Positions 1-64,000 of a stretch of DNA of 64,000 nucleotides are shown here, in pieces. Origin of the DNA: a virus (taxonomy: Duplodnaviria; Caudoviricetes); IMG/VR virus record IMGVR_UViG_2713897221_000004, positions 1 to 64,000 of that record, one strand, 5' to 3'. How positions within the stretch are numbered: the first letter of the stretch is position 1; every line of letters begins with the position of its first letter. A program made the translations under genes and the position numbers. A model generated the notes under the pieces. The model was not told the DNA's origin. It ran no database searches and saw nothing but the letters and a program-made list of their open reading frames with translations.

Positions 1-150
1 TCACCATTGGCCCGAGAAGATGCAGGTCAGTGCTTCGATACCGCTGAACTTCCACAGCGAGTCGTTACAGTCTCTGGCGAATGCATGGGCGTTCGAGGCG
101 GTGAGGGCCAGGACCACGGCGGAGGCGTAGACGATTTTCTTGAATGACAT
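1..150 (-). CDS. Small secreted peptide (49 aa, host side)
   Basis: Hand-translated MSFKKIVYASAVVLALTASNAHA-FARDCNDSLWKFSGIEALTCIFSGQW*. Has an AAGGAG RBS and a Sec-like signal ending in AHA. Not in the ORF track. Confidence 0.6.
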   Translation of the reverse strand: MSFKKIVYASAVVLALTASNAHAFARDCNDSLWKFSGIEALTCIFSGQW

Positions 151-343
151 GGTGAATCTCCTTTTTCGTATCGGCACTTTCTTGTAAGAGCCACCCCGAC
201 GAGGATGGTCGTGCGCACTATAAGCCTGGCCTCGGTAGCAGACGATTAGGGCTGGTGTGCTAATGGCGAATACGCATCACCCAAGGCCGCGGGCGAGTTG
301 CACAGGGCTTACACCCCCCTCTGCGAATGAACGCCAAGCCAGA

Positions 344-580
344 TCAGAAGTTGCAGTTGTATTGATACTCGAAGGGGAAGAACACCGTATCGACCACCAG
401 GGAAAACGGCGCGTCGATCAGTAAAAAGGGAATCAGCTTTCCATGGGAGGTGCCTATCAACCACCAGTCCAGGCGCACGCCCTTGTAGGGGCAAGGGTGG
501 TCGTAGTCCATGCGCATCGCCACCGCGGCGCAGCCGCTCAAGCAACTGATCAGCAGTAACAGAATCACTTTCCGAAACAC
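344..580 (-). CDS. YceK/YidQ-like lipoprotein (host side)
   Basis: Lipobox LSGC plus Y-x-G-V-R-x-D and D-x-P-F-S-x-V-x-D-T motifs. Confidence 0.75.
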   Translation of the reverse strand: MFRKVILLLLISCLSGCAAVAMRMDYDHPCPYKGVRLDWWLIGTSHGKLIPFLLIDAPFSLVVDTVFFPFEYQYNCNF

Positions 581-778
581 GTAATGTCCTTATTACATCC
601 ATCTGCGGAGCGACGTAGACGTCTCTGCAATACGCCCGTCACCACTTGCCCAGTGGTGATGAAAGAGAAATACCTCCGCCAGCAGAAAGACGAGAAAGCC
701 TCTCCAACCGCGTAAATCGCAGAGCGGATTTGAATGTGCAGACCGGAAACGAACAAGGGTTTGCATCAGCTTTCGCCA

Positions 779-855
779 GCAAACCCTTGAAATAGATGGT
801 GCCCGAAGCCGGAATCGAACCGGCACGCCCTTACGAGCGGGGGATTTTAAGTCCC
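779..855. repeat. Left att site (duplicated 3' part of tRNA-Leu plus flank)
   Basis: Identical to 61623-61699 (GCAAACCCTTG...TTAAGTCCC); identity ends at the anticodon stem. Confidence 0.95.
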
Positions 856-896
856 TTGGCGACAGCATGTAAATCAACAACTTAGATTAATTTTCG

Positions 897-966
897 TGCC
901 GCAATTGAAGAAAAATAGGCGCATTGGAAGCCAATAGAATCAAGGCGTCTATTATTTTTGCGGCAA
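897..966. promoter_or_regulatory. Putative integrase arm-type sites (TTGCGGCAA)
   Basis: TGCCGCAAT at 897-905 and TTGCGGCAA at 958-966. The same motif occurs at 61561-61570 and 61580-61589 inside the other prophage end. Confidence 0.6.
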
Positions 967-1013
967 GAAAATCACCCTCCTCCGGCGTCCTGCCGACCGA
1001 ACACAATCCCCCC

Positions 1014-1310
1014 CTACTCTGGCCTGCAGTACCACGACTGCGCATACAGGCGCCCGTCTACCTCTTCGATACCGCTAAGCGTGAAAGCGTTGGTTGCCAT
1101 CCCGGACAGAAACGCGTCAATCAAAGGCGGAAGCAGCTCAGGGTCGAGCGGCATCACCGGTCGGATCCTGGCTATGTTGCTGTCACGGTTCATGATCTTG
1201 CACATCTCGTGGCGGATATTTACGTCGCCACGGATCGGTCTATCCCTGCCTATCTCCTCCCAGGATCTCGCTATCCCTCGATCTCTCATCGGGACAATCT
1301 TGAAGTACAT
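1014..1310 (-). CDS. Hypothetical protein, probably LexA-regulated
   Basis: ORF MYFKIVPMRDRG... with an SOS box just upstream. Confidence 0.6.
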   Translation of the reverse strand: MYFKIVPMRDRGIARSWEEIGRDRPIRGDVNIRHEMCKIMNRDSNIARIRPVMPLDPELLPPLIDAFLSGMATNAFTLSGIEEVDGRLYAQSWYCRPE

Positions 1311-1324
1311 CGCAGGCCTCAATA

Positions 1325-1340
1325 CTGTATAAAAACACAG
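1325..1340. promoter_or_regulatory. LexA (SOS) box
   Basis: CTGTATAAAAACACAG matches CTGT-N8-ACAG and lies between divergent genes. Confidence 0.75.
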
Positions 1341-1439
1341 CATATTACCCGCGGTGCCAAGACCATCAATCGGGCGCTGACGAATGGCCCGCCCGTTGGT
1401 CTACGTTGAAAGAAGTGGACCATCACTTCGGAGGCGAGC

Positions 1440-2147
1440 ATGTGCGGGCGTATCGCGCAGTACCACGGCATCCACGACTTTGTCGCGGTGCTCAGCATGC
1501 CCGGGGCCCTGGTCAACACCGTCGGCGATCAGCCGCTGGGGCGGTACAACGTACCGCCGACAACCCAGGTCGCCCTGCTCCACATGGAAAACGGCGCGCT
1601 GCATGCTGACCAGCTCAGATGGTCTTGGAAACCGCACTGGGCAACCAATCGAGCCGAACCCAACGCCCGCTCCGAAAAGATCGCGCACAACCCCTATTAC
1701 CGGGCTGCCTGGCCAAATAGAGCGATCACGCCGATAGACGGATGGTTTGAATGGCTGGCAGATGAAGGCGGAAAACAGCCCTACTACATCCGGCGACGTG
1801 ATGGCTTGCCCAGCCTGTGCGCGTCGATTGGCCATTGGCCGCATGCTGATGAGCCACCTCGGGAGCACGACGGCTTCGTGATCATCACAGCGGACTCCGC
1901 CGGCGGCATGGTCGATATTCACGATCGGCGGCCAGTAGTCCTGGCGCCTGAGCTGGCCCGGGAATGGCTTGACACGGCGACACCCAAGGAGCGGGCCGAG
2001 CTGATGCTGATGCACCAGGGCGAACCGTCCGAAGCGTTCGAGTGGTTCAAGGTCGACCGCGCCGCGGGCAACACAAAGAACCAGGGAGCGCACTTGATCG
2101 ACCCTGTCGGCGAGATTCACGGCGGCGCGTTCGTGAATAACGGCTGA
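1440..2147 (+). CDS. SOS response-associated peptidase (SRAP/YedK, abasic-site protein)
   Basis: N-terminal MCGR (Cys2), NARSE, GWFEW and IHDRRPV motifs. Confidence 0.93.
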   Translation: MCGRIAQYHGIHDFVAVLSMPGALVNTVGDQPLGRYNVPPTTQVALLHMENGALHADQLRWSWKPHWATNRAEPNARSEKIAHNPYYRAAWPNRAITPIDGWFEWLADEGGKQPYYIRRRDGLPSLCASIGHWPHADEPPREHDGFVIITADSAGGMVDIHDRRPVVLAPELAREWLDTATPKERAELMLMHQGEPSEAFEWFKVDRAAGNTKNQGAHLIDPVGEIHGGAFVNNG

Positions 2148-2197
2148 TACTGCTGCAGTATTGGCTGACAGATAAACTCAACGGAATGAGGTGAAAA

Positions 2198-2437
2198 ATG
2201 GGACTTAACGATCACGGCAATGAAGAGCTGCGCCTCGCGTATGACGATCTCGTTGATGAAGGTCTGATTGACCCCGCATCAGATGAGGCGGGAGTGGCAA
2301 GACAGGTCATTGATCAGGGCTTTGACTCCATGTCACCAAGGCAAAAGCATATATATGAGTCTCGCTTTGAGCCTGTCTTGGTGCGTCGAGCAAAACAACT
2401 TGAGGTTCAGCGAATCATTGACTCAAACCCGGATTAA
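2198..2437 (+). CDS. Hypothetical protein (moron)
   Basis: 79-aa ORF with GAGG RBS. Confidence 0.65.
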   Translation: MGLNDHGNEELRLAYDDLVDEGLIDPASDEAGVARQVIDQGFDSMSPRQKHIYESRFEPVLVRRAKQLEVQRIIDSNPD

Positions 2438-2945
2438 TAGCCCGTACATACGCCTGGCACGCCCGCAAGGCGATCAATCCCTGGTCGCCGTCGTCGGTGA
2501 TGCCGACAATTCGTTGAGCATGCGCCGGGTCAAGTCGGGCTCGCGTGGCTCCATGAACCAGGCCGCCGGTGGCGGCGGTGGCAGGCACTGCGCAGCCTGC
2601 AGCACTGTCTTGGGTGTCGAGGAGGACTGACAGCCGCAGGTCAGCAGTAGCAAGGCGGTCACGCAGGCGGCTTTGATCACGTTGGGCATCGGTCAGGGCT
2701 CTGTGATGGGTTTGATCGCTGGCCTGAAGCTGCTGCTCCAGGGCGAGGCGTTTGTCTTGCTCAGCACGCTGCTGGGCAGCTGCCGCGCTACTGATAGCGG
2801 CCAGGTCATCCTGGTGAAGCTGCGTCTGCTCGGCCAGTTGCTTGCCATAGCGCCAGTCCTGCACCTTCCAGGCAGAGGCGCCGCCGGCGATCAACAGGCC
2901 GGCCAGCACCAGCCAGCCGACAAGCTTCTGTACCGGCGTCATCAC
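2415..2945 (-). CDS. Rz-like inner-membrane spanin
   Basis: N-terminal TM helix, coiled coil and ITDDGDQGLIALRACQAY end; lies downstream of the endolysin. Confidence 0.88.
   Translation of the reverse strand: MMTPVQKLVGWLVLAGLLIAGGASAWKVQDWRYGKQLAEQTQLHQDDLAAISSAAAAQQRAEQDKRLALEQQLQASDQTHHRALTDAQRDQSRLRDRLATADLRLSVLLDTQDSAAGCAVPATAATGGLVHGATRARLDPAHAQRIVGITDDGDQGLIALRACQAYVRAINPGLSQ
2474..2689 (-). CDS. Rz1-like outer-membrane lipoprotein spanin (embedded in Rz)
   Basis: Lipobox-like LTCGC, proline-rich, fully nested in Rz in another frame. Confidence 0.8.
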   Translation of the reverse strand: MPNVIKAACVTALLLLTCGCQSSSTPKTVLQAAQCLPPPPPAAWFMEPREPDLTRRMLNELSASPTTATRD

Positions 2946-3367
2946 GGCACGTCCTTGAAGAAGACGTGTTGCCCGATGCGTACCGTCTGCTTGGCCTTCG
3001 CCGCCCAGGCCGGGGCCTTGGCCATGTTGGTCGCGTAGTAGTGCGTGGCGCCGCCGGTTGGATCAGGCACTACACCGGCGATCACCTGATCAGCCGCACG
3101 CAGCGCCTGGACGAACTGCCCGGCCGGGATCGGCTTGGCGCCGCTGAGGAACGGAAAGTTCGGGTCGTTCTTGTTCCAGCAGCTGAACTGGTACGGCGCC
3201 TGGCACACGCCGGCATAGCCCTCGCCCCACCAGGACTTGGTCCGACCATCGTTGACGCGGTTGCGGATCGTCCAGGCCACGGCGATCTGGCCGGCCAAAC
3301 CCTCGCCGCGGGCCTCTCCGTACAATGTCCGCGCCAAAATATCGCGGTCTCTCTCGGTCGCGTTCAT
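2942..3367 (-). CDS. Endolysin, SleB-like cell wall hydrolase
   Basis: LARTLYGEARGE, YQFSCWN, GATHYY and IGQHVFF motifs. Start taken at MNATERD. Confidence 0.9.
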   Translation of the reverse strand: MNATERDRDILARTLYGEARGEGLAGQIAVAWTIRNRVNDGRTKSWWGEGYAGVCQAPYQFSCWNKNDPNFPFLSGAKPIPAGQFVQALRAADQVIAGVVPDPTGGATHYYATNMAKAPAWAAKAKQTVRIGQHVFFKDVP

Positions 3368-3912
3368 CAGATATGACTCCAAGACTTTCGGTTGACGATT
3401 TTGGAAATGGTTTGGAAGGCGACACCGAACTCGCGACCGATAGCGGTCAAGCTTGCACCTGCCGTCCGGCGCGCCCTGATCCTCAGGACCAAGTCGTCGT
3501 TGAGCTTTGCGCCACCATTCTTTTCGCCCGCCGGAACTGTGCCGTGACCGATCTTGTCGCTCTCGTTTTCGGCGCGGGTCTTCCAGGACAAATTCGAATA
3601 GTGCGTGTTTCCGGGATCGCCATCGCCATGGGCGACTTCGTTTCGATCGCCTGACGGCGGACCGAGGAATGCCATGGCAACCAGTCGGTGCGCTTCGAAG
3701 GTTTGGTGTTTGCAATTGATCGTGAGCTTGAATCGCGGATATCCGGCGTGATGCCAGCAGAAAGAAAGCATCTTTCCGGGAAAGGTTCGGCGGCCCGGTG
3801 TTCGGCGCCGCACATGGCCGTACTCGCTTACCTCGTAATCATCCGACGCATGGCATAGGCGCCACTCTATGACGTCCAGGCTCACCCCGGCGGGTATCGG
3901 GATCTCTCTCAT
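3367..3912 (-). CDS. Free-standing NUMOD4-HNH homing endonuclease
   Basis: YEVSEYGHVR, HRLVAMAF, H-G-D-G-D-P-G-N...NL and a C-terminal HTH. Confidence 0.88.
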   Translation of the reverse strand: MREIPIPAGVSLDVIEWRLCHASDDYEVSEYGHVRRRTPGRRTFPGKMLSFCWHHAGYPRFKLTINCKHQTFEAHRLVAMAFLGPPSGDRNEVAHGDGDPGNTHYSNLSWKTRAENESDKIGHGTVPAGEKNGGAKLNDDLVLRIRARRTAGASLTAIGREFGVAFQTISKIVNRKSWSHI

Positions 3913-3968
3913 ACCGGCCCCCACAGCGTGTGCGCGAGGATGTCGCGATCTTTCTCTGTTGCAGTCAT
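3909..3968 (-). pseudogene. Truncated duplicate of the endolysin N-terminus (19-aa mini-ORF)
   Basis: MTATEKDRDILAHTLWGPV* versus endolysin MNATERDRDILARTLYG. Has its own GGAG RBS and its stop overlaps the HNH start. Confidence 0.8.
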
Positions 3969-4028
3969 CACTTTTCTCCAGGCGAAAAAAAGCCCGCTCG
4001 GGGCGGGCGCTTTGCATTCGGTATTGCG

Positions 4029-4736
4029 CTACTCGGCTTCGGCGGCCAGCATTGGCGCGGCTGCAATCTCCGGGATTGGCGGTTCCGCTGGCCAGGCCGG
4101 CGCCGCCGGCCATGTCGTCTGCGCAGTGACCTTGCCCAGGGCGAACTTGTAGGCCTTCCAGGTTTTCAGGTTCACGATCAAGGCGGCTTGTTCGGCCTCA
4201 TCGTCGGGCGTGGCTTCGCCGGCTTCGATGCCGTAGCCCAGGGTTTCGATCCGATCGGTGATGCGGTCGATCTGCGCCGCGGCCGTGGCGTTTCTGGCAG
4301 CCAGCTGCGCCTTAGATTCAGCCAAACGCTCCGCCAGGGCCTCCGCTGCCTTCATTTCTGCGGTGATCAGCTGGGACCAGTCGATCTGCCCAACTGATGG
4401 TGTCGACGTGTCATCTACAACCACGGGCTCGCCACCTGGCAGCGGCTCAGGGAATGCAACCTTCCCGTCCGGCACCGCGATCAGGTCGCGCGGAAACATC
4501 TGCTCCTGGCTGAAGTTCGCAGGGAACGGGAAACGCAACGTGACCACCAGCTCGCCGTCGATCATCTCGACCGGCCCAGGCTTGAACCACATGGATTCAA
4601 CGGCTTCGCCGGGCAGCGTGTCGCCTGGCTTCATCCTCGAGAAATCGAACAGAACACCGTTGATCGTCAGCGTGTTGCCATCCTTCACCACGTTGTACGG
4701 CTCATCGCCGCGCTGTGGACAGAGTTTGATAATCAT
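4029..4736 (-). CDS. Tail fibre assembly/chaperone-like protein
   Basis: Starts MIIKLCPQRGD and has a W-P-x-x-P-x-W-P C-terminal region; follows the tail fibre gene. Confidence 0.7.
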   Translation of the reverse strand: MIIKLCPQRGDEPYNVVKDGNTLTINGVLFDFSRMKPGDTLPGEAVESMWFKPGPVEMIDGELVVTLRFPFPANFSQEQMFPRDLIAVPDGKVAFPEPLPGGEPVVVDDTSTPSVGQIDWSQLITAEMKAAEALAERLAESKAQLAARNATAAAQIDRITDRIETLGYGIEAGEATPDDEAEQAALIVNLKTWKAYKFALGKVTAQTTWPAAPAWPAEPPIPEIAAAPMLAAEAE

Positions 4737-5494
4737 CAGAACCACCTCCCAACGGCAAAAAGAGTCGCAAGCTTTGCGCCAGCAGCAAGCGGGGTTGCCG
4801 ATGCAAACCTCACGACCTCCCCCGCAGTGGTCCCGCTTACGCTCGAGCCGAAAAGGAACGTGTCGTCGCGAGCAGTGATGAGCACATTCGGCCGGGCGAT
4901 GAAGGGAGCCTGGAAACTCCAGGTAATCCATCCAGACACATACACACCCATCTGCGGGGCATCGATCGCGGTGTAGTAGTTCATGGTGATCCAGCAATGC
5001 TGGGTCCCATCTGCCCAGCGCGTATACCGACCGTTCACCCCATTCCCCGACTCGATGATCGCGCCGGTAGGAACCCCGCCGCTTTGGGAGACAGGGCCAA
5101 CAATGGCGGCAGCGGCCAGCTTTGTCGCGGTGCCGGTGGTATTGCCGGTACCCCCCTTGGCCAGGGGCAAAATATCGTAGTTGCCGGTCGTGCCCAGCGC
5201 AGCCATTTTCGCGCCATAGGTGTTCACCCAGTCGCGCACCTGGTCGGCCAGGCCTTTCTGGTAACCCTGTACCGGCATGATTGCGTAGGAGGCGCCGGAA
5301 GCCGTGACACCCTGGTAAGCCGGGGTGATCGAGATCACCGTATCGCTTGCGACGTTGGCCAGTTCGTACTGGCGGCCATCAGGGCCGATGAACGCATCCC
5401 CCACCCGGGTATTTGCAGCAAAACCAGTTCCGGTTCCGGTAACCGTCGTTGAGCCGTTCGTGACGGCCACGGTCCCCGCTCGAAGCCAAGCCAT
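4736..5494 (-). CDS. Tail fibre protein
   Basis: MAWLRAGTVAVTNGS start, KGGTG, NGRYTRWADGTQHCW and AVGRWF end. Confidence 0.85.
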   Translation of the reverse strand: MAWLRAGTVAVTNGSTTVTGTGTGFAANTRVGDAFIGPDGRQYELANVASDTVISITPAYQGVTASGASYAIMPVQGYQKGLADQVRDWVNTYGAKMAALGTTGNYDILPLAKGGTGNTTGTATKLAAAAIVGPVSQSGGVPTGAIIESGNGVNGRYTRWADGTQHCWITMNYYTAIDAPQMGVYVSGWITWSFQAPFIARPNVLITARDDTFLFGSSVSGTTAGEVVRFASATPLAAGAKLATLFAVGRWF

Positions 5495-5555
5495 GGGTTT
5501 ATCCTTTCGTTGGGCAAAAAAACCGGCTCATGGCCGGCTGGTTATCGGGTTGTTC

Positions 5556-6236
5556 TCAGTTGTTCATCTTGGCGAAGACCGCCGGGAGGAAGAAGGCGAT
5601 CGGGTTCGCCGAGGAAATCGTGATCGCATACAGCGTGTTGTTCGGGAAGTCCCACCAGCAGTAGAGGTTCCGAGGAATGCCACTACCCGAAGTCATGTTC
5701 ATACCGAAGTTGTTCAGCAGCAGGAACTCGTTCTGTGGGAAGTTGAACGGCACGGTGTAGTAGATCCGTGTCAGGCCCTGCGGGTCCTTGTCGTCCTTGA
5801 CGTAGCTCCAGTTCTGGAAGGCGCGAGTGAAGGTCGCCGCGGAGGTGCCCGAGTCGAACAGCAACTTCCCGGCACCATCCCATAGGCGAGCCCCGTACTG
5901 CGCCACAGGCTGCGCCGCGAAGGCCGCAACGAAGTAGCGCCCGTTCGGCTGCGCGGTGTCCGCGCTGTAGGCCCGGACATAAAAGCCGGTCCAGTTCCCC
6001 GCAGATCCCGTCAGGCGCATCCGGCAGAGGCCAGCAACGCCATTCACCGTGTCAGGCCTGATGAACACCAGCGGCGGCTCCTGGGACGTAACAGGCCTGA
6101 CAAAGGTTGTAGTTGAGCCAAGCCCGCCCTCCTCCGTCGGCGCATAGCGTCCCGTGGAGATCACCATCAACCGGGCGAACTCCGAGTCGAGCGTCACCAC
6201 GTCGCCGTTGTTCGTGAACTGCATTCCATAGCTCAT
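5556..6236 (-). CDS. Tail-associated protein
   Basis: MSYG...LFDSG pattern; position downstream of gpJ. Confidence 0.7.
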   Translation of the reverse strand: MSYGMQFTNNGDVVTLDSEFARLMVISTGRYAPTEEGGLGSTTTFVRPVTSQEPPLVFIRPDTVNGVAGLCRMRLTGSAGNWTGFYVRAYSADTAQPNGRYFVAAFAAQPVAQYGARLWDGAGKLLFDSGTSAATFTRAFQNWSYVKDDKDPQGLTRIYYTVPFNFPQNEFLLLNNFGMNMTSGSGIPRNLYCWWDFPNNTLYAITISSANPIAFFLPAVFAKMNN

Positions 6237-6559
6237 CAGCTCCACCTCATCACGATCAGGCGCATGGTTCCGGACGAGGTGGAACTGGCGGCAAAGGTTC
6301 GGGTGTGGTTGTAGACCCGCACCACCCCGTTCAGCACCTCGGTTTCAAACTGTAGGTTGCTGTCACCGTAGGTACCAATCGGAACCACGATGGCCGTGCC
6401 GTTGCTTGGGCCTACGCCAGGCACGGAAAAATCCTGACTGCTCTTGGGAGCCCCCACCGCGAAGGTGACCAGCGTCGACAGTGCCACACGAATGGTGAAG
6501 GAGTTCTCGTCGACCTGGAGCGCGCCATCGGCGCCCCAGATCCTGATTCCGTAGCTCAT
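6236..6559 (-). CDS. Tail-associated protein
   Basis: MSYGIRIWGADG start; overlaps the gpJ stop. Confidence 0.7.
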   Translation of the reverse strand: MSYGIRIWGADGALQVDENSFTIRVALSTLVTFAVGAPKSSQDFSVPGVGPSNGTAIVVPIGTYGDSNLQFETEVLNGVVRVYNHTRTFAASSTSSGTMRLIVMRWS

Positions 6560-9500
6560 GCGGCTAAGTTCCCCCACTGGTAGCGCTTCATACCGTTCTC
6601 ATCGAACACCTTGCCACCGTTGTTGTTGATGACCTGGCGCGCGCCAGCGCCCAGGGCGCTGTTGATCTCGAACGTCCCGTCAAACCACAGGCGCCACCCA
6701 GTGCTGCCGGCGACGTAGTTGTTCGACTGGATGTAGTTGCCGATCTTGGCGTTGGTGATCGTGCCGTCCTGAATGAACGCCGAGTTGATGAACGTCTGGC
6801 CGCCGGTGACCGCGAACGGCGACACCGGCGTGCCATTGGCCAGGTTCAGCAACATGAACGTGTCCGCACGCACAACGAACTGCGACGAAACCCCGGACGG
6901 GTCGACCTGCAGGCCCAGGCCAAACGAGGCTGCGTACTTCTGGCCGCCGGCGGTGGTCTCCATTTTCACCGACCAGATAGTGGACAGTTGGCCGTTGGTG
7001 TTCGCCAGGGCCGAAGAGGTCTCCTGAATTGCCGATGTGTTCTCACCCACAGTGGCTTGCAGTTGCGTGGTGCGGGTGGCCTCGGCCTCAATCTCCGATG
7101 CCCTGACCTTCTCTTCGGTGACGATCGCCGCGGTGTTGTTCCAGCCTTTCATAGCGTCGGCCAAAGCGCCGGCGCCGTCATCCTCCCGCCAGGACGCGCG
7201 GAGCGTGTTGGTGGAGTTCGCCTGCGCCGTTACCACCCCGTCCAGCTCGGTGATATCGGCGGTGTTGGTCGCCACCTGCTGCGCCAGGCCGTTGGCCGTC
7301 TCGATCGATTGCCCCACATCAAGCCAGTAGGTCGGGTTCGGCGGTGGCGTGTTGAGCGGCACCGCCTGCAGGGCCTGATACAGCCGCTGCCCCTGCTGGA
7401 CGATATCGTCCTTGATATACGTCTTCTCGGCGTCGTACAGCAGGATGTTGTCCAGCGCGTCGATCTGGTCCTGCAGGCCGTCGATCTCCGATATCAGGTC
7501 CTGACCCAGCTCCGTGCGGCTGATTTTGCCCGCGAGCATGTCGAGGATCGGCCCGGCCTCCGAACTGGCCTGGCCCATTACCCCGTTCACGACCGGATAA
7601 AACGGCCCGACGTTGCCGGTCCGATCTACCAGACGCGCCCAGAAGAAGAAGGTTGCGCCTGCCAGCAAGCTCTGCATGCGGTAGTCGGCCTGCGGATACG
7701 CCAGGTCGGCTAGCTTCGTGGCGGTGCCTAGGTCGTTCGCCGGTCCATACCAGACCTCGGTCCGTTGGGTGTCCTCGGCGCCTGCCGGGAATCCCCACTT
7801 GATGCCGATCCCGAACAGTTCGCTGGTGGTAGTCAGGAACGATACCGACGGTGGCAGACCTTCCTTGCCGTTGAGCTGGGTCAGGTTGGACGCCTTCCAG
7901 ATCGACGAGATATCGAAGGCGCTAACCGCCCGCACCCGGGCCAGATAGGCGCCGGCGTAGATCCCGGTCACGTCCACACTGGTAGCGCCAGTGCGCTGCA
8001 CCTTGATCCAGTTCCCGTTGTCCTTGCGCCACTCCACGTCATAAGCCACAGCGCCGTTCACGGCTGGCCAGGAGATGTTCATGGTGCTGACGGCGATGCC
8101 CTGGTCTACCGCGTAGTTCGAGGTCAGGGTCACGCTCGCCGGAGGCGGTACGACAGTGATCGGGATCACGCTGATCGGCCGCTCCTCCAGACGGGCGCCG
8201 GTGTCGATGAAAGCAAACTTGCCGGGCTCGTACTGCAGCGCGCTGATCTCGAAATCGCCCTCGGTGGTGCGTTTGGTGCTCAGCACCCGGTAAAGCGGGA
8301 TCGCCAGGTCGTCGGCATCCAGAGCCCACTGCAACTGAGGCAAAGGCTGCTCGCTGTAGGCCGTGGTCACTGTGACGGCGCGCCCGGTGACGCTTTGCAC
8401 GGTCCGGCCTTCGGCGCGCCCGCCCGGTAGGTTGATGATCAGGCGATCGCCGGCCTTGGCCTGGGTGTCGCGGTCGAGCGTCACCACGCGGCCAGCAGAC
8501 GCCGAGATCCGGCCGCCAACGGCACGACCGGCCAGCAGCGAGTCAGCCACCGGGATGATGTGGCCAGGCAGTGGAATCACCCCTTCCATACCGGTCTTGA
8601 AGCTGATGGTGCGGTCCTGGTTGTTACTCAGGATCACCCACTTACCGCGGCGCTGTGCCTCCGAAGCACGGGTGCAGCCAATGGCCGTCAGTTCCGTGGG
8701 CTTGTCGCCGAAGCGGCGCTGCAACTCCAGGTCGGCAAACGGGATGACGTCGGTGTCGTAGTTGTTCGCCGGGTTGTCGTAGCTGACCAGGGCCCGGGTG
8801 TACCGGGTCTTGGCCGAGGCGCTGCCGTAGGAGAACTTCCCGTCGATGACGTTGGCCCGGGTGAAGACGTAGTCATAGTCTTGGGCACGCGGCATGTCGG
8901 CTTGCATCACCAACTGACCCTGAGCCCAATAGGTCATCCCACGGTAGATGCCGGCAATATCACGCAGCAGCGACCAGGCATCGGCCTTGCCCTGCAGGTT
9001 CATGTCGCAGAGAAAGCGCGGCTCCTGGCCACCGAGGCCGTTCGGCACGTTCTGGTCGCAGTATTGCGAGATCCGGTACAACTCCCACTTGTCGACCATC
9101 CAGGGCTTGATGCGCTTGCCCAGGCCGAAACGATCCTCGGCGCAAACCCCGTAGGTGATCCAGGCCGGGTTGTTGGTCCAGGCCTGCTTCATAGTGCCGT
9201 CCCAGGTCCCGGTGTAGGTGCGGGCCACTGGGTCGTAGTTGCTCGGCACCTGCCATTTACGCGCCTTGCACTTCACAGTGACGGCGGGAATGTTGGTGAA
9301 CTGCTCAGCGTCGAACTCGATGTACAACAGCGCGGTGTTCGGGTACCGCAACTTCGCGTCGATCACCTCTGTCAGGCCGGCGATCAGCATGGTGTCGGCG
9401 ACTTGGTTGTTGTTCTGGTTGGCCGTAAGCCTGCGCACACGTATCAGCCAGCCGCTGGTGGCAGGCGGCAGATCAACACGGCGCGACCGCTCATAGCGGG

Positions 9501-10011
9501 TGGTGGTCTTGCCGTCCACAGCCTCCAGCAGCACCTGCTGATAGGCGCCGCCATCGGTGGCCACGTCAATGGCGTACTCGATGCGATAGCCGCCGATCCC
9601 CTTATCGTCTCGGCTCTGCAGGGCCGGCCAGGCAAATCGAACGCGCGCTGCTGACAGCTGAGTGTTGGTGATCGAGCGCACCCAGGGGGTATCGCTGCGC
9701 AGCTCGATGTTCAGCGTGGTCTCGTTTTCGACCGAGGGGATGCCCGGAATATACGACTGATCAACAGAGCCCGAGCGCCAATCCCACTTCACGTTCGGGA
9801 AGTTGATGTTTCCGCTCGCGTCCTTGATCGGCGTGTTGTCCAGGTAAATGTCGTAGTCGGTCGGTGTACCGTCGAATTCACCCTCGCCCACCGCGATCAG
9901 CATCTTGGCCAGGTTGGTCGAGCGCAGGCTGTCGTTGGCTTCGGTCGGCGACTTTGGCTTGCTGCTACCGCCTTTTTCCCCGCGGATCTCGATTTGTGCT
10001 GCTGCGCCCAT
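6556..10011 (-). CDS. J: Tail tip/host specificity protein J
   Basis: 1151 aa with NNPAW, FN3-like region and a DUF1983-like C-terminus (ITNAKIG). Confidence 0.93.
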   Translation of the reverse strand: MGAAAQIEIRGEKGGSSKPKSPTEANDSLRSTNLAKMLIAVGEGEFDGTPTDYDIYLDNTPIKDASGNINFPNVKWDWRSGSVDQSYIPGIPSVENETTLNIELRSDTPWVRSITNTQLSAARVRFAWPALQSRDDKGIGGYRIEYAIDVATDGGAYQQVLLEAVDGKTTTRYERSRRVDLPPATSGWLIRVRRLTANQNNNQVADTMLIAGLTEVIDAKLRYPNTALLYIEFDAEQFTNIPAVTVKCKARKWQVPSNYDPVARTYTGTWDGTMKQAWTNNPAWITYGVCAEDRFGLGKRIKPWMVDKWELYRISQYCDQNVPNGLGGQEPRFLCDMNLQGKADAWSLLRDIAGIYRGMTYWAQGQLVMQADMPRAQDYDYVFTRANVIDGKFSYGSASAKTRYTRALVSYDNPANNYDTDVIPFADLELQRRFGDKPTELTAIGCTRASEAQRRGKWVILSNNQDRTISFKTGMEGVIPLPGHIIPVADSLLAGRAVGGRISASAGRVVTLDRDTQAKAGDRLIINLPGGRAEGRTVQSVTGRAVTVTTAYSEQPLPQLQWALDADDLAIPLYRVLSTKRTTEGDFEISALQYEPGKFAFIDTGARLEERPISVIPITVVPPPASVTLTSNYAVDQGIAVSTMNISWPAVNGAVAYDVEWRKDNGNWIKVQRTGATSVDVTGIYAGAYLARVRAVSAFDISSIWKASNLTQLNGKEGLPPSVSFLTTTSELFGIGIKWGFPAGAEDTQRTEVWYGPANDLGTATKLADLAYPQADYRMQSLLAGATFFFWARLVDRTGNVGPFYPVVNGVMGQASSEAGPILDMLAGKISRTELGQDLISEIDGLQDQIDALDNILLYDAEKTYIKDDIVQQGQRLYQALQAVPLNTPPPNPTYWLDVGQSIETANGLAQQVATNTADITELDGVVTAQANSTNTLRASWREDDGAGALADAMKGWNNTAAIVTEEKVRASEIEAEATRTTQLQATVGENTSAIQETSSALANTNGQLSTIWSVKMETTAGGQKYAASFGLGLQVDPSGVSSQFVVRADTFMLLNLANGTPVSPFAVTGGQTFINSAFIQDGTITNAKIGNYIQSNNYVAGSTGWRLWFDGTFEINSALGAGARQVINNNGGKVFDENGMKRYQWGNLAA

Positions 10012-10067
10012 GCTTTCCTCCAGGCATAAAAAAACCGCCTCATGGGCGGTATGGGTATCTGTACAGC

Positions 10068-10120
10068 GTGGATGAAATTCCAGTAACGCCAGAGTGCGCC
10101 TGGGTAGTAGCGTTCAGCCT
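10068..10120 (+). promoter_or_regulatory. Conserved moron leader/promoter, copy 1
   Basis: GTGGATG-N5-CCAGTAAC-N16-GTAGTAGCGTT-N-AGCCT, repeated at 15875-15927. Confidence 0.55.
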
Positions 10121-10141
10121 TCACGCAACCAAGGAGCGGTC

Positions 10142-10372
10142 ATGTCAATTCGAAGCCTGGCTAAAAACCTTCCCAAGGACCCTGACGTGCAGGGTAATGT
10201 CCTGGGGTGGGCAGTAGTGCGCAATTCCCCGTGGAGCTTCATCGATATTTATGCAAGCAAAGAGGTCGCCGAGGCCGAGTCAAAAAGACTTGGCGATGGG
10301 CACTCAGTCCAATATGGCTCGCACGAACTCGGAACCGACAACTTCATCGGCGGCTCTACGCCTCAAGCGTGA
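10142..10372 (+). CDS. Hypothetical protein (moron, opposite to tail genes)
   Basis: AAGGAG RBS then MSIRSLAKN. Confidence 0.7.
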   Translation: MSIRSLAKNLPKDPDVQGNVLGWAVVRNSPWSFIDIYASKEVAEAESKRLGDGHSVQYGSHELGTDNFIGGSTPQA

Positions 10373-10619
10373 CGCCGAGGTCTTCCGCCGCAAACTGGAT
10401 TCGCCCGGGGCCAAACACAAGCTCTGCCGTTAGCCCCGGCTTTCCTGAATAGGTCCGGCGGTAGCCATCCTCGCCTTGGTACTTGCCGGTGAATTTCATT
10501 CGGTCGACCTCCACACCACCATCCAAAATGGCAACTTCGGCCTCTGCACCGCAGAGCGTGCCCTCTCGAATAGTGAATAGGTCCCAGTAAGTCAGGATGT
10601 AGCGTTGGCTGTTTCGCAT
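10356..10619 (-). CDS. Hypothetical protein
   Basis: 87-aa ORF with GGAGG RBS. Confidence 0.6.
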   Translation of the reverse strand: MRNSQRYILTYWDLFTIREGTLCGAEAEVAILDGGVEVDRMKFTGKYQGEDGYRRTYSGKPGLTAELVFGPGRIQFAAEDLGVTLEA

Positions 10620-10654
10620 ATAGGCCTCCAGGCACTGACGTACTCTGTGCGCTG

Positions 10655-11275
10655 TTACGTTTTATCTTCGGCGTAGATCGATGCAGAAATGATCATCCCG
10701 CCCCACCGGCGCTCACCGATGCAGATCGGGACAGGGTTGCCACTGGCGGTGGTGTTCTTGGCACTGCCGAAGGCGTATGAAGGCAGGTTTTCGGGGGATG
10801 CGCTTTGTGACAAGCCACCCTGCTGGGGGCTGAGCATTTGGATTACACCTCCGGCTACCGTTCCGATACCTCCGGCGATCAACGCCCCGCCAATAGGGGA
10901 TGCTGCGCCAAATGACATCCCGCTGATCACCACGCCAGCGACAATCATTACGGCGCCAATAACGGTTTGCAGAAGTCCAGCGCGCTTGCTGCCTGCAATA
11001 ACTGGAACAATCTTCAGCTCCCTGGTGCCACTAAGGCTGAACTCTTTTTCCCCCACGTTTTTGCCATTGCGGAAGATGGCGAATCGCATTCCTAGATTCG
11101 AAAGCCTAACCACCTCCTCCTTGAAGCCTGAAACAGTGACCTCCAAGGCTTTGAACACTTCGACGGCAGTACCATTGTCCAAGGCGCGGTAATGGACCTT
11201 TTCGAGACCGCGCCACATGCGCCCAAGTAGTTTGATTTCTGTCCGAGGCGCGTAGTGCGCTGCAGTAATTGACAT
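10655..11275 (-). CDS. I: Tail assembly protein I
   Basis: IVPVIAGSKRAGLLQ, SYAFG and GNPVPICIGERRWGG motifs. Confidence 0.92.
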   Translation of the reverse strand: MSITAAHYAPRTEIKLLGRMWRGLEKVHYRALDNGTAVEVFKALEVTVSGFKEEVVRLSNLGMRFAIFRNGKNVGEKEFSLSGTRELKIVPVIAGSKRAGLLQTVIGAVMIVAGVVISGMSFGAASPIGGALIAGGIGTVAGGVIQMLSPQQGGLSQSASPENLPSYAFGSAKNTTASGNPVPICIGERRWGGMIISASIYAEDKT

Positions 11276-11325
11276 TTCATACCCCCATAAAAAAACCGCC
11301 CGAAGGCGGCTTGATCTTCATGAAC

Positions 11326-11667
11326 TCAAATGCACTTTTTTGCGGCATCCTTCCAGCCGCTTGTCCCCACCCAATCCATCGGAAGAAAAACCCGAACAGA
11401 AGATCCAGAGTTCGCCTGATCTATAATCGCCAAAGCTACTACGCCTGAGAACGTTGTCGATGCGGCGATCTTATAGCCAGACTCAGTCTCGATCGCGCTG
11501 GTAGAAGGGTTGTACTCCTGCCACTTGGGCGCAAGACAGCGAGCGTATTGCTGTGGCGATTTATTTGTCTGGCTCGAAAAAGCCGGGCTGTCCTTCTCGA
11601 GACCCGATGTAGAACAACCCACAAGCAGCGCCATAGATATGACGCTCAGAACTCCAAAAAAACGCAT
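11326..11667 (-). CDS. Lipoprotein (possible superinfection exclusion)
   Basis: Lipobox LVGC and two further Cys; located between K and I. Confidence 0.75.
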   Translation of the reverse strand: MRFFGVLSVISMALLVGCSTSGLEKDSPAFSSQTNKSPQQYARCLAPKWQEYNPSTSAIETESGYKIAASTTFSGVVALAIIDQANSGSSVRVFLPMDWVGTSGWKDAAKKCI

Positions 11668-11731
11668 GGCAACCGTCTTCCATTCACGATGAGATGGAAG
11701 AAAGCTACCACGCTATAAAGACTCAATAAAA

Positions 11732-12193
11732 TTAGTGACGTCTTTCGCCCAGAACCTCGCCAGTCGCGGCCATTTTAAAAACTCCCGACCAATGATTTAC
11801 CAGTTCATCATCAGGTGGCAGGCAGCACCAGCCAAGCAGCTGCCGAACCATCGGGTGGTGACCGCCTGCCGTCGCTATAAGCACTTCTGGCTCAATATCG
11901 TACTCATTGCAGAATCTGGACCATGCCTCCTTCGCTGCTGCCATCTGCGCCATCAGGGGTGGCTGGTTATCAGATACCTGAATCGAAAGCGCAATGCCGC
12001 GCATCTCTAGCTCAAACAGCGCCGCGACTCGAGGTAGCATCCTGAAGGTATTCAGGTATTCCAGGCTGTGAACTTCAACCGTCTCCATTGGGCTGCTATC
12101 CAACAACCTCTTTACCTCTCTGAAGTCCTGCCGAGCCATAGCCTCTACCGTCAGCCTTACACGCTCATGAGTTTCAATTTTGCCGTAGTCCAT
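11732..12193 (-). CDS. Hypothetical protein
   Basis: 153-aa ORF with AAGGG RBS. Confidence 0.6.
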   Translation of the reverse strand: MDYGKIETHERVRLTVEAMARQDFREVKRLLDSSPMETVEVHSLEYLNTFRMLPRVAALFELEMRGIALSIQVSDNQPPLMAQMAAAKEAWSRFCNEYDIEPEVLIATAGGHHPMVRQLLGWCCLPPDDELVNHWSGVFKMAATGEVLGERRH

Positions 12194-12264
12194 TTTGAAT
12201 CCCTTAGATAGTCTTGGTACGCCGAAAACCCCGCATAGACGGGGTAATGGCTTGAGTGGACGAC

Positions 12265-13071
12265 TTAGCGTGAAACGCCGCCGGCGATCACAGCAGGAAG
12301 ACCTGAGCGAAGCTGATCAGCCAGCCTGGCCAACATCTCCTGAACCGACTCTTTCCAGAGGATCTGCTGAACCGGCTTGCCATCGCTGTGCTTCTTGCCC
12401 GTGTCGGTGATGACCGCGAACAGCTTGCCGTCAGGCGTCACTTCCCAGCGCTTCTTGCCTGGCTTATAGAGGACCTGGTGCTGGAGCCCGCAGTCGGCAA
12501 GCAACTTGTTCATGCTCACTGCGCTCATTCCGAACTTCGCGCCAAGCTCCGTCGGCGTGTAGTTCAACTCCTGTGATTCATTGACCAATCGCTTGACCCC
12601 AGCCATTTCCATCACGTCGACGCCGATTGCCGACCGGACCATGCTGTTGGCACTCAGGATGGCCTGGTTTCCTTCAAGGCCCAGGCTCTCGGCAATGCGC
12701 TTGGCTGCGTCGAAGTTGTCCGCAGCTACAGGGAGACGGCGCTCCAGAGGAATGACATCATCATTCGCTGCGGCAGAGTCGAAGGTGCGGATAACGTGGA
12801 GACTGAACGTCGGGCTGACCCACATGGCGTAGGCATACACCAACTCCTTACATGCATAAGTGCCTGGCGCCCGCCCGCCACGGGCAGTTCTCAAACCGGG
12901 AATTCCCGCTTTGCCAATTTCTTCTGCCAACTCCTTCGCTTGACCAATCCGCATCCACTCGTTTGGCGCATGCCGTTTTTCACCGCCAGCGGCGCGGTGA
13001 AAGTCATTCAAGCTGAACCGGCCGTTTTGGTCCTTGTGAATCTCGATACCTGCGATCATCAGCGCGCTCAT
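12265..13071 (-). CDS. KilA-N domain protein (antirepressor-like)
   Basis: GRFSLNDFHRAAGG and GTYACKELVYAYAMWVSPTF motifs. Confidence 0.88.
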   Translation of the reverse strand: MSALMIAGIEIHKDQNGRFSLNDFHRAAGGEKRHAPNEWMRIGQAKELAEEIGKAGIPGLRTARGGRAPGTYACKELVYAYAMWVSPTFSLHVIRTFDSAAANDDVIPLERRLPVAADNFDAAKRIAESLGLEGNQAILSANSMVRSAIGVDVMEMAGVKRLVNESQELNYTPTELGAKFGMSAVSMNKLLADCGLQHQVLYKPGKKRWEVTPDGKLFAVITDTGKKHSDGKPVQQILWKESVQEMLARLADQLRSGLPAVIAGGVSR

Positions 13072-13928
13072 GCTGCCGCCCTCCGCGCCTGATTCAGCGA
13101 GCGGAGCCGAAGATTCTCGGTGACTGCTGCGAGAAACTCGAACATCTCAGGCGTGGAGACTGCGATGTCGCCGGTGATCATGCCGCTAATCATTTCACGG
13201 TGAGTCATTACGCAGGCGTCCCGAGCGATGGGCTGCACTTGCTGATGGCCTGCGTTGTCTGTGAAAACAAGGAAGCGCTGTGTCGGAGAAAGCTGACCAG
13301 GCAAGCCGTTGCCCTGGCTGCTGTCTTTTGGGAGAAACTCGCCCTCAAGCGCGTAGGCCGCCAGATACTCGCAAGCTACATCTAGTTTGCCCGCCGGGAT
13401 CAGCTCGGTGCGCGGAACGTTGAACCGTGTATGCAGGATCGCGTGAAGCTTGTGTTTCGCCTGCCGCTGAATCCCAGCAGGAAGCTTTGCAACCTTTTGA
13501 CCGATGACCCCGTTAATCAGGTTGGTGCCGCTGACGCCGATCACATCATCAACCAGGGTGACCATTTTGTTACTGCTGTCGGTGTAACTGCCGGTTTTAC
13601 GAATGGCGGGCAGCACCTCGGTGGTGACCCACTTACGAAAGGCATGAGCATCACTGCCCTTTTTGATGGCCTCGTCACAACGAAGGATAAGGGTGTACAA
13701 ACCTGGCTCGCTGACGATGTTCACCGCACCTTGACGCCCTAACTTAAAGTTAGACCGTTCGTCCTCATCCAGCGATTGAAGGGCCTTGGTGGTGTTGCTC
13801 TGTTTCAAGACCTTGCATACATCGGCTGCGACGAACCATGGCTCGTCGCCCAGTATGATGGCGCGAACGCCTTTCCCGCGAAACTCGAACGGGATGACAT
13901 TGGATGCGGCTGTGCTATTATTCGGCAT
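13068..13928 (-). CDS. Bro-N domain antirepressor
   Basis: EPWFVAADVC, VSEPGLYTLI and FRKWVTTEVLPAIRKTGSY motifs. Confidence 0.9.
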   Translation of the reverse strand: MPNNSTAASNVIPFEFRGKGVRAIILGDEPWFVAADVCKVLKQSNTTKALQSLDEDERSNFKLGRQGAVNIVSEPGLYTLILRCDEAIKKGSDAHAFRKWVTTEVLPAIRKTGSYTDSSNKMVTLVDDVIGVSGTNLINGVIGQKVAKLPAGIQRQAKHKLHAILHTRFNVPRTELIPAGKLDVACEYLAAYALEGEFLPKDSSQGNGLPGQLSPTQRFLVFTDNAGHQQVQPIARDACVMTHREMISGMITGDIAVSTPEMFEFLAAVTENLRLRSLNQARRAAA

Positions 13929-14002
13929 GACGTTTTCTTCCTGATAGTTGAACTCGTTACCCGAAGCCCTGACGACTCTCACCTCGTTGGGGCTTCTTCG
14001 TT

Positions 14003-14158
14003 TCAGGCCATTGCCTGCTCTCGCCGTTTTTTCTCCTCCATCAAAGCAAAAACGACTTCCGCCGTTTGAGAGCGGAAGTTTTTCTGCGCCTCGTTTTCCA
14101 CCCATTGCTTGAGCTCCTCTGGAAGTCTCAGGTTGAACTGCGGGTCTTTTCTTGCCAT
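14003..14158 (-). CDS. Arc-family ribbon-helix-helix repressor (51 aa)
   Basis: Hand-translated MARKDPQFNLRLPEELKQWVENEAQKNFRSQTAEVV...; GAGGAG RBS. Confidence 0.85.
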   Translation of the reverse strand: MARKDPQFNLRLPEELKQWVENEAQKNFRSQTAEVVFALMEEKKRREQAMA

Positions 14159-14172
14159 TTGCGTAGCTCCTC

Positions 14173-14242
14173 ATGCATCACCGTTGTGCACAACCACAAT
14201 ATAGAACCGTGATGCATTGCCGTCAATACCACGGTGATGCAT
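14173..14242. promoter_or_regulatory. Pant-like promoter with operator repeats
   Basis: Minus-strand TTGACG-N17-TATATT (14226-14198). ACGGTGATGCAT at 14231-14242, its inverse at 14173-14184 and a 1-mismatch copy at 14206-14217. Confidence 0.7.
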
Positions 14243-14285
14243 CCTTCATACAACAATTCACAACACTATCTGACGCTGAGTAGCC

Positions 14286-14651
14286 ATGGCCCGCACCGAC
14301 CCACAGTTCAATTTGCGCATCCCGGAAACCCTTAGGGACAAGGTCATGGCTGCCGCCAAGGAGAGCAAGCGCTCAGCTACGGCCGAGATATTGGCGCGCT
14401 TGGAGGAAAGCTTCTCGGAACATGACGGCTTCGACGGAGCCCGGGCTGCTGGGGTAAAGAAAGACCTTCTCATCAAAGGAATCGACGATTCAGACGACAC
14501 TCGGCCAATCACCAGAGGCGAGCTGTGGGATGTGCTCGGCCGAGCTATCGAACAGGTATTGGATGGGAGGACAGTTGGTCAACCTCCGGATAACGCCAAG
14601 CCACAACCAAATACCGGCCCCAAACCACGCAAGCGGTACCCAAAAGAATGA
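14286..14651 (+). CDS. Arc/Mnt-family repressor
   Basis: MARTDPQFNLRIP...RSATAEILARLEESF; divergent from the arc-like gene. Confidence 0.88.
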   Translation: MARTDPQFNLRIPETLRDKVMAAAKESKRSATAEILARLEESFSEHDGFDGARAAGVKKDLLIKGIDDSDDTRPITRGELWDVLGRAIEQVLDGRTVGQPPDNAKPQPNTGPKPRKRYPKE

Positions 14652-14656
14652 CCAAA

Positions 14657-14679
14657 GCCCGGCCAAACGCCGGGTTTTT
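14657..14679 (+). terminator. Rho-independent terminator
   Basis: GCCCGGC-CAAAC-GCCGGGT followed by a T run. Confidence 0.6.
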
Positions 14680-14708
14680 CATGTTCAGCCCGCGCTAAAG
14701 GAGCAGCG

Positions 14709-15434
14709 ATGATCGTCTACAAATACATGAGCCTGGAGGGTCTGGACGCATGCTTATCCAAACGAACCATCCGGTTTACGAAGCCGACCAACTTCAACGA
14801 CCCATTTGATTGCGCAGCCTCAGTGGGTGACACCACGCAAGGCTTGAACATCCGCGCGGTTGGCTCGACCAACTCCGACAGATTGTTCTGCATCCGAAAC
14901 GCGATCGGCGTCCTGTCACTGACTCGCAACCCTCTGAACCCACTGATGTGGGCTCACTACGGGCAGAATCACACAGGCGGCGTGGTTGCGATCGATGCCG
15001 AGGCAGCTGGCTTAGAGTGCGTGAATTCGAACATCATCACGGCCAGCGCAGGAAACATCATTTACACCACGGTCAGGCCCAGCGTGGATGGCGATGAGCT
15101 TCCTTACCACGATGAAATATCCGCTCAGCATGACAGGCTCATGCTAGAACGGCTGTTTCTGTACAAGTCACTTCACTGGTCGTACGAGGAAGAGATCCGT
15201 GTAGCGCGCCAAGTGGAGTACGCGCCGCAGATCAAACATCAGGATTTTAATATTCCAGCATCAGCCATCGTCGAGGTGTACCTGGGCGCCAAATACTTCT
15301 CGGCCCTCATCGATGATTACGAAGGAAAACTGCCGAAGGTGCACCTGAAGCATCCTGAGTTCTCATACCAGCTTTGCTACGAAGATACTCGGACCTGGGA
15401 CCTTCATTCTGATCCTTACAGGCCTAGCCCATAG
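14709..15434 (+). CDS. DUF2971-like protein (moron)
   Basis: YKY, FNDPFD, LMWAHY and K...WSYEEEIR motifs. Confidence 0.8.
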   Translation: MIVYKYMSLEGLDACLSKRTIRFTKPTNFNDPFDCAASVGDTTQGLNIRAVGSTNSDRLFCIRNAIGVLSLTRNPLNPLMWAHYGQNHTGGVVAIDAEAAGLECVNSNIITASAGNIIYTTVRPSVDGDELPYHDEISAQHDRLMLERLFLYKSLHWSYEEEIRVARQVEYAPQIKHQDFNIPASAIVEVYLGAKYFSALIDDYEGKLPKVHLKHPEFSYQLCYEDTRTWDLHSDPYRPSP

Positions 15435-15502
15435 CCAGATAGAAGCCGGCGCCAGATGTAAAAAACCCAGCACGGGACTGGGCTGTCCCCTCCGCGCACG
15501 GG

Positions 15503-15799
15503 TCACTTGTGAAAGATTGCCCAAAGCACTCCGGCGATAATCAAGAGAGTGAGCAAGTAGGAGCCGAAACCTGGGCTCGCTGTCGGCGCGCTGTGGCTGG
15601 TATTGGGCGCCTTGCTACTGCCATAAAGCTTCGACGTAGAAATTCCGGTTCCTGGAATACTGCTCGTGACCTTCGTGCCTCGCTTGCTCAGGTTCACTGT
15701 CGTGCCTTTTCCCCCGATAGACGTACTAAGACCGCTTTTGCTGACATTGAGGCGTATGCCTGGGGCGACTTTGAAGCTCTTCCGGATGCGAAATGCCAT
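15503..15799 (-). CDS. DUF4236-like membrane protein
   Basis: FRIRKSFKVAPGIRLNVSKSG...IPGTGIS and a C-terminal TM helix. Confidence 0.85.
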   Translation of the reverse strand: MAFRIRKSFKVAPGIRLNVSKSGLSTSIGGKGTTVNLSKRGTKVTSSIPGTGISTSKLYGSSKAPNTSHSAPTASPGFGSYLLTLLIIAGVLWAIFHK

Positions 15800-15874
15800 G
15801 GCTCTAATCCCTGAGAGTACAAAACGCCATCATAGCCCTATTCGTCTCGGCGCCAAGCTGTCCGGGCATCCAGT

Positions 15875-15927
15875 GTGGATGGAAAGCCAGTAACTGGACC
15901 GAGCTGCACCGTAGTAGCGTTGAGCCT
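15875..15927 (+). promoter_or_regulatory. Conserved moron leader/promoter, copy 2
   Basis: Same blocks and spacing as 10068-10120. Confidence 0.55.
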
Positions 15928-15948
15928 CCAGCGAAGCCATGCGAGGGA

Positions 15949-16215
15949 ATGAAGATGGCCGAAATAATCGCGCACAGCATTCAATACCTCAAAAAAATAG
16001 ATACGCCTATCTTAGAGTCAGCGGATGAATGGAAATATCTCTTCGGCGTCGGGTCGCCAGTCCCAGCCTCGGGGATTTATCGTTGCACGGGGTGCGGCCA
16101 CGAAATCACCTCCAACAAGGGCGAAAAATTCCCCCCTCAGAATCGACACCAACACGCTAATCCAAACGTCGAGGTGCTTTGGCAGTTGATCGTCAAGACT
16201 CAAACAAAAGGTTAA
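15949..16215 (+). CDS. Small zinc-ribbon protein (YjzC-like)
   Basis: G-x-x-V-P-x-S-G-I-Y-R-C-x-x-C and FPP...W motifs. Confidence 0.7.
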   Translation: MKMAEIIAHSIQYLKKIDTPILESADEWKYLFGVGSPVPASGIYRCTGCGHEITSNKGEKFPPQNRHQHANPNVEVLWQLIVKTQTKG

Positions 16216-16298
16216 TGGATTTCCCAGTCCTTTGCCTGCAAGCCCAAGGACTGGGATTGCGCCAATTTCGGCGCGGATTGAAGACCTAGGAGGTCGAT

Positions 16299-16886
16299 TT
16301 GAGCAATGACGACTTTAAGCCAAGAGAGCCCTTTTCTATTGATTGGCTGCGACCATACAACCTTGGTCCCTCCGATGAGCACTTGCACGCAATGGGGCAA
16401 TTCATCGTTAATTACTCCGCCGTCGAATGGCAGATTTCTGAGCTCTTTGCCTTCTTTCTGAAAATGCCAGTCTCGGAGTCCCAAAAGCTATCAGTCGAAG
16501 CCAACATCTCAATGGCAGGGATGATCAGGTACGTTCAAGGACGAATTGCTGACTCAAAAATCAGCGACCAACAAGCAGCGGATGATCTACTACTCACACT
16601 CAAAACCTTTGATGCCGTGAGCGCCCTTAGACACAAAATTGTTCACTGGCAATGGGGGTTAAATGAAGGACCAACAGCCACATTGACAGACCTGATCAAG
16701 CCAAAGAACTCAAAAAAGTCCAATGCAACACTCAAAATCGACGAGCTGAGAGATCAATGTCTTAAGCTCATGAGAATTCTGCAAGCGATTTCAATGAACG
16801 GACAGATCATTAGGGGAATCAGGACGCGCGCTCAGATTCTAGAAATCCACAAAGATACATCTCCTGAAAAGCTCTTTCGACCGTAG
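16299..16886 (+). CDS. Hypothetical protein with HEPN-like R-x4-H motif
   Basis: MGQFIVNYSAVE...LRHKIVH; mostly helical, low GC. Confidence 0.6.
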   Translation: MSNDDFKPREPFSIDWLRPYNLGPSDEHLHAMGQFIVNYSAVEWQISELFAFFLKMPVSESQKLSVEANISMAGMIRYVQGRIADSKISDQQAADDLLLTLKTFDAVSALRHKIVHWQWGLNEGPTATLTDLIKPKNSKKSNATLKIDELRDQCLKLMRILQAISMNGQIIRGIRTRAQILEIHKDTSPEKLFRP

Positions 16887-17040
16887 ATCTTGATAACGGC
16901 CATTCTCCAGTCTCTTCCAGAACAGCCAAACCTGTTTCAACCATCGCTCTAGAGACTGGAATGTCTTCAGCGCTAATCGTTTTCTGATAAGCGCTCAACG
17001 AATTGACATCCATAACCCCTCCGCGGCCCTGCCGCATCAT
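16819..17040 (-). CDS. Hypothetical protein
   Basis: Overlaps the K stop; its 3' end overlaps the convergent gene. Confidence 0.4.
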   Translation of the reverse strand: MMRQGRGGVMDVNSLSAYQKTISAEDIPVSRAMVETGLAVLEETGEWPLSRSTVERAFQEMYLCGFLESERAS

Positions 17041-17801
17041 GTGGTTGGTTGTGCATCTTTGTGCCTGAGGATCAGGCGCGTTCGATCGAGCCAGGGCCCA
17101 CCGAAAACGATGATTTCGCTCGGTCGGCCATACAGGTGGTGCAGCAGGAAAGGGCCTGGGCCGAACACCTCCGCAGCCTCCCCAGGCAGCCCCGGCTCGG
17201 CGCCGAGGTAGATCCCGGCATGGTTGGGGTGTGCGGTGCGCCCCACGGCCATGACGATCATGTCGCCGCGCTGTGGCTGGTCGACCCGCACGAATCCCGC
17301 CGCTTCATAGGCCTGCTCGTAGAGGCTCGGCCCGGCCGGGTCTTCCCACCAGCCATCAGCGCGCTGGAAGGCTTCGAACTCCAGCCCCCACTCCCGCTTG
17401 TACCAGTCCGCACAGACCTGCCAACAGTCCCAAGCGCCGTGGACGAAGGGGCGCTTGAGCAGCGGCGTGTTGCCCGCCGGCGTGATGGTGCGTAGATCCC
17501 CTTCCGGCCAGGATAAAATGTGCCAGGGCAGCGCGGTGGCCTCGCACATGGCCAGGTCACGCGGTGAGGGCCGGCTGGTGGCATCAGGGTGTGAATGAAC
17601 CACCCCGATCACCTCACCGACGTCTTCCGCAGCGGCGTACTCCTCGGGGTCGATCCGGAACTCCTCGTTCGGCTCCGAGGCGATGTTGCGGCACGGGAAG
17701 TACTGCTGTTTACGCCCGATGGCCAGCAGCAGACCGCAGCACTCTTTCGGGTACTCGGCCGCCGCGTGCGCCTGGATCGCGCTCAAGATGTGTTTGCGCA
17801 T
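17037..17801 (-). CDS. K: Tail assembly protein K (JAB + NlpC/P60)
   Basis: ECCG, HSHPD, DCW and HAGIY motifs. Confidence 0.93.
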   Translation of the reverse strand: MRKHILSAIQAHAAAEYPKECCGLLLAIGRKQQYFPCRNIASEPNEEFRIDPEEYAAAEDVGEVIGVVHSHPDATSRPSPRDLAMCEATALPWHILSWPEGDLRTITPAGNTPLLKRPFVHGAWDCWQVCADWYKREWGLEFEAFQRADGWWEDPAGPSLYEQAYEAAGFVRVDQPQRGDMIVMAVGRTAHPNHAGIYLGAEPGLPGEAAEVFGPGPFLLHHLYGRPSEIIVFGGPWLDRTRLILRHKDAQPTT

Positions 17802-17803
17802 GC

Positions 17804-18553
17804 TCAGCTCCGGGCAATGAGGTTCACAGCGGGAAATCCCCCAAATGGGTAGGCATTTCCCTCACCAAATCGCGGGATGCAGCCCCTGCCCAGCGTGGCG
17901 TCGCATTCGTCCAGCTCTGGGTTGTCCGTGAGGTTGCCGTCCTTATCACGGTACGGCCCGGTGTACTGACAATTGGGGCCTCTGTAGCCGCCGGTGAGGC
18001 ACCAGTGGCACAAGGTCGTGGCCTGGCGGCCTATCGTCTCGCCGCCGACGTCTCCCGGGCTGGCCAGCTCCCAGCTGACCGTTTCCCCGTCTTCGTTGGT
18101 CTTCTGGTCGATGTACCAGACCTCGATCGTTTCCTGGGTGGGGTCAGCCGTTGGGTTGCCGCCCGGGAAGTTCTGCGCGTCCAGGTAGCTGCCCAGCGTG
18201 TGCCGCATGGTCAGCTTGAACTCGAGCAGATCATCGAAGGCCAGGCACAGGGCCGTGATGCGGCCGTTGACGTTGCCGACCGACAACGTCGGGCGTACCG
18301 CGGTGCCGTCGCCATTGGCTTCAATGCCGTCGATCTGCATGGGCCAGGCGCCGTATTCGTTGCCCTGCCACCAGATCGCCTTGGCCGGAAGCTGGTCGGC
18401 GTTTGGCCCCGCCGCCAACAGCTCCTCCGGTGTGTGCGGGATGGCGTGCCCGTGGAAGCGCAGCACGTCCGCCCCGTAGTCGGAACCGTCCAGCTCGAAG
18501 AGCAGTACCTCACTGCCAGGCTCGAGGGACTGGATATCGCTGATCAGTGGCAT
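17804..18553 (-). CDS. L: Minor tail protein L
   Basis: C-terminal Cys cluster (CHWC...YRGPNC...C...C) and FGGFP. Confidence 0.93.
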   Translation of the reverse strand: MPLISDIQSLEPGSEVLLFELDGSDYGADVLRFHGHAIPHTPEELLAAGPNADQLPAKAIWWQGNEYGAWPMQIDGIEANGDGTAVRPTLSVGNVNGRITALCLAFDDLLEFKLTMRHTLGSYLDAQNFPGGNPTADPTQETIEVWYIDQKTNEDGETVSWELASPGDVGGETIGRQATTLCHWCLTGGYRGPNCQYTGPYRDKDGNLTDNPELDECDATLGRGCIPRFGEGNAYPFGGFPAVNLIARS

Positions 18554-18562
18554 GGTTGCCCC

Positions 18563-18901
18563 TTATGGGTGAAAGGCACGGTCAAAGGTGGCCGTGAGTT
18601 TGAAAACGTCCCCGCCCACCGGGGTGGGAACAGGATTTTTGCAGGTGAACAGGCCGAGCTGGCCAAGCGGCGTTGTCCAGAGGAAAGCCTTCGCGCCGGC
18701 ATGCCGGTCGAGGAAGGCCATGATCTCCAACACCCTGGTCTTCGTGCCGCTGAAGGTGATTGGGTAAGAGTCCACTTTGTTGTTGGGACCGTCGCCGGCC
18801 TCCTGCTTGTAGCCGTCGCCGAATTGAGAGGTGCGCACCCGATAAGTGATCTCGGGTGCATCCCCATTCTGGGTTGGCCAAATGAATGTTTCGATAGCCA
18901 T
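18563..18901 (-). CDS. M: Minor tail protein M
   Basis: FGDGYKQ and FLDRHAGAKAFLWT motifs. Confidence 0.92.
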   Translation of the reverse strand: MAIETFIWPTQNGDAPEITYRVRTSQFGDGYKQEAGDGPNNKVDSYPITFSGTKTRVLEIMAFLDRHAGAKAFLWTTPLGQLGLFTCKNPVPTPVGGDVFKLTATFDRAFHP

Positions 18902-21900
18902 CAGGCCCTCCCGTTTGTGTTCCTGAAACTGGTACCACCGGCGCGCCACGAATCCGCCACAGCCTTTTCGGCTACCGCTTTCATCTGAGCCTGAAGGCTT
19001 TGCTGAAGAGCTTGCTGGTCGAGCTGCATGCCCTCCCCGCTACGGTCCTGCGTGACGATGCTCACCGGTGCGTTGATCTGGATGTTTGGCCCGCCGCTAC
19101 CACTCATAGCCGCTATTCCAACCCCACCTCCAGAGCTCAGGGGCGTAACGCTGCCTCCATTTGCCCCAGTCATCAGGAATGACCGGCCGCCCTCGTTGTA
19201 CAACTCCGGTCCGAGCTCGTTGACCTCGTACAGGGAGTTGGGCGCGACAGGACCACCAGCAGCTCGATATCCAGAGAAATCGACACCTGTATAGCCAGCC
19301 TGTGTACTACCAGCCGAGGCCGCCCCGGTACCGCTACCAACGAAGTAGTTGGTTGCTGCTCCCACCAAGCTGCCCAGCAACGCCGAACTGGCCTGACGGG
19401 TTGCAATCCGCGCCATATCTGCCAGCACCGACTTGGTGAAGTCGGAGAACGAGAACTTCCCGGTCATGGCGAAGTTGACCACCGAGTCCTCCATGGAGCT
19501 GAAGGCGCTGGTGAACAAGCTTTTCGTCTGGCCAGCAATGTCGCGAGCCGACTCAAGGTAGTTCTGCCACGCCGACGTAGCGCCGGCGCTCCAGCTACCC
19601 TGGGCAGCGGTCATCTCGTCGTAGTTGGCAATCGCCGTTCCCTGCAGGTCCCGCTGCGCCTTGTCCAGGGCCGCCAGTTTCTGGTTGTACTCGTCGAGGC
19701 TCATGCCGCGGGAGCCGTCGCCATACTGGTTGGCCAAGTCCAGGCGCTGTTGATTGACACGGTCATCAATAGCGTTTTGCTGGTCGGTCAGGCCGCGCTG
19801 CCGGTCACCTTGCCCAAGGCCGGCGGCCGCGCGCTGCCCCTGCCGGCGCAGAGTGTCGACTTGCTGCTGCAGGGCGCCGGTATAGGTGCTGACGGCCAGG
19901 GCCTGTTTCTTGAGCCTGCCCTCCTCGTTCGAGGCCAACACAGCCAGTTCCGAGTCGGCATCCTTCTGCGCCTTGACCATTGCCGCGCGAGCGTCGGCGA
20001 TCTTCTGGTCCAGCTGGATGCGCTGGGCAGCCGAGGTGCCGGCCTTGCCCTTGGTCGCCTCGAGCGCCGAGATTTCCGCCTCGTAAGCCGCGGTGACCTC
20101 GTCACGCTCGTTGCCGATCATGGCCTGACGCTTGAGCAGGTAGTCAGCCTGGGAGACCAGGCCGGCCTTCTGTGCGGCGTCCAGTTCCTTCTGGGCGTTT
20201 TTGTACTCGGACAGGATTCCGGTGAGGGCGTTTTTCGAGTTGTTGAAGTCGGTCAGGTCGACCTGAGTAGCTGCAGCTTTCGGATCCTTGTACTTCTCGT
20301 TTACGTCCTTGATCTGCCCGGCGACATATTCAGCAGAAACCCGCTTGTCGTTCGGATTTGCCGCACGAATTTTCTCAGTGTCCTCATTGATTTTTTTGAT
20401 CTCAAGAGCACGCTTTGCCTCGTTGGAAAGGTTAGCCAGATGCCGTGCATCCGCCCGAGTGGTCGCTGCACTCGCGTCATCCTCGATCTTTTGGCGGGCA
20501 GCTTGATCCTTGGTGTACTTGGTCTCAGCTGCATCTTTTACTTCGAGGCCCTTGATGTAGTCCCTGAGACTTTGCTTGCCTTTTTCGCCGATGTAGACGA
20601 CATCTTCGCCAGGGATCATTTCGCTGCCACCGCGACTTTCCAGTCGGCTCAGTGTCTCCCGTGCCGTCTGAATGCGTTCCGCATTGGTTTGGCTGCGACC
20701 GACATTCTTGAGATTGTCTGCAGCCCTCGCGACGAGGTTGTAACCCTTCTCCCAAAGGCTGAGGTTTTCAAGGATTTTTGGGGTTCGATTATTGATAGCG
20801 TCAGCATACTGATCGGTCGCCAGCTTCACGGCTTCCGCATGCTTGCCTTGCTCCTCCAATGCCACAATCTGCGAATAAACCGAGGCAGTCAGGTAGTGGT
20901 ATTGCTCATTGAGCGCAGCCGAAGCCTTTACTGGTTCGTCAGCGATCTTCGCGAACTCGGAGATCGTCTCGCTTACCGCCTTGCCAGTTGCTTCTTGCAT
21001 GGAGACGGCAGCCTGAGTAATGCCAAGGAAGCTTTCTCCGGCTATTTTTCCGTTTCCAGCTAGAGTCGCCAGAACCTCAGCCGCCTGCCCCGTCGTCCCA
21101 ACGGTATCGCCGACCTGTTTGGCCATGACTCCAAGCTGAGAAGCGGTAAGCCCCGCTGATCCGCCAGTCAGGATCAGTGAATTGTTGAAGGCGTCCTGCT
21201 CTTCACTGCCTTTGTAATAGGCATATGCCAATCCGCCGATTGCGGCCGTGAGGAGGGCGATAGGTGCAGCCAGAGCAATAAGGCTCGTTGCTGATGCGCC
21301 AGCACCCGCTCCAAGCTGAGCAATTGCCCGTGCACCACTGCCCCAATCGCCGGATTGCAAGGCGTTGGTCAACTGCATCACGTTTTCTTGCGCCTGGCGG
21401 GTGCCGAGCTTCAGCTTGTCGAATGCAGTCTCTGTCGCGGTGATGCCGGTGCGATCCTTGCCGATCTTGGCCAGCCTCTCCGCATAAGCTTCGGCGTCGA
21501 TTCCGCCAGCTTTGTGCAAATCGTTCAGCGCCTTCTCTTGCGCCTCCAGCTTGGCCAGCTTCGCGACCATTGGATCAATACCGTTGACGGTGCGCTTGAG
21601 TGCATCAATCCGGCGATTCTCTGCCTCGATCAGCCTCTGCTTCTGTGCAAGCTCCTTGGCTTCGGCCTTCTCGATCCTATCGAATGCCTTGCCGAGCCGC
21701 TCTTGATAGGCCTCCTGCTGCTCGATGGTGACCAGGCCGCCTTTACGGGCGCGCTCCAGCAACCCTTCAGCCTGAATCAGTTGCTCCATGCTGCCGATGT
21801 TGCCGGACATCGCCTTGTCGAGCTGGCTGATGATCGCGATTTCGCTGGCAGCACTTGCCCCGGCCTTACGGCTGGCGTCGACTTGGCGCTCTTTGGCACC

Positions 21901-22107
21901 GGTAGCCTTATCGATGCCTTGGGCAGCCTCAGTCTCGGCCTGGCTGATTTTTTTGCCGGTGTTAGCCAGACCTTCGCCTGCCTTGCCCAGGCCGTCGACA
22001 GCCTTCTCCGCACCCTCGGCCGCATCGACCAGCTCATCCAGGACGTCGTTCGCCCTCGAAACGTCAGCAGTATCGATCCTGATGCCAAGCGATGTGAAAT
22101 CGGTCAT
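18901..22107 (-). CDS. H: Tail tape measure protein
   Basis: 1068 aa, Ala-rich helical, lambda-type TMP features and expected position. Confidence 0.93.
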   Translation of the reverse strand: MTDFTSLGIRIDTADVSRANDVLDELVDAAEGAEKAVDGLGKAGEGLANTGKKISQAETEAAQGIDKATGAKERQVDASRKAGASAASEIAIISQLDKAMSGNIGSMEQLIQAEGLLERARKGGLVTIEQQEAYQERLGKAFDRIEKAEAKELAQKQRLIEAENRRIDALKRTVNGIDPMVAKLAKLEAQEKALNDLHKAGGIDAEAYAERLAKIGKDRTGITATETAFDKLKLGTRQAQENVMQLTNALQSGDWGSGARAIAQLGAGAGASATSLIALAAPIALLTAAIGGLAYAYYKGSEEQDAFNNSLILTGGSAGLTASQLGVMAKQVGDTVGTTGQAAEVLATLAGNGKIAGESFLGITQAAVSMQEATGKAVSETISEFAKIADEPVKASAALNEQYHYLTASVYSQIVALEEQGKHAEAVKLATDQYADAINNRTPKILENLSLWEKGYNLVARAADNLKNVGRSQTNAERIQTARETLSRLESRGGSEMIPGEDVVYIGEKGKQSLRDYIKGLEVKDAAETKYTKDQAARQKIEDDASAATTRADARHLANLSNEAKRALEIKKINEDTEKIRAANPNDKRVSAEYVAGQIKDVNEKYKDPKAAATQVDLTDFNNSKNALTGILSEYKNAQKELDAAQKAGLVSQADYLLKRQAMIGNERDEVTAAYEAEISALEATKGKAGTSAAQRIQLDQKIADARAAMVKAQKDADSELAVLASNEEGRLKKQALAVSTYTGALQQQVDTLRRQGQRAAAGLGQGDRQRGLTDQQNAIDDRVNQQRLDLANQYGDGSRGMSLDEYNQKLAALDKAQRDLQGTAIANYDEMTAAQGSWSAGATSAWQNYLESARDIAGQTKSLFTSAFSSMEDSVVNFAMTGKFSFSDFTKSVLADMARIATRQASSALLGSLVGAATNYFVGSGTGAASAGSTQAGYTGVDFSGYRAAGGPVAPNSLYEVNELGPELYNEGGRSFLMTGANGGSVTPLSSGGGVGIAAMSGSGGPNIQINAPVSIVTQDRSGEGMQLDQQALQQSLQAQMKAVAEKAVADSWRAGGTSFRNTNGRA

Positions 22108-22358
22108 TTGTTATCTCTCTGTTCCGCCATCACCTGCAGGGCTTCAGCCTCCATGTGCCGGATATCGCTGAAGATGATTTGCCGATCCTTGACGGGGACA
22201 CCACACATTCGAATAACGCTAGGTAGAACGGCATAGTCCAGACCAGTAGCGCCGCACGCGCCCACCCGCCACTGGGTGCTCATCGCCTCGAAGACGGTGA
22301 AGGCCGGCCAGTTGTCCGGCCAAACCTCGCAATCCTGACCAGTCAGATCTCCCGCCAA
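22104..22358 (-). CDS. Tail assembly chaperone, frameshift extension (gpT-like)
   Basis: VWPDNW...TQWR...GLDY motif; in the -1 frame of the upstream chaperone gene. Confidence 0.85.
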   Translation of the reverse strand: MAGDLTGQDCEVWPDNWPAFTVFEAMSTQWRVGACGATGLDYAVLPSVIRMCGVPVKDRQIIFSDIRHMEAEALQVMAEQRDNK

Positions 22359-22420
22359 GAAGCCAAAGGACCTCAGCTCATTAGCGGAAGGCTCCTGCTC
22401 ATAGAGGGCGCGCGCGGCGC

Positions 22421-22801
22421 TTAGGAGTTTCCCAGGCGGGACTGGTTGAAGGCTTCAGAGTACGCAGCAAGCACCGCACCAGAAGCCGATACGATCGATG
22501 TGACCAGGATGCGGATGTTCTGCTCGGTAAACTTTTCCTTGATGTCCCAGCTAGCTACCACGGCCTTGATCTGGTCAACTTCCAAGTCGATCTTGGCAGC
22601 GGTGAACTCTTTCAGGTCCATCTCCTCGACCTTCATCCCCAGCTCCCTGTGACGCTCGCCCCACTCAGCGTACAGAGCCGCCAGTGCGGTTCGGTCGAGA
22701 TACTTGAACTCGAACTCCACCTTCACCTGCTCGCCGCCGACGCGCGGGATCATCACGTCGGCCTTGAAGGTCGGGTTCTGGATCAGCGTGAACTTAGCCA
22801 T
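22421..22801 (-). CDS. Tail assembly chaperone (gpG-like)
   Basis: Lies between tail tube and TMP; ends ...RLGNS. Confidence 0.85.
   Translation of the reverse strand: MAKFTLIQNPTFKADVMIPRVGGEQVKVEFEFKYLDRTALAALYAEWGERHRELGMKVEEMDLKEFTAAKIDLEVDQIKAVVASWDIKEKFTEQNIRILVTSIVSASGAVLAAYSEAFNQSRLGNS
22427..22433 (-). promoter_or_regulatory. -1 programmed frameshift slippery site
   Basis: G GGA AAC; the -1 frame is open (KLLSAARALYE...) into 22104-22358. Confidence 0.85.
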
Positions 22802-22804
22802 GGG

Positions 22805-23461
22805 TTACACCACCGCGGTCAGGTAACGAGTCGGTTCGGCCTGCAGCGCCAGGTTTACGGTGCGGGTCAGCAGATTGTTGCGAGAAACTGCAGGCTGCTT
22901 GGAGAACGAGGTATAGGCGCCGTAGAGCAGCGAGTCATTGCCCGGCAGATTGAGGCGTGCGGCCTGCACCTGCTTGCCAACGTCAGCCGCCAGCAGCACC
23001 GCATTGAAAGCCTGGGCCGGGTCATCGGCGATAGTCAGCACCATGCTGGCGGCGGACTTGTCGGTCGGGATCTGTTTGCCCTGATCATTCTCCAGGAACA
23101 CCACGTCCAGGTAATTCTGCTCACCGCCGGAGAAGGCCAGGTCGGTGACTTGCGGAATCTGCACCCAGGTCAACACTTTTTTCATGCTGCCAGCCCCGCT
23201 ACCGGCCGGGAAAATCTGGGTGTCGGTGGTGTCGACCCCTTCCAGGGTGATCGCAGTTGCAGTGGCTGCCTTCACGCGCACCACCTTGTTGTCGAGCTTG
23301 CTCCAGCCGGAGCTGAGCAGAACGATATCGCCGGCGGACAAAGTGGCGCCGACTACCGTGGCCACTGCTTCGGATGCGTTAGTGATCGCGGTGAATGCCA
23401 GCGCAGCAGCATAGGTCGCGGCGTGCTGGAAGGTGCCGCCATTCGGGAGTTTGTAGCCCAT
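22805..23461 (-). CDS. Major tail tube protein
   Basis: MGYKLPNG...SGGEQ; position in tail operon. Confidence 0.88.
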   Translation of the reverse strand: MGYKLPNGGTFQHAATYAAALAFTAITNASEAVATVVGATLSAGDIVLLSSGWSKLDNKVVRVKAATATAITLEGVDTTDTQIFPAGSGAGSMKKVLTWVQIPQVTDLAFSGGEQNYLDVVFLENDQGKQIPTDKSAASMVLTIADDPAQAFNAVLLAADVGKQVQAARLNLPGNDSLLYGAYTSFSKQPAVSRNNLLTRTVNLALQAEPTRYLTAVV

Positions 23462-23532
23462 GGGATTTTCCTCTTTACAGAAATGACAAAACCCGCTCAA
23501 TGGCGGGTTCAGTGGTTTGCCCAATGGGCGGA

Positions 23533-23952
23533 TTAGAAAGTGTCTGCGCGGTACGTGAACCTCAGTGGCAACGTGCTTGTGGTGTCACTTTGGAGCGCAG
23601 AAGCTGTAGCCATTGGAGACCGGACGAATACCGAAAACCCGAACTTGCTGAGTTCCAGATTGTTTGGGAAAAGAGCCTGTAGCTCCTCCGCAATCAAACC
23701 GTCACTGCCGCGGCCATTTCCAGCCTTCGTTACTACGCTGACCTGAAATACCCCTCGGTATGAAGTGTGCCTCCCTTCAAGGTCTTCGCTATCCGTATCG
23801 CCAGGCAGAAGGAAGGCCTTCAGGTATGCGCTGCCATCCGTTGGTGCCGTAAATGGCACGTTTTCGAATGCAATCGGGAGTTTTGGAATCCGGGCGTCGG
23901 CCCAGGCCTTTAGTCGCTTCTCGAACAGGCTGCGTATGATCAGATCGCTCAT
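23533..23952 (-). CDS. Tail terminator-like protein
   Basis: IAFENVPF...GVFQVSV; position. Confidence 0.75.
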   Translation of the reverse strand: MSDLIIRSLFEKRLKAWADARIPKLPIAFENVPFTAPTDGSAYLKAFLLPGDTDSEDLEGRHTSYRGVFQVSVVTKAGNGRGSDGLIAEELQALFPNNLELSKFGFSVFVRSPMATASALQSDTTSTLPLRFTYRADTF

Positions 23953-24584
23953 TAGGGAAGCTCCGCGACAGCTTTGTTCACAGACATCTGGAACTCAGTT
24001 GCGGTGATACCAACCATTCCAGCCGGCGCCTGGCTTGACCAGCCTTCATATTCAAGGCGGTGTCCATAAGGCAAGTTGTTCATGAGCCAGATGCTGCTTA
24101 CATCGCCGCTGAATCCCTCGAGCATCAGTTTGCCGACGGCCTTAGTGGACCCACCACCTGGATCAACAATATCCAGGGTTCCAGTCTTCGCGGTGTCGAA
24201 CGATACCTGCCAGTTGGCCCGGAATCGCCCGCCAACATAGTCCTTGCCCGCCACCAAGCCATTCACATCGAAGTTCTGAGTGCGCTCGGTCTTGGTCAGT
24301 GGCTTGGCATATTTCACTCCGCGGCGCAGCTTGCCAGTCTTGGTGAAATTGCTCTCGTCCAGGTTGATCAGCGTGTTGCGTACTGCGACCTTGAAGTCGT
24401 AGTCGTCGGCCGCCCGCGTGTTGGCCTGACGGTGCGCAATGTTGGCAGCCCAAAGCTCAGGATTGCCGACTGGAGACCTATCGACGATCTTGGACAGCAT
24501 ATCGATGGCAGCCTTCTGGACTATCTGCTCAGCATTGCCCTTGGTCTTTTCAACAAAGGCTTTCATGTCGAGTGAGAAGCTCAT
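23952..24584 (-). CDS. HK97 gp10-like neck protein
   Basis: SPVG, GRFRANW, NNLPY..RLEY and SQAPAGMV motifs. Confidence 0.8.
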   Translation of the reverse strand: MSFSLDMKAFVEKTKGNAEQIVQKAAIDMLSKIVDRSPVGNPELWAANIAHRQANTRAADDYDFKVAVRNTLINLDESNFTKTGKLRRGVKYAKPLTKTERTQNFDVNGLVAGKDYVGGRFRANWQVSFDTAKTGTLDIVDPGGGSTKAVGKLMLEGFSGDVSSIWLMNNLPYGHRLEYEGWSSQAPAGMVGITATEFQMSVNKAVAELP

Positions 24585-24970
24585 TTTCTGGCCTGCACAC
24601 TGAAGCCGACAACTAGGCCGGCGTAACTCCATGGGTCAACAGCCTGAACCGTATACGTCTCGCCATCGAACAGCAGCTTGTCCTGGGTCGTTGGCTTCGG
24701 CGTATCGGCACCATCGAGCAGTAGCGGCGAGATAAGGATCTTGACGTCGCCCTGCTTGATCAATGATCCGTCGATATCCTTCAGGCTGTAGTTTTCGCGA
24801 AAACCAGAGCCTTCGAAGGTGGTGATCGTTTCGCCGCCAGTGCCTGTCTCCGGGTCATACTCGCCATTGGCGATCTGGAGCAGAGACAACTCCAACCCCT
24901 TCCCGCCTTTCGATCTCGGCGCCAACATACGGGCAGCTGAAGCCTTCGCCCGATCATAAATATCTGCCAT
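24581..24970 (-). CDS. Head closure protein
   Basis: YDPETG and IDGSLIKQGD motifs; position. Confidence 0.7.
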   Translation of the reverse strand: MADIYDRAKASAARMLAPRSKGGKGLELSLLQIANGEYDPETGTGGETITTFEGSGFRENYSLKDIDGSLIKQGDVKILISPLLLDGADTPKPTTQDKLLFDGETYTVQAVDPWSYAGLVVGFSVQARK

Positions 24971-25464
24971 CAGCTTCGTACCAGATTGACCTGACTTGAG
25001 GATTCCAGCAGCCCCGCGAACTGTGCATAGGACTGCCGGGTTGCTGCCGGCTTACTCACCGAAGCGCTGGCTACGGCAAAAGTCGTGCTGATAGGGCCAA
25101 CCGATTCGGAAACCACCGCTCCTGTTTTGGTTGTCGGATCCTCAAGGTCATCAGCATGGATTTCCGTAGCCAGGGCGAGCTGGCCAGCCTTCACCTGCGC
25201 AGGGATCTCATTGAGAGGAAGAACCCACCCCTGGCGCTTCACGCTCGCCCTGGGCCAGGCCAGCGCCTGATCTCGGCTCACTGTTTGCCCCTTCCACGGC
25301 AAAGAGGTCATTTGGAGAGCCGACCGACGCAGTAGCGCCTCTTGCGCCGCCACATCCGCCGGAATGACCCTGCCGAAGTTCGCGGCATAGGTGACCAGCT
25401 CAGCAGTCGTCGCAAAGCTATCAGCGCCTGGCACCACGCTACCGTTCTCGATCACCAGAGCCAT
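24970..25464 (-). CDS. Head-tail adaptor
   Basis: ADSF, QALAWPR, IPAQVK and VGPIS motifs. Confidence 0.75.
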   Translation of the reverse strand: MALVIENGSVVPGADSFATTAELVTYAANFGRVIPADVAAQEALLRRSALQMTSLPWKGQTVSRDQALAWPRASVKRQGWVLPLNEIPAQVKAGQLALATEIHADDLEDPTTKTGAVVSESVGPISTTFAVASASVSKPAATRQSYAQFAGLLESSSQVNLVRS

Positions 25465-25465
25465 G

Positions 25466-25801
25466 TCATACCTCTTTCCAGCCGAGACGCTTGTGATCGT
25501 CTACGCAGGACGGGTGCACATGAATCTCCTCGTCGCCCTGCTCCATTTGGACCAGTCCGCTGTAATCCGGCTCAGCATCTTCCGGCAAGGGTTTGCCCGA
25601 TGCGTGGGCAGCTGCCGCTTCATCTGCAAGACGCCTTTCCTCTTGCGCAGCCAGATCAAGTGCGTCCTGCGCGCTTTTGCTCCAGTCAGCGCGCTCCTGC
25701 TCGTCCAGACTCTCGAAACTCTCAGCACTCAATCCACTGAGTTCGATTGCCTTAGCCAGTAGAACCTTCGCCGCTTTTTGTTCTTTCGTCAGTCCAGCCA
25801 T
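25466..25801 (-). CDS. Hypothetical head-region protein
   Basis: 111-aa ORF after the capsid gene. Confidence 0.65.
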   Translation of the reverse strand: MAGLTKEQKAAKVLLAKAIELSGLSAESFESLDEQERADWSKSAQDALDLAAQEERRLADEAAAAHASGKPLPEDAEPDYSGLVQMEQGDEEIHVHPSCVDDHKRLGWKEV

Positions 25802-25858
25802 TGTCTTTCTCCAGAAACAACGCAGGGGCCGAAGCCCCTGGTTGTCGTTGTGGTTGAG

Positions 25859-27007
25859 TTAGCCGATCAACAGGCCGATGTGCTCATCTTTGATGGCTCG
25901 GCAGCCCCAGGCCAGACGGACGTGATAGGCCGTTTGCAGGAACTGACGGTACACCGCCACTTCGAACGACAGGCCGGTCAGAGGATCGGTGATGGTGATG
26001 ACATCGTCTGCCGAGTCACCGCCGTCTGGCATTGCTGGGGCGCGGGTTGCAAGAACGATCGCCGAGCGGGCAAACGCCACGTTTGCGGTGTACGAGTTAC
26101 CTAGGGTCAACGCGTTACCGGTCGGGATCAGGATCTGCGAGCCTGGCTTATTCAGCGTGATGGTGCCCGGAGCGACCACGCCAGTGCCAACGACGTATTG
26201 GTTGTCGCCATCAGCGGCGAAGGTCGCGATATCGCCGGCCAACACGGTGCCGGTACCTGTGGCCAACGCGATGTTGGTCGCACCTACCGCAGTAGCGCCG
26301 CTGGTGACGTATGCAGCGCCAGTGCCCTTAACGTGGCGCCCCACCTGATGAGAATGACGGATGGCCATGTTCATGATGCGGTCGGTCATACCGTTGCGCA
26401 GCATGTCACTGGATCCAGCCTCGTTGACCTTGAACAAGCCAGATTGCTTACCACGCATGTTGCCGATGGCCGAGTGCCCCAGGACCAACTGCAGGTCGTT
26501 GGTCGGCGTACCGTTCTGCTCGAGGATGCCCAGCACGCCAGCGAAGTCAGACAGGTCGGCGGCGGTACCAAACGGCGTGGTGCCGGCGGTGCCGTAGGCG
26601 CGCGATGCATTACGGTAAGCCTCGAGCCAGAGGTCTTTCTCGATCTCGTTCACCAGGGTGCGCATCGCCTGATAGAAGCGGTCAGCCTGGATGGACGAGA
26701 AGGTGCCGGCGTTTTGCAGCCCGCGGGTTTGCTCACCATTCCAGCGAACCGGAACGTGCTTGCTCTTGGTGATCGCGACCGCGACGTTGTCGACAATGGT
26801 GTCACCAGAGTCAGGGGCCGTCACACCCGGGATGTTATCTGCCGCCGGCGCCTCGGTGGTGATCGGAACCAGAACGTCCTGGCCGATCGCTGCACGAGCA
26901 ACGGAAGAGTCGCGGGATACCGCCGGGATGAAGCCCGTCATCTCTCGCGAAATGACATCCAGCGCTTCGTACAGGTCCGGCACGAGGCCGTTAAGGGTGT
27001 TCGCCAT
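25859..27007 (-). CDS. Major capsid protein (P22 coat-like)
   Basis: MANTLNGLVPDLY...; 382 aa after the scaffold gene. Confidence 0.88.
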   Translation of the reverse strand: MANTLNGLVPDLYEALDVISREMTGFIPAVSRDSSVARAAIGQDVLVPITTEAPAADNIPGVTAPDSGDTIVDNVAVAITKSKHVPVRWNGEQTRGLQNAGTFSSIQADRFYQAMRTLVNEIEKDLWLEAYRNASRAYGTAGTTPFGTAADLSDFAGVLGILEQNGTPTNDLQLVLGHSAIGNMRGKQSGLFKVNEAGSSDMLRNGMTDRIMNMAIRHSHQVGRHVKGTGAAYVTSGATAVGATNIALATGTGTVLAGDIATFAADGDNQYVVGTGVVAPGTITLNKPGSQILIPTGNALTLGNSYTANVAFARSAIVLATRAPAMPDGGDSADDVITITDPLTGLSFEVAVYRQFLQTAYHVRLAWGCRAIKDEHIGLLIG

Positions 27008-27083
27008 TTTGGCTTTCTCCACAAAAAAAGCCCGCTCAAAGGCGGGCATTGATTACTTGCCGGGCAAACCCCGGCGGCTTTGG

Positions 27084-27872
27084 TCAGTCAGTAACCGTGC
27101 CGCCATTGCGTGCGTGATCGGCCTTGCCGGCCGGGTCGAGCGCATCGAATGCAGTACGGGAAAGCGTTTTGCCGCCACCGCCCTTGCCGCCATTGTTCGG
27201 AGCGCCCCCGCCATTGCCAGCGGAACTCTTCAGAATGTTGTCGCGGTGCGGGTAGCGCTCGACGAGGGCTTCCAGGGCTTCGTCGAAGTCAGCCAGTTCA
27301 CCCGGACGGGCACGGCTGTAGATCTTGTTTCCGTCCTCACCGTAGGCAACCACTTTGCCGTCTTCGACCTTGAAGGCCTTGCCGAAGGTGTTCTGCAGCA
27401 TGTCAGGCGGCACGGCGATCTTTTCGGTGACGAACTTGGAGCGTCCAAAGGCGCCGCCAATTTTCTCCTGGTAGAGGATGTTGGTGGTGGTATCGCGTTC
27501 GGCAGTGACGGTCTTCACCTGCTCTGCGAGCGCAGTAACCTGAGCCTTGAACTTCTCTTCGGTGGCAGCGATTGCAGCGACCTTGATCTCTTCAACCTTG
27601 CCAGCCTGAACCAGCTGGCCGGCGTCGAGGTTCGCAACAGTCGCCAGGGCGGCGCGAGCCTTTTCAGGATCGTCGATCCCCTCAAAAGCCTTGGCTCGAG
27701 TCTCGGCAGCCTCTTTGGCTTCACGGTGGCCTTTGGCTTCAGCGTTCAGCGCAGTGATTTTGGATACAGCCGACGGCGCGTCAAACGCCACGTCCTTTCC
27801 ATCATCATGCGTGTAGACCGGCTTTCCATCCTGGACAACCACATGGCCTTGTTCGTCGAGCTTCAGTTTCAT
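27084..27872 (-). CDS. Capsid scaffolding protein
   Basis: Coiled coil with a Gly-rich linker and short C-terminal helix; precedes the capsid gene. Confidence 0.8.
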   Translation of the reverse strand: MKLKLDEQGHVVVQDGKPVYTHDDGKDVAFDAPSAVSKITALNAEAKGHREAKEAAETRAKAFEGIDDPEKARAALATVANLDAGQLVQAGKVEEIKVAAIAATEEKFKAQVTALAEQVKTVTAERDTTTNILYQEKIGGAFGRSKFVTEKIAVPPDMLQNTFGKAFKVEDGKVVAYGEDGNKIYSRARPGELADFDEALEALVERYPHRDNILKSSAGNGGGAPNNGGKGGGGKTLSRTAFDALDPAGKADHARNGGTVTD

Positions 27873-28005
27873 CGGTTCATCTCCGGGCATCCGCCCATCT
27901 GGTAGGCCATCCGGCCCGGTGCGACGCTATCCATCCGGAATCGCGCCCATAAAAAAGCCCCGGCGGATGCCAGGGCTGTTTGGTGTTCGTGTTTAGCTTG
28001 CTCGA

Positions 28006-28227
28006 TTAACGATTTCGTAGTTTCTCGATTATGAGCAGATCAACATAGTCACTTCCAGAGGAACTCTCGCTGTGCTCTTTAACTACCCTCACAATGCCTT
28101 CCCTCTGGAAGTTTCGAATCTCGCGGGCCACAGCTTGAAAGGCTTGGAGCGATACGCCGTGCTTTTGCGGGGACAAAGTAAACGTCGACCCAACAGTCGT
28201 CGTGTCAATGAGTGATGCAAGATCCAT
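28006..28227 (-). CDS. Hypothetical protein
   Basis: 73-aa ORF with GAGG RBS. Confidence 0.55.
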   Translation of the reverse strand: MDLASLIDTTTVGSTFTLSPQKHGVSLQAFQAVAREIRNFQREGIVRVVKEHSESSSGSDYVDLLIIEKLRNR

Positions 28228-28295
28228 TTCGACCCCCTCATGAACAGCTATAGGAGCCCCTGTATACCATCGTCACTTCCGCGACAACAGATCAA

Positions 28296-28547
28296 TCACA
28301 GCATCAAGACTCTTTCCCCTCGCAACAGGCAACCAACACATATCAGGGTCTTCGTCCCGCCAGTCGGCTTACCGCTCTTCATTATCACGCCAATCTTCGT
28401 CTCGATCACCTCGCGCCCACCGCAGCGATGGCACTGGACCATCGTTGCAGGCTTGGGCATCGCCCGCACACGCTTACGCACCTGCTCCGCTGGAGTATCC
28501 GGGGCTGGCGTGCCTTGAATGAGGTGAAGCTTAGGCTTATCGGTCAT
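28296..28547 (-). CDS. Small Zn-finger protein
   Basis: CHRC...CVGC. Confidence 0.7.
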   Translation of the reverse strand: MTDKPKLHLIQGTPAPDTPAEQVRKRVRAMPKPATMVQCHRCGGREVIETKIGVIMKSGKPTGGTKTLICVGCLLRGERVLML

Positions 28548-29656
28548 GCCGCCATCTTAGCGAATGTCTTGATGTCCCGCTCACGCAGCTGCTCCAGCGT
28601 CAGGAAAGCACCGGTCGGAGAATAGAACTCCTCCAGGGACATGCCATCTCGAAGCATCTTGGCGCGCACCGGCCCCAGGACTTGTTCCTGGCGTTCTGTC
28701 GACTGCCGGCTGATCCATTCAGCGTAATTCGTATCGGCCGGAACCTGCCCGTCCATGCTCGCCCGCTGGCCTGGGGTCATCTCGTCGATGGGAATACCCA
28801 GATCTCTCCAAGACTTCGTGCGCGGCGTCGAGGTGGATCTGCAATTGAAGTGAATCCGGCCTGGACCTTCAAGCCAAGGCACCTTGTGCCCGATCGGCTT
28901 GTGCGTACCAACTGCATAGGGCAGCTTGTCTCGAATCCGGCACGGCGCCGAGGTCTTGTTGTCCAGTGTACTGGTCCAGTCCTCGGACTCGATGATGCCA
29001 GCATTAGCCGTATTGAAGTTCTCTCGTGCCACAGCAGCGGTATGGCTGATTGCAGTACGAACCACCGAGGCCAGGTCACGTCGCGGTCGCTCAAGGAAGC
29101 CGTCGACATATCCAGCCGCCCTAGTCCCTCGAATGCTACGGACAATCTGATCAGTCGTCTTACCTTCGAGGTAACCCGTACGAACAGCGTTTCGAACCTT
29201 CACCATTCGGTCAGCGGCGATCTCCTTTCCCCAGTTGCGCAGCAAACGCCCCTGAAAAGGCCGGGCCATTGCTGCGGCATAAATCTGCTCGGCGCTGATG
29301 CTGATGATAGGGAAACGAGCCAGAACGGGTTCGGGGACCGTAGCCGTAAATAGGTTCGTCTGCCATTGCATCTCATACCCGGCCAAGCCTCTCAGCTCAC
29401 CCTGAAGCGCTTCCAATACTTGGTTGTACGCAGCCTCGTTGATCGACCTGACTTCATCAAGCAAGCCTTCTAGCCGCTCAATCGTGAATGAGCCTGCCGG
29501 CATGCGCTCAAGTGCCTCTGCAAGTGCCGCTGTCAGGTTTGCATCGGAGCGGTTGAGCAACGCGATGATTCGGCGCACCACTCCGAGCTTGTACTGATCT
29601 AGCGAAACTGCATGCGCAATGCCCTCATCCCGCAGAGTCTCGTTAACCGTTGCCAT
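28544..29656 (-). CDS. Head morphogenesis protein (SPP1 gp7/Mu F-like)
   Basis: RT...STLD...C...HFNCRS motif. Confidence 0.88.
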   Translation of the reverse strand: MATVNETLRDEGIAHAVSLDQYKLGVVRRIIALLNRSDANLTAALAEALERMPAGSFTIERLEGLLDEVRSINEAAYNQVLEALQGELRGLAGYEMQWQTNLFTATVPEPVLARFPIISISAEQIYAAAMARPFQGRLLRNWGKEIAADRMVKVRNAVRTGYLEGKTTDQIVRSIRGTRAAGYVDGFLERPRRDLASVVRTAISHTAAVARENFNTANAGIIESEDWTSTLDNKTSAPCRIRDKLPYAVGTHKPIGHKVPWLEGPGRIHFNCRSTSTPRTKSWRDLGIPIDEMTPGQRASMDGQVPADTNYAEWISRQSTERQEQVLGPVRAKMLRDGMSLEEFYSPTGAFLTLEQLRERDIKTFAKMAA

Positions 29657-31033
29657 TTAGAGCGCTCCGAGTACTGGTCCTTGATCGGCAATCTTCTGTT
29701 TTTCCAGCTCCCAGTCGAGGTCATCAGAAACGACACCGCGGCGCTGGAATTCGGAGAATAGGGTTTCGTCGGAAAGCCGGCCCTGAGCGGCCATATTCAA
29801 CAACAGGGGCAACGTCGTTTCGGGGGCGAAGTCAATGTCGAAGTTACCATTGACCTGGACGTGTCCGCCTTCAGGCTGCTTTGTCCACATCGCGAAGTAT
29901 TGCAGCACCTGATCAAGGCAGTCCTCGAAGCTTTCAGCCATTGTTTGCAACGGGCTCATCTCCTGAGCCGCTTCATCTTCAGCCTGGGTTGCTGTCTTGG
30001 TCGACTGCTTGTCCTTCAGGAGAAGCTTGGCGCCCGCCATCCGCATATCGTCGACCAAGTCCTGCAGCGAGGTGCGACCAGCCTCGATGGCGGAACCGGT
30101 GTGCTCCACCCACTTCATGTCGCCTTCCTTAGGCAACTTCGTAGCGCTACTGGTGCCAACTTTCAACTCAAAAGCATCATCCTCGATGCCGATGATGGCC
30201 AGCATAGGTACCCGCGCGACGTGCAGGATGTTGTCTTGGTCGCTCTGGGACTGCCAGTGCTTCTTATTCAGGTGAGCCAGTTCAAGAAGTGGAGGTGTGG
30301 CCGTCATGAAGCCCGTTCGCTTGGTGTAGAACGTGGCCAGCGGGATGACATCGAGTGTTGTCACACCTTCGTCGTACAACCGCCACGACTTCCCGCCTTT
30401 GCCATCGTCCGCTTTTCGGTAGGTTGCCCATCGTCCCGGCTCGAGCACACGAATCTGAGGAGTGACTTTTACTCCGAAGAGCCCTTCGTCCTCTTCGATA
30501 CATTCTAAGTAACGAAACTGGGTCAGTACCTGGCCGCCCGCTTTGGCTGCGGCTCTCCAGCCCAGAACCTGATGGGGTTTCACAGTCACCGCATACGGAC
30601 GAACGCCGGCGGCCTTGTCGTCAGCCTTGGTTTTCAGGCCCTCAACCTTCGGGTACTCGGCCAGGACATGACACAGGCCATGAGACAATCCAGTTAAAAA
30701 TACTGATTGCCCCCAGACCTGCAGGTTGTTGCCCTGCCGATCGATGTCTTGTGCAAACTCCTGAATTGACTCCGGCACATCGTCGCCCAATGAGATCGGC
30801 TCAGCGAAGACACGGCCATTCATGTTTTGAACAGTTTCGCTGTAGGCCGGCAGAAGCGTTGAGGCTTGTAGGCGAGCCTTGTAAGCGTCGTCTTCCTCCT
30901 TTGGCCACTTCGGCAAGAACTTCTCGCCGGCCTCGCGCATCGCCTTGGTTCCTCCCATCAATGCGTCGACGATTTCCCAGTCCTGGCGCATAGCGTCCAC
31001 TGCCGGGAGCGTTTTGCTTGGGTCATCACTCAT
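29657..31033 (-). CDS. Portal protein (DUF4055-like)
   Basis: GGTKAMR...YKARL and PPLLELAHLN motifs; follows terminase. Confidence 0.88.
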   Translation of the reverse strand: MSDDPSKTLPAVDAMRQDWEIVDALMGGTKAMREAGEKFLPKWPKEEDDAYKARLQASTLLPAYSETVQNMNGRVFAEPISLGDDVPESIQEFAQDIDRQGNNLQVWGQSVFLTGLSHGLCHVLAEYPKVEGLKTKADDKAAGVRPYAVTVKPHQVLGWRAAAKAGGQVLTQFRYLECIEEDEGLFGVKVTPQIRVLEPGRWATYRKADDGKGGKSWRLYDEGVTTLDVIPLATFYTKRTGFMTATPPLLELAHLNKKHWQSQSDQDNILHVARVPMLAIIGIEDDAFELKVGTSSATKLPKEGDMKWVEHTGSAIEAGRTSLQDLVDDMRMAGAKLLLKDKQSTKTATQAEDEAAQEMSPLQTMAESFEDCLDQVLQYFAMWTKQPEGGHVQVNGNFDIDFAPETTLPLLLNMAAQGRLSDETLFSEFQRRGVVSDDLDWELEKQKIADQGPVLGAL

Positions 31034-31035
31034 GG

Positions 31036-32367
31036 TCAGATTCTCAGAGATTCAGTGGATGCTGTGCGTTTGATGCACGGCCACTCAACGTCGATGCAAT
31101 AGCCGATCGCCGTAGTGATGTGCTGGTAGTCGTTTTTCTGGTCTTCCTGGAAGGTTGACCCGGCCTGTAGCTGAACTGTGCTCAAGCCTTTGTGGCACCA
31201 GGGGGCGGTGACAGGGTTGATGAACAAGCTGGTCTCGCCCGACGCGGTCAGAATCTTCGCCCTGACGGCGTTCTGCCGGTCCTTGATAGCCGGGTGGGCA
31301 GGCTTGACCTTACGTGTGTACGTCCAGCCATTGGCCTTCAGCACGCCCTCGATGTCGGTGTAGTCAGACGCGTGACCATGCTTCTCACCAGCCTTGCCCG
31401 CCGGGTCACCGTAGATCAGGACATGCTTGTTCTTGTGGTCTTTGAACTTGTCCACGAACTCGGTAGCTGACTGCTTCGAAACCGCACTGATCAGCACGAT
31501 TTCATCTAGCAAATACAGGTCTTTCCCATCGTTCCGCCGTACGCCGATAGCTGACGACAGAGGCGTGAAGTTCTGGTCGTGCATCCACATCAACTGCTCA
31601 TGCGGCTCTATAGCAGCATTCGTGTGGTTCGCTTTGCTGTAGTCCTCGTAGATCCGGCCAGACGCCGTTTCGAATGAGGCTTCGAACTCCTGCTTAAACT
31701 GCTTGGCGGACATAGCCCGCTTCATTGCGTCCATTACGTCTGGCGGAAGGATCTCGGCCGATTTCCAATGGAATACCCGGAAATTTGGGTCATTACCCGA
31801 CTCGGCCTGCATGCACAGGTCGTAGTAGTGGTTCAAGCCGTCAGGCACGCCAAGCAGCCAGCACCAGGCCCGATAATCCGGCATGGTTGGGTTGACGGTG
31901 TTCAGTGCCGGGAGAATGTTGGCCTCCCAGGCATCCGGCTTGATGTCGGCGAATTCGTCGATACCACCGCCAGTCCACGGAATACCTTCGATCCGTTGCG
32001 GCTTGTCCAGTCCGATGACGTGGATCTCGCTGCCGTTGTCCAGGTAGATGATCAGGTCTGACTCGGAAGGCCGGCGACTGTGCATGCAGCTCAGCGTGAA
32101 AGCCTTGAGGTCATCCCAGAATATCTTTTTGGCTTGGGCGTGCGTTGGTGCTGCGGCGAAGTACATTCCGTTGTAGGCAGACGCCTGCTTCACAAGGAAT
32201 CGCTTGAACCGCTCCGTCTTGCCGCTACGGCGACCTGCAGGCACCAGGGGGAAGCGAATGCCTTCTGACACAGCCGCGACCAACGCGAGCTGTACAGGAT
32301 GATCCTTAAGCGGGTACCAACGTGACAGCTGGCGGTCGAGCATCAGATTGCCAGTGTTGGTGATCAT
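31036..32367 (-). CDS. terL: Terminase large subunit
   Basis: Walker A GRRSGKT, Walker B GGIDEF, and DPAG. Confidence 0.92.
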   Translation of the reverse strand: MITNTGNLMLDRQLSRWYPLKDHPVQLALVAAVSEGIRFPLVPAGRRSGKTERFKRFLVKQASAYNGMYFAAAPTHAQAKKIFWDDLKAFTLSCMHSRRPSESDLIIYLDNGSEIHVIGLDKPQRIEGIPWTGGGIDEFADIKPDAWEANILPALNTVNPTMPDYRAWCWLLGVPDGLNHYYDLCMQAESGNDPNFRVFHWKSAEILPPDVMDAMKRAMSAKQFKQEFEASFETASGRIYEDYSKANHTNAAIEPHEQLMWMHDQNFTPLSSAIGVRRNDGKDLYLLDEIVLISAVSKQSATEFVDKFKDHKNKHVLIYGDPAGKAGEKHGHASDYTDIEGVLKANGWTYTRKVKPAHPAIKDRQNAVRAKILTASGETSLFINPVTAPWCHKGLSTVQLQAGSTFQEDQKNDYQHITTAIGYCIDVEWPCIKRTASTESLRI

Positions 32368-32984
32368 GACGGCAACCTCGCGATCAGATCAGCCAGCAGC
32401 TGGGCGTTTGAGTTGCCGCCGCCCTTCTCTATCAGCTTGAGCTCAGCGCGGCGCTTCTCGACCTCAAGGCGCTTCAGTTCAGCGTCGAGTTCAGCATGAC
32501 CTGGCGCACTGAACATCCCAAGATGACGGCCGATATCGACCAGCGCGCCCTTCTTGTCGTGCAGCTTGACCTTGAGGCCGTCGCGGCCCTGGGACACCTC
32601 AGCGATCGCAGCGGCAGTGTCATCGTCGACATCAGTAGAGTCGATCAGGGCCAGGCCGTGATACGGCACCATGCCTTCAGCGCCTTCATCTTCGGCGTCA
32701 GCCATACGGACCATCGTCTCACCCCAGCGAACGACCTTTCGGATATCGCTGAAGCCGATCTTGGCCAGCTCTCGAAGCACCATATCCTGGGTGATAGCCA
32801 CCCTTCCTGAGCGCGCTTCCATGCCCGCCTGGATAGCCTGTTGAATGTCAACATTTGTCAACAGACGGTTTCCAGCCTGCCGGGCAGTCTTGGCGCTGAA
32901 TCCCGCACGGATAGCGGCTTGCGTGGCATTCAGGTCAATCAGGTACTCGTCGACAAAGCGCTGCTGTTTTGCTGTCAGCGCCAT
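32364..32984 (-). CDS. terS: Terminase small subunit
   Basis: LTAKQQRFVDEYLIDLNATQAAIRAG. Confidence 0.93.
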   Translation of the reverse strand: MALTAKQQRFVDEYLIDLNATQAAIRAGFSAKTARQAGNRLLTNVDIQQAIQAGMEARSGRVAITQDMVLRELAKIGFSDIRKVVRWGETMVRMADAEDEGAEGMVPYHGLALIDSTDVDDDTAAAIAEVSQGRDGLKVKLHDKKGALVDIGRHLGMFSAPGHAELDAELKRLEVEKRRAELKLIEKGGGNSNAQLLADLIARLPS

Positions 32985-33082
32985 AGGGATTCCTTGAGAC
33001 TTTGGTGCCTCACTTGGGCAGTGCTTGAAATAGTGGCTGGATGCCGGTATTGGTAACGCTCCAACTCTCACGGAGCAGAGAC

Positions 33083-33331
33083 ATGAAGTTCAAAGTGAAG
33101 GCTTACTACAACCACCAGAAACACAGAGCGCTGGCCATTCCTGAAGACAAGACGCTTGACGATCTTTCTGAGGAAACCCTGCGCTGGATCGGTCCGGAAG
33201 TAACGGAAGGCACCAAAGAGCTAGACACATCAGAACGGCTGTTTGGCTTCGATCCGCAAACCGTATGGGATGATTTTCAAACCAAGGGCTTTTCTGTTTA
33301 CGAGATCACAGCCAAGGTGACCATCAAGTAG
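33083..33331 (+). CDS. Hypothetical protein (moron)
   Basis: GGAG RBS then MKFKVKAY; opposite strand to the late operon. Confidence 0.6.
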   Translation: MKFKVKAYYNHQKHRALAIPEDKTLDDLSEETLRWIGPEVTEGTKELDTSERLFGFDPQTVWDDFQTKGFSVYEITAKVTIK

Positions 33332-33378
33332 AAGTCGTGTCGCGACACAAATTGATGATTCGCGAAACGTGTCGCGAC

Positions 33379-33675
33379 CTACGCTGCCAACTGCAGCTGC
33401 TTGCTGAACAGCTCTCGGATCTCACCAAGCCGGGTCATCACCAACGGCTCACCCCTCAAGTGGATCAGGTGGGCCAACTGGTGAACAATCCCCTCATCCG
33501 ACAGGACCTGGCTCGACGGCAGTTCCTTGAACCAGCACACGAACACCGCGAAGTGCAGTGCCGCGGGCAGCTCCTTCAGGAAGCGCTTGTCGGTCATGCC
33601 GGCGAACCGGGCGTGCTCCTCGCGCAGGTCCTGATAACTCGCGGAGTAGTGGTTTCCGCCGATGATGTAGTCCAT
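33379..33675 (-). CDS. Hypothetical protein
   Basis: 98-aa ORF after the holin. Confidence 0.65.
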   Translation of the reverse strand: MDYIIGGNHYSASYQDLREEHARFAGMTDKRFLKELPAALHFAVFVCWFKELPSSQVLSDEGIVHQLAHLIHLRGEPLVMTRLGEIRELFSKQLQLAA

Positions 33676-33679
33676 GGGC

Positions 33680-34012
33680 CTACTCTGCCTTTCGACTCGG
33701 CAGCTTGAAGTCAGCGAACCGATCAGCCAGTTCTGCGATCTTCTTCACACCGAGGAAGCCGATGAACACGCCAGCCGGAGTGGCGAAGCTCTGCGGCAAC
33801 CCGAAGTACTCGAGAAGCGGTATCAGCCCGATGGTGATCAAGGTGCAGAGACAGGCCTCGAGCAGCGCCTGGCGCCGAGTCCCGCCGCCGTAGATGATGC
33901 GTAGCGCACCCACTACGAACGACAGCGCCCCGGCATAGATCGTCGGCGCGTGCTGGCTCAGCCACGCAAGGACGAGCAGCCAAGTATCTGGTTTATCGGG
34001 CATGTTCGGCAT
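33680..34012 (-). CDS. Holin, lambda-type
   Basis: Three TM segments with GVFIGFLGV; possible dual start M-P-N-M. Confidence 0.85.
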   Translation of the reverse strand: MPNMPDKPDTWLLVLAWLSQHAPTIYAGALSFVVGALRIIYGGGTRRQALLEACLCTLITIGLIPLLEYFGLPQSFATPAGVFIGFLGVKKIAELADRFADFKLPSRKAE

Positions 34013-34095
34013 CTCGATTTCCTCCCGGTCGGGAGTTGATGAATAAAAAAAGGCCTGCGTCGGCCAGGGCATAGCCCAAAACAAAAAGGCCCCGC

Positions 34096-34815
34096 TCAGT
34101 GCGGGGCCCGTGAATGTGATAAACCGCGGTGCAGGATACCGCCAGGCCTGAGCTCGGCGCGGAGAACGTCGCGGATCTGGTCGGCGACTGCCGTGGACTC
34201 GCTCAACAGGTTCTTGCCGAGCGTTGTTTCGCTAATCTTGCTGGCCAGCAGTTCAAGAACCTTGGTTGCATCACCATCAGCGATAGCTTTCGAGACATCG
34301 TTCGTCTCCTTGATGGCGAACTTGTCGGCCGAAGCCAGGAACTGGGATTCGATACCCAGGCCAATACCGGCGGCGTACTTTTTCCCGGATGGGGTGGACG
34401 CCATCTTCACCGCCCAGGTGTCGGACAGTCTGTCGGTACCCGAAGCGATAATCCCCGAACCATTCTCGGGGCCGTCGCCGGTGTAGCCACCGGAGCAAAA
34501 GCAGCCACGCCGGATTGGCTCCGCAAGCCCCGCTACGATCTTCGCGTTGGTGATCGACGCGCGTTCTACTTCGGCCTGATTGATGTAGGTCACGCCATCG
34601 ATCACGATGAAGGGCGCTGACAGATCACTGGCCGAACCACTCTCGATCTCAGCCAGCCTGTCTTCATATTTCTTCAGGCTGGCCTCGTTGAACTTTACCC
34701 ATTCTGCTGTCTGCGCAACACGAGCCAAAGCTTCGTCATGCATCTTCTTAACTTCGGCCAGCTTGGCCTCTTGCGAGATGATCGACTCAACCACCTGACG
34801 GTATTCGCTCTTCAT
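34096..34815 (-). CDS. Mosaic protein with gpJ (DUF1983-like) fragments
   Basis: Three segments match this phage's own gpJ C-terminal region in reversed order. Confidence 0.7.
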   Translation of the reverse strand: MKSEYRQVVESIISQEAKLAEVKKMHDEALARVAQTAEWVKFNEASLKKYEDRLAEIESGSASDLSAPFIVIDGVTYINQAEVERASITNAKIVAGLAEPIRRGCFCSGGYTGDGPENGSGIIASGTDRLSDTWAVKMASTPSGKKYAAGIGLGIESQFLASADKFAIKETNDVSKAIADGDATKVLELLASKISETTLGKNLLSESTAVADQIRDVLRAELRPGGILHRGLSHSRAPH

Positions 34816-34960
34816 GCTGTGCTCCAGAAAAGAAAAAGCCCCTGCGAATGCAGAGGCCCTGAATAGGTGCGCGCGTCTTTCTGCAGCCCGCCAAAGCAAT
34901 ACCGATAACGACAGGACAATTCCGCAGGAGACGCACGCAGTAGCTATATGAGACGGGGAG

Positions 34961-35431
34961 TCATCTGCCTTTTAATTGATCGTACGGAATCTGTAGACCC
35001 ATTTTATCCCAGTCTTTAGGCATGACATCGTTATTTGCATGCGAGATCAGGGTTCTCTCTCTGCAGGTAATACAATAGCCTGCAACAGTTGGTTCATACC
35101 CAAAAACCTTGATGATTAGCTGGATAAGCTCAATGCGAAGGCGGTCCATGTCACCTCCAGGATCGATCCAGCCCTTACCAAGGCCAACCATGAATTTAGT
35201 TGCTTGTCTTTGTTTTTTGAACCATTCGCGGAAGTTTGTTAACGATGCTTCATTCCATCGCACTGGGTTACTTGAAGTATCCATGCAATTAATTGTGTTG
35301 TAATGAGCAATAGCCATTCGATTCGATATATCGAAACCCACCACAGCAATACAATTGGCAAGGCCACCGGTACCTACCTCCCCGCTAGCGCTTGCCAAAT
35401 TGGACAATCTGTCATATCCAGCAGCTTCCAT
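34961..35431 (-). CDS. Hypothetical low-GC moron, possible Cys-His deamidase fold
   Basis: GGAGG RBS; TGGLANCIAVV...IAHY. Confidence 0.6.
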   Translation of the reverse strand: MEAAGYDRLSNLASASGEVGTGGLANCIAVVGFDISNRMAIAHYNTINCMDTSSNPVRWNEASLTNFREWFKKQRQATKFMVGLGKGWIDPGGDMDRLRIELIQLIIKVFGYEPTVAGYCITCRERTLISHANNDVMPKDWDKMGLQIPYDQLKGR

Positions 35432-35666
35432 TGCTTGTACCTCCTTTGATTGGAACAACAAGCATAGACGCATAAAAAACATACGTAGCGCATGGGCCTC
35501 AAATTGAATTGAGCAAGGCGGCTGTTCCAACACTGGAACTATGACGGCGAATTTCAGGCAATAAAAACCCGGCGCGGTGGCCGGGTTTCGTTTGTCAGTC
35601 CTACACACGCAGGAATGACAGGATGGGATTAATTTCGCTCATCCGCTCATTGCTGTCAATAGGCAA

Positions 35667-36362
35667 TCACGCCGCCCGTTCAATCAGCAAACCTTCAGCC
35701 TCCAGAATGTCCGCGGCATGTGCCAGGGCATCGTTCACCAGATCATCAGCAGCCCGACCGATGTCCTGCCGCCACCGGCGCCTGGTCGACTCAGGCGTAC
35801 CGTCGTTATCCCAGGTGTTCATGTCGTAGAAGCTGTCCTTCAGCACGATCATGTCCGCGGAGCGGGATTCGTCCTTCCTGGCCTTGGCCTGCCCGGCTGC
35901 CACTGCCGCCTTCACCATCGACTCGCGGCGCCACTCCGGGGCATCAAGTGGAATCTCGACGGATACGGACTTGGCAACCTTCGACCGCGCCCCCTTCAGC
36001 TGCGGGATAGCCCAGGCAGTGATTGCCTTGTACAGGAACAGCTTCGGGGCTGGGGTGCTAATGAGGGCCTGAAGCGCAGAAAGCGACTGGACCTTGCGCG
36101 CCTTGTGGGTGCTGTACTTCGCCACCAGAGCGTTCCAGTGCTTCGGCTCGAGGCGACTGTGAAGCCGCGCCGATACCCAGCAGTCCACCTGGATGCGATC
36201 GATGGCGTCTACGCCGCGGGAGCGGACGAGGGTCGCCAGGTCTCCGCCCTCCTCTTCATCGGCAGAGTTGTACAGCTTCTGCCATGCCTGTTTGCTGGTG
36301 TTGTCGATAGCTTCGGCGGCGAGGGCCGAAACAACAGCGTTCAATACGCCTGGATAGATCAT
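35667..36362 (-). CDS. Late antiterminator Q-like protein
   Basis: Last gene of the nin region before the late genes; C-terminal PESTRRRWR HTH-like segment. Confidence 0.65.
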   Translation of the reverse strand: MIYPGVLNAVVSALAAEAIDNTSKQAWQKLYNSADEEEGGDLATLVRSRGVDAIDRIQVDCWVSARLHSRLEPKHWNALVAKYSTHKARKVQSLSALQALISTPAPKLFLYKAITAWAIPQLKGARSKVAKSVSVEIPLDAPEWRRESMVKAAVAAGQAKARKDESRSADMIVLKDSFYDMNTWDNDGTPESTRRRWRQDIGRAADDLVNDALAHAADILEAEGLLIERAA

Positions 36363-36943
36363 GCTGCCCCCTTTAACTCTCTGGTCTTTGCCCGGCACTC
36401 GGCCTTGATGGTCTTCAATTCTTCGATGGTGTAGCGCTTCGCTTCATGCGGCCCCTCCAACCACTCCACCTTCTCGACGCCGATCCGCTTCACCAGCTCA
36501 ATGCGGTAATTCACGATGTCGCCGGACTTGTGGTTGTTGCAGGGCGCGCACTGCTTATGGACGTTGAGCGGCTCGAACCGAAGCTCGGGGTTGGCCCCTA
36601 CAGTGCGGTAGTGGCCGGCGTGGTACTGGCCTTCGTGGTGACGGCCACAGCTGACACACGGCAACGCAGCATCGCGCAGGCGAACCCACTCGTTGAAAAC
36701 CGCCTGCGTTTCCCGGAAGTGGTCGCTGCGGGTCTTGATGCGCTCCTTGCGGACTTTGATCTCGCGGCGGTCACGCTGGGCGATGGCCTTGCGGGCTTTC
36801 TCCTGATTCACCGGAGCAATGGCCAAAGCGCACTTCGGACTGCACACGGCCTGCCCCAGGCGTTGCGGAGGGAAGCTGATCCCGCATGCTGGGTTCTTGC
36901 ACCTCTTCGGCTTGGGTCTCTTGATTGGGGACTCGGCTCTCAT
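36359..36943 (-). CDS. ninG: NinG/Rap recombination endonuclease
   Basis: RLRD..PCVSCG, AGHYR and N-VHKQC..CN motifs. Confidence 0.92.
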   Translation of the reverse strand: MRAESPIKRPKPKRCKNPACGISFPPQRLGQAVCSPKCALAIAPVNQEKARKAIAQRDRREIKVRKERIKTRSDHFRETQAVFNEWVRLRDAALPCVSCGRHHEGQYHAGHYRTVGANPELRFEPLNVHKQCAPCNNHKSGDIVNYRIELVKRIGVEKVEWLEGPHEAKRYTIEELKTIKAECRAKTRELKGAA

Positions 36944-37338
36944 CAGAGGAAGTCCTCCGAATTGACACGCTTCCCCGTGCGACGGAAGTATTCAGCGCTT
37001 TTGGCATTGGCCAGCAGCTTGCAGCGGTTGCAACATGAGCCTTTAGCTCCGGCCTTAATGGCCTTCGCCGTTCTCAGGACGTAATAGCCGCAAACACACT
37101 TACAAACCCACCGAGCCTTTGTTTCGGCCGATATGCCAAGCGCGATCAGTCGACCGAACTTAACCCCAGCGAGGTTCAAGAAACCTGGCAAGCACAGCTC
37201 AAGATCGGTCGGCGGCCGGATCGAAAGCGGAAGCTCCGAGTCGGCGTGCTTCTCATCTACGTGATAATCAAACGACTCACCGCGCGACACTACTCGCGCC
37301 GCCACGGAATTCACTGGGCGATCATGTCCATTTTTCAT
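36943..37338 (-). CDS. Hypothetical Cys-rich protein resembling HNH/AP2 protein N-termini
   Basis: LAGVKFGRL...WVCKCVCG...SCC..C. Confidence 0.55.
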   Translation of the reverse strand: MKNGHDRPVNSVAARVVSRGESFDYHVDEKHADSELPLSIRPPTDLELCLPGFLNLAGVKFGRLIALGISAETKARWVCKCVCGYYVLRTAKAIKAGAKGSCCNRCKLLANAKSAEYFRRTGKRVNSEDFL

Positions 37339-37805
37339 GCGGCCTCCTGGCTCAGCAGATCGTCGAAGTACACGCCCTGGGGAGCAAAGCGCGCGACGAT
37401 ACGGTCGGTGTAGGCCACGCCCTGGGCGCGATTGAAAAGGCTTGTCACTGGGAACCCGTCCGGGCCAAACAGCTTGCAGCCGCCCATCATGGCGAGCTTC
37501 GTCTCGTACGGAAGGTGGCGCATGACCCGGTACCACTCGGCCTGGAACCCAGCGTCCTCGTTCAGCAGGATCTGCACGCCGATGTGCAGCTTGCAGTACC
37601 GGCGAGCGTCGGCCTCATCGCCGATCTGGGTCATCTCGGAGATGCGCTTGTACATGGCGAACCACAACCGGTTTTGATCCAGGGTGCGATCCTTCCCGGG
37701 GCGCAGGGATACCACGACGAACTTCTTGTCGCGGAACATCGCGCTGAGCTTGGTGATGGCCTCGGAGAGCTTGGCCGGGCAGTTGACGCTGATCTTGTCG
37801 GTCAT
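37335..37805 (-). CDS. NinB-like protein
   Basis: RTLDQNRLW motif; position in nin region. Confidence 0.65.
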   Translation of the reverse strand: MTDKISVNCPAKLSEAITKLSAMFRDKKFVVVSLRPGKDRTLDQNRLWFAMYKRISEMTQIGDEADARRYCKLHIGVQILLNEDAGFQAEWYRVMRHLPYETKLAMMGGCKLFGPDGFPVTSLFNRAQGVAYTDRIVARFAPQGVYFDDLLSQEAA

Positions 37806-38038
37806 AGAAGCCCCGCGAAGTCTTCAAGCAGCCCTTGTTTGTCCTCGGCCAGCTTGTCGCGCTCCTTGCGCAGCGCCTCGTTCTCCTCGATCAGTAGCAG
37901 AGCCACTTCCTCCACCGTCTTGTTGCCCAGAAGTTCTTCCAGCGCGTCGGCATGACGGAGAAGATCACCATCGTCAGCCTTCCATGAGGCCACTACGGAC
38001 CACAGCAGAGACTTCAACTTTTCCTTGTCGACATTCAT
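37802..38038 (-). CDS. Hypothetical protein
   Basis: 78 aa with overlapping start and stop codons. Confidence 0.65.
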   Translation of the reverse strand: MNVDKEKLKSLLWSVVASWKADDGDLLRHADALEELLGNKTVEEVALLLIEENEALRKERDKLAEDKQGLLEDFAGLL

Positions 38039-38817
38039 TGCGCCGCCCTCCCCGCTTCCAATTCCTGGGCCTGCTGAACCAGCATCGCCCGGCGATCCGC
38101 CAACTCGTTGGCTGCTTCAATCCGCATTTCGTCCTTCCTTTTGGCTGATGCCGCTCGCATTTCCAGCATCGAGTTCCTCACGGCCTCGAGCTTTGCCCGC
38201 AGCTTTGGCGATGGCCTGGCCACCTCACCGGTGAGCAGTGCTACGACGGCCCGGCCGTCCTCGGTAACTGGCATGACGCTCAGATCGGCCAGGTACAACC
38301 GTCCGCGCTCCTGCGGGATACGCTGCATCTCCACGGCCTTGGTGACCGCCTGGATGCGGCGATTGGCGTCGAAGCCCACCGAGACGTGCCAGTTGACCGG
38401 CTTGGCGTCTTCCCGGGCCTGGCCGACGAACCGCTCGTAGGCGCTGATGAACGCCATGCGCGCCCCCACCTTGTCGCCGGCGTCGAGAACAGGCTTTGCA
38501 GCGGCCAGGGCCAGCTGAATCTCGTCGGTCAGCACCACGGTTTCGAACTCGTCACTGGTGGTCATGGCGATGGCCCAGGCCTCATCCTTGCCAGGGCGCC
38601 CATCAGCCGATTGGGCTTGCTTCAGGATCGATGCAACTGTGAGTCGACCACCTTCGATCCGGCAGCTACGAAGTGCCGCGGTAAGCACCGGCTCGGCGTA
38701 TTCGCGCAGGTCCTCGACCATCAGTAGTGCCGCAGCCTGGGTGAGCTGCTGCCCCATCACCTCGGCAGTGGCAAAAAGGGACAGGAGCAATTGGTCTTGC
38801 TGCGCGTCATTCAGCAT
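38035..38817 (-). CDS. Replication protein (helicase loader-like, gpP position)
   Basis: GRPGKDEAWA motif; follows the initiator gene. Confidence 0.65.
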   Translation of the reverse strand: MLNDAQQDQLLLSLFATAEVMGQQLTQAAALLMVEDLREYAEPVLTAALRSCRIEGGRLTVASILKQAQSADGRPGKDEAWAIAMTTSDEFETVVLTDEIQLALAAAKPVLDAGDKVGARMAFISAYERFVGQAREDAKPVNWHVSVGFDANRRIQAVTKAVEMQRIPQERGRLYLADLSVMPVTEDGRAVVALLTGEVARPSPKLRAKLEAVRNSMLEMRAASAKRKDEMRIEAANELADRRAMLVQQAQELEAGRAAQ

Positions 38818-39772
38818 GGGTTGCGACCCTCTTGGCTCGAAGCGCTTCAAGGGCCTGCTCGGCAGCGCTGAAGTTGGTTTGGGTGTGCTCGATCTGTCGA
38901 GCCGTGGTCCCGTTCATCTGGCGATTGGTGACCCACTGGGTGTGGTAGCTCTCGGCGTTGACCAGCAGCTCGTTGAGGCTGTGGCACTTGCGCACGACAC
39001 CGGCATCACTGTTCTTCAGGAAGTGAGCGGCTACGTGGTGGGCGACATCAGCCCCGAGGCGGTCGACAAGTTGGCCAAGCTGGCCACCGACCTTTGCGTT
39101 CCATACCGGCCAAGCGCTGTAGCGCTTGCGGTAGGCCATGGCGTAGTTCGCCCAGACCTTGAAGGTTTTGCAGGACTGATCTTTCGGCCCTGGCATGTCG
39201 GCCGGGATTTCAACCCGCGGCGCTTCGAGTCGATCCAGAGCCACCAAGCCACCGGACGGCGCCGGCTTGTCCGGGCCGCTCTGAAAATCCTGACTGGTAC
39301 CCTGATTGGTATCCTGATGATTGGTATCCTGATTTGTCGGATTTTTTTCCGACCCTTGCTCGGATTTTCTTCCGACCTTGCTCGGAGATTTTTCCGAGGT
39401 AGATCGGATTTTTTTCCGACCTTTGTTTTCTGGTGGGGTCGGATATTTTTCCGACCCGTCGAGCTTCTGATTCCACTCGATCGCCTTCTCGGTGAGCCGG
39501 AAAAGCGTGATGTTGGAAGTGCTGGAAAGCTCGATTAAACCGGCCTCATCCAGGGCTTTCAGCATGCGATAGGCAGTGTCTGGCTTGTCGGTTAGAAGCG
39601 GCAGCTCCTCGACGATCTTGGCCTTGCTCAGCGTGAAGAAGATCCCGTCGTCGGTCTTTACCGGCTTGGTCCAGCTCGGGCAGCCGTAGATGAAGGCGAA
39701 CAGCAGGGCCTGTTGAGAGTTCAGCCCCCACTCGAGCGCCTTCACCTGGTTGATCGTGATGGTGAATTGCAT
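38807..39772 (-). CDS. Replication initiator (gpO-like)
   Basis: N-terminal winged-helix-like region and an internal iteron array. Confidence 0.85.
   Translation of the reverse strand: MQFTITINQVKALEWGLNSQQALLFAFIYGCPSWTKPVKTDDGIFFTLSKAKIVEELPLLTDKPDTAYRMLKALDEAGLIELSSTSNITLFRLTEKAIEWNQKLDGSEKYPTPPENKGRKKIRSTSEKSPSKVGRKSEQGSEKNPTNQDTNHQDTNQGTSQDFQSGPDKPAPSGGLVALDRLEAPRVEIPADMPGPKDQSCKTFKVWANYAMAYRKRYSAWPVWNAKVGGQLGQLVDRLGADVAHHVAAHFLKNSDAGVVRKCHSLNELLVNAESYHTQWVTNRQMNGTTARQIEHTQTNFSAAEQALEALRAKRVATHAE
39289..39455. repeat. Replication origin iterons
   Basis: Five TCGGA-N6-TCCGA palindromes at 39337, 39360, 39382, 39404 and 39439, preceded by CCTGA(T/C)TGGTA repeats. Confidence 0.85.
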
Positions 39773-39773
39773 T

Positions 39774-40580
39774 TCAGGCCTTCCCGACCAGTGCGGCCAG
39801 CTCGAGGAAACGGTCCACGTACCAGTGAGGCTGGGTTTCGCGTGGGGATTGCGGGCTGGTGAGGTTCTTGCCGTAGGCCATGCCCTTTTCAGTCACTGAC
39901 CAGAAGTCGACCATCACGCCTTTAGAGTTGCGGCGCTGGAGCTGCTTGAGGAGGCCGCGGGCCTGCAGTGCACGGTTGAACGCAGCCGGCGCGTAGCGGA
40001 TGCCGTGATCTTTCAGGAGAGCTGTTGCCGACTTGGTAGGCATCGATGAGCCACCTGTCGCGTCCGGCGCTGCATCGACGGCGTAACTTGGCAGAAACTT
40101 CGGGTCGAGCCCGTTGTTCTCGGCGATTTTGGTGAGCATCGCCATCTGGCAAGACGCGGCCGGCTTCAGCAGGCGCGTGAAGCACTCCATGATCGCAATC
40201 TCACCGACGACCTTGGTGCCATTGAGAAGGACCTGCTCCCGTGCGCCCTGCTGCTGTTCCAGCTCCCGCCACCGGCGGATCACCTTCATGCGCATCGGCG
40301 CGCTGTAACCAGTAAGCAGGCAATCGGTGTGTTCGCGATCGAGCTGGTACTGCACCTGCTCGCGATTGCGACCATCCAGGTAAATGTCCTCAAAGTTGAG
40401 GGCATCAGCCTTCAGTTCTTTCAGCATCGCCAGAATGTCGCGCTTCACGTTGTCGTGACGCTTGCCGGTGATGTTCGCGATCTCGCGGGAAGACATGGTG
40501 GTACGCGACACGTTTTCAGAACTGCAAAAACGTGTCGCGACATTTGTCTGGGTGTTGATTGAATCGGTGTGGGTATGCAT
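39774..40580 (-). CDS. Rha-family regulatory protein
   Basis: MSSREIA...KRHDNVKRDI and LLTGYS...R.KVIRRW motifs. Confidence 0.88.
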   Translation of the reverse strand: MHTHTDSINTQTNVATRFCSSENVSRTTMSSREIANITGKRHDNVKRDILAMLKELKADALNFEDIYLDGRNREQVQYQLDREHTDCLLTGYSAPMRMKVIRRWRELEQQQGAREQVLLNGTKVVGEIAIMECFTRLLKPAASCQMAMLTKIAENNGLDPKFLPSYAVDAAPDATGGSSMPTKSATALLKDHGIRYAPAAFNRALQARGLLKQLQRRNSKGVMVDFWSVTEKGMAYGKNLTSPQSPRETQPHWYVDRFLELAALVGKA

Positions 40581-40671
40581 AATCGGCCCCAATCAGGTGG
40601 TATCGAATCAGCCGGGGCGCAATCCCGGCTTTTTTGTGTCCGGAATTCGGCAGAGGCCCTCTGGATTACCC

Positions 40672-40890
40672 TTAAGAGTCCCTGCCAGAGGCCCTCATTG
40701 GGGTCACCAGTTGAAGGACCTTGGCCTTCTTCCTTCCAACTTCGGAAAGCGCGCCACAGGCAATGGCGTTTTCCATCACTTCGTTGATGGCGCGACTGAA
40801 GTTCCAGCCGTTGGTGCACATCAGTTCCTCTACCCGCTGCCGCGTCTTTGGCGGCAGCCTTTCGAGCTCTACGGTCATTCGGCCCTCCAA
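40672..40890 (-). CDS. Hypothetical protein
   Basis: Small ORF in the early operon downstream of cro. Confidence 0.55.
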   Translation of the reverse strand: MEGRMTVELERLPPKTRQRVEELMCTNGWNFSRAINEVMENAIACGALSEVGRKKAKVLQLVTPMRASGRDS

Positions 40891-40897
40891 AGGGGCT

Positions 40898-41098
40898 TTA
40901 GCCCGCGATATCTTCTTGTTTGTCCTGCATCAGCTCCTCGATCACTCCGTTGGCCACTGCCCACTCGATGATTTCGTACAGGTAGGTCGCATGCTGCATG
41001 CGGGTCTTCGTTGCAGCCCTGCGCAGAATCCGATCAAGAACTGGCTCGAAACGAACCTTCACCGGAATGGCGCGCTTTTGATTGGGGTCCATGTACAT
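40898..41098 (-). CDS. Small regulator in the cII position
   Basis: 66 aa with an RHH-like pattern (PVKVRF...). Confidence 0.6.
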   Translation of the reverse strand: MYMDPNQKRAIPVKVRFEPVLDRILRRAATKTRMQHATYLYEIIEWAVANGVIEELMQDKQEDIAG

Positions 41099-41152
41099 GC
41101 TTCGTGCTCCTGGCTTCAGAAATGGAAAACTTGGATCAAGTGGGCGGTATGA

Positions 41153-41329
41153 CTACGCAGCAGCGTCTTGCTGGCTGGCTTTCAAGGCGCCCTTGGTGAT
41201 TCGCTCGATCTGGTACTGGCGCAACTCGGGCACCACCTCCCACTGACGGACAGCCTCGTAGGTGACGCTGAGGGCCTTGGCCAGCGCGGAGATAGAGCCG
41301 AAATGCTTGATTGCTTGCGACTTGGTCAT
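41153..41329 (-). CDS. cro: Cro-like repressor (58 aa)
   Basis: Hand-translated MTKSQAIKHFGSISALAKALSVTYEAVRQW...; AGGAGG RBS; divergent from cI. Confidence 0.9.
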   Translation of the reverse strand: MTKSQAIKHFGSISALAKALSVTYEAVRQWEVVPELRQYQIERITKGALKASQQDAAA

Positions 41330-41357
41330 ACCGACCTCCTTTGCTCTTACTCATATT

Positions 41358-41405
41358 CAAGCATGCTTGTGTTTGCAAAACAAGCATGCTTGACAAGCAC
41401 TCTTG
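41358..41405. promoter_or_regulatory. OR operators (3 sites)
   Basis: CAAGCATGCTTG at 41358 and 41381; CAAGCACTCTTG at 41394. Confidence 0.8.
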
Positions 41406-41417
41406 TAGATTGCAGCC

Positions 41418-42275
41418 ATGAAAACCACTGAACGAATCACCAAGCTGGTAATGGCCCGAAAGCCAGCCATTGGCGTGCGCAACGTTAAGCGCGATATCGC
41501 AACCACGTGCGGCATCAGCTATGAGGCTGTGCGCCAGTGGTTTGCCGGCGATACCGAGAACATTAAGAACGAGAACCTGGTGGCGATCTCTGAGGGCTAC
41601 GACACTACTGTCGATTGGCTGCTATCAGGCAAAGGTGAGCCACCAAGAAGAAAAGAATCGGCGACAGCAACTGGCGATTCGGCAGGCAACTCCAGCGCAG
41701 CTGACCTGGTCCAGAAGATGCTGGAAAAACACGGAAAAGGCTTGCCTGAAGAAGCTCGCCAGAAGATCGTTGACGCTGTCGCAGATGGGGCAGCAAATGG
41801 CCAAGCTGGAAACGTAATCTCTGCCGACTTTTCCGGGCGCCGCCTGCAACCTGGTGATATTTCTATCCCGCAATACGACATCCGCGGCGCCATGGGCCAT
41901 GGCCAGGTACCGGCTGAATACTCCGAAGCAATCAGGAACGTTGTTATCAGCGAGGATGTGCTGCGCGATAAAGGTATCCAGTACTCGACCGCGGCCAGTC
42001 TCGCGATGATTACCGGCTGGGGCCAGAGCATGGAGGGCACGATCAACGACAAGGACCCTGTCATCGTCGATCGAGGCATCAGTGAATTTGCAGGTGACGG
42101 CGTGTACGTCATCACCTGGCATGACCTGCTCTACATCAAGCGGCTCCAGGTGCATGACGCCGATCATTTCGAAATGATCTCGGACAACCCGAAGCACAAG
42201 GACCGAGTCGTCCCGATTGGCGATGTGATCATCCACGCCAAGGTGCTGCTGGTCTGGAATGCTCGGAAGCTTTGA
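41418..42275 (+). CDS. cI: CI-like repressor (HTH + S24 peptidase)
   Basis: SYEAVRQW HTH; GQSMEG and IKRL catalytic Ser/Lys motifs. Confidence 0.93.
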   Translation: MKTTERITKLVMARKPAIGVRNVKRDIATTCGISYEAVRQWFAGDTENIKNENLVAISEGYDTTVDWLLSGKGEPPRRKESATATGDSAGNSSAADLVQKMLEKHGKGLPEEARQKIVDAVADGAANGQAGNVISADFSGRRLQPGDISIPQYDIRGAMGHGQVPAEYSEAIRNVVISEDVLRDKGIQYSTAASLAMITGWGQSMEGTINDKDPVIVDRGISEFAGDGVYVITWHDLLYIKRLQVHDADHFEMISDNPKHKDRVVPIGDVIIHAKVLLVWNARKL

Positions 42276-42281
42276 CTCTGA

Positions 42282-42485
42282 ATGACAAAGAAACAACCGG
42301 CGGATGCCAAGGCAGCAACTGCTGCTGATATCGAGCGATCCATCCAGGCCCTCAACAAAATGGCTGAGAGGCTTTGGGGTGATGGGAGAGAGACCGAGGC
42401 GAAAGCCCTCCTCGATGCCCTGGACGCGCTGAATCGGGCGCTCGACCGGATCAGGATTGGAGAGAGCCGCAGGGTTCTTCATTGA
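42282..42485 (+). CDS. Hypothetical protein
   Basis: 67-aa helical ORF directly after cI. Confidence 0.65.
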   Translation: MTKKQPADAKAATAADIERSIQALNKMAERLWGDGRETEAKALLDALDALNRALDRIRIGESRRVLH

Positions 42486-42539
42486 AACGTACACGCCCTA
42501 GCTGAAGGCTGGGCGTATTAACAGCGAGGCAGATGGCTG

Positions 42540-42704
42540 ATGGGGCTGCTCGATTTTTTATCCGACCTTCTCGGCGGTCTCGCTAATCTCCAGCCTTACG
42601 AAAAGCCTCGCAGGGTCTTCACGCGAGGCTTTGTTGTATTCTGCGTGATGGTGGCTGTTATTGAGCTGATAGCGCTGAACCAGTTCTATGCATCGCGGGC
42701 ATGA
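42540..42704 (+). CDS. Possible small membrane protein (54 aa)
   Basis: Hand-translated MGLLDFLSDLLGG...GFVVFCVMVAVIELIAL... Confidence 0.4.
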   Translation: MGLLDFLSDLLGGLANLQPYEKPRRVFTRGFVVFCVMVAVIELIALNQFYASRA

Positions 42705-42797
42705 GATGAAGTCGGTAAGTGTGGGGCGGGGTGCCGGCTTGCCGGTTAGCGGCGAAAACCGGCAAGCGACTTGTTGAATTATATCTAGGAAGATATA

Positions 42798-43220
42798 GTG
42801 TACGAACTGATCGTGAGCGACGATGCTACTGCCGATCTGGAAAGGTTACTGCAAGAGAATCGCGTGGTTGCCTTGAGGGTCATCGCCCTCCTGGAACAGC
42901 TTTCTTGCGACCAAGACCTTCTCGACAGGCTTACACAAGACGGGTATGGGGGCTCCCCCAAGCATCCGATCAGGGGCGCCGTAATCAATATCGGCAAATG
43001 GATTAGCGCTCAGAGAAAAGGACTGAACCTTTGGCGGATGCGAGATTTCGAGCTATCCAGAAAAGGGTACGAGTACCGAATTATCTATGCATTCAACCCC
43101 TCTAAGGATCAGTACCTCGTCCTTGCGGTCGTTGAGAGAGAATTTGATTATGACGAAAGCCATCCTATTACGCAGCGCATCTATGCAGCCTATAACGAGC
43201 TTGATGACGACCAGTGGTGA
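42798..43220 (+). CDS. RelE/ParE/HigB-like toxin
   Basis: A..DLE.L start, LWRMR...YRIIY...VLAV pattern. Confidence 0.7.
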   Translation: MYELIVSDDATADLERLLQENRVVALRVIALLEQLSCDQDLLDRLTQDGYGGSPKHPIRGAVINIGKWISAQRKGLNLWRMRDFELSRKGYEYRIIYAFNPSKDQYLVLAVVEREFDYDESHPITQRIYAAYNELDDDQW

Positions 43221-43635
43221 GGCTCTGACTAGTGTGCCTCTCACGGGCGTTGTCGTTCAGTTCTCTGCCTCCTTTCCGCCTGCCCCGCTTGCAAAAAAGA
43301 ACTCGGCTTTTGCCGGGCTTTTAGGGCGCATTGAGACTGATAGTTCTCTGAATGAGGAGCTGAGGAGGGCCAGAGCCTCGGTTGCTGACGAGTTTTACGA
43401 CGAAGAGGGAGAGACTATAAAAAGCCTCCGCCTCAAGAATGGATGGAGTCAGCAGAAGTTTTCCGAGCTGTTGGGAACGACGCAGGCTCAGGTTGCACGC
43501 CTCGAAAAGGGCAATATAGACCCGCATCGGTCCACCTGTAAGCGACTTCGCCAGGTTCTTAACATCTCGGCAGAGAAGCTAGAAGAGATAATGGACAGAC
43601 AAGAACGGCTATTTGAATCTCGGACGACCAAATGA
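43204..43635 (+). CDS. HigA-like XRE HTH antitoxin
   Basis: LRLKNGWSQQKFSELLGTTQAQVARLEKG. Confidence 0.8.
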   Translation: MTTSGEALTSVPLTGVVVQFSASFPPAPLAKKNSAFAGLLGRIETDSSLNEELRRARASVADEFYDEEGETIKSLRLKNGWSQQKFSELLGTTQAQVARLEKGNIDPHRSTCKRLRQVLNISAEKLEEIMDRQERLFESRTTK

Positions 43636-44066
43636 ACCGCTACACATACTCCATTTTTTGTGACGATATCCGCAATGAAGTGAATGGTAAGACCTCCCTG
43701 ATCGGCGTTGTCGGAGGCCTGTTGTACGTAAACACTTTTCCTTGTGTTATTCCAAAACTTTGCGTCCTCATCACTGCAGTGACGGATCACGATAATCCTT
43801 TCAAGAGTCTCACTTTCAAGGTTCTGGTCGGCGAAGACCCAGCATTTGACGTAACCCTGGGAGAAGATGAAATTCAGAAAATCTCGCAGGGACAAGAGCT
43901 CATTGAGGATCCAAAGGGGTTTGCAGCACAGGCAGTAGTTGTCATGTCCCCGCTCAGCCTTCAAGGTCCAAGTACAATCAAAGTTTTTGTCGTGGCTGAT
44001 GGGGAAAAGCTTGACTGTGCCTCTCTTCAGATTTCCTTGGCCCCAGAAGGCGCCATTCTTGGATAA
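43632..44066 (+). CDS. DUF6941-like beta-rich protein
   Basis: IFCDDIRNEVNGKTSLIGV; ATGA-coupled to the antitoxin. Confidence 0.65.
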   Translation: MNRYTYSIFCDDIRNEVNGKTSLIGVVGGLLYVNTFPCVIPKLCVLITAVTDHDNPFKSLTFKVLVGEDPAFDVTLGEDEIQKISQGQELIEDPKGFAAQAVVVMSPLSLQGPSTIKVFVVADGEKLDCASLQISLAPEGAILG

Positions 44067-44084
44067 GAAATTTACCTAACATAT

Positions 44085-44112
44085 GCCCGGCCCAGCGCCG
44101 GGCTTTTTGTTT
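44085..44112 (+). terminator. Rho-independent terminator
   Basis: GCCCGGC-CCAGC-GCCGGGC followed by TTTTTGTTT. Confidence 0.75.
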
Positions 44113-44137
44113 CCGCCCATTACTGCTGGATCAGCGA

Positions 44138-44965
44138 CTATGCCTTACCGCCGTATCGCTGCCAGGCAAGCACAATTTCCTTCATCGCGTTTTTCTGCGA
44201 TTCCGGCAGAACGAAGTCATGGTAATACTGACGACCGTCGTAGCGAATTACGACTTTCTTGGCTGCAATGATCTTGTTCAGCATGGCCATGTCCTTGACT
44301 CTTGAATCTGACCATTCCCAAATGCTTCCCGCTCCATTGTCACGCTCAAAATCCATATTTCCCAGGTTGAAGACTTGATCATCTGCCTTGATGGTCACGC
44401 TTTTGACGAAGAGCCAGCTGTCTGCGTAATAGTTGAATTTCATCCGCAGCGGATATTGAGATGCTGATCCATCCTTTGTTCCGAAATACAGCGACATGTA
44501 GTTGTCCAGCACCGGTTCTGACTTGTGGGAAATCCATGTCACCCCTTCTATTTCGTCCGTATTCTTCCGCAGATTCGCATCAAGACGGGTGATAACCTGC
44601 TTCTGCTCTTCCGCCGCCCTAGCTGCTTCTAGCTGTTTTGCTTTTTCGGCAGCTTTAATCTTGGTGTTTACGTCGCTTAGCACAGATTTTGCACTCAGAG
44701 CCTGCTGGGACTCTGGGTAACGAGCAATCAAATCAGTAAGCGTCTGCTTTGCTGAGTCCAGAGCCGGCTGAGAAACTTCGTTCTTCGCCCTAGCCAACAA
44801 CCGATCCGGACCATTTCGCTCAGCCTCCAACTCTGCACGAAGGGTACTGATCTCCCCCTGGAGCTTGCTCACTTCTTGCTGAAGCCTTGCGGCGTTCTCT
44901 TTATCGGCCTGACCGCAAGCCGTAAGTGACACTGCAAACCCTAGCGCTACAAAAAATTTATTCAT
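44138..44965 (-). CDS. Lipoprotein with coiled coil
   Basis: Lipobox LTAC; 275 aa. Confidence 0.8.
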   Translation of the reverse strand: MNKFFVALGFAVSLTACGQADKENAARLQQEVSKLQGEISTLRAELEAERNGPDRLLARAKNEVSQPALDSAKQTLTDLIARYPESQQALSAKSVLSDVNTKIKAAEKAKQLEAARAAEEQKQVITRLDANLRKNTDEIEGVTWISHKSEPVLDNYMSLYFGTKDGSASQYPLRMKFNYYADSWLFVKSVTIKADDQVFNLGNMDFERDNGAGSIWEWSDSRVKDMAMLNKIIAAKKVVIRYDGRQYYHDFVLPESQKNAMKEIVLAWQRYGGKA

Positions 44966-45048
44966 GAGTTCCTTCTCCGTGTAAGTCACCATATCCTACC
45001 AAAGTGCCACTACGTCGCCCGCTACTGAGCGGGCTTTTTGTGACCAGG

Positions 45049-45366
45049 TTAAAAAGGTGGTGGCTCATCCACCTCCTCCAGCTCCCCTCCTTCGATCACC
45101 CGATCCTCATCGCTCGGCCTGTCCCACTTCAAGGTGACCGTGCCGTCATCGTTGAAGGTCATGTCGATACCGTCGGTTTCATCGAGCAACTCGAGAACCG
45201 CCTCCCATTCCTGGTCTCCGTCCGTATCAAGACGGTGGATCGTCACCCAGCGCTGAATCTGCGCCACTGGCGAACCAATCATTGCTGAAACCCTGAGCCC
45301 CAACCGCTCCAGGCCAGTTAGCTCTGGCCGCTCCTGCAGCCCCTGGCTCTTCTTCTGCTTACTCAT
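45049..45366 (-). CDS. DUF1654-like protein
   Basis: ERLGLRVSAMI.SP.AQ..RWV motif; SOS box upstream. Confidence 0.75.
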   Translation of the reverse strand: MSKQKKSQGLQERPELTGLERLGLRVSAMIGSPVAQIQRWVTIHRLDTDGDQEWEAVLELLDETDGIDMTFNDDGTVTLKWDRPSDEDRVIEGGELEEVDEPPPF

Positions 45367-45384
45367 ACTGCACCTCATGAATAG

Positions 45385-45400
45385 CTGTACATGCATACAG
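45385..45400. promoter_or_regulatory. LexA (SOS) box
   Basis: CTGTACATGCATACAG. Confidence 0.8.
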
Positions 45401-45415
45401 TATTAAAAATAAGCA

Positions 45416-45470
45416 CAAGTTTGCTTGCATTAAAAACACAAGCATGCTTTTATAAATGCAAGTCCACTTG
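45416..45470. promoter_or_regulatory. OL operators / PL region
   Basis: CAAGTTTGCTTG at 45416, CAAGCATGCTTT at 45439 and CAAGTCCACTTG at 45459. The first two are 23 bp apart, as in OR. Confidence 0.75.
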
Positions 45471-45481
45471 TACTTGGACAG

Positions 45482-45509
45482 GGCCTCGAAAGGGCCTGAC
45501 CGCTCTTTA
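45482..45509 (+). promoter_or_regulatory. nut-like site: hairpin plus consensus boxA
   Basis: GGCCTCGAAAGGGCC hairpin then CGCTCTTTA at 45501-45509. Confidence 0.6.
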
Positions 45510-45826
45510 GCTCCACCCCTTGCCGGATCGACACCGGCGGCAACAGAAAGGTTTAGCGAGGTCGAGCCTCAATTCGACCCACGGGTAAAAGCGATCAGTG
45601 ATCGTGCCTCGACCCGGCCGGAGCAGCCTAGATCCGTGCAGAAACAAGAGTGCAGTCGGGAAGAACCGCGGACTGCTGAACAACTTGAAGGGCCTGTACC
45701 GCGCCAGTAGCGCCGAAGGGCAAGGATGGCGCCCTGCCTGATTCAGGGCGCCCTCTGGTTTCACAAATGCCTCTCCTACCCCGGGAGGCATTCGGAAGCC
45801 AAACAACCGCCCTGGAGGGCAACACG

Positions 45827-46045
45827 ATGTTCAACATGGCAACCATGGCGGCTGAAGAATGCCGCGAAGACAAAGCAGATCGCGCCTATTACAGCTGGCT
45901 TTCCAAGGTGGAAAAGCTCATCGGCCATTTCATCGAGCTTGGATCGCAGGAAGAGAGCGACTTTGGCGACTTTCACCGCGAGGGTCTAACCCCGGCTGAA
46001 GCTGTAACGGAGATGAAGGCCCAGCTGGCACAGATCACGGCATGA
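45827..46045 (+). CDS. Hypothetical early protein
   Basis: GGAGG RBS then MFNMATMAAEEC. Confidence 0.7.
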   Translation: MFNMATMAAEECREDKADRAYYSWLSKVEKLIGHFIELGSQEESDFGDFHREGLTPAEAVTEMKAQLAQITA

Positions 46046-46107
46046 CGGTCTTTTCACTGATGCACCTGGTGACGGGTGCATTGGGAAAACAACCGGAGCA
46101 AGACGTT

Positions 46108-46293
46108 ATGAGCCTGAAAGACCAGGGCTTCGCCTTCTGCATAAGCCCCGACAAGCAGCAATGGCGCTGGATACACCCCGCCGAACGCCAGCGCTTCTAC
46201 GGCGACTGGACCGACGTTACGGAATGGCCGGACGACAAGCTTGTGGCGTTCCTAACGCCGACACCGGAACAGCAAGACCTGTTCGCCGCATGA
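46108..46293 (+). CDS. Hypothetical early protein
   Basis: GGAG RBS then MSLKDQGFAF. Confidence 0.65.
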   Translation: MSLKDQGFAFCISPDKQQWRWIHPAERQRFYGDWTDVTEWPDDKLVAFLTPTPEQQDLFAA

Positions 46294-46359
46294 CGATTTC
46301 ACTCGCAGCCATTCCCACGAGTGGCTGCTGGGAAACAAACCGCCCTGGAGGGCAACGCC

Positions 46360-46494
46360 ATGTTCTCTCTCTTCATCTTCTTCCGCTTCATGCTTCGAGA
46401 CAGCAAGCCAGCCGCTTTCAAGCCGATGTACGTGCAGACCTGGCCTGATGAAGTGCCGGGCTACCCAGCGTCTGATTTTGTTAAGAACCTGTAA
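46360..46494 (+). CDS. Hypothetical 44-aa protein
   Basis: Same RBS leader as the 45827 gene; MFSLFIFFRFMLRDSK... Confidence 0.5.
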   Translation: MFSLFIFFRFMLRDSKPAAFKPMYVQTWPDEVPGYPASDFVKNL

Positions 46495-46522
46495 TCCGAT
46501 CCTCATTCAATAGGACTTCCCG

Positions 46523-47002
46523 ATGAACGCACAACAGCAACTCACCCCGCCGGCCATCGGCGAAGTTTGGCCAGGCCAAGGCGGTATCTATGGCGGCCTT
46601 CGCCAGTATCCCGAAGGTATGTGTCATGTGATCTTCGCCACTGAAGACGTTGGTCGCCACGCTTACGGCGATTACGGCATATCGACTGAAGCCACCAGCC
46701 GCACCGACGGCCGCGCCAACACGGCAATCCTGATCGCTCGCACTGGCAAGCACCCTGCGGCCATCGCTGCAGCTGCTTACACAGCCGATGGTCACGCCGA
46801 CTTCTACCTGCCGGCGATTGGCGAGCTGCACCACGGCTGGCAGTACGCTCCTGAGTCGTTCAGTGAAGAGTGGTACTACCTGTCGAGTTCGCAGTACTCA
46901 GCCTACGGCGCCTACCTCATGGGCTTCGAAGATGGCTGGCTCCACGGCGACGACAAGACCAACGAGCGCGTGGTGCGCCCTGTCCGCAGATTCCTTCAGT
47001 AA
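46523..47002 (+). CDS. DGR target protein 1 (remote; DUF1566/CLec-like)
   Basis: C-terminal VR; PAIGEVWPGQGG, GHADFYLP, YLSSSQ and VRPVRR motifs. Confidence 0.92.
   Translation: MNAQQQLTPPAIGEVWPGQGGIYGGLRQYPEGMCHVIFATEDVGRHAYGDYGISTEATSRTDGRANTAILIARTGKHPAAIAAAAYTADGHADFYLPAIGELHHGWQYAPESFSEEWYYLSSSQYSAYGAYLMGFEDGWLHGDDKTNERVVRPVRRFLQ
46890..46990 (+). repeat. DGR variable repeat VR1
   Basis: 101-nt ungapped match to the TR with 11 mismatches, all at TR adenines. Confidence 0.97.
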
Positions 47003-47019
47003 TTCATTCCTTCAATTTC

Positions 47020-47371
47020 CCTGACAGCCGGAAAGACGGCCCGATCACCTCGAAAGAGGCTGCATCGGAGTGTGAACTTGGACCTGATGAACTCCTGTCG
47101 GCTCACAGAACGAGCGAAGCAGGTTAGACAGAGTGGCGATGAGCTCCCGTTCAATGTCGTCAAGTTCACACCCCGATGCGGATGAATGCCCAAGCTGATG
47201 GGCAAGTGTAAGACCTGAGGGATCGCGGGAATCGTGGCCGGTAGAGTGAGTAAGCGCCCAGATGGCCACGGCGAGTCCAAGAATAAGCGGCTGAAACCTT
47301 CGCCCCGGTGAAACTCCGGTGTCACTAAGGCCGCTAATAGTCATGCCGGGATCAGCTCCGGTCATCTGCAT
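47020..47371 (+). ncRNA. Putative structured RNA region
   Basis: 19-bp inverted repeat 47062-47080/47161-47179, 11-bp stem 47175-47185/47361-47371 and several inner hairpins; no convincing ORF. Confidence 0.5.
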
Positions 47372-47393
47372 CAACACCCAACCGGAGAACACT

Positions 47394-47537
47394 ATGCTCC
47401 TGATCATCCTGATCGGCGCAGCGCTGAGTCATGTGCGGCCAGAACCGCCTACCTCTGCCAGCCTGCCGACCGATCCACCAGCCAAGATTCGCGAAAAGCC
47501 TCGACTGACAACCGGGGTCGCAGCGTTCTGGCGCTGA
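47394..47537 (+). CDS. Hypothetical 47-aa protein
   Basis: GGAG RBS then MLLIILIGAALSH. Confidence 0.5.
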   Translation: MLLIILIGAALSHVRPEPPTSASLPTDPPAKIREKPRLTTGVAAFWR

Positions 47538-47738
47538 CTGATCCCGCCAAAAACAACAAACTCATAGAGCTACACCATCAAGCTGCATCTGTAGCTGTAC
47601 CGAAAGCCCCGAACGTCCAACGGGGCTTTCGTCTCTCCACCGAACCCAACAGAAAGCACTCCCTCCGCGCCCAACGGCAAAAGGCGGTGTGCGAGTGCTT
47701 TCGATTGGATTTGAACCATCACCCGACAAGGAATCCTC

Positions 47739-48305
47739 ATGAAAACTTTTACCCCCGAACAACTCTCCGAAATCCTCGGTAAACACAAGTTGTGGCTGGA
47801 CGATGGAGAGGGTGGCGAGCGCGCCGACCTGCGCGGTGCCAACCTGGGCGATGCCGACCTGCGCGGTGCCAACCTGCGCGGTGCCAACCTGCGCGGTGCC
47901 AACCTGGGCGATGCCAACCTGGGCGATGCCGACCTGCGCGGTGCCAACCTGCGCGGTGCCAACCTGCGCGGTGCCAACCTGGGCGATGCCGACCTGCGCG
48001 GTGCCTACCTGGGCGAAGTCAGAAACCTGAATGGCGCTACCGGCAACCGCAGGGAGATCAAGGCTATTCAATGCGACCTCTGGCCGGTCACGTACACCGC
48101 GGAACGCATGCAGATCGGTTGCCAGTTCCACGCGCTGGCCGAATGGTGGGCATTCACCGATGAGGAAATCGCCGACATGGATAGCCAAGCGCTGGCTTGG
48201 TGGAAGGTCTGGAAGCCGCTCCTGCAACAGATCATCGAGACGTCGCCGGCAGAGCCAGGCGGCGAGCCGAAACAAGAACCTGCCGAGCCCGAAAATGCCG
48301 CATAA
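47739..48305 (+). CDS. Pentapeptide repeat protein
   Basis: Tandem A(D/N)L(R/G)(G/D) repeats encoded by 15-nt units at ~47823-48015. Confidence 0.9.
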
Positions 48306-48312
48306 GCGTCAT

Positions 48313-48376
48313 GCGAGCGAGTCGTGGGGCCTGATCAGCCAGACCTGACGCTTGCCGGGAAGCGCCGGCCGCTCGC
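48313..48376 (+). ncRNA. Structured RNA motif, copy A
   Basis: GCGAGCG/CGCTCGC closing stem around CCAGACC..GCCGGGAAGCGCCGGC; paralogous to 53679-53747. Confidence 0.55.
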
Positions 48377-48396
48377 GCCTTTCATTGGAGATCGTC

Positions 48397-48510
48397 ATGA
48401 AACGCAAGCCATCAAAACCCCGCCTCAACGTCCACGACTGCGCCAAAGGCCGTATGCATGACGCACCGCGGAAAGTCGTTACCACTATGCCGGGCGGGTA
48501 TATCGCCTGA
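48397..48510 (+). CDS. Hypothetical 37-aa protein
   Basis: GGAG RBS then MKRKPSKPRLNVHDCAKG. Confidence 0.5.
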   Translation: MKRKPSKPRLNVHDCAKGRMHDAPRKVVTTMPGGYIA

Positions 48511-48534
48511 CCTGCACCGCCGATGGAGGCGACC

Positions 48535-48822
48535 ATGGACTACGAAGTGATTGTTGAAGGGTTCGTCCTCCAGGTGGAGGTGACCCATTGCGTGAACATT
48601 CCGCCAAGCCCGGGCAGCTGGAACAGCGACTGGGATGCCCAGGGCGAGCGCGAGCTGGAGTTCAAGCTGAACTCTGCCATCTGCTACGACGATGATGGCA
48701 TCCGCATGGATGTTGGTCTTTCGGCCTTACCAGTGCTGGCGTACCAGTACGTCCGCCAGATCGAAACAGCGCTGTGGATTGAGATCGACGCCAAGCGGCG
48801 CCGGGGGCGGTGGGCAGCATGA
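48535..48822 (+). CDS. Hypothetical protein
   Basis: GGAGG RBS then MDYEVIVEG. Confidence 0.7.
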   Translation: MDYEVIVEGFVLQVEVTHCVNIPPSPGSWNSDWDAQGERELEFKLNSAICYDDDGIRMDVGLSALPVLAYQYVRQIETALWIEIDAKRRRGRWAA

Positions 48823-49037
48823 CGCCGCATGAAATCGCAGTTCACCGTATCGAAACGGAAATCAAGCAGATCCCAACCTCGCTACTGCCAATCAATGCAG
48901 CTGAGCGGGCATGTATGGCCGCCTTCCTTTCCGAGGAGCTATCGGCCATCACCACGAAAGAGCGCGATGAGTTCTTGAAGCTGATTCGCGCCGCTGAAAT
49001 GGTCCGTTATCTGGAGCTGCTCAAGGGGGCCGCATGA
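48819..49037 (+). CDS. Hypothetical protein
   Basis: ATGA-coupled to the upstream gene. Confidence 0.65.
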   Translation: MTPHEIAVHRIETEIKQIPTSLLPINAAERACMAAFLSEELSAITTKERDEFLKLIRAAEMVRYLELLKGAA

Positions 49038-49427
49038 ATACCATGACCTTAGCTTTCACCCACAAGTCCTGGCTAGGCGCTCTGTCGCTGGCCTACGACG
49101 CCGGCATCGAAAATGTCCACGCCTGGAGCCGCCGGGCCTGTCTGTGTGGTGAGTGGACTGTCGCTTATGAGGTGAAGGCATGACCCTACGCGAGTTCATC
49201 AATGTTGCCGCCTGGCTTCTGTTCTGCGGCGCCGGGATCTGGGGGTTTTCTCAGGCCATCGAGCATCGCTCTGAAATTCCACAGATTCCGCATTGCACTG
49301 GGGTGGTTAAGTGAGATCTCTCCAGCAGGCTAGGAGGCTCGCCTACTGGCGTGGCTCTGCAATCACCCTCCTCCTCTGCACCTTCTTGATGTTGCTCGGC
49401 GCCCTCGCCGATCGCGTCACTCAGTAA
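49034..49427 (+). CDS. Three coupled small ORFs (49034-49183, 49180-49314, 49311-49427)
   Basis: Overlapping start/stop codons; the last two have hydrophobic segments. Confidence 0.5.
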
Positions 49428-49471
49428 TCAACTCCTTCAAGCGCTGCGCACGTCGCGGCCAAGGATTCCCC

Positions 49472-50575
49472 GTGTCCGCACAACAGCAAGTCATCAAGAT
49501 CGACGACATTAGCGAAGAAAACGCACCGGCCATCTATGTCGCCGGCGGCCTTGGCCAGTTCTTCGACGCGGTAGCCGCTGAGGTCACCGCCGAGGTTCCA
49601 GACCTGACCACTCGCAAAGGCCGCGAGCGCATCGCCTCTCTGGCGGCAAAGGTCAGCAAGTCGAAGACGGCCGTTGAAAAGCCGGGTCGCGACTACCTCA
49701 AGCGCCTGAAGGAAATGCCCAAGGTAGTGGAGGCCGAGCTGCGCGAGTTCGTCAACAAGATGGACGCCCTTCGCGATGCCACCCGCCAGCCTCTGACGGA
49801 CTGGGAGCAAAAAGAACTGGCCAGGACCGACAAGCACATCGACGGCATCCAGAGCATCAAGGACATGGCCAGCTTCGACGAGCCACCGACAGCCGCCCAT
49901 GTCGCCCAGGTCATCGCCGACCTGGAACTGCTGGCTCTCGACGACTCCTGGGAGGAGTTCTTGCCCGAGGCGGCCCAAGCCAAGAATCAAGCGCTGATCA
50001 CGCTGCGCGGCCTGCACGCCGAGCGAGCCCGGCATGAGGCAGAGCAGGCTGAGTTGGCGCGCCTCCGCGAGGAGAAGGAAATGCGCGACAAGAAAGATCG
50101 TGAGGACCAGATCGCTCGGGAAGCCGCTGAGCGCGCTACGCAAGAAGCAGAAGAAAAGGCCCAGCGCGCTCGAGATGCAGAAGCTCAGCGCGTTCGCGAT
50201 GAGCAGGAGGCTGCCGAGAAGCGCGAGAGCGACCTTAAGCTTCAGACGGCAGAAGCTGAGCGCCGCGCTGAACAGGCAAAGCGCGAGCAGGTTGAGGCCG
50301 AACAGAGGGCTGAGCGCGAGCGACTGGAAGGCATCGAACGGCAAGCCGCTGCGGTGGAGCAGGCGCGACTGGATGAGGTCAAGCGCCAGAACGACGCCGC
50401 CGCCGAGATCCTGCGCCAGCAGGAAGCCCGCGAGGCCGATACGGCACACAGAGCCAAGATCAACCGCGCCGCCCTGGCAGCCTTCGTGGCTGGCGGCATG
50501 ACCGAGGAATGCGCCAAGCAGGCAATCACGCTGATCGCCAAGCGCCAGATCCCGAACGTTTCGATTGCCTATTGA
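49472..50575 (+). CDS. Coiled-coil early protein
   Basis: E/A/R-rich helical protein preceding the recombination genes. Confidence 0.8.
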   Translation: MSAQQQVIKIDDISEENAPAIYVAGGLGQFFDAVAAEVTAEVPDLTTRKGRERIASLAAKVSKSKTAVEKPGRDYLKRLKEMPKVVEAELREFVNKMDALRDATRQPLTDWEQKELARTDKHIDGIQSIKDMASFDEPPTAAHVAQVIADLELLALDDSWEEFLPEAAQAKNQALITLRGLHAERARHEAEQAELARLREEKEMRDKKDREDQIAREAAERATQEAEEKAQRARDAEAQRVRDEQEAAEKRESDLKLQTAEAERRAEQAKREQVEAEQRAERERLEGIERQAAAVEQARLDEVKRQNDAAAEILRQQEAREADTAHRAKINRAALAAFVAGGMTEECAKQAITLIAKRQIPNVSIAY

Positions 50576-50582
50576 GGTCGCC

Positions 50583-51392
50583 ATGAGCAATACAGCACTT
50601 GCCGAGAAATCTGACGCTCGGCAGATCGCCTCCCCGGCGATCACCAGCGAGTCAACCGCAATGCTGACCATGATTCAGCGTGCCGCCACTGACCCCGCCT
50701 TCGACGCGGACAAGATGCAGAAGATGATGGAGATGTACGAACGGCACACCGATCGTACTGCTGCAGCAGCATTCAACGCGGCGATGGTTAGAGCTCAGGC
50801 CGAGATCGGCCCCGTATTCCGCGACAAGTTCAACGCACAGACGAACAGCGCTTATGCCGCGCTTGAATCGATTGACCGGAAAATATCGCCGGTCTACACG
50901 GCTTACGGCTTCTCACTGTCATTCGGCACTGGAGACAGTCCGCTGGCCGGCCACATCCGCACGGTATGCGACTGCATGCATGAGGCTGGCCACACGAAGC
51001 AGTACCACGTCGATCTTCCGATTGACTCGGCCGGCATCAAGGGCAGCGTGAACAAGACAGGCGTTCACGCCAGCGGCTCGACATACAGCTACGCCCGGCG
51101 CTATCTGACGATGATGATCTTCAATGTCGTCCTGACCAATGAGGATAACGACGGGAATGGAGATCAAACACAGGGTCTTGGCGAGCTCCTAAACGAGTGG
51201 ATACCAAAGGCCTACGCCGCCGAGTCGAAAGAGGCTCTGACGGCTATCTGGCAAGCAGGCGTCCAGGCCTCCCAGGACCTGAAAGCTACCGACAAAAAAA
51301 CGGCAACCGACCTCTATGAAGCATTGAAGGTTGCGGTCACCACTCGCGGGCAGCAGCTTAGCGCCCCCGCTCAAGAAGGAGCCGACCAATGA
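50583..51392 (+). CDS. ERF-family ssDNA annealing protein
   Basis: YAALESI and GSTYSYARRY motifs. Confidence 0.88.
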   Translation: MSNTALAEKSDARQIASPAITSESTAMLTMIQRAATDPAFDADKMQKMMEMYERHTDRTAAAAFNAAMVRAQAEIGPVFRDKFNAQTNSAYAALESIDRKISPVYTAYGFSLSFGTGDSPLAGHIRTVCDCMHEAGHTKQYHVDLPIDSAGIKGSVNKTGVHASGSTYSYARRYLTMMIFNVVLTNEDNDGNGDQTQGLGELLNEWIPKAYAAESKEALTAIWQAGVQASQDLKATDKKTATDLYEALKVAVTTRGQQLSAPAQEGADQ

Positions 51393-52033
51393 TCATCGTT
51401 CACTGCTCTCAAGGATCAGACGCCTGGCATCAGGAAAGAGCCGGCGTCATCACAGCAAGCATGTTCAGCGACGCCCGCGCCCGGCTGAAGTCAGGCCCCA
51501 ACAAGGGCGAGCCGACCGCCAAGGCCTTGGACTATGCCTTCCGTCTGGCCGTTGAGCGTATCAGCGGCTCCCCGCTGGATGGTGGATTCGAAACCTGGCA
51601 GATGAAGCGTGGCCACGAACTGGAGCCCGAGGCCCGCATGGAGCACGAAATCCAGACAGGGCTGATCGTCACTCAGGTTGGATTGGTTAAAACCGATGAT
51701 GGCGTGTTCGGCGCCAGTGCCGACGGCTTCATTGGCGAGGATGGCGGGTCTGAGTACAAATGCTTCTTGGCGCCGGAAAAGCTGCGATCCTTCCACATCG
51801 ACAATGACGCCAGCGACATCATGGACCAAGTGCAAGGCTGTATGTGGATCACCGGCCGCAAGTGGTGGCATATCGGGATGTACTGCCCAGACCTTAAGCC
51901 AGTCGGCCGCCAGCTCTGGTGGCAGGAGTTTAAGCGCGACGAGGACTACATCGAAAAGCTCGAGGAAGACCTGTGGCAGTTCAAGCTGCTGGTCGATCAG
52001 TACGAGGCCAAGCTGAGGAGTAAGGCAGCATGA
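51389..52033 (+). CDS. YqaJ/lambda-exonuclease family protein
   Basis: QGS..W...R.G.ITAS, GHELEP, ASADG, EYKC and QVQG motifs. Confidence 0.92.
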   Translation: MIIVHCSQGSDAWHQERAGVITASMFSDARARLKSGPNKGEPTAKALDYAFRLAVERISGSPLDGGFETWQMKRGHELEPEARMEHEIQTGLIVTQVGLVKTDDGVFGASADGFIGEDGGSEYKCFLAPEKLRSFHIDNDASDIMDQVQGCMWITGRKWWHIGMYCPDLKPVGRQLWWQEFKRDEDYIEKLEEDLWQFKLLVDQYEAKLRSKAA

Positions 52034-52272
52034 TCAGCAACCACCTCAACCTGGTGGAGCGGCAGCGGCAAAGCGCCGAGGAGATATCGGCACAAGTCGC
52101 CCAGTTCCTGGCGGCCGGCGGCCAGATCGCCCAACTGAAAAGCCCACCGCGAAATCCCTTGCCGCCTCCCCGCTCAACCCGAATAGACCCTGAAACGGTC
52201 CTCAAGCGAAAGCCACGGCCGCTGACCCTGGCCGAGCGCCGCGCCCTTCGAAAAATGGCGGACTCACTATGA
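52030..52272 (+). CDS. Hypothetical protein
   Basis: AQFLAAGGQI motif; coupled. Confidence 0.7.
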   Translation: MISNHLNLVERQRQSAEEISAQVAQFLAAGGQIAQLKSPPRNPLPPPRSTRIDPETVLKRKPRPLTLAERRALRKMADSL

Positions 52273-52739
52273 GCAAGCGCAAGCCTCACAACCTCAAGGC
52301 CAGGATCGAACGATCCTGCCGGGCCCTGCTCAGCACCAACCACGTCGCAGTGGTGAACATCGACCCGAGCGGTCGCCAGGGCATGATCAATTACAAGTCG
52401 CTGAAGAACATCGCGCCGGGGAAGATCGGCCAGGCCGTCTGCGGCATTCCACACCGGTGGACGATCTACCTCAGCGCTCTATGTATCGATGCCCGCGGCG
52501 ACCGCTACAGCAAGTCGATTGAGGTGGCTCCGGAAGGCGTCTACCTCTCCGACCACCTGGAGGACGTGATCGAGCATTGCTACAAGGAGCTGCGCGAATC
52601 AGCCAATCAAAGCCAGATGCTGGCCTCGGGATGGATCGCCATTCCCGAGGCGATGTCGCTCGACGAGGATCATGCAGCGCGGATCTTCGAAGCGGTCGGG
52701 GCCTGGCATCAGGTAAAGGTCGATTCATGCGCCGCATAG
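52269..52739 (+). CDS. Hypothetical protein
   Basis: 156-aa coupled ORF. Confidence 0.7.
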   Translation: MSKRKPHNLKARIERSCRALLSTNHVAVVNIDPSGRQGMINYKSLKNIAPGKIGQAVCGIPHRWTIYLSALCIDARGDRYSKSIEVAPEGVYLSDHLEDVIEHCYKELRESANQSQMLASGWIAIPEAMSLDEDHAARIFEAVGAWHQVKVDSCAA

Positions 52740-52808
52740 CCCGCACCCAACAACGTAAACGACAGACCTGGCTGGCACTGCCGGCCAGCGGAATCGAAGA
52801 GGTAGGCC

Positions 52809-53120
52809 ATGGCCAAGAGCAATGCGGAACGCTCAGCAAAGACCGCGGCGAAGCGAAAGAGCCGCGGCGAAGAGGAATTGCGACTCCATACACTGGCCGG
52901 AACCCGCCAGGCCCTGGCCGACCTGATGGACTGGAACGGTATTGAGGAGCAGGGCGAGGCCATGACTCTGATGATTCACCATCTGCACGGCCTGGGCCCT
53001 GCTGGATCAGCTCAGTTCCTTTCAGCTCCGCGACACGAAATCACGATAAGCGAAAACGTGTCGCGCAAATTGCAACTCGCCTACAACCGCGAATCCCTTC
53101 GCATCTGTCACGACGAATAA
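52809..53120 (+). CDS. Hypothetical protein (possible DNA-binding)
   Basis: MAKSNAERSAK...EELRL. Confidence 0.7.
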   Translation: MAKSNAERSAKTAAKRKSRGEEELRLHTLAGTRQALADLMDWNGIEEQGEAMTLMIHHLHGLGPAGSAQFLSAPRHEITISENVSRKLQLAYNRESLRICHDE

Positions 53121-53178
53121 CCCCTACCCCACGCTGCGCATCCGGTCCCGGAGGGCGGCGCACACCTGGAGAAACACC

Positions 53179-53655
53179 ATGACCCAAGTTGCACAGCAAT
53201 TCATCGCCGCCGCGGATCTCCCAGAACGCGGCCAACCTCTCGCCGGCGGCACCTTCTTCACCCGCTACTGGCTCAACGGCGAGGAGCGCGCCCTTGTACT
53301 GCTCGGCGACGAACTCAGCGGCGAGTGGGGCGAATATGGCCTCGACGTTCCTGGCGCCAAGAGCTACAGCGACGGCGAGGCAAACACCCGGGCGATGGCC
53401 GAGGCCGGCAGCAAGATCGCTATCAAGGCCCTGGAACTGGGTGCGCATATCCCTTCCTGCCTGGAGGGCCAGCTGGTTATGGCGGCCAAGGCCGATGGTC
53501 TGGTGACGCTACGCGAGGATCGCTTCCACTGGCTGAGCACGCAGTACTCAGCCCACTGCGCCTACGGCATGGGCTTCGGAGGTGGCTGGCTCGGCTACGG
53601 CGGCAAGGACGACGAGCGCGTGGTGCGCCCTGTCCGCAGCCTTCCAATTCGGTAA
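53179..53655 (+). CDS. DGR target protein 2
   Basis: C-terminal VR; HWLSTQ...VRPVR. Confidence 0.92.
   Translation: MTQVAQQFIAAADLPERGQPLAGGTFFTRYWLNGEERALVLLGDELSGEWGEYGLDVPGAKSYSDGEANTRAMAEAGSKIAIKALELGAHIPSCLEGQLVMAAKADGLVTLREDRFHWLSTQYSAHCAYGMGFGGGWLGYGGKDDERVVRPVRSLPIR
53540..53640 (+). repeat. DGR variable repeat VR2
   Basis: 101 nt with 17 mismatches to the TR, all at TR adenines. Confidence 0.97.
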
Positions 53656-53678
53656 TTCATTCCTTCATTCCTTTTCTT

Positions 53679-53747
53679 GCAGGCGATTCCGGGAGCGTCA
53701 GGACGACGCCCAGACCAGAAGCAAGCCGGGAAGCGCCGGCCGCCTGC
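53679..53747 (+). ncRNA. Structured RNA motif, copy B
   Basis: GCAGGCG/CGCCTGC closing stem with the same internal core as 48313-48376. Confidence 0.55.
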
Positions 53748-53774
53748 ACCCTATTTCGCTCACAGGAGCATCCC

Positions 53775-54362
53775 ATGCAAATGATCACCGTAAGTCACGG
53801 CGAGACCATGCTGACCACTCCGGACGCTGCCCTTGCACTGCAGGTGCTGACCGGGCTGAGCGCTTCCGCAAAGCCGGCCGCGGCACCATCTGGCATCCCA
53901 GCAATCGGCGAATACTGGCCGGGTGAAGGCGGCGTCAACGGCGGCCTGTTCCAGGGCGGCGACCGCCCCTATTACCTGATCGTACCGACGGGCGAAGATG
54001 TCGAAGCCGACCTTGAGTGGGGCGGCTACGGCCAAGAACTCGACGGCGCCAAATCCCCATGGGATGGCCAGGCCAACACCGCTTATCTGGCAAGCAGCAA
54101 CCGAGAGCACGACCACCCTGCCGCCCAGTTCTGCGCCAACTTCGAACGTGATGGACACAAGGACTTCTACCTCATGGCCAGGCGTGAGGCGACCCATCTC
54201 GAAATCACAGTGCCGCACCTGTTCAGCAAGCCTTGGCACTGGACCAGTACGCAGTGCTCAGCCTACGGCGCCTACGACATGGACTTCGAAGATGGCTGGC
54301 TCGACGACGGCGGCAAGGGCAACGAGCGCGTGGTGCGCCCTGTCCGCAGAAAGCTTATTTGA
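53775..54362 (+). CDS. DGR target protein 3 (DUF1566/CLec-like)
   Basis: AGGAG RBS then MQMITVSHG; PAIGEYWPGEGG, GHKDFYL and HWTSTQ...VRPVRR motifs. Confidence 0.92.
   Translation: MQMITVSHGETMLTTPDAALALQVLTGLSASAKPAAAPSGIPAIGEYWPGEGGVNGGLFQGGDRPYYLIVPTGEDVEADLEWGGYGQELDGAKSPWDGQANTAYLASSNREHDHPAAQFCANFERDGHKDFYLMARREATHLEITVPHLFSKPWHWTSTQCSAYGAYDMDFEDGWLDDGGKGNERVVRPVRRKLI
54250..54350 (+). repeat. DGR variable repeat VR3
   Basis: 101 nt with 12 mismatches to the TR, all at TR adenines. Confidence 0.97.
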
Positions 54363-54382
54363 TCCTTCAATGCTTCATTCCT

Positions 54383-54398
54383 GGGCGCCTCGGCGCCC
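54383..54398 (+). promoter_or_regulatory. GC hairpin downstream of VR3 (possible homing cruciform)
   Basis: GGGCGC-CTCG-GCGCCC. Confidence 0.55.
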
Positions 54399-54417
54399 TC
54401 GCTTTTAGGAGGCCAGG

Positions 54418-54771
54418 ATGGCCCTGCATACACAGTTAGAGATCCATAAGGTGGCCGAAGAGTTGTTCGGCATGGCACTCAGCTTGGTTCGCCATATTCC
54501 GCGCGACCTGAAACAGGTTGCCGGCGGCAAGATTCGGGATGTGTGTCTTGAGGTTCTGGTGCTGATCGGTAGAGCGAATATGGCTCGAGACAAGCGCCCG
54601 TATCTCACCGAGGTCATCGAAAACATCTGGATGCTCAACTACCTGTTCAGGGCGTTATCCGAAAACGGCGCCATCAGCCGCGGCCAACATGCCAAAGCGA
54701 TGAAGCTCACGGCCTCCGTAGGCCGACAGGCGAACGCCTGGAAGAAATCCGCAACCGCGCCCGCTGCTTGA
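54418..54771 (+). CDS. avd: Accessory variability determinant (four-helix bundle)
   Basis: 117 aa, basic and helical, IPRD.K...G and VGRQANAWKK motifs; sits between target and TR. Confidence 0.9.
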   Translation: MALHTQLEIHKVAEELFGMALSLVRHIPRDLKQVAGGKIRDVCLEVLVLIGRANMARDKRPYLTEVIENIWMLNYLFRALSENGAISRGQHAKAMKLTASVGRQANAWKKSATAPAA

Positions 54772-54941
54772 GGGTTACGGCTCTCCTGCCTGTGCGCTGA
54801 ATCTGGTCGTGCCGCTGGCCCTTGGGCCACCGCCATGCGCATCAGAGATACCGCCGATCTAAAGCGTTCGGGCTGGTCTCGCGCAGTTTCTCTGCTGATC
54901 GGCATCGCCTTCGGCAGAGCGACGTAGATAGCACGACAGGT

Positions 54942-55042
54942 CGCAGTACTCAGCCAACAACGCCTACAACATGGACTTCGAAGATGGCTGGCTCAACAAC
55001 AACGACAAGAACAACGAGCGCGTGGTGCGCCCTGTCCGCAGA
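54942..55042 (+). ncRNA. DGR template repeat (TR)
   Basis: 31 adenines including 8 AAC codons in the target frame; parent of VR1-VR3. Confidence 0.97.
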
Positions 55043-56141
55043 ATCAAGTGTTGCTCCCTTCCAGTTCGAGGATCTCGTCCAGGCCTACTACGATTGCCGC
55101 CGGCGCAAGCGGAACACCGCAAGCGCCAGGCGATACGAGCAGGACATGGAGATCAACCTGCTGGAGCTTTACGACGACCTGATAGCCGGCACTTACCGGC
55201 CAGGCCGGTCTATCTGTTTCGTCGTGACTCGGCCAAAGGCTCGCGAGGTGTGGGCCGCGGACTTCCGCGACCGGATCGTGCATCACCTGCTGTACAACCA
55301 CATCGGCCCCGCTATCGAGCGCAGCTTCATAGCGGACAGCTGCGCTTGTATCCCCGGTCGCGGCACGCTGTACGCCGCAAAGCGCCTTGAGTCGAAGATA
55401 AGGAGCGCCAGCCAGAACTGGTCGAAGCCGGTCTACTACCTGAAATGCGACCTGGCCAACTTCTTCGTGGCGATCAACAAGCCGGTGCTGCTCGAGCAAC
55501 TGGCCGCCAGGATCACCGAACCCTGGTGGCTGACACTGGCCGAGCAAATCCTGATGCACGATCCGCGGGAGAACTACGAGGTCCGCAGCCCGGCGCACCT
55601 GTTCAACCGGGTGCCGCAGCACAAACGCCTCACTGCGCAGCCTGCACACCTTGGCCTGCCAATCGGCAACCTGTCGTCGCAGTTCTTCGCGAACGTGTAC
55701 CTCGACGCGCTGGACCAGTTCGCGAAGCACACGCTCAATGCGCGCCATTACATCCGCTACGTCGACGACTTCGTATTCCTGCACGAATCGCCGCAGCATT
55801 TGAACGAGTGGTTGGCCCGGGTGGAGGCGTTCCTGCCGAAGCTCGGCGCCAGGCTCAACCCCAGCAAGACCATCCTGCAACCGGTCGACCGCGGCGTCGA
55901 CTTCGTCGGGCATGTCATCAAGCCATGGCGTCGAACAACCCGCAAACGATCTGTGGCCCAGGCGCTGAAGCGAACCGCCGCGGCGCCGGCCGAGGATCTG
56001 CGCGAGACAGCAAACAGCTACTTCGGCCTTCTTGGCCAAGCCAGCCATAGCCAGAAGGACCGGGAGAAGCTGGCCCGGGTCGTCTTGAAGCGTGGTCACG
56101 TCGTCAACGGCGACCTGACCAAGACCTACCCAAAGAAATAA
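54984..56141 (+). CDS. DGR reverse transcriptase
   Basis: FRDRIVHH, DGR-type PIGNLSSQ and YVDD motifs; no maturase or endonuclease tail. Start uncertain; ATG 54984 lies within the TR. Confidence 0.95.
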   Translation: MAGSTTTTRTTSAWCALSAESSVAPFQFEDLVQAYYDCRRRKRNTASARRYEQDMEINLLELYDDLIAGTYRPGRSICFVVTRPKAREVWAADFRDRIVHHLLYNHIGPAIERSFIADSCACIPGRGTLYAAKRLESKIRSASQNWSKPVYYLKCDLANFFVAINKPVLLEQLAARITEPWWLTLAEQILMHDPRENYEVRSPAHLFNRVPQHKRLTAQPAHLGLPIGNLSSQFFANVYLDALDQFAKHTLNARHYIRYVDDFVFLHESPQHLNEWLARVEAFLPKLGARLNPSKTILQPVDRGVDFVGHVIKPWRRTTRKRSVAQALKRTAAAPAEDLRETANSYFGLLGQASHSQKDREKLARVVLKRGHVVNGDLTKTYPKK

Positions 56142-56198
56142 TCCCACTTCAACGAATCACGCCAGTCGGCGAGGCCGGCGCACGCCTGGAGGCCAACA

Positions 56199-56408
56199 AT
56201 GTCTACCCCCCCCCCCATCCGCATCAAGCGGATTGATCTATCGCGCCCTCGCATTCGCCGGCGCGTTCTGCGAGCCCTAAAAAGGAGCTACCAGCTCACC
56301 GGCGGACCGATCAGCAGGGCCTGGCTGTGCACACCTGGAACCCTGACGTTCAGGCTCGGCAACTGGCACGGGCACTACAACGCCAAGAATGAATGGGTGC
56401 CGATATGA
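56199..56408 (+). CDS. Hypothetical basic protein (C11 tract near start)
   Basis: GGAGG RBS. Confidence 0.6.
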   Translation: MSTPPPIRIKRIDLSRPRIRRRVLRALKRSYQLTGGPISRAWLCTPGTLTFRLGNWHGHYNAKNEWVPI

Positions 56409-56596
56409 CGCCCCATGAATTCATCGAGAAGAACGTCCACGACGAGCTGCGCAAACTGAAATTCAAGGAGTCGGTCTGCTTCATCGTGAGTCGCGATGCG
56501 GTCGACTACTACCGCCAGCGCAGCATGTTCAGCAAAAGCGTTGTGCTCGACGTGCTGGCTTGGTCGAAGAAGCGCGCAAAAGAGCTTTCTCGCTGA
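56405..56596 (+). CDS. Hypothetical protein
   Basis: ATGA-coupled, MTPHEFIE. Confidence 0.6.
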   Translation: MTPHEFIEKNVHDELRKLKFKESVCFIVSRDAVDYYRQRSMFSKSVVLDVLAWSKKRAKELSR

Positions 56597-56637
56597 CACC
56601 ACCTCTCAAATAAAACGCCATCCGGCGAGGATCATCC

Positions 56638-57561
56638 ATGACAACAGCAATCGACCTGTTCGCCGGCCTCGGCGGATGGAGCACAGGCGCACGCGCCGCA
56701 GGCGTCCAAGTTCTCTGGGCGGCAAATCACTGGCCGGCCGCCGTGGAATGGCATAGCGCAAACCACCCTGACACCCAGCACGTTTGCCAGGACTTGCATC
56801 AGGCTCGCTGGGACCAAGTACCAGCTCATGACCTGCTTCTGGCGTCGCCATGCTGCCAGGGGCACAGCCCTGCGCGCGGGAAGGCCAATGGGAACCCACA
56901 GCATGACTCGTCGAGATCTACAGCCTGGGCCGTTGTCTCAGCCTTGGAGTTTCACAGGCCGCAATTCAGCCTCGTTGAAAACGTACCCGAGTTTACGAAC
57001 TGGGCGCTGTATCCGGCTTGGGTGCAGGCCGTCCAGGCCCTGGGCTATCAGGTCGCGCCGCATGTCGTTGATTGCGCTGATCTGGGTGTGCCGCAACACC
57101 GCATCCGTCTGTTCCTGGTGCTCACGCGCAGCCAGGCGCCGCTGATGCTCGAGCTGCACAAGCGACAGCATGTCTCTGCCGCAAGCTTCCTCGACTTCGA
57201 CGCCGGTCGCTGGTCGCTGATCGAGAAGCCGGGGCGGGCTCAGGCAACCCTTGACCGGGTGCGAAACGGCCGCCAGCGCTTCGGCGACCGGTTCATCATG
57301 CCCTACTACGGCAAAGGCTCAGGAACCACCGGCCGCGACATCAAACGACCGATTGGCACCATCACTACCTTGGACCGCTGGGCGCTGGTCGACGGCGGCC
57401 GCATGCGGATGCTCAGCGCTAACGAGGCCCTGGCCGCGCAGTCGTTCCCGGCTGACACCCTACGCCCGGACAACCACCGACTGACCATGCACATGGCTGG
57501 AAATGCAGTGCCGCCCCTGGCGGGGCAGCGAGTTATAGAGGCCTTGTTGAAAGCGGCTTAA
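56638..57561 (+). CDS. DNA cytosine-5 methyltransferase
   Basis: DLFAGLGG, SPCCQ, ENV, Q.R.R and GNAVPP motifs. Confidence 0.93.
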   Translation: MTTAIDLFAGLGGWSTGARAAGVQVLWAANHWPAAVEWHSANHPDTQHVCQDLHQARWDQVPAHDLLLASPCCQGHSPARGKANGNPQHDSSRSTAWAVVSALEFHRPQFSLVENVPEFTNWALYPAWVQAVQALGYQVAPHVVDCADLGVPQHRIRLFLVLTRSQAPLMLELHKRQHVSAASFLDFDAGRWSLIEKPGRAQATLDRVRNGRQRFGDRFIMPYYGKGSGTTGRDIKRPIGTITTLDRWALVDGGRMRMLSANEALAAQSFPADTLRPDNHRLTMHMAGNAVPPLAGQRVIEALLKAA

Positions 57562-57788
57562 CCGAGTTCGGCAATCAACTTCGCCCCCAGCGCCCGCCCG
57601 GCCTGCTGAGCCAGGCCCCGGTCGGCGAAGGTCCGATCACCAGCAACAACCGGCACCACCGCTTCCCCGCCCCGCTTCACCTCGACGTTGATCCGCCAGG
57701 TCTCCCGGCCTTCCTCGTCTTTCTCGCACTCCATGTAGTTCCAGACCTGAAATCCTTCTAGGTCGTCATAGATATCGTGCTTTGTCAT
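57558..57788 (-). CDS. Hypothetical protein
   Basis: MTKHDIYDDLEG; opposite strand. Confidence 0.55.
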   Translation of the reverse strand: MTKHDIYDDLEGFQVWNYMECEKDEEGRETWRINVEVKRGGEAVVPVVAGDRTFADRGLAQQAGRALGAKLIAELG

Positions 57789-57861
57789 GGACCTACCCGT
57801 TTTGAGGAAGGCGCCATCGTAGCACCTCAACTGCCCGGGCATGGCCCGGCAAGGACTCCCC

Positions 57862-58461
57862 ATGCCTACAGAAAACAAAATCCAGCGGTACACCTTCAAG
57901 GGTGCGGCTGGCGAGTATGTCTACGCCCCGATCTTCGACCGCGTCTCCGCCGAGCGCGACGCCCTGCAGGCCGACCTTGATGCCAAGGATCAGCTGAACT
58001 CCGACCAGAGAGTCGCGCTGATGCGAATTCACGACCGTGCCCACGCCTTCGCCGAAGATGAATGCAGTATGCAAGTGGCCTCTGTGGAGGTGATCAGGGA
58101 TATCGCGGCCCGAGCACTGGGCACGGACGGCAAGCCCTCGACCTACAAGCCAGGTCTCTACGCCGTGCGCCACATCGACAACTGGGATGGCGAGCGCGAT
58201 GTCGCCCTGACGTTCGCCATGCTGGACGCCGATGGCAAATGGACTGACAAAGAAACCGGTGAGCCTCTGCTGGCGTACAAAGGGGACAAGGTTCTTACGG
58301 CGTGGCCACTAGACTGCTCCGACGCGCCGGGCACCCAGATTATCGGCGTCCCGCGCAACTGGCTGGAGAACTGGGCGCTCGAACTTGTCGAAGCCGCGCA
58401 GGACGGCGGCCAGATGTCGAACCAAGTCGAACACCTCCTCGAAATTCACGCCAAGCCTTAA
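57862..58461 (+). CDS. Hypothetical mosaic early protein
   Basis: AAGGA RBS then MPTENK. Confidence 0.65.
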   Translation: MPTENKIQRYTFKGAAGEYVYAPIFDRVSAERDALQADLDAKDQLNSDQRVALMRIHDRAHAFAEDECSMQVASVEVIRDIAARALGTDGKPSTYKPGLYAVRHIDNWDGERDVALTFAMLDADGKWTDKETGEPLLAYKGDKVLTAWPLDCSDAPGTQIIGVPRNWLENWALELVEAAQDGGQMSNQVEHLLEIHAKP

Positions 58462-58514
58462 CTCCCTCCCCCTTCAACTCTCTCAACTCGGCCGCCTGGT
58501 CGAAAGGACAAGTC

Positions 58515-59111
58515 ATGCCTGAAGAAAAAGTGGTGATGTATGAATCTCCGGAAGCCGCCAGCATCCAGACCGTGACGGGCTGGGTTGACCCTTCGGGCCG
58601 GTTCTGGGGAAACGATGAACACATGGCCCGCTATTGTGGGTCCACGCACCGGCAGTGTGCCAAGAACCCTGCGCATCCAACTCACAGAACGAACAGCTGG
58701 TGCCGGGCCTGCGACGAAGAAGGTCGAGCTGCCAGGTTCGCTGCAATGCCAACCCGTATTTGGGGTGGCGAGCCGATCACCGACTACGACGGCGATGACT
58801 ATTTCTTCGACGAAGAAAGCCTGCGTGATCACATCATCGATAACGAGATCGACCTGGCCAACCTGAAGCTTGTCTTCTGCACCCCGAATCATCCGAGTGA
58901 AATCGACCCAAGCGATTACTTCTTGGATGATCTGCCAGAAGATGGCGAGATCAACGATGACCAGCTTTTGGCAGCCTTCGAGCTGGTCAACGAGATGATT
59001 CGCAATCATGGCCCCATGTCCTGGTCGCCAGGCAATGAAGCCGTTGAGCTACCACAGGCATTCCTCGACATGATCAACGCAGAGCGAGAGGAAGCGGAGG
59101 TGGCGCCATGA
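58515..59111 (+). CDS. Hypothetical protein
   Basis: AAGGA RBS; AASIQTVTGWV...ARYCGSTH..C. Confidence 0.75.
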   Translation: MPEEKVVMYESPEAASIQTVTGWVDPSGRFWGNDEHMARYCGSTHRQCAKNPAHPTHRTNSWCRACDEEGRAARFAAMPTRIWGGEPITDYDGDDYFFDEESLRDHIIDNEIDLANLKLVFCTPNHPSEIDPSDYFLDDLPEDGEINDDQLLAAFELVNEMIRNHGPMSWSPGNEAVELPQAFLDMINAEREEAEVAP

Positions 59112-59160
59112 TCTTCGCCCCGCTCTACATGGCCTGGCTGATCTACCGAGGGCCGAAGCG

Positions 59161-59460
59161 ATGAGCGACAAGATGCGTGAAGAGTTCGAAGCCTGGCATC
59201 GGAGTGTTGTTAAGGGGAGCCCACCCCACGACAAATACAACTCCGGGGATTACCGGAATCAGCATGTCCAGCGCTACTGGATTGGCTGGCAGGCCTCGCG
59301 CGAGGCCCTGGTGGTGGAGCTGCCGCCAGCGCATGCCGAACCGGAAGAGCCTGAGTTCGCCATCGACGACAGCCACATGGACGCCTATCGCTCCGCGGTC
59401 CGGATGCGCGATGGCTGCGTGAAGGCTATCGAGGCCCAAGGCCTGAAGGTGAAGGCCTGA
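59161..59460 (+). CDS. Hypothetical protein
   Basis: MREEFEAW...WQASREALVVELP. Confidence 0.7.
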   Translation: MSDKMREEFEAWHRSVVKGSPPHDKYNSGDYRNQHVQRYWIGWQASREALVVELPPAHAEPEEPEFAIDDSHMDAYRSAVRMRDGCVKAIEAQGLKVKA

Positions 59461-59609
59461 GGAGTTCGCCACAGCCCGTGTTGCAGTCGACGGATAGCCA
59501 GGACAACGGGCCGGTCGAGCGGCGCAACTCTACAAACTGTCGCGACAACTGTCCCGAACACAATTCTGAATAAACCTGAAGGTCTGCCGTTGGCGGGCAA
59601 GGAATCCCC

Positions 59610-59726
59610 ATGAACACCGAATGCAACACCGAGCCAGAAGTAATCGAGTACATCCGCCTGCCAGAAGTCAAGAAGCTGGTTGGGCTGGGCACCACCAAGA
59701 TTTACACCATGGCCCGGATGATCTGA
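59610..59726 (+). pseudogene. Truncated AlpA-family regulator/excisionase
   Basis: YIRLPEVKKLVGLGTTKIY followed by an early stop (38 aa). Confidence 0.65.
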
Positions 59727-59791
59727 GCCACGACAAATGAAAACTCCGACTGAGAATTCAGTCGGAGCTCTGGGCCTACTATCCAGCTAAA

Positions 59792-60178
59792 TCAAGGCCG
59801 ACCATAAACAGCAAAGTTCAGATTGGTCGAACTCTTGCCGGCTGGGAAAAGACCTCTGAGGTTGTTCATCGAAACAGAACGGATGTTAAACGACTCAGAG
59901 GAAGCGTTGGGTGTCACATCAACGTAGTGAAGGTTCTTGTCGGAACCGCCGGCGTAATCCAGTCGAACCATGAAGGTTCCCGACCCGGCAGCCGAAACCA
60001 GCTTGAAGGATTTGTACTGCTGAATTGCAGACTCAACGAAGTTGGCGCCTGCCCTCTCACCTTCACTGTTTTTGATTTCGCAACGACCGTTGCCTAAGAA
60101 AGTGAATCCATCCAGATCTGCTTGCACTGCAGCAGTAAAGGATTCGCGCGGATCAATCGAATCTTGTTCATCAAGCAT
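59792..60178 (-). CDS. Hypothetical protein (moron)
   Basis: AAGGAG RBS; 128 aa. Confidence 0.65.
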   Translation of the reverse strand: MLDEQDSIDPRESFTAAVQADLDGFTFLGNGRCEIKNSEGERAGANFVESAIQQYKSFKLVSAAGSGTFMVRLDYAGGSDKNLHYVDVTPNASSESFNIRSVSMNNLRGLFPAGKSSTNLNFAVYGRP

Positions 60179-60327
60179 GACTCATCTCCTTATGAGGTGA
60201 ACTTCCTTACAGCACTGAAAACTCTAGTCCATGGCAGCCTGCCATCAAGCTCAGGCTCTGCGCCACTGACAGACGGTGCCCTCGCTTATCTCCTCACCTA
60301 TGCGCCACGCGCGGCATGGAGCAATTT

Positions 60328-60534
60328 ATGACAATCGAATTTTTATCACACGAGGATGTGTGCCAACTGACTGGAGCAAGGACGAAGGCCGGACAGATCG
60401 CAGTTCTCGTTCGAAATGGAATCCGCCACACCATCAAGCGCAGTGGCTGGCCATGTGTAATCTCGGCGGCTCTTATCGGCGGCCCAGTAGACCCGAAAGA
60501 AAAGCTAACCTGGAAGCCACGCAAGGCGGGATAA
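60328..60534 (+). CDS. Excisionase-like protein (DUF4224-like)
   Basis: FLS..DV..LTG...Q...L..NGI motif; abuts the integrase. Confidence 0.8.
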   Translation: MTIEFLSHEDVCQLTGARTKAGQIAVLVRNGIRHTIKRSGWPCVISAALIGGPVDPKEKLTWKPRKAG

Positions 60535-61560
60535 ATGGGACGTAGACCGACAAAGCCCGGGAGCATATCCCGGCTAAGGGAAAGGAAGCGCGGCAAGCTG
60601 GTGTACTTCACATATGACCTTGGAGGCAAGCCACGCAAAGAGATCTACCTGGGAAAGGACTACGGCGTTGCGATCATGGAGTACGCGCGCCTGGAGCGCG
60701 ACCGTACCGCGACTGCAGCCGCAGCGAAGGTCATCACCTTCCGCTACGTCGCCGAGAAATACCTTGTAGAGGTTGTTCCGACCAAGGGTTCAAACACCCA
60801 GAAGGACAATCTCAGGGAAATGAAGAACCTACTTGCCTTCTTCGATGATCCTCCTGGGCCGCTCGACAACATCGAGCCCATACACATCAGGCAGTATTTG
60901 ACCTGGCGATCCTCGGCGCCAGTTCGTGCCAACCGAGAAAAAGCCCTCCTCAGTGCCATTTGGAACTACGCGCGCGACAAAGGCTACACGGCTCTGGCAA
61001 ACCCCTGTTCTGGAATCAAGGGGAACAAGGAGACAGGTCGAGACACCTACGTTGAGGACGAGCTTCTTAAGCGAGTGTACGACAAGGCAGATGTAGGCCT
61101 GCAGGATGCTTTGGACTTGTTTTATCTGACTGGCCAGCGCATCGCCGACACTCTAAAAATGGACGAGCGAGATATCCGCGAAGGCCGTCTCTCTGTTCAG
61201 CAAGGGAAGACAAAAGCTAAACGACGCATCGAGATCACGGGAGAGTTGAAAGTAGTTCTTGATCGAATCCTGGCGAGAAAGGCTTCCCACAAGGTCCGCT
61301 CGACGCGGCTGATCGTTTTGGAAGATGGCACGCCGATGACGACGGCAATGTTGCGGAGAAGGTTTGACCTGGCCAGAGAAGCCGCTGGAGTGGCCAAGCC
61401 TGAATTCCAGATGAGGGATCTGCGGGCCAAGGCTGGCACAGACAAAGAGGAGTCAAGCGATATCGTCCAGGCCCGCGACCAGCTCGGCCACACAACGGTT
61501 GTCATGACGGAGCATTACATCAGGAATCGAAGGGGGAAGAAGGTTTCGCCAACCAAGTGA
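60535..61560 (+). CDS. int: Tyrosine integrase
   Basis: TGQR, RDLRAK and LGH...MTEHY catalytic motifs. Confidence 0.95.
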   Translation: MGRRPTKPGSISRLRERKRGKLVYFTYDLGGKPRKEIYLGKDYGVAIMEYARLERDRTATAAAAKVITFRYVAEKYLVEVVPTKGSNTQKDNLREMKNLLAFFDDPPGPLDNIEPIHIRQYLTWRSSAPVRANREKALLSAIWNYARDKGYTALANPCSGIKGNKETGRDTYVEDELLKRVYDKADVGLQDALDLFYLTGQRIADTLKMDERDIREGRLSVQQGKTKAKRRIEITGELKVVLDRILARKASHKVRSTRLIVLEDGTPMTTAMLRRRFDLAREAAGVAKPEFQMRDLRAKAGTDKEESSDIVQARDQLGHTTVVMTEHYIRNRRGKKVSPTK

Positions 61561-61622
61561 ATTGCGGCAACAATCTAGGATTGCGGCAATTCACTTGTTG
61601 CGTGCTTGCGGCTTTATAGGCC

Positions 61623-61699
61623 GCAAACCCTTGAAATAGATGGTGCCCGAAGCCGGAATCGAACCGGCACGCCCTTACGAGCGGGGGATTTTAAGTCCC
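61623..61699. repeat. Right att site
   Basis: 77 bp identical to 779-855. Confidence 0.95.
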
Positions 61700-61727
61700 A
61701 TGCGTCTACCAGTTTCGCCATTCGGGC
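61641..61727 (-). tRNA. tRNA-Leu (TAA)
   Basis: GCCCGAATGGCGAAACTGGTAGACGC...ACT-TAA-AA...GTTCGATTC...GGGCACCA; 87 nt with a long variable arm. Confidence 0.97.
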
Positions 61728-63237
61728 GGTAGCGCGGTGTTGCAATCTGAAAGGCTTGAATTGCTTGAGCCGTTTCAGCGCCTTGCGGCAAGGGGGTGAA
61801 ATATATACATCCCCTACTCTTGAAGCAAGTTCGTTGGCGTCAAATTCAAGACTGGATGTCGAGTACGGCCACAAACAAAAAGGCTCCGTAAATCATCGAT
61901 CTACAGCGCTATTTTTATAAGTGGGAGCAACTGCCAGAACCGAACCGGTGCAGATGGCGCCGCATTCCACTGATAAAACCAGATATTTCAATAGGTTACC
62001 ACAGCAAAAACGGCGTAACCATCTGATTTTAAAAGGCTTGTAGCTGGGCGAACAGGCGAAGACAGATTTGCCCAGCCAGTGTAGGGATCGTGACGCCACT
62101 AACCCCATGGGCCAGCGAAGTCGAAGAGGCAGGCCAAAGGCCAAACTGCGAAGGCGCGATCAGCTAAACGCGAGGACAATAAAGAGACAGAGCCGCATCG
62201 CTCTTCCGGACTTTTCAACGAGGGATTATTCAAAGGTGCCACAAGATCACCAGGCGTAATGCCTGATAAATTGGCGCCCACCCTGACCAGCTGTTGGCCG
62301 TTCAGCATTCCATCGTAAACACACCTGGCCGGGCAAGCGCGACCACTCTATCCAGAGCGGTCGCGCATGTCTCGAAGACAATTCTGAAGAAACCTGAACG
62401 GCTTGAAGAAGCCTGGACGATAGTAGGCCGCCACCTGTGCCGTGGCGACGCCACCAGGCGAGAACGACTTGGTCAAGGGTGCCATGACGAAGCGGTTGTG
62501 CCTTGAGCACCCTGGTCGTGCTGGAAGGCTGCCTGGTGATCGGACGGGCCAGCGTATAGACAGAAGCATTCGAGGCGGGGCTGGTGATGCTGCTTATCCA
62601 ACTCGGCGAACAGAGAGCGGCACTTTCCTTAACCACCAAGCCAGTCTCTTGAACAGGCAGCGATAGCGAGGCGGTGGATGGGACTCCATTGACTCGCACA
62701 TGCGGCAGGAACCGTTGGCCAGGGCAAGACGGATCAGCCGCATGACCTTAGCGCTTTAAAACACAGCTGGAAGATGTGCCCAAGCGCAACGAGTGACCGC
62801 CGCCTCGGCGAGCAAGCGCATGTCATCTGTCAGGTTCGATAGCCAGACCTTCGCGCCGTTGGAGCACCTTTACCCCAGATTGAAAATCTCGATGCAGAAC
62901 CCACATGAGCGAACATTGATAAAACAGCAAAAACAATTGACTCTGACACTAACTCTACCACTCGTCGGAACCGTCACTTCATAAAGGTGGAGGTACCTTG
63001 CTTTTACCTGTTTACAGGCTTGACTGTATTCCTATCTATGATCGAAGGAGGAAACGAAACATATCAGCTCAAGAAACTGACACAACTCTTGACACCGATA
63101 TCAATCGCCTTTGCCATCAATACTCCACGACATCTTCAATGAGTTAACCTAACTACTGTTTTCTCGTAGCAGTGGCAAGTCTGCAATTTGATTTTGAATA
63201 GGGAGCCAACTCATGGAATGCACAATCAAAAAGGAAT

Positions 63238-63534
63238 ATGAACATGAGCATCACAGTCACAAACGGAGCAAGCGCAGTAGTTAACGTGGCAATCAGCACA
63301 TGGGAGAAAGACGGCAGTGACGCTTACTACCCATTAGAGCAAGGCAGCGGTGACACCTGGAAACGTAGTGACCCAAGGGGTTACTTGATGGCCATACAGG
63401 ATAAATCCCAAACAACTGAATACTACGTCTCCTGCAACAGTGCAATTGTCATCGAAGACAACCTCGTAAAGGATCACGGCCGAACTCTTAACCCAGTCGC
63501 TGCGGCCGGGAAGAAAAAAGTGGCAAATGCGTAA
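63238..63534 (+). CDS. Small protein resembling the IPD072 insecticidal protein family
   Basis: ITVTN, VAI..W..DG, TW.RSD.RG, YYV and VKD.GR motifs as recalled for IPD072Aa; not database-verified. Confidence 0.7.
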   Translation: MNMSITVTNGASAVVNVAISTWEKDGSDAYYPLEQGSGDTWKRSDPRGYLMAIQDKSQTTEYYVSCNSAIVIEDNLVKDHGRTLNPVAAAGKKKVANA

Positions 63535-63721
63535 TACCTAGCAGTAAGCGCATATATAAAATGGCCAGTATCGTACAAGATGCTGGCCATTCCCGTAAAA
63601 AAGTAAACCACTCATCCGACTAGCGACCACCAGACGCCCTCATATTTAGTTGAGTTCTTATGTCTCAATACACCTAGACAAAAGCACTTCACTACTTGCC
63701 TCTAGAAACTTCTTTGCGATA

Positions 63722-63830
63722 ACGCCTGGTACGCAACAAAGCAATCAGTCCTTGATCACCATCGTCAGTAATTCTGATAGTTCGTTGAACATCCGGCCAG
63801 ACACGCCAGGTGCGTGCAGCCCTATGAATC
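63722..63830 (-). pseudogene. Decayed Rz-like spanin remnant
   Basis: Encodes ...ITDDGDQGLIAL, identical to the Rz peptide at ~2467-2502; the surrounding frame is disrupted. Confidence 0.7.
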
Positions 63831-64000
63831 ACTCCACTGACGCCGGAGACAGTAGGTACATTGGTGCGACGGGTTGGACCTACTCATCACGGGAAGACGG
63901 ATAAGGGATTGCGCATTTTGCTGGAGATAGCAGGCAACAAAATAGCCTCGATGAACTCACCCAAGAGATTTCTGGGAGGACAAAGCACCACGGAACCCAG

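Follow-up and report, generated by a model that had tools for sequence, protein, structure and literature searches.

The prophage and its DGR cassette

The window, that is, the whole 64-kb stretch of DNA analysed here, is the first part of a 100,003-bp IMG/VR provirus record, and its DNA and protein similarities lie with Pseudomonas phages. Judged from its sequence, the window holds a lambdoid-type prophage. PHROG matches placed the portal (29657-31033), the terminase large subunit (31036-32367), an O-like replication protein (38807-39772) and an anti-repressor-like protein (39774-40592) on the minus strand. The plus strand carries a CI-like repressor (41418-42275), a pentapeptide-repeat protein (47739-48305), an Erf-like annealing protein (50565-51392), an exonuclease (51389-52033), a DNA methyltransferase (56638-57561) and an integrase (60535-61560), assigned in the same way, together with a DGR cassette (53179-56141). 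The DGR and all three of its targets lie within this plus-strand early operon, between repressor and integrase, and not among the tail genes. Target 1 lies 8 kb upstream of the cassette and in its orientation. The cultured temperate phage Cruim01, whose reverse transcriptase (RT) is 84.7% identical, has the same layout.

The cassette, on the plus strand throughout, begins with target 2 (158 aa; 53179..53655) and target 3 (195 aa; 53775..54362), which end in VR2 (53540-53639) and VR3 (54250-54349), respectively. A terminator-like hairpin was predicted by folding at 54383-54398, and a clear hairpin of this kind was found behind VR3 only. The Avd accessory protein follows (54418..54771); it matched Pfam bAvd (PF22296) with an E value of 1.5e-13 and 51.6 bits against a cut-off of 40, and scored 45.5 bits with NCBIfam DivGenRetAVD, under the cut-off of 80. 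An RT-15 RNA motif (Rfam RF03018; 54755..54943) was matched over its full length, 1-192, at 179.5 bits against a gathering score of 82 (E 2.3e-44), and this RNA abuts the 5' end of the template repeat (TR). The TR core (54942..55041) is the A-rich copy among four repeats, with 30 A and 8 AAC codons, and it overlaps the start of the RT ORF; we took it as the TR for these two reasons. The RT (385 aa; 54984..56141) matched RVT_1 (E 3.5e-18) and contains IGNLSSQ and YVDD. The pattern (I/L/V)GxxxSQ is a mark of DGR RTs. We placed the probable RT start at ATG 54984, inside the TR, guided by this in-frame codon and by where phage Cruim01 has its annotated start. The protein is 82–85% identical to the RTs of Cruim01 and SC_8_H2H8_2017 and 33–37% identical to those of Bacteroides, Vibrio and Faecalibacterium phages. 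An RT adjoining a TR, a TR/VR pair with adenine-confined differences, an Avd, and a C-terminal VR in a predicted C-type-lectin-type fold, the features by which DGRs are recognized, were all found. The cassette thus reads as a standard DGR consisting of two adjacent targets, Avd, RT-15 RNA, TR and RT, with all parts apparently intact.

All three targets matched phrog_4245, with E values of 1.1e-29, 8.5e-23 and 7.1e-29 for targets 1, 2 and 3, respectively, and the NCBIfam library gave no name for them. Target 1 matched Pfam PF07603 Lcl_C (DUF1566) with an E value of 0.0011 and 19.7 bits, below the gathering cut-off of 34.9. An AlphaFold2 model of target 1, built from a 32-sequence alignment, had a pLDDT of 94.1; its best match in the PDB was the C-terminal domain of Legionella Lcl (8q4e_A, E 1.3e-5), and C-type lectins came next. 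The fold match and the name of its Atlas cluster, 'putative DUF1566 domain-containing protein', argue for target 1 being a distant Lcl_C/DUF1566 relative despite the sub-threshold Pfam score. On the model, the 8q4e_A match and the sub-threshold Lcl_C hit, target 1 is predicted to be a small stand-alone lectin-like protein of the DUF1566 type, and the same prediction, small stand-alone C-type-lectin-like (DUF1566/Lcl_C-type) proteins, holds for all three targets. Inspection of the N-termini by eye, without a predictor, revealed no apparent signal peptide or lipobox. In the parts of Wu et al. 2018 (PMC5758913) used here, the Legionella pneumophila DGR with its target LdtA belongs to category 'd' (CLec2, DUF1566-type), and about half of the category-d targets are short proteins with a DUF1566 domain alone; the present targets resemble LdtA in VR class and predicted fold. 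LdtA, however, is a surface lipoprotein of a cellular DGR, whereas the present targets are phage early genes in which no signal peptide or lipobox was apparent by eye.

Target 1 and the match of VR1 to the TR

Target 1 is an ORF for 159 aa on the plus strand (46523..47002), with its ATG at 46523 and a TAA at 47000-47002. A repeat search gave four in-register copies (46877-47022, 53527-53672, 54237-54382 and 54929-55074), in all of which the homology starts at the same place. VR1 (46890..46989, plus strand) forms the last ~33 codons of target 1, as the VR does in all three targets. When the 100-nt core of VR1 was compared with the TR (46890-46989 against 54942-55041), 11 mismatches were found, all at TR adenines, and likewise all 16 mismatches of VR2 and all 12 of VR3 fell on TR adenines. 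The 70 non-A positions of the core were unchanged in VR1, VR2 and VR3. The probability that 11 of 11 VR1 substitutions would hit the 30 A sites by chance is 3.9e-7. A single G>T difference, 2 nt upstream of the VR1 core, falls at the edge of homology.

From the start of VR1 to the start of the TR there are 8,052 nt, and the genes in between include the pentapeptide-repeat protein, the Erf-like annealing protein and the exonuclease. A first-pass annotation had claimed that VR1 lies ~8 kb from the TR across unrelated genes, among them a recombination module, and yet differs at adenine sites only; both points were borne out. It was also right that targets 1 and 3 share the motifs PAIGE.WPG.GG and GH.DFYL (DGH.DFYL in our alignment) and have diverged elsewhere, protein identity of target 1 being 51% to target 3 and 34% to target 2. 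Its word "remote" departs from the usage of Wu et al. 2018, in which remote targets lie more than 100 kb away and a target at 8 kb is "non-adjacent". The features by which that survey recognizes a non-adjacent target are present: A-to-N differences only, a position apart from the cassette, and no second DGR. BLAST of the TR, which the annotation had proposed against the whole genome, returned no copy beyond the four within the 100,003-bp provirus record, and only one RT/TR was present in this record.

We then compared the ends and flanks of the VRs. Every VR ends in a GC-rich stretch of 26 nt that matches the TR without a difference, and divergence begins directly after it. Since this 26-nt end is the same in VR and TR, no IMH/IMH* difference was seen there; some DGRs are reported to have identical IMH and IMH*, in which case recognition must extend downstream (Wu et al. 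2018, PMC5758913, in the part used here). Behind VR1 lies an AT-rich element (46990..47020, plus strand), a candidate determinant of the recipient site, which comprises the stop codon plus TAATTCATTCCTTCA / TCCTTCAAT. The word TCCTTCAWT occurs four times in the 64-kb window, three of these 10–30 nt after VR1, VR2 and VR3; shuffled sequences had a mean of 0.79, and none of 100 reached four. Across the family, TTCA[AT]T was found within 45 nt downstream of 123 of 145 distinct VRs but only 1 of 46 distinct TRs. The first 30 nt downstream were 70% AT behind VRs and 46% behind TRs (42% in the window overall), a contrast that is partly expected, since intergenic DNA follows the VRs whereas the TRs run into the coding sequence of the RT. 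Conservation of the word across non-homologous downstream contexts nevertheless suggests that the TTCAWT element may be functional, and target 1, which carries it, has everything that the adjacent targets have.

A GC-rich hairpin or cruciform like that of BPP-1 was also considered and rejected, as the folds of the four flanks were not above those of shuffles (z of -0.82, +0.30, -1.42 and -1.40). Behind VR1 itself no GC-rich inverted repeat was evident, and its 131-nt flank folds no better than shuffles (z -0.82). Such an inverted repeat was reported for only 34% of DGRs (Wu et al. 2018, PMC5758913, in the part used here).

We propose, following known DGRs, that the TR-containing RNA would be reverse transcribed by RT and Avd, with adenines copied unfaithfully, and that the resulting cDNA would replace each VR. 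Two features would mark the recipient site: the GC-rich 3' end, which the VRs have in common with the TR, and the AT-rich TTCAWT element, which stands behind the VRs and not behind the TR. Because target 1 carries both the GC-rich end and the TTCAWT element, its distance and the intervening genes would be irrelevant under this proposal. The position in a repressor-controlled early operon would let the DGR work mainly in lytic growth or induction and not in the resting lysogen.

Distant VRs in related loci

An IMG/VR scan with target 1 gave 40 loci, and 16 loci of the closer RT clade had a full RT and an in-register TR. The second RT clade (L032-L044, RT about 61% identical) was left out of all tallies; its non-A counts are invalid because the fixed 100-nt frame overran the end of the TR homology in these loci. 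Nine loci and the window formed a set of 10 in which the VR lies more than 3 kb (3.3–8.5 kb) from the TR. The distant VR showed no non-A mismatch to its cognate TR in 8 of these 10 IMG/VR loci, and in the same 8 loci it had 1 to 6 non-A mismatches to the best non-cognate TR type. VR1 of the window had at least six mismatches to every other TR type in the panel. The exceptions were L006, with 2 non-A mismatches, and L017, with 7 that result from a truncated 3' end. A pattern scan of species-representative genomes returned at least 120 stretches; among the matches listed, Pseudomonas contigs held 10 VRs at 2.7–8.1 kb from the TR, with no non-A mismatch in seven, one in two and two in one. As the TR types differ from one another at 4–15 non-A positions, these matches indicate concerted evolution of the distant VR and its own TR.

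Closely related prophages also differed at the expected sites. L007 and L008, whose target-1 scaffolds are identical at 332 of 340 positions (97.6%), differ in VR1 at 10 positions, all of them TR-A sites, and among the 15 pairs of the L007 group there were no non-A differences in VR1 in 10 pairs and one in 5. The first-pass annotation had named an invariant VR1 among relatives as a finding that would tell against its reading, and the L007/L008 comparison is the opposite of this. In relatives, target 1 may adjoin the cassette directly, as in L013 and L026, or stand up to 8.5 kb away from it, indicating that the intervening DNA is mosaic filler and that the distance reflects insertions in the early operon. 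The annotation's proposal of a distant VR kept in line with the TR by retrohoming thus gains support, at the level of sequence comparison, from concerted evolution in relatives together with adenine-site variation, and the action of the DGR on VR1 at a distance is likewise supported. Taken as a whole, the locus is very probably a complete DGR in a prophage early operon with a third target 8 kb upstream that is rewritten like the adjacent ones. Current activity, the role of the flank element, timing and the ligands of the targets are what we infer beyond this.

We searched public runs for this lysogen lineage. At least half of the sampled words of 46400-56200 were held by 18 runs, 15 of which are possibly the window's own source. 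Contigs of X3, an isolate run that is possibly the source of the window, were identical to the window over VR1, VR2, VR3 and TR, and contigs of X16, a groundwater metagenome from another study, also had VR1, VR2, VR3 and TR as in the window. One raw-read run contributed 7 reads. These contigs and reads gave no indication that VR1, VR2 or VR3 is still being diversified; the identity in X3 and X16 is weak evidence because contigs drop minor variants. The lack of variation in X3 and X16 would fit a DGR in a repressed early operon, if its timing is as proposed above. Three apparent variants were set aside. A contig of metagenome X18 had 9 VR1 differences, all at TR-A positions, but its flanks differ too and it comes from a relative; L161, a 233-nt contig that might have been a within-culture VR variant, also differs upstream of the VR and represents another paralogue; and L078, a 281-nt contig of another assembly, differs from L117 at 7 positions, in the VR only, but the two could be tandem paralogues.

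The absence of variation in these runs bears on the possibility that VR1 was written by the DGR in the past, is now no substrate and drifts slowly as an ordinary gene end. The identity of VR1 in X3 and X16 is what such a relic would show, as is the lack of a GC-rich inverted repeat behind VR1, and L006 and L017 demonstrate that distant VRs can decay. In the same runs, however, VR2 and VR3 are as invariant as VR1, which is thus not alone in lacking variation. Furthermore, none of the 70 non-A positions differs from the TR, whereas outside VR1 the target 1 protein is only 34–51% identical to the other targets, VR1 retains the GC-rich end and the AT-rich flank of VR2 and VR3, and orthologous distant VRs differ at adenine sites between prophages with 97.6% identical scaffolds. 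We therefore consider a relic improbable and retain the reading in which VR1 is rewritten like its adjacent counterparts.

RT-less relatives and far copies

The first-pass annotation had expected that prophages lacking the RT might keep a target 1 with a drifting C-terminus. No RT was found in any of the five records tested, G001-G005 (L005, L012, L014-L016), three of which have a completeness of 90% or more; G001 represents a complete phage and has terminal repeats. Both positive controls were found in the RT search, and L011 and L019 were seen to keep RT remnants only. The RT-less relatives retain target 1, and contrary to that expectation there was no drift: their VRs are 0–1 non-A mismatches from the TR type of a relative. 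A clean VR alone is consequently no proof of a working RT in the same element. L005, the complete RT-less phage, has two targets whose VRs fit two different TR types.

Among the matches listed, four genomes carried a VR copy far from their DGR, with exactly one TR in each; a single RT was confirmed for G011 and G012. In G011, which holds L119 (Pseudomonas sp. B22129 chromosome), the far copy lies 2.37 Mb from the DGR and differs from the resident TR at 0 non-A and 12 A sites, and in G022, which holds L160 (Pseudomonas sp. MPB23 chromosome), it lies 2.6 Mb away with 0 non-A and 14 A-site differences. The far copies of G012 and G024 are on another contig, and differ from the resident TR at 1 non-A site each and at 10 and 12 A sites, respectively. 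Among 50 distinct TR records, those fitting the far VRs at no more than one non-A mismatch made up 14%, 14%, 2% and 14% for G011, G022, G012 and G024, respectively. The first-pass suggestion that the DGR may have more targets elsewhere thus found no support within the 100-kb record, but these four related genomes do carry an extra VR copy, either at 2.4–2.6 Mb from the DGR or on a different contig.

The far copy was mapped in G011 and G022, and in both it lies within a second, RT-less prophage. These second prophages have their own CI-like repressor, DnaB/DnaC/O-like genes and integrase, and that of G022 also has a terminase and a portal. A tblastn search with the window RT as query gave no RT match within 20 kb on either side of the far copy in G011. 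In the local gene order of the far-copy prophages, the repressor is followed by target 1, then by a partial target-2-like ORF, a NinI-like phosphatase and the integrase. Among the RT-less copies, the VR type is at odds with the scaffold tree: L014 and L016 have scaffolds that are 88.8% alike yet differ at 12 of 72 non-A sites, whereas G011 and G016, with scaffolds 85% alike, differ at 0 of 72. This conflict suggests either action in trans between prophages or frequent exchange of VR ends.

We considered whether DGRs of this family act in trans across prophages, such that the orphan target 1 of an RT-less prophage would be rewritten by the DGR of another prophage in the same cell, megabases away. 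From the sequence comparisons we regard this as conceivable but rather doubtful. Orphans of the same type occur in G016 and G023, in which no TR was found, which counts against it; the commonest VR and TR types may simply co-circulate, and recombination could move VR ends between phages. The four far-copy genomes, moreover, are possibly not independent.

The far copies also raise the question of whether VR1 of the window was written mainly in trans, by a co-resident phage's DGR of the same TR type and not by the cassette 8 kb away. The four related genomes, with an RT-less target copy far from the only DGR and 0–1 non-A mismatches off its TR, and inside a second prophage in both mapped cases, would offer a precedent. 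The window's own TR, however, matches VR1 perfectly at non-A sites while the other TR types of the panel have at least six mismatches, so a source in cis is sufficient, and the 100,003-bp record holds no second TR; we judge a trans source of VR1 very unlikely. Hardly credible is ordinary homologous recombination or gene conversion that would keep the three paralogous 3' ends alike without reverse transcription: although the 100-nt repeats with conserved ends are possible recombination substrates, phage early regions are mosaic, and the two VRs of L005 match two TR types as if modules had been exchanged, such conversion would neither place every one of the 39 differences found in the three VRs at a TR adenine nor leave one copy uniquely A-rich with 8 AAC codons, and the same pattern recurs in 145 distinct family VRs, adjoining an intact RT/Avd cassette. 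Rewriting of VR1 by the DGR of its own prophage is thus the reading carried into the comparison below.

Known systems and meaning for the family

We compared the locus with the DGR of phage BPP-1 (mtd, avd, TR, brt) as described in the part of Wu et al. 2018 (PMC5758913) used here. Both are phage-borne with RT, Avd and TR, and both have a VR at the 3' end of a target with a C-type-lectin fold (predicted in our case), adenine-specific differences, and a GC-rich 3' segment common to VR and TR. BPP-1, however, has one adjacent target, a tail-fibre protein of the late region, whereas here three small, predictedly lectin-like proteins are encoded in the early operon, one of them 8 kb away. Where BPP-1 has a GC-rich inverted repeat behind the VR, the present VRs have the AT-rich TTCAWT element and a GC-rich end that is identical in VR and TR. 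The structured RT-15 RNA 5' of the TR is a further difference from BPP-1 as described there.

The same survey, which includes Treponema denticola, counted 73 non-adjacent targets in 45 of 372 DGRs. According to the part used here, non-adjacent targets are numerous in phage-associated DGRs, where almost all of them lie no more than 50 kb away and probably belong to the prophage of the DGR itself; a cut-off below 10 kb is called arbitrary; and remote targets (more than 100 kb) are not expected for phage DGRs (PMC5758913). At 8 kb, target 1 stands at the short end of that continuum of distances, whereas the relatives described here, against the survey's expectation, have copies 2.4–2.6 Mb away in a second prophage. 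Roux et al. 2021 (PMC8144416), in the part used here, acknowledge remote targets and state that viral targets are mostly tail proteins. Non-adjacent phage DGR targets have thus already been described (Wu 2018), and target 1 is one more well-documented case.

GenBank records of the Pseudomonas phages Cruim01, SC_8_H2H8_2017, VB_PaD_phPA-G, Haboob and LPPA56 contain RTs that are 68–85% identical to that of the window. Cruim01 has the same order of two adjacent target-sized ORFs, an Avd-sized ORF, an RT-15 misc_RNA and the RT, between repressor and integrase, and its DGR likewise stands beside the recombination module and a methyltransferase. These records name the RT as retron-type or simply as a reverse transcriptase, and give the targets as hypothetical. 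No paper on this Pseudomonas phage DGR family turned up among the main texts of the open-access library searched here, though Table S1 of Wu 2018 may list such elements.

The family occurs widely in Pseudomonas prophages and also in cultured phages, and its main interest lies in family-wide regularities: the early-operon site, the VR-specific AT-rich flank, and the orphans in second prophages that match the resident TR. It offers targets at naturally graded distances, some adjacent, others up to 8.5 kb and perhaps even megabases away, which can be used to test what the recipient site requires in cis, and the TTCAWT element behind the VRs is a simple candidate for its determinant. If DGRs of the family do act in trans, polylysogens would share one diversification engine. 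Because the targets lie in a phage early operon and not among tail genes, hypervariation may serve something besides host-receptor switching; diversified early proteins that are lectin-like by prediction and apparently non-structural may serve phage–phage or phage–host conflict and not receptor binding.

Orphan targets and RT-less relatives

We found copies of target 1 far from any reverse transcriptase (RT) in two complete Pseudomonas chromosomes, each of which carries a second, RT-less prophage with an orphan target 1 (G011, contig C1, ~1,056,555, loci L177, L183 and L184; G022, contig C1, ~525,700, loci L202–L204). These copies lie 2.4–2.6 Mb from the single resident diversity-generating retroelement (DGR), and they differ from the template repeat (TR) of that sole DGR at adenine sites only.

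Absence or reduction of the RT was also seen in other relatives. The complete RT-less phage record G001 (locus L005) holds two targets, at 10368 and 16239, whose variable repeats (VRs) match two different TR types with one non-adenine mismatch apiece; the two cannot both be the product of a single DGR acting in cis. Loci L011 and L019 are natural deletion derivatives of the DGR, in which the last 50 (17595–17744) and the last 86 codons (17781–18038) of the RT remain, respectively, and two or three targets are retained despite the reduction of the DGR to this RT end.

Lineage spread and VR variation

This lineage of lysogens occurs widely, and it has stable VRs. Among runs X1–X16, 15 public sequencing runs from six studies, under several organism labels, contained 0.99 of the words sampled from positions 46400–56200 of the window, and one groundwater metagenome contained 0.91 of them. 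The VRs were the same as those of the window in the two runs compared.

Within one assembly, a 281-nt contig (L078) differs from the terminal part of a 288-kb contig (L117) at seven VR positions only, and all seven are adenines in the TR of the window by our own indexing of the offsets. The difference may reflect either VR variation within the culture or collapsed tandem paralogues.

DNA flanking target 1 and the TR

We sought plus-strand ORFs in the ~730 nt 3' of target 1 (47003–47738) and found no convincing one; the first part of this stretch is kept in L005 and in a second relative, L006. It is followed by a pentapeptide-repeat protein gene (47739–48305) with 12 tandem 15-nt units; at the DNA level, this repeat stretch shares 87–91% identity with pentapeptide genes from phages of Salmonella and Edwardsiella. 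The product of the gene gave weak NCBIfam matches, Qnr/MfpA-type families among them, all far below the cut-off.

The Rfam RT-15 RNA (RF03018) was matched at full length (54755–54943, 179.5 bits) between the accessory gene avd and the TR (54942–55041), overlapping the first bases of the latter. This motif is also annotated in the GenBank record of the cultured Pseudomonas phage Cruim01; our literature search for a paper tying RT-15 to DGRs found none.

An AT-rich element behind the VRs

An AT-rich TTCAWT/TCCTTCAWT element lies 3' of the VRs in the window (46990–47020, 53640–53672 and 54350–54375) and across loci L005–L165, behind adjacent and distant VRs alike. It occurs within ~45 nt downstream of 123 of 145 VRs versus 1 of 46 TRs, and the downstream flank is 70% AT for VRs and 46% for TRs. 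The element is a candidate determinant of the recipient site in cases where VR and TR share the same GC-rich, IMH-like end.

What the first reader, a model, noticed from the sequence alone, without database searches (positions are those of the whole stretch)
53179..56141. Three-target DGR that diversifies small early proteins rather than a tail fibre
Seen: target2-target3-avd-TR-RT, plus a third target at 46523. Each 101-nt VR aligns ungapped to the TR, with 11, 17 and 12 differences that all lie at TR adenines. The three VRs differ from each other, so each was mutagenised independently. The targets are 158-195 aa with no signal peptide, TM segment or virion-attachment domain that I can see, and they sit in the CI-repressed early operon, 36 kb or more from gpJ and the fibre gene. 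Known: the model phage DGR (Bordetella BPP-1) diversifies the virion tropism protein Mtd through a C-type lectin fold. Inference: this phage makes a family of hypervariable intracellular binders, plausibly an adaptable counter-defence or host-takeover library acting on host or competitor-phage proteins.
Basis: partly seen in the sequence, partly recalled or inferred. Interest (0 to 1): 0.93.

Follow-up and report, generated by a model that had tools for sequence, protein, structure and literature searches.

The report
Prophage DGR diversifying small early lectin-fold proteins
A Pseudomonas prophage carries an intact mutagenic retroelement that rewrites the tips of three small stand-alone lectin-fold proteins encoded among its early genes rather than in its tail, an arrangement shared by hundreds of related prophages whose purpose nobody has yet tested.

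Summary
TR 54942-55042 aligns ungapped to three 101-nt VRs with 11, 17 and 12 mismatches, and all 40 lie at TR adenines. The cassette is complete: bAvd, the Rfam RT-15 RNA abutting the TR, and a DGR-type RT with SQ and YVDD motifs.

Target T1 folds with high confidence as a single C-type-lectin-like (DUF1566/Lcl-CTD) domain. No target has a signal peptide, TM segment, lipobox or extra domain.

The genes lie in a lambda-like early-left operon. It runs from a duplicated CI-operator pair, past Erf/exonuclease, to the methylase and integrase. gpJ is 36.5 kb away.

The element is not unique. 496 IMG/VR relatives were found. Of 78 checked, 73 have two or three such targets with A-specific mismatches, and none of the 80 loci kept has window-like structural genes within 10 kb. 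Isolated phages (Cruim01, Haboob, phPA-G, Magia) carry the same cassette, and DGR surveys already list short DUF1566 targets.

The placement in early genes did not appear in the literature I searched. The counter-defence role is untested. Rare Arc-fused, DGR-less paralogues favour a cytoplasmic location, whereas the nearest structures are all extracellular adhesins.

The parts
45416..45449 (+). OL-like operator pair (CAAGTTTGCTTG ... CAAGCATGCTT) upstream of the early-left operon. It duplicates the pair at 41358-41391 between the cro-like and cI-like genes.
   Evidence: The cI-like repressor is 41418-42275 (phrog_4, E 2e-38).
46523..47002 (+). Target T1 (159 aa), the remote target. A single C-type-lectin-like / DUF1566 domain.
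   Evidence: phrog_4245 E 1e-29. AF2 pLDDT 96.2. Lcl-CTD 8q4e Z 13.6, Foldseek E 4.6e-5.
46890..46990 (+). VR1, 11 mismatches to the TR, all at TR adenines.
53179..53655 (+). Target T2 (158 aa), a divergent scaffold (31% identity to T1) with the same VR.
   Evidence: phrog_4245 E 8.5e-23. Identity.
53540..53640 (+). VR2, 17 mismatches to the TR, all at TR adenines.
53775..54362 (+). Target T3 (195 aa), the long form. It has a roughly 40-aa N-terminal extension (strand plus helix, not signal-peptide-like).
   Evidence: phrog_4245 E 7e-29. Start codon. Extension compared across homologues.
54250..54350 (+). VR3, 12 mismatches to the TR, all at TR adenines.
54383..54398 (+). GC hairpin GGGCGCCTCGGCGCCC followed by a T-run, between T3 and the avd RBS. 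It is kept with compensatory changes in relatives.
54418..54771 (+). avd accessory gene (117 aa).
   Evidence: Pfam bAvd PF22296, 51.6 bits against cut-off 40. phrog_3206 'Avd protein of DGR', E 1.6e-26.
54755..54943 (+). RT-15 structured RNA (Rfam RF03018), ending where the TR begins.
   Evidence: 179.5 bits against gathering score 82, E 2e-44, full-length model match.
54942..55042 (+). Template repeat (TR). 31 adenines, nine AAC codons in the target frame.
54984..56141 (+). DGR reverse transcriptase (385 aa from the ATG inside the TR; the open frame runs from TTG 54822). Motifs IGNLSSQ and YVDD.
   Evidence: RVT_1 E 5e-18. phrog_1423 E 2e-116. Translation. The start agrees with the Cruim01 annotation.

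Best explanation
This is an intact, canonical diversity-generating retroelement of a very common Pseudomonas/Burkholderia temperate-phage lineage. A transcript containing the RT-15 structured RNA and the TR is reverse-transcribed by the Avd-RT complex, with random nucleotides incorporated opposite template adenines. The cDNA then replaces the last 101 nt of homology in three genes, guided by a 26-nt GC-rich block shared by the TR and the VRs. These steps are inferred from the established BPP-1 mechanism. The sequence signature is shown. Each target is one stand-alone C-type-lectin-like (DUF1566/Lcl-CTD-type) domain with about 20 variable codons on its C-terminal strands. The targets are not tail-module genes. 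They sit in the lambda-pL-like early-left operon between the immunity region and int, and they carry no export signal or virion-attachment domain. I therefore read them as cytoplasmic, non-virion binding proteins made early after infection or induction, whose ligand changes fast. The most likely ligand is a protein of the host or of a competing phage. Location and timing are inferred. The ligand is unknown.
For: Signature: 40 of 40 TR/VR mismatches lie at adenines. Parts: bAvd above the Pfam cut-off, RT with SQ and YVDD motifs, and the RT-15 RNA at 179.5 bits. Fold: the T1 model has pLDDT 96.2 and pTM 0.91, and the whole chain (residues 1-157) aligns to Lcl-CTD at Z 13.6. TvpA and Mtd score Z 6.6. 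Profile A3 hits 8q4e at E 0.0032. No export signal: maximum KD19 is 1.07 or less and there is no lipobox, whereas an in-window lipoprotein control scores positive. Stand-alone family: 533 clusters of 87-279 aa against 6 of 280-2000 aa. Context: cI-like repressor, Erf, exonuclease, methylase and integrase all lie on the + strand, the operator pair is duplicated at 41358 and 45416, and gpJ, TMP, capsid, portal and terminase lie on the - strand at 6.5-32 kb. The context is conserved. 0 of 80 related loci have window-like structural genes within 10 kb. Exo (32 of 80), phrog_5439 (38), Erf (23), MTase (20) and Int (15) always lie on the same strand in the same order. The same layout is annotated in Cruim01, Haboob and Magia. 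Lineage activity: of 78 loci, 55 have two VRs and 18 have three, with 2291 A-site against 35 non-A mismatches in 167 VRs; the scan filter allowed up to 7% non-A mismatches. Orthologues differ at 44-48% of TR-A sites, 5-8% of other VR sites and 18-23% of the rest of the gene. Thirteen close T1 orthologues vary almost only in columns 125-150. Cytoplasmic hint: four Pseudomonas genomes encode a continuous Arc (RHH DNA-binding)-CLec fusion about 1 kb downstream of a cI-like gene (seen in L094).
Against: No expression, localisation or virion data exist here. The nearest solved structures are all extracellular adhesins: Lcl, a Bacteroides fimbrial protein, and the Bdellovibrio Bd2740 domain. The wider family includes giant multi-repeat proteins. 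Pfam Lcl_C is below its cut-off for T1 (19.7 against 34.9 bits) and absent for T2 and T3. The promoter scan found no consensus sigma-70 site at the OL-like operators: 4 sites in 16.5 kb against 5.7 expected, none near 45.4 kb. Sixteen runs hold 0.98 of the sampled words of the cassette stretch 53100-56200 (VR2, VR3 and the TR), and the one such strain run that was laid matched at VR1 and VR3. Nothing therefore shows turnover in the lysogen, although contigs cannot show minor variants. An RNA-seq run holds a 166-nt contig over 54795-54960, so the TR RNA may not be silent in culture. The T3 model was poor, with pLDDT 64. The context counts only detect homologues of this window's genes, so most loci score blank for any one marker. 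The Arc fusions have no DGR within 8 kb.
Confidence: 0.55

Rival explanations
1. The targets are prophage-expressed (lysogenic) proteins. They act either as diversified sensors or decoys that recognise proteins of superinfecting phages (superinfection exclusion or defence), or as ligand-sensing partners of the immunity circuit. They are not lytic-cycle counter-defence factors.
For: T1 lies only about 4 kb downstream of cI, in the zone where morons and defence genes sit. That zone holds an HTH/phrog_31406 pair and a lipoprotein. Close T1 paralogues (66-68% identity) are fused to an Arc DNA-binding domain; in L094 the fusion lies about 1 kb downstream of a cI-like repressor. An RNA-seq run of a culture holds a contig over the RT-15/TR junction. 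A review proposes DGR-based immunity with cytosolic VR proteins (PMC10053308, passages).
Against: No effector domain or partner is evident. There are no PADLOC hits for the targets. T2 and T3 sit deep in the operon, behind the OL-like operators and downstream of the recombination genes. The RNA contig is shallow (depth 2.6) and may come from a paralogous prophage.
Confidence: 0.2
2. The targets are virion-associated receptor-binding accessories, small adhesins that dock onto gpJ or the side fibre as T4 gp38 does (recalled). The DGR would then switch host range as in BPP-1, despite the gene position.
For: All characterised phage DGRs diversify tropism proteins (Wu 2018 passages; Roux 2020 sections 7-8). 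The CLec fold is shared with Mtd (Z 6.6), and the best matches are adhesins. The long-form targets have a conserved N-terminal strand-helix extension of about 45 aa that could be a docking module. The Magia authors suggested a host-range role (PMC7883833, passage).
Against: The genes are 36.5 kb or more from gpJ, on the opposite strand, in the operon with erf, exo, the MTase and int. 0 of 80 relatives have window-like structural genes within 10 kb. T1 and T2 are a bare CLec domain with nothing to anchor them. Arc-fused paralogues exist. DGR-less copies occupy the same early position in Aurca01.
Confidence: 0.15
3. The cassette is a decayed or currently inactive relic, and the VR differences are old.
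For: The cassette stretch (VR2, VR3, TR) is held almost word for word by 16 sequencing runs from several years, and in the one laid run contigs matched VR1 and VR3. No read-level heterogeneity could be seen.
Against: All ORFs are intact and the catalytic YVDD is present. The RT-15 RNA matches the full model. There are no non-A mismatches in 3 x 101 nt. [quoted passage not shown]
Confidence: 0.05

Closest known systems
Bordetella phage BPP-1 DGR (mtd-avd-TR-brt)
   Same: Target(s)-avd-TR-RT order. Adenine-specific TR-to-VR mismatches. VR at the C-terminus of a C-type-lectin-fold protein. AAC-rich TR. GC-rich 3' homology block. (BPP-1 features from Wu 2018 passages.)
   Different: Mtd is a tail-fibre-tip protein of about 380 aa encoded in the tail module. 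Here there are three targets of 158-195 aa, each a bare CLec domain of the DUF1566/Lcl type (Mtd only Z 6.6), encoded in the early-left operon. An RT-15 RNA precedes the TR, and the TR overlaps the start of the RT gene.
DGR target category 'd' of Wu et al. 2018 (DUF1566 / CLec2 VRs, exemplified by Legionella LdtA)
   Same: DUF1566-type VR domain. The survey notes that about half of this category are short proteins with no other motif (PMC5758913, passages).
   Different: LdtA is a surface lipoprotein. These targets have no lipobox or signal peptide and are phage early-region genes. The survey passages I read do not discuss genomic position within prophages, and its Supplementary Table S1 could not be opened.
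Burkholderia phage Magia; Pseudomonas phages Cruim01, Haboob, VB_PaD_phPA-G, LPPA56, SC_8_H2H8_2017; Shewanella phage vB_Sb_QDWS
   Same: RT 65-84% identical. Small target ORFs, Avd and RT lie between the recombination/immunity genes and the methylase/integrase. RT-15 is annotated in Cruim01.
   Different: They are other hosts and other phage backbones (Magia is a myophage). Target number differs. Only the Magia note mentions the DGR, reading it as possible host-range adaptation. The Cruim01 and phPA-G papers contain no mention of a DGR or reverse transcriptase.
Legionella Lcl C-terminal domain (PDB 8Q4E)
   Same: Best structural and only significant sequence-profile match. CLec-like fold without disulfides. 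(PMC11162425 passages.)
   Different: Lcl is a secreted, collagen-stalked trimeric adhesin that binds glycosaminoglycans and is not diversified by a DGR. Identity is 17-19%.
Cellular DGRs with intracellular or regulatory targets (cyanobacteria)
   Same: A precedent for DGR targets that are not surface proteins (PMC7517822, title and abstract start only; Roux 2020 section 8 on the CotH-kinase viral targets).
   Different: Those targets are large multidomain signalling proteins of cells or a kinase class of viral targets, not bare CLec domains in a temperate-phage early operon.

Membership tests
Diversity-generating retroelement (DGR) | TR/VR pair whose mismatches are restricted to TR adenines | tested here: met
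   40 of 40 mismatches in three 101-nt VRs are at adenines.
Diversity-generating retroelement (DGR) | Reverse transcriptase of the DGR clade (RVT_1 domain, SQ dipeptide motif, YxDD) | tested here: met
   RVT_1 E 5e-18. phrog_1423 E 2e-116. IGNLSSQ and YVDD in the translation. The SQ criterion is from PMC3521204, passage.
Diversity-generating retroelement (DGR) | Accessory variability determinant (Avd) | tested here: met
   Pfam bAvd 51.6 bits against cut-off 40. The NCBIfam DivGenRetAVD model scores only 45.5 against cut-off 80.
Diversity-generating retroelement (DGR) | VR at the 3' end of a target ORF encoding a C-type-lectin fold | tested here: met
   The VRs cover residues 123-156 of 159. 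CLec fold for T1. T2 and T3 are assigned by homology only, as the T3 model was poor.
Diversity-generating retroelement (DGR) | IMH at the VR versus a non-identical IMH* at the TR, and a downstream DNA hairpin | tested here: inconclusive
   A 26-nt GC-rich block is identical in the TR and the VRs. Homology ends at the same base and the flanks differ. The VR flanks share a T/C-rich motif and GC hairpins that are absent after the TR. Folding z-scores are weak, -0.3 to -1.7.
Diversity-generating retroelement (DGR) | Ongoing mutagenic retrohoming | tested here: inconclusive
   Comparative signal is strong. Runs were available only as contigs with identical VRs, and the raw metagenome reads did not cover the locus.
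BPP-1-type tropism-switching phage DGR | Target is a tail-fibre or receptor-binding protein encoded in the tail module | tested here: not met
   The targets are in the cI-to-int early-left operon, 36.5 kb or more from gpJ. 0 of 80 relatives have window-like structural genes within 10 kb. T1 is a single domain. Presence in virions could not be tested.
Pfam PF07603 Lcl_C / DUF1566 | Score at or above the Pfam gathering threshold (34.9 bits) | tested here: not met
   T1 scores 19.7 bits; T2 and T3 have no hit. Many homologues carry PF07603 or the name 'DUF1566 domain-containing protein', and the fold and profile match Lcl-CTD. The targets are therefore divergent members by fold, not by the curated cut-off.
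Defence-associated RTs (DRT/UG), retrons, Abi RTs | Score above the family cut-off and the characteristic partner (ncRNA/effector) | tested here: not met
   NCBIfam Drt2-5, retron St85 and AbiA score 23-46 bits against cut-offs of 200-550. PADLOC gives only generic RT-domain overlaps. A TR/VR system is present instead.

The most novel reading that the evidence does not exclude
A whole lineage of temperate phages uses a DGR to keep a repertoire of two or three hypervariable intracellular lectin-fold binders, an antibody-like library made early in infection or from the prophage. These binders neutralise or sense fast-evolving host defence or rival-phage proteins. Some DGR-less paralogues are wired directly to DNA binding through an Arc domain.
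Probability: 0.3. Interest if true: 0.85.

Novelty: new variant of a known kind. Interest (0 to 1): 0.6.

Why it matters
Phage DGRs are routinely read as host-range switches, and a large survey assumes that unannotated viral targets are unknown structural proteins (Roux 2020 preprint, section 8). Here the targets sit in the early-left operon and have no anchoring domain. The lineage is abundant, with 496 IMG/VR relatives, and Pseudomonas is among the top DGR-bearing genera in two surveys.

If these proteins act inside the cell, DGR-driven diversification would extend to phage-host or phage-phage conflict within the cytoplasm. The question is directly testable because isolated phages such as Cruim01, Haboob, phPA-G and Magia carry the same cassette. 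If instead the proteins turn out to be virion adhesins, that would show that receptor-binding accessories can be encoded far from the tail module.

Tried and rejected
1. Reads for VR heterogeneity. Sixteen runs hold 0.98 of the sampled words. The four runs laid gave only consensus contigs identical at VR1 and VR3 (X17), a few RNA contigs (X18), and almost no reads from two metagenomes. There is no evidence either way on current activity.

2. T3 structure from 60 close homologues. pLDDT was 64 and Foldseek found nothing at E 0.001 or better. A deeper 100-sequence alignment for T1 then folded well.

5. Megablast of the 9.8-kb region against phages found only short pieces (Erf, exonuclease, pentapeptide repeats) and no close phage.

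6. The sigma-70 promoter scan gave no site at the OL-like operators.

7. DNA hairpin folding downstream of the VRs gave z-scores no better than -1.7.

8. PADLOC and NCBIfam gave no hits for the targets.

9. Fused forms: only 6 longer relatives were found, and they were not examined further.

10. Literature. Searches for DGR with DUF1566, Pseudomonas/prophage, anti-defence/early gene, lysogeny/moron/cytoplasmic, for DUF1566 with phage, and for the phage names found no paper that places DGR targets in a phage early operon or assigns a function to phage DUF1566 proteins. The library lacks most subscription journals, and supplementary tables (Wu 2018 S1, Roux 2020 S5) could not be opened.

11. A decayed relic and a defence RT or retron were considered and rejected.
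Full report
**1. Observation**

The repeat finder returns four copies in register at 46877, 53527, 54237 and 54929. An ungapped comparison fixes the template repeat at 54942-55042 (101 nt, 31 adenines). The variable repeats are at 46890-46990, 53540-53640 and 54250-54350, with 11, 17 and 12 mismatches.

All 40 mismatches are at TR adenines. With 31 of 101 positions being A, 40 of 40 by chance is about 3e-21 (my arithmetic).

The VRs differ from one another at 16, 10 and 12 positions. 28 of the 31 TR adenines fall at codon positions 1 or 2. In the target frame the TR holds nine AAC codons and 20 variable codons, roughly 1e16 protein variants per target. Only two of the listed codons, AAG (residue 145) and AGA (156), can mutate to a stop. 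A 26-nt GC-rich block at the 3' end is identical in the TR and all VRs and occurs only four times in the 100-kb provirus record.

**2. Parts**

- **T1** 46523-47002, 159 aa.
- **T2** 53179-53655, 158 aa.
- **T3** 53775-54362, 195 aa. My calls used 53778, one codon short.
- **avd** 54418-54771. Pfam bAvd scores 51.6 bits against a cut-off of 40, and it matches phrog_3206 'Avd protein of DGR'.
- **RT-15 RNA** (Rfam RF03018) at 54755-54943. It scores 179.5 bits against a gathering score of 82 and ends exactly where the TR begins.
- **RT** open from TTG 54822, most likely starting at ATG 54984 inside the TR, as annotated in phage Cruim01. It has RVT_1, a phrog_1423 match at E 2e-116, and the IGNLSSQ and YVDD motifs.

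Defence-RT, retron and Abi models score far below their cut-offs.

**3. What the targets are**

All three match only the C-terminal third of phrog_4245, a family of unknown function. Pfam Lcl_C/DUF1566 is below threshold for T1 (19.7 against 34.9 bits) and absent for T2 and T3.

Homologues are abundant. 533 clusters of 87-279 aa were found at E 1e-5 or better, mostly named 'DUF1566 domain-containing protein' from Pseudomonas, the closest being from P. chlororaphis. Only 6 relatives of 280-2000 aa were found. A profile search of 1.84 billion representatives gives 16,873 hits. These include many small proteins and some giant multi-repeat ones.

A first model of T3 was poor, with pLDDT 64 and no fold match. 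With a 100-sequence alignment, T1 folds at pLDDT 96.2 and pTM 0.91. The whole chain is one C-type-lectin-like domain:

| Match | Score |
|---|---|
| Legionella Lcl C-terminal domain 8q4e | Z 13.6, Foldseek E 4.6e-5 |
| Bacteroides fimbrial protein 4eps | Z 13.0 |
| Bdellovibrio Bd2740 | Z 10.8 |
| DGR target TvpA | Z 6.6 |
| DGR target Mtd | Z 6.6 |

The family profile also hits 8q4e by sequence at E 0.0032. 8Q4E is the DUF1566 domain of Lcl, which its authors describe as C-type-lectin-like (PMC11162425, passages).

None of the targets has a hydrophobic stretch (maximum KD19 is 1.07 or less) or a lipobox. A lipoprotein in the same window served as a positive control. The extension of about 45 aa in long-form homologues is a strand-helix element without the features of a signal peptide.

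**4. Context**

The window is a lambda-like siphovirus prophage. On the minus strand:

- gpJ 6556-10011
- tape measure 18901-22107
- major head 25859-27049
- portal 29657-31033
- terminase 31036-32367

On the plus strand:

- cI-like repressor 41418-42275
- Erf 50565-51392
- exonuclease 51389-52033
- the DGR
- a C5 methylase 56638-57561
- integrase 60535-61560

The palindromic pair CAAGCATGCTTG lies between the cro-like and cI-like genes at 41358-41391. It recurs at 45416-45449, about 300 bp upstream of the first plus-strand early ORF. This is the OR/OL arrangement of lambda (established knowledge). 'CI-repressed early-left operon' is therefore a reasonable inference but is not shown. The consensus promoter scan found nothing there.

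**5. Relatives**

The same RT clade (65-84% identity) with small targets and Avd occurs in the following phages:

- Pseudomonas phages Cruim01, SC_8_H2H8_2017, phPA-G, Haboob and LPPA56
- Burkholderia phages Magia, vB_E192a and vB_PL1
- a Shewanella phage

In Cruim01, Haboob and Magia the cassette lies between the immunity/recombination genes and the methylase/integrase. Aurca01, a sister of Cruim01, has three target homologues in the same place but no RT or Avd. DGR-less homologues also occur in D3, PMG1 and jumbo phages.

In IMG/VR, 496 stretches encode a relative of the RT. Of the 80 loci kept (81-95% identity), 78 had the TR in range. Among those 78:

| VRs per locus | Loci |
|---|---|
| Two | 55 |
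| Three (one remote) | 18 |
| One | 3 |
| None | 2 |

The 167 VRs carry 2291 adenine-site mismatches against 35 others.

None of the 80 loci has a homologue of this window's gpJ, tape measure, capsid, portal or terminase within 10 kb. Exo (32 loci), phrog_5439 (38) and Erf (23) lie upstream, and MTase (20) and Int (15) lie downstream, always on the RT strand. Blanks reflect mosaicism as well as absence.

**6. Activity**

Thirteen close T1 orthologues are nearly identical over residues 1-120 and vary almost only in columns 125-150. At the DNA level, orthologues differ as follows:

| Site class | Differing |
|---|---|
| TR-adenine sites | 44-48% |
| Other VR sites | 5-8% |
| Rest of the gene | 18-23% |

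This is the pattern expected if the TR keeps overwriting the VR. Q124, M133, K145 and E148 stay fixed despite template adenines, which implies selection on the proteins.

Against this, 16 sequencing runs hold 0.98 of the sampled words of the cassette stretch queried (53100-56200: VR2, VR3 and the TR), and contigs of the one laid strain run are identical at VR1 and VR3. Nothing therefore shows turnover in the lysogen. Contigs cannot show minor variants, and the two raw-read metagenomes did not cover the locus.

One RNA-seq run holds a 166-nt contig (depth 2.6, one difference) over 54795-54960, the RT-15/TR junction, while most of the 13 kb has no RNA contig. This is a weak hint that the template RNA accumulates in culture.

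**7. Function**

The DGR mechanism itself is inferred from the BPP-1 model. The sequence signature and all parts are shown.

The open question is what the targets bind and where. For a cytoplasmic, non-virion role:

- the operon position, conserved lineage-wide;
- a bare single domain with no export signal;
- four Pseudomonas genomes with a continuous Arc (ribbon-helix-helix DNA-binding, 35-37 bits against a cut-off of 20.4)-CLec fusion, 66-68% identical to T1, with no DGR within 8 kb; in L094 it lies about 1 kb downstream of a cI-like repressor.

Against it:

- the closest folds are all extracellular adhesins;
- every characterised phage DGR diversifies a tropism protein;
- there are no expression or proteomic data here.

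No target matches a known defence or anti-defence model in PADLOC. A lysogen-expressed sensor or exclusion role is about as likely.

**8. Comparison with the literature**

- Wu et al. 2018 define target category 'd' (DUF1566/CLec2 VRs, exemplified by the Legionella lipoprotein LdtA). They note that about half are short DUF1566-only proteins, and they describe non-adjacent targets within prophages (PMC5758913, passages).
- DiGReF lists a two-VR DGR in P. fluorescens WH6 (PMC3521204, passage).
- Yan et al. 2019 and the Roux et al. 2020 preprint both place Pseudomonas among the genera richest in DGRs.
- The Magia genome note reports a DGR with targets in 'relatively short reading frames' and suggests host-range change (PMC7883833, passage).
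- The Cruim01 and phPA-G papers do not mention the element.

Seven searches found no paper that places DGR targets in a phage early operon or assigns a function to phage DUF1566 proteins. The library lacks most subscription journals and the supplementary tables were closed, so this absence is provisional.

**9. Verdict**

The element is an ordinary, intact member of a large and already catalogued DGR lineage. The target biology is a variant that the literature I could search has not addressed: stand-alone lectin-fold proteins in the early-left operon, apparently cytoplasmic. It is directly testable in isolated phages. Interest is 0.6. It would rise to about 0.85 if the intracellular-binder reading holds, which I put at a probability of about 0.3.

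Noticed in passing
window 54755-54943 (+): Rfam RT-15 RNA (RF03018) matches at full length, 179.5 bits, ending exactly at the first base of the TR. The same feature is annotated as misc_RNA in phage Cruim01. It suggests a structured 5' element of the DGR template RNA in this lineage.
   Followed up: partly
window 47000-47020, 53653-53680, 54360-54382; relatives L010-L023: A T/C-rich motif (TAATTCATTCCTTCA-like, or GATCMTTCAATGCTTCATTC after VR3) begins at or just after each target's stop codon. It is conserved in relatives and absent after the TR. GC hairpins with compensatory changes follow it. It may be the target-recognition element of this DGR lineage.
   Followed up: partly
L094 7950-8687; also L095-L097: Continuous ORFs fuse an Arc-like ribbon-helix-helix DNA-binding domain to a T1-like lectin-fold domain, with no RT or Avd within 8 kb. 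In L094 the fusion lies about 1 kb downstream of a cI-like repressor.
   Followed up: partly
L001 (Pseudomonas phage Aurca01) 8992-11541: Three homologues of the DGR targets sit in the same early position as in its sister phage Cruim01, but there is no Avd or RT; a 'RecB'-annotated gene lies between them. This looks like loss (or non-acquisition) of the retroelement with the targets retained.
   Followed up: no
window 47739-48305 (+): A pentapeptide-repeat protein (Pfam PF00805, E 5e-22) is built on a 15-nt tandem repeat, between T1 and the recombination genes. Its repeat DNA is 87-91% identical over about 190 nt to Salmonella and Edwardsiella phage genes annotated as pentapeptide-repeat proteins.
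   Followed up: no
window 43087-44992: Between cI and the OL-like operators lie three genes: an HTH regulator (43087-43635), a phrog_31406 protein (43632-44066), and, on the opposite strand, a lipoprotein with a clear lipobox (44138-44992). This is a moron-like insert in the position of lambda rexAB.
   Followed up: no
window 13068-14174 (-): An Ant-type anti-repressor gene (phrog_245, E 1e-43) is embedded between the tail genes.
   Followed up: no
window 54795-54960: An RNA-seq run of a cultured organism holds a 166-nt contig (depth 2.6, one difference) over the RT-15/TR junction. Most of the surrounding 13 kb has no RNA contig, and the other RNA pieces carry many differences and probably come from paralogous prophages.
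   Followed up: no
window 45805-45832 and 46338-46365: A 28-nt direct repeat (93% identical) contains a short hairpin and an ATG, at the starts of two small early ORFs upstream of T1.
   Followed up: no
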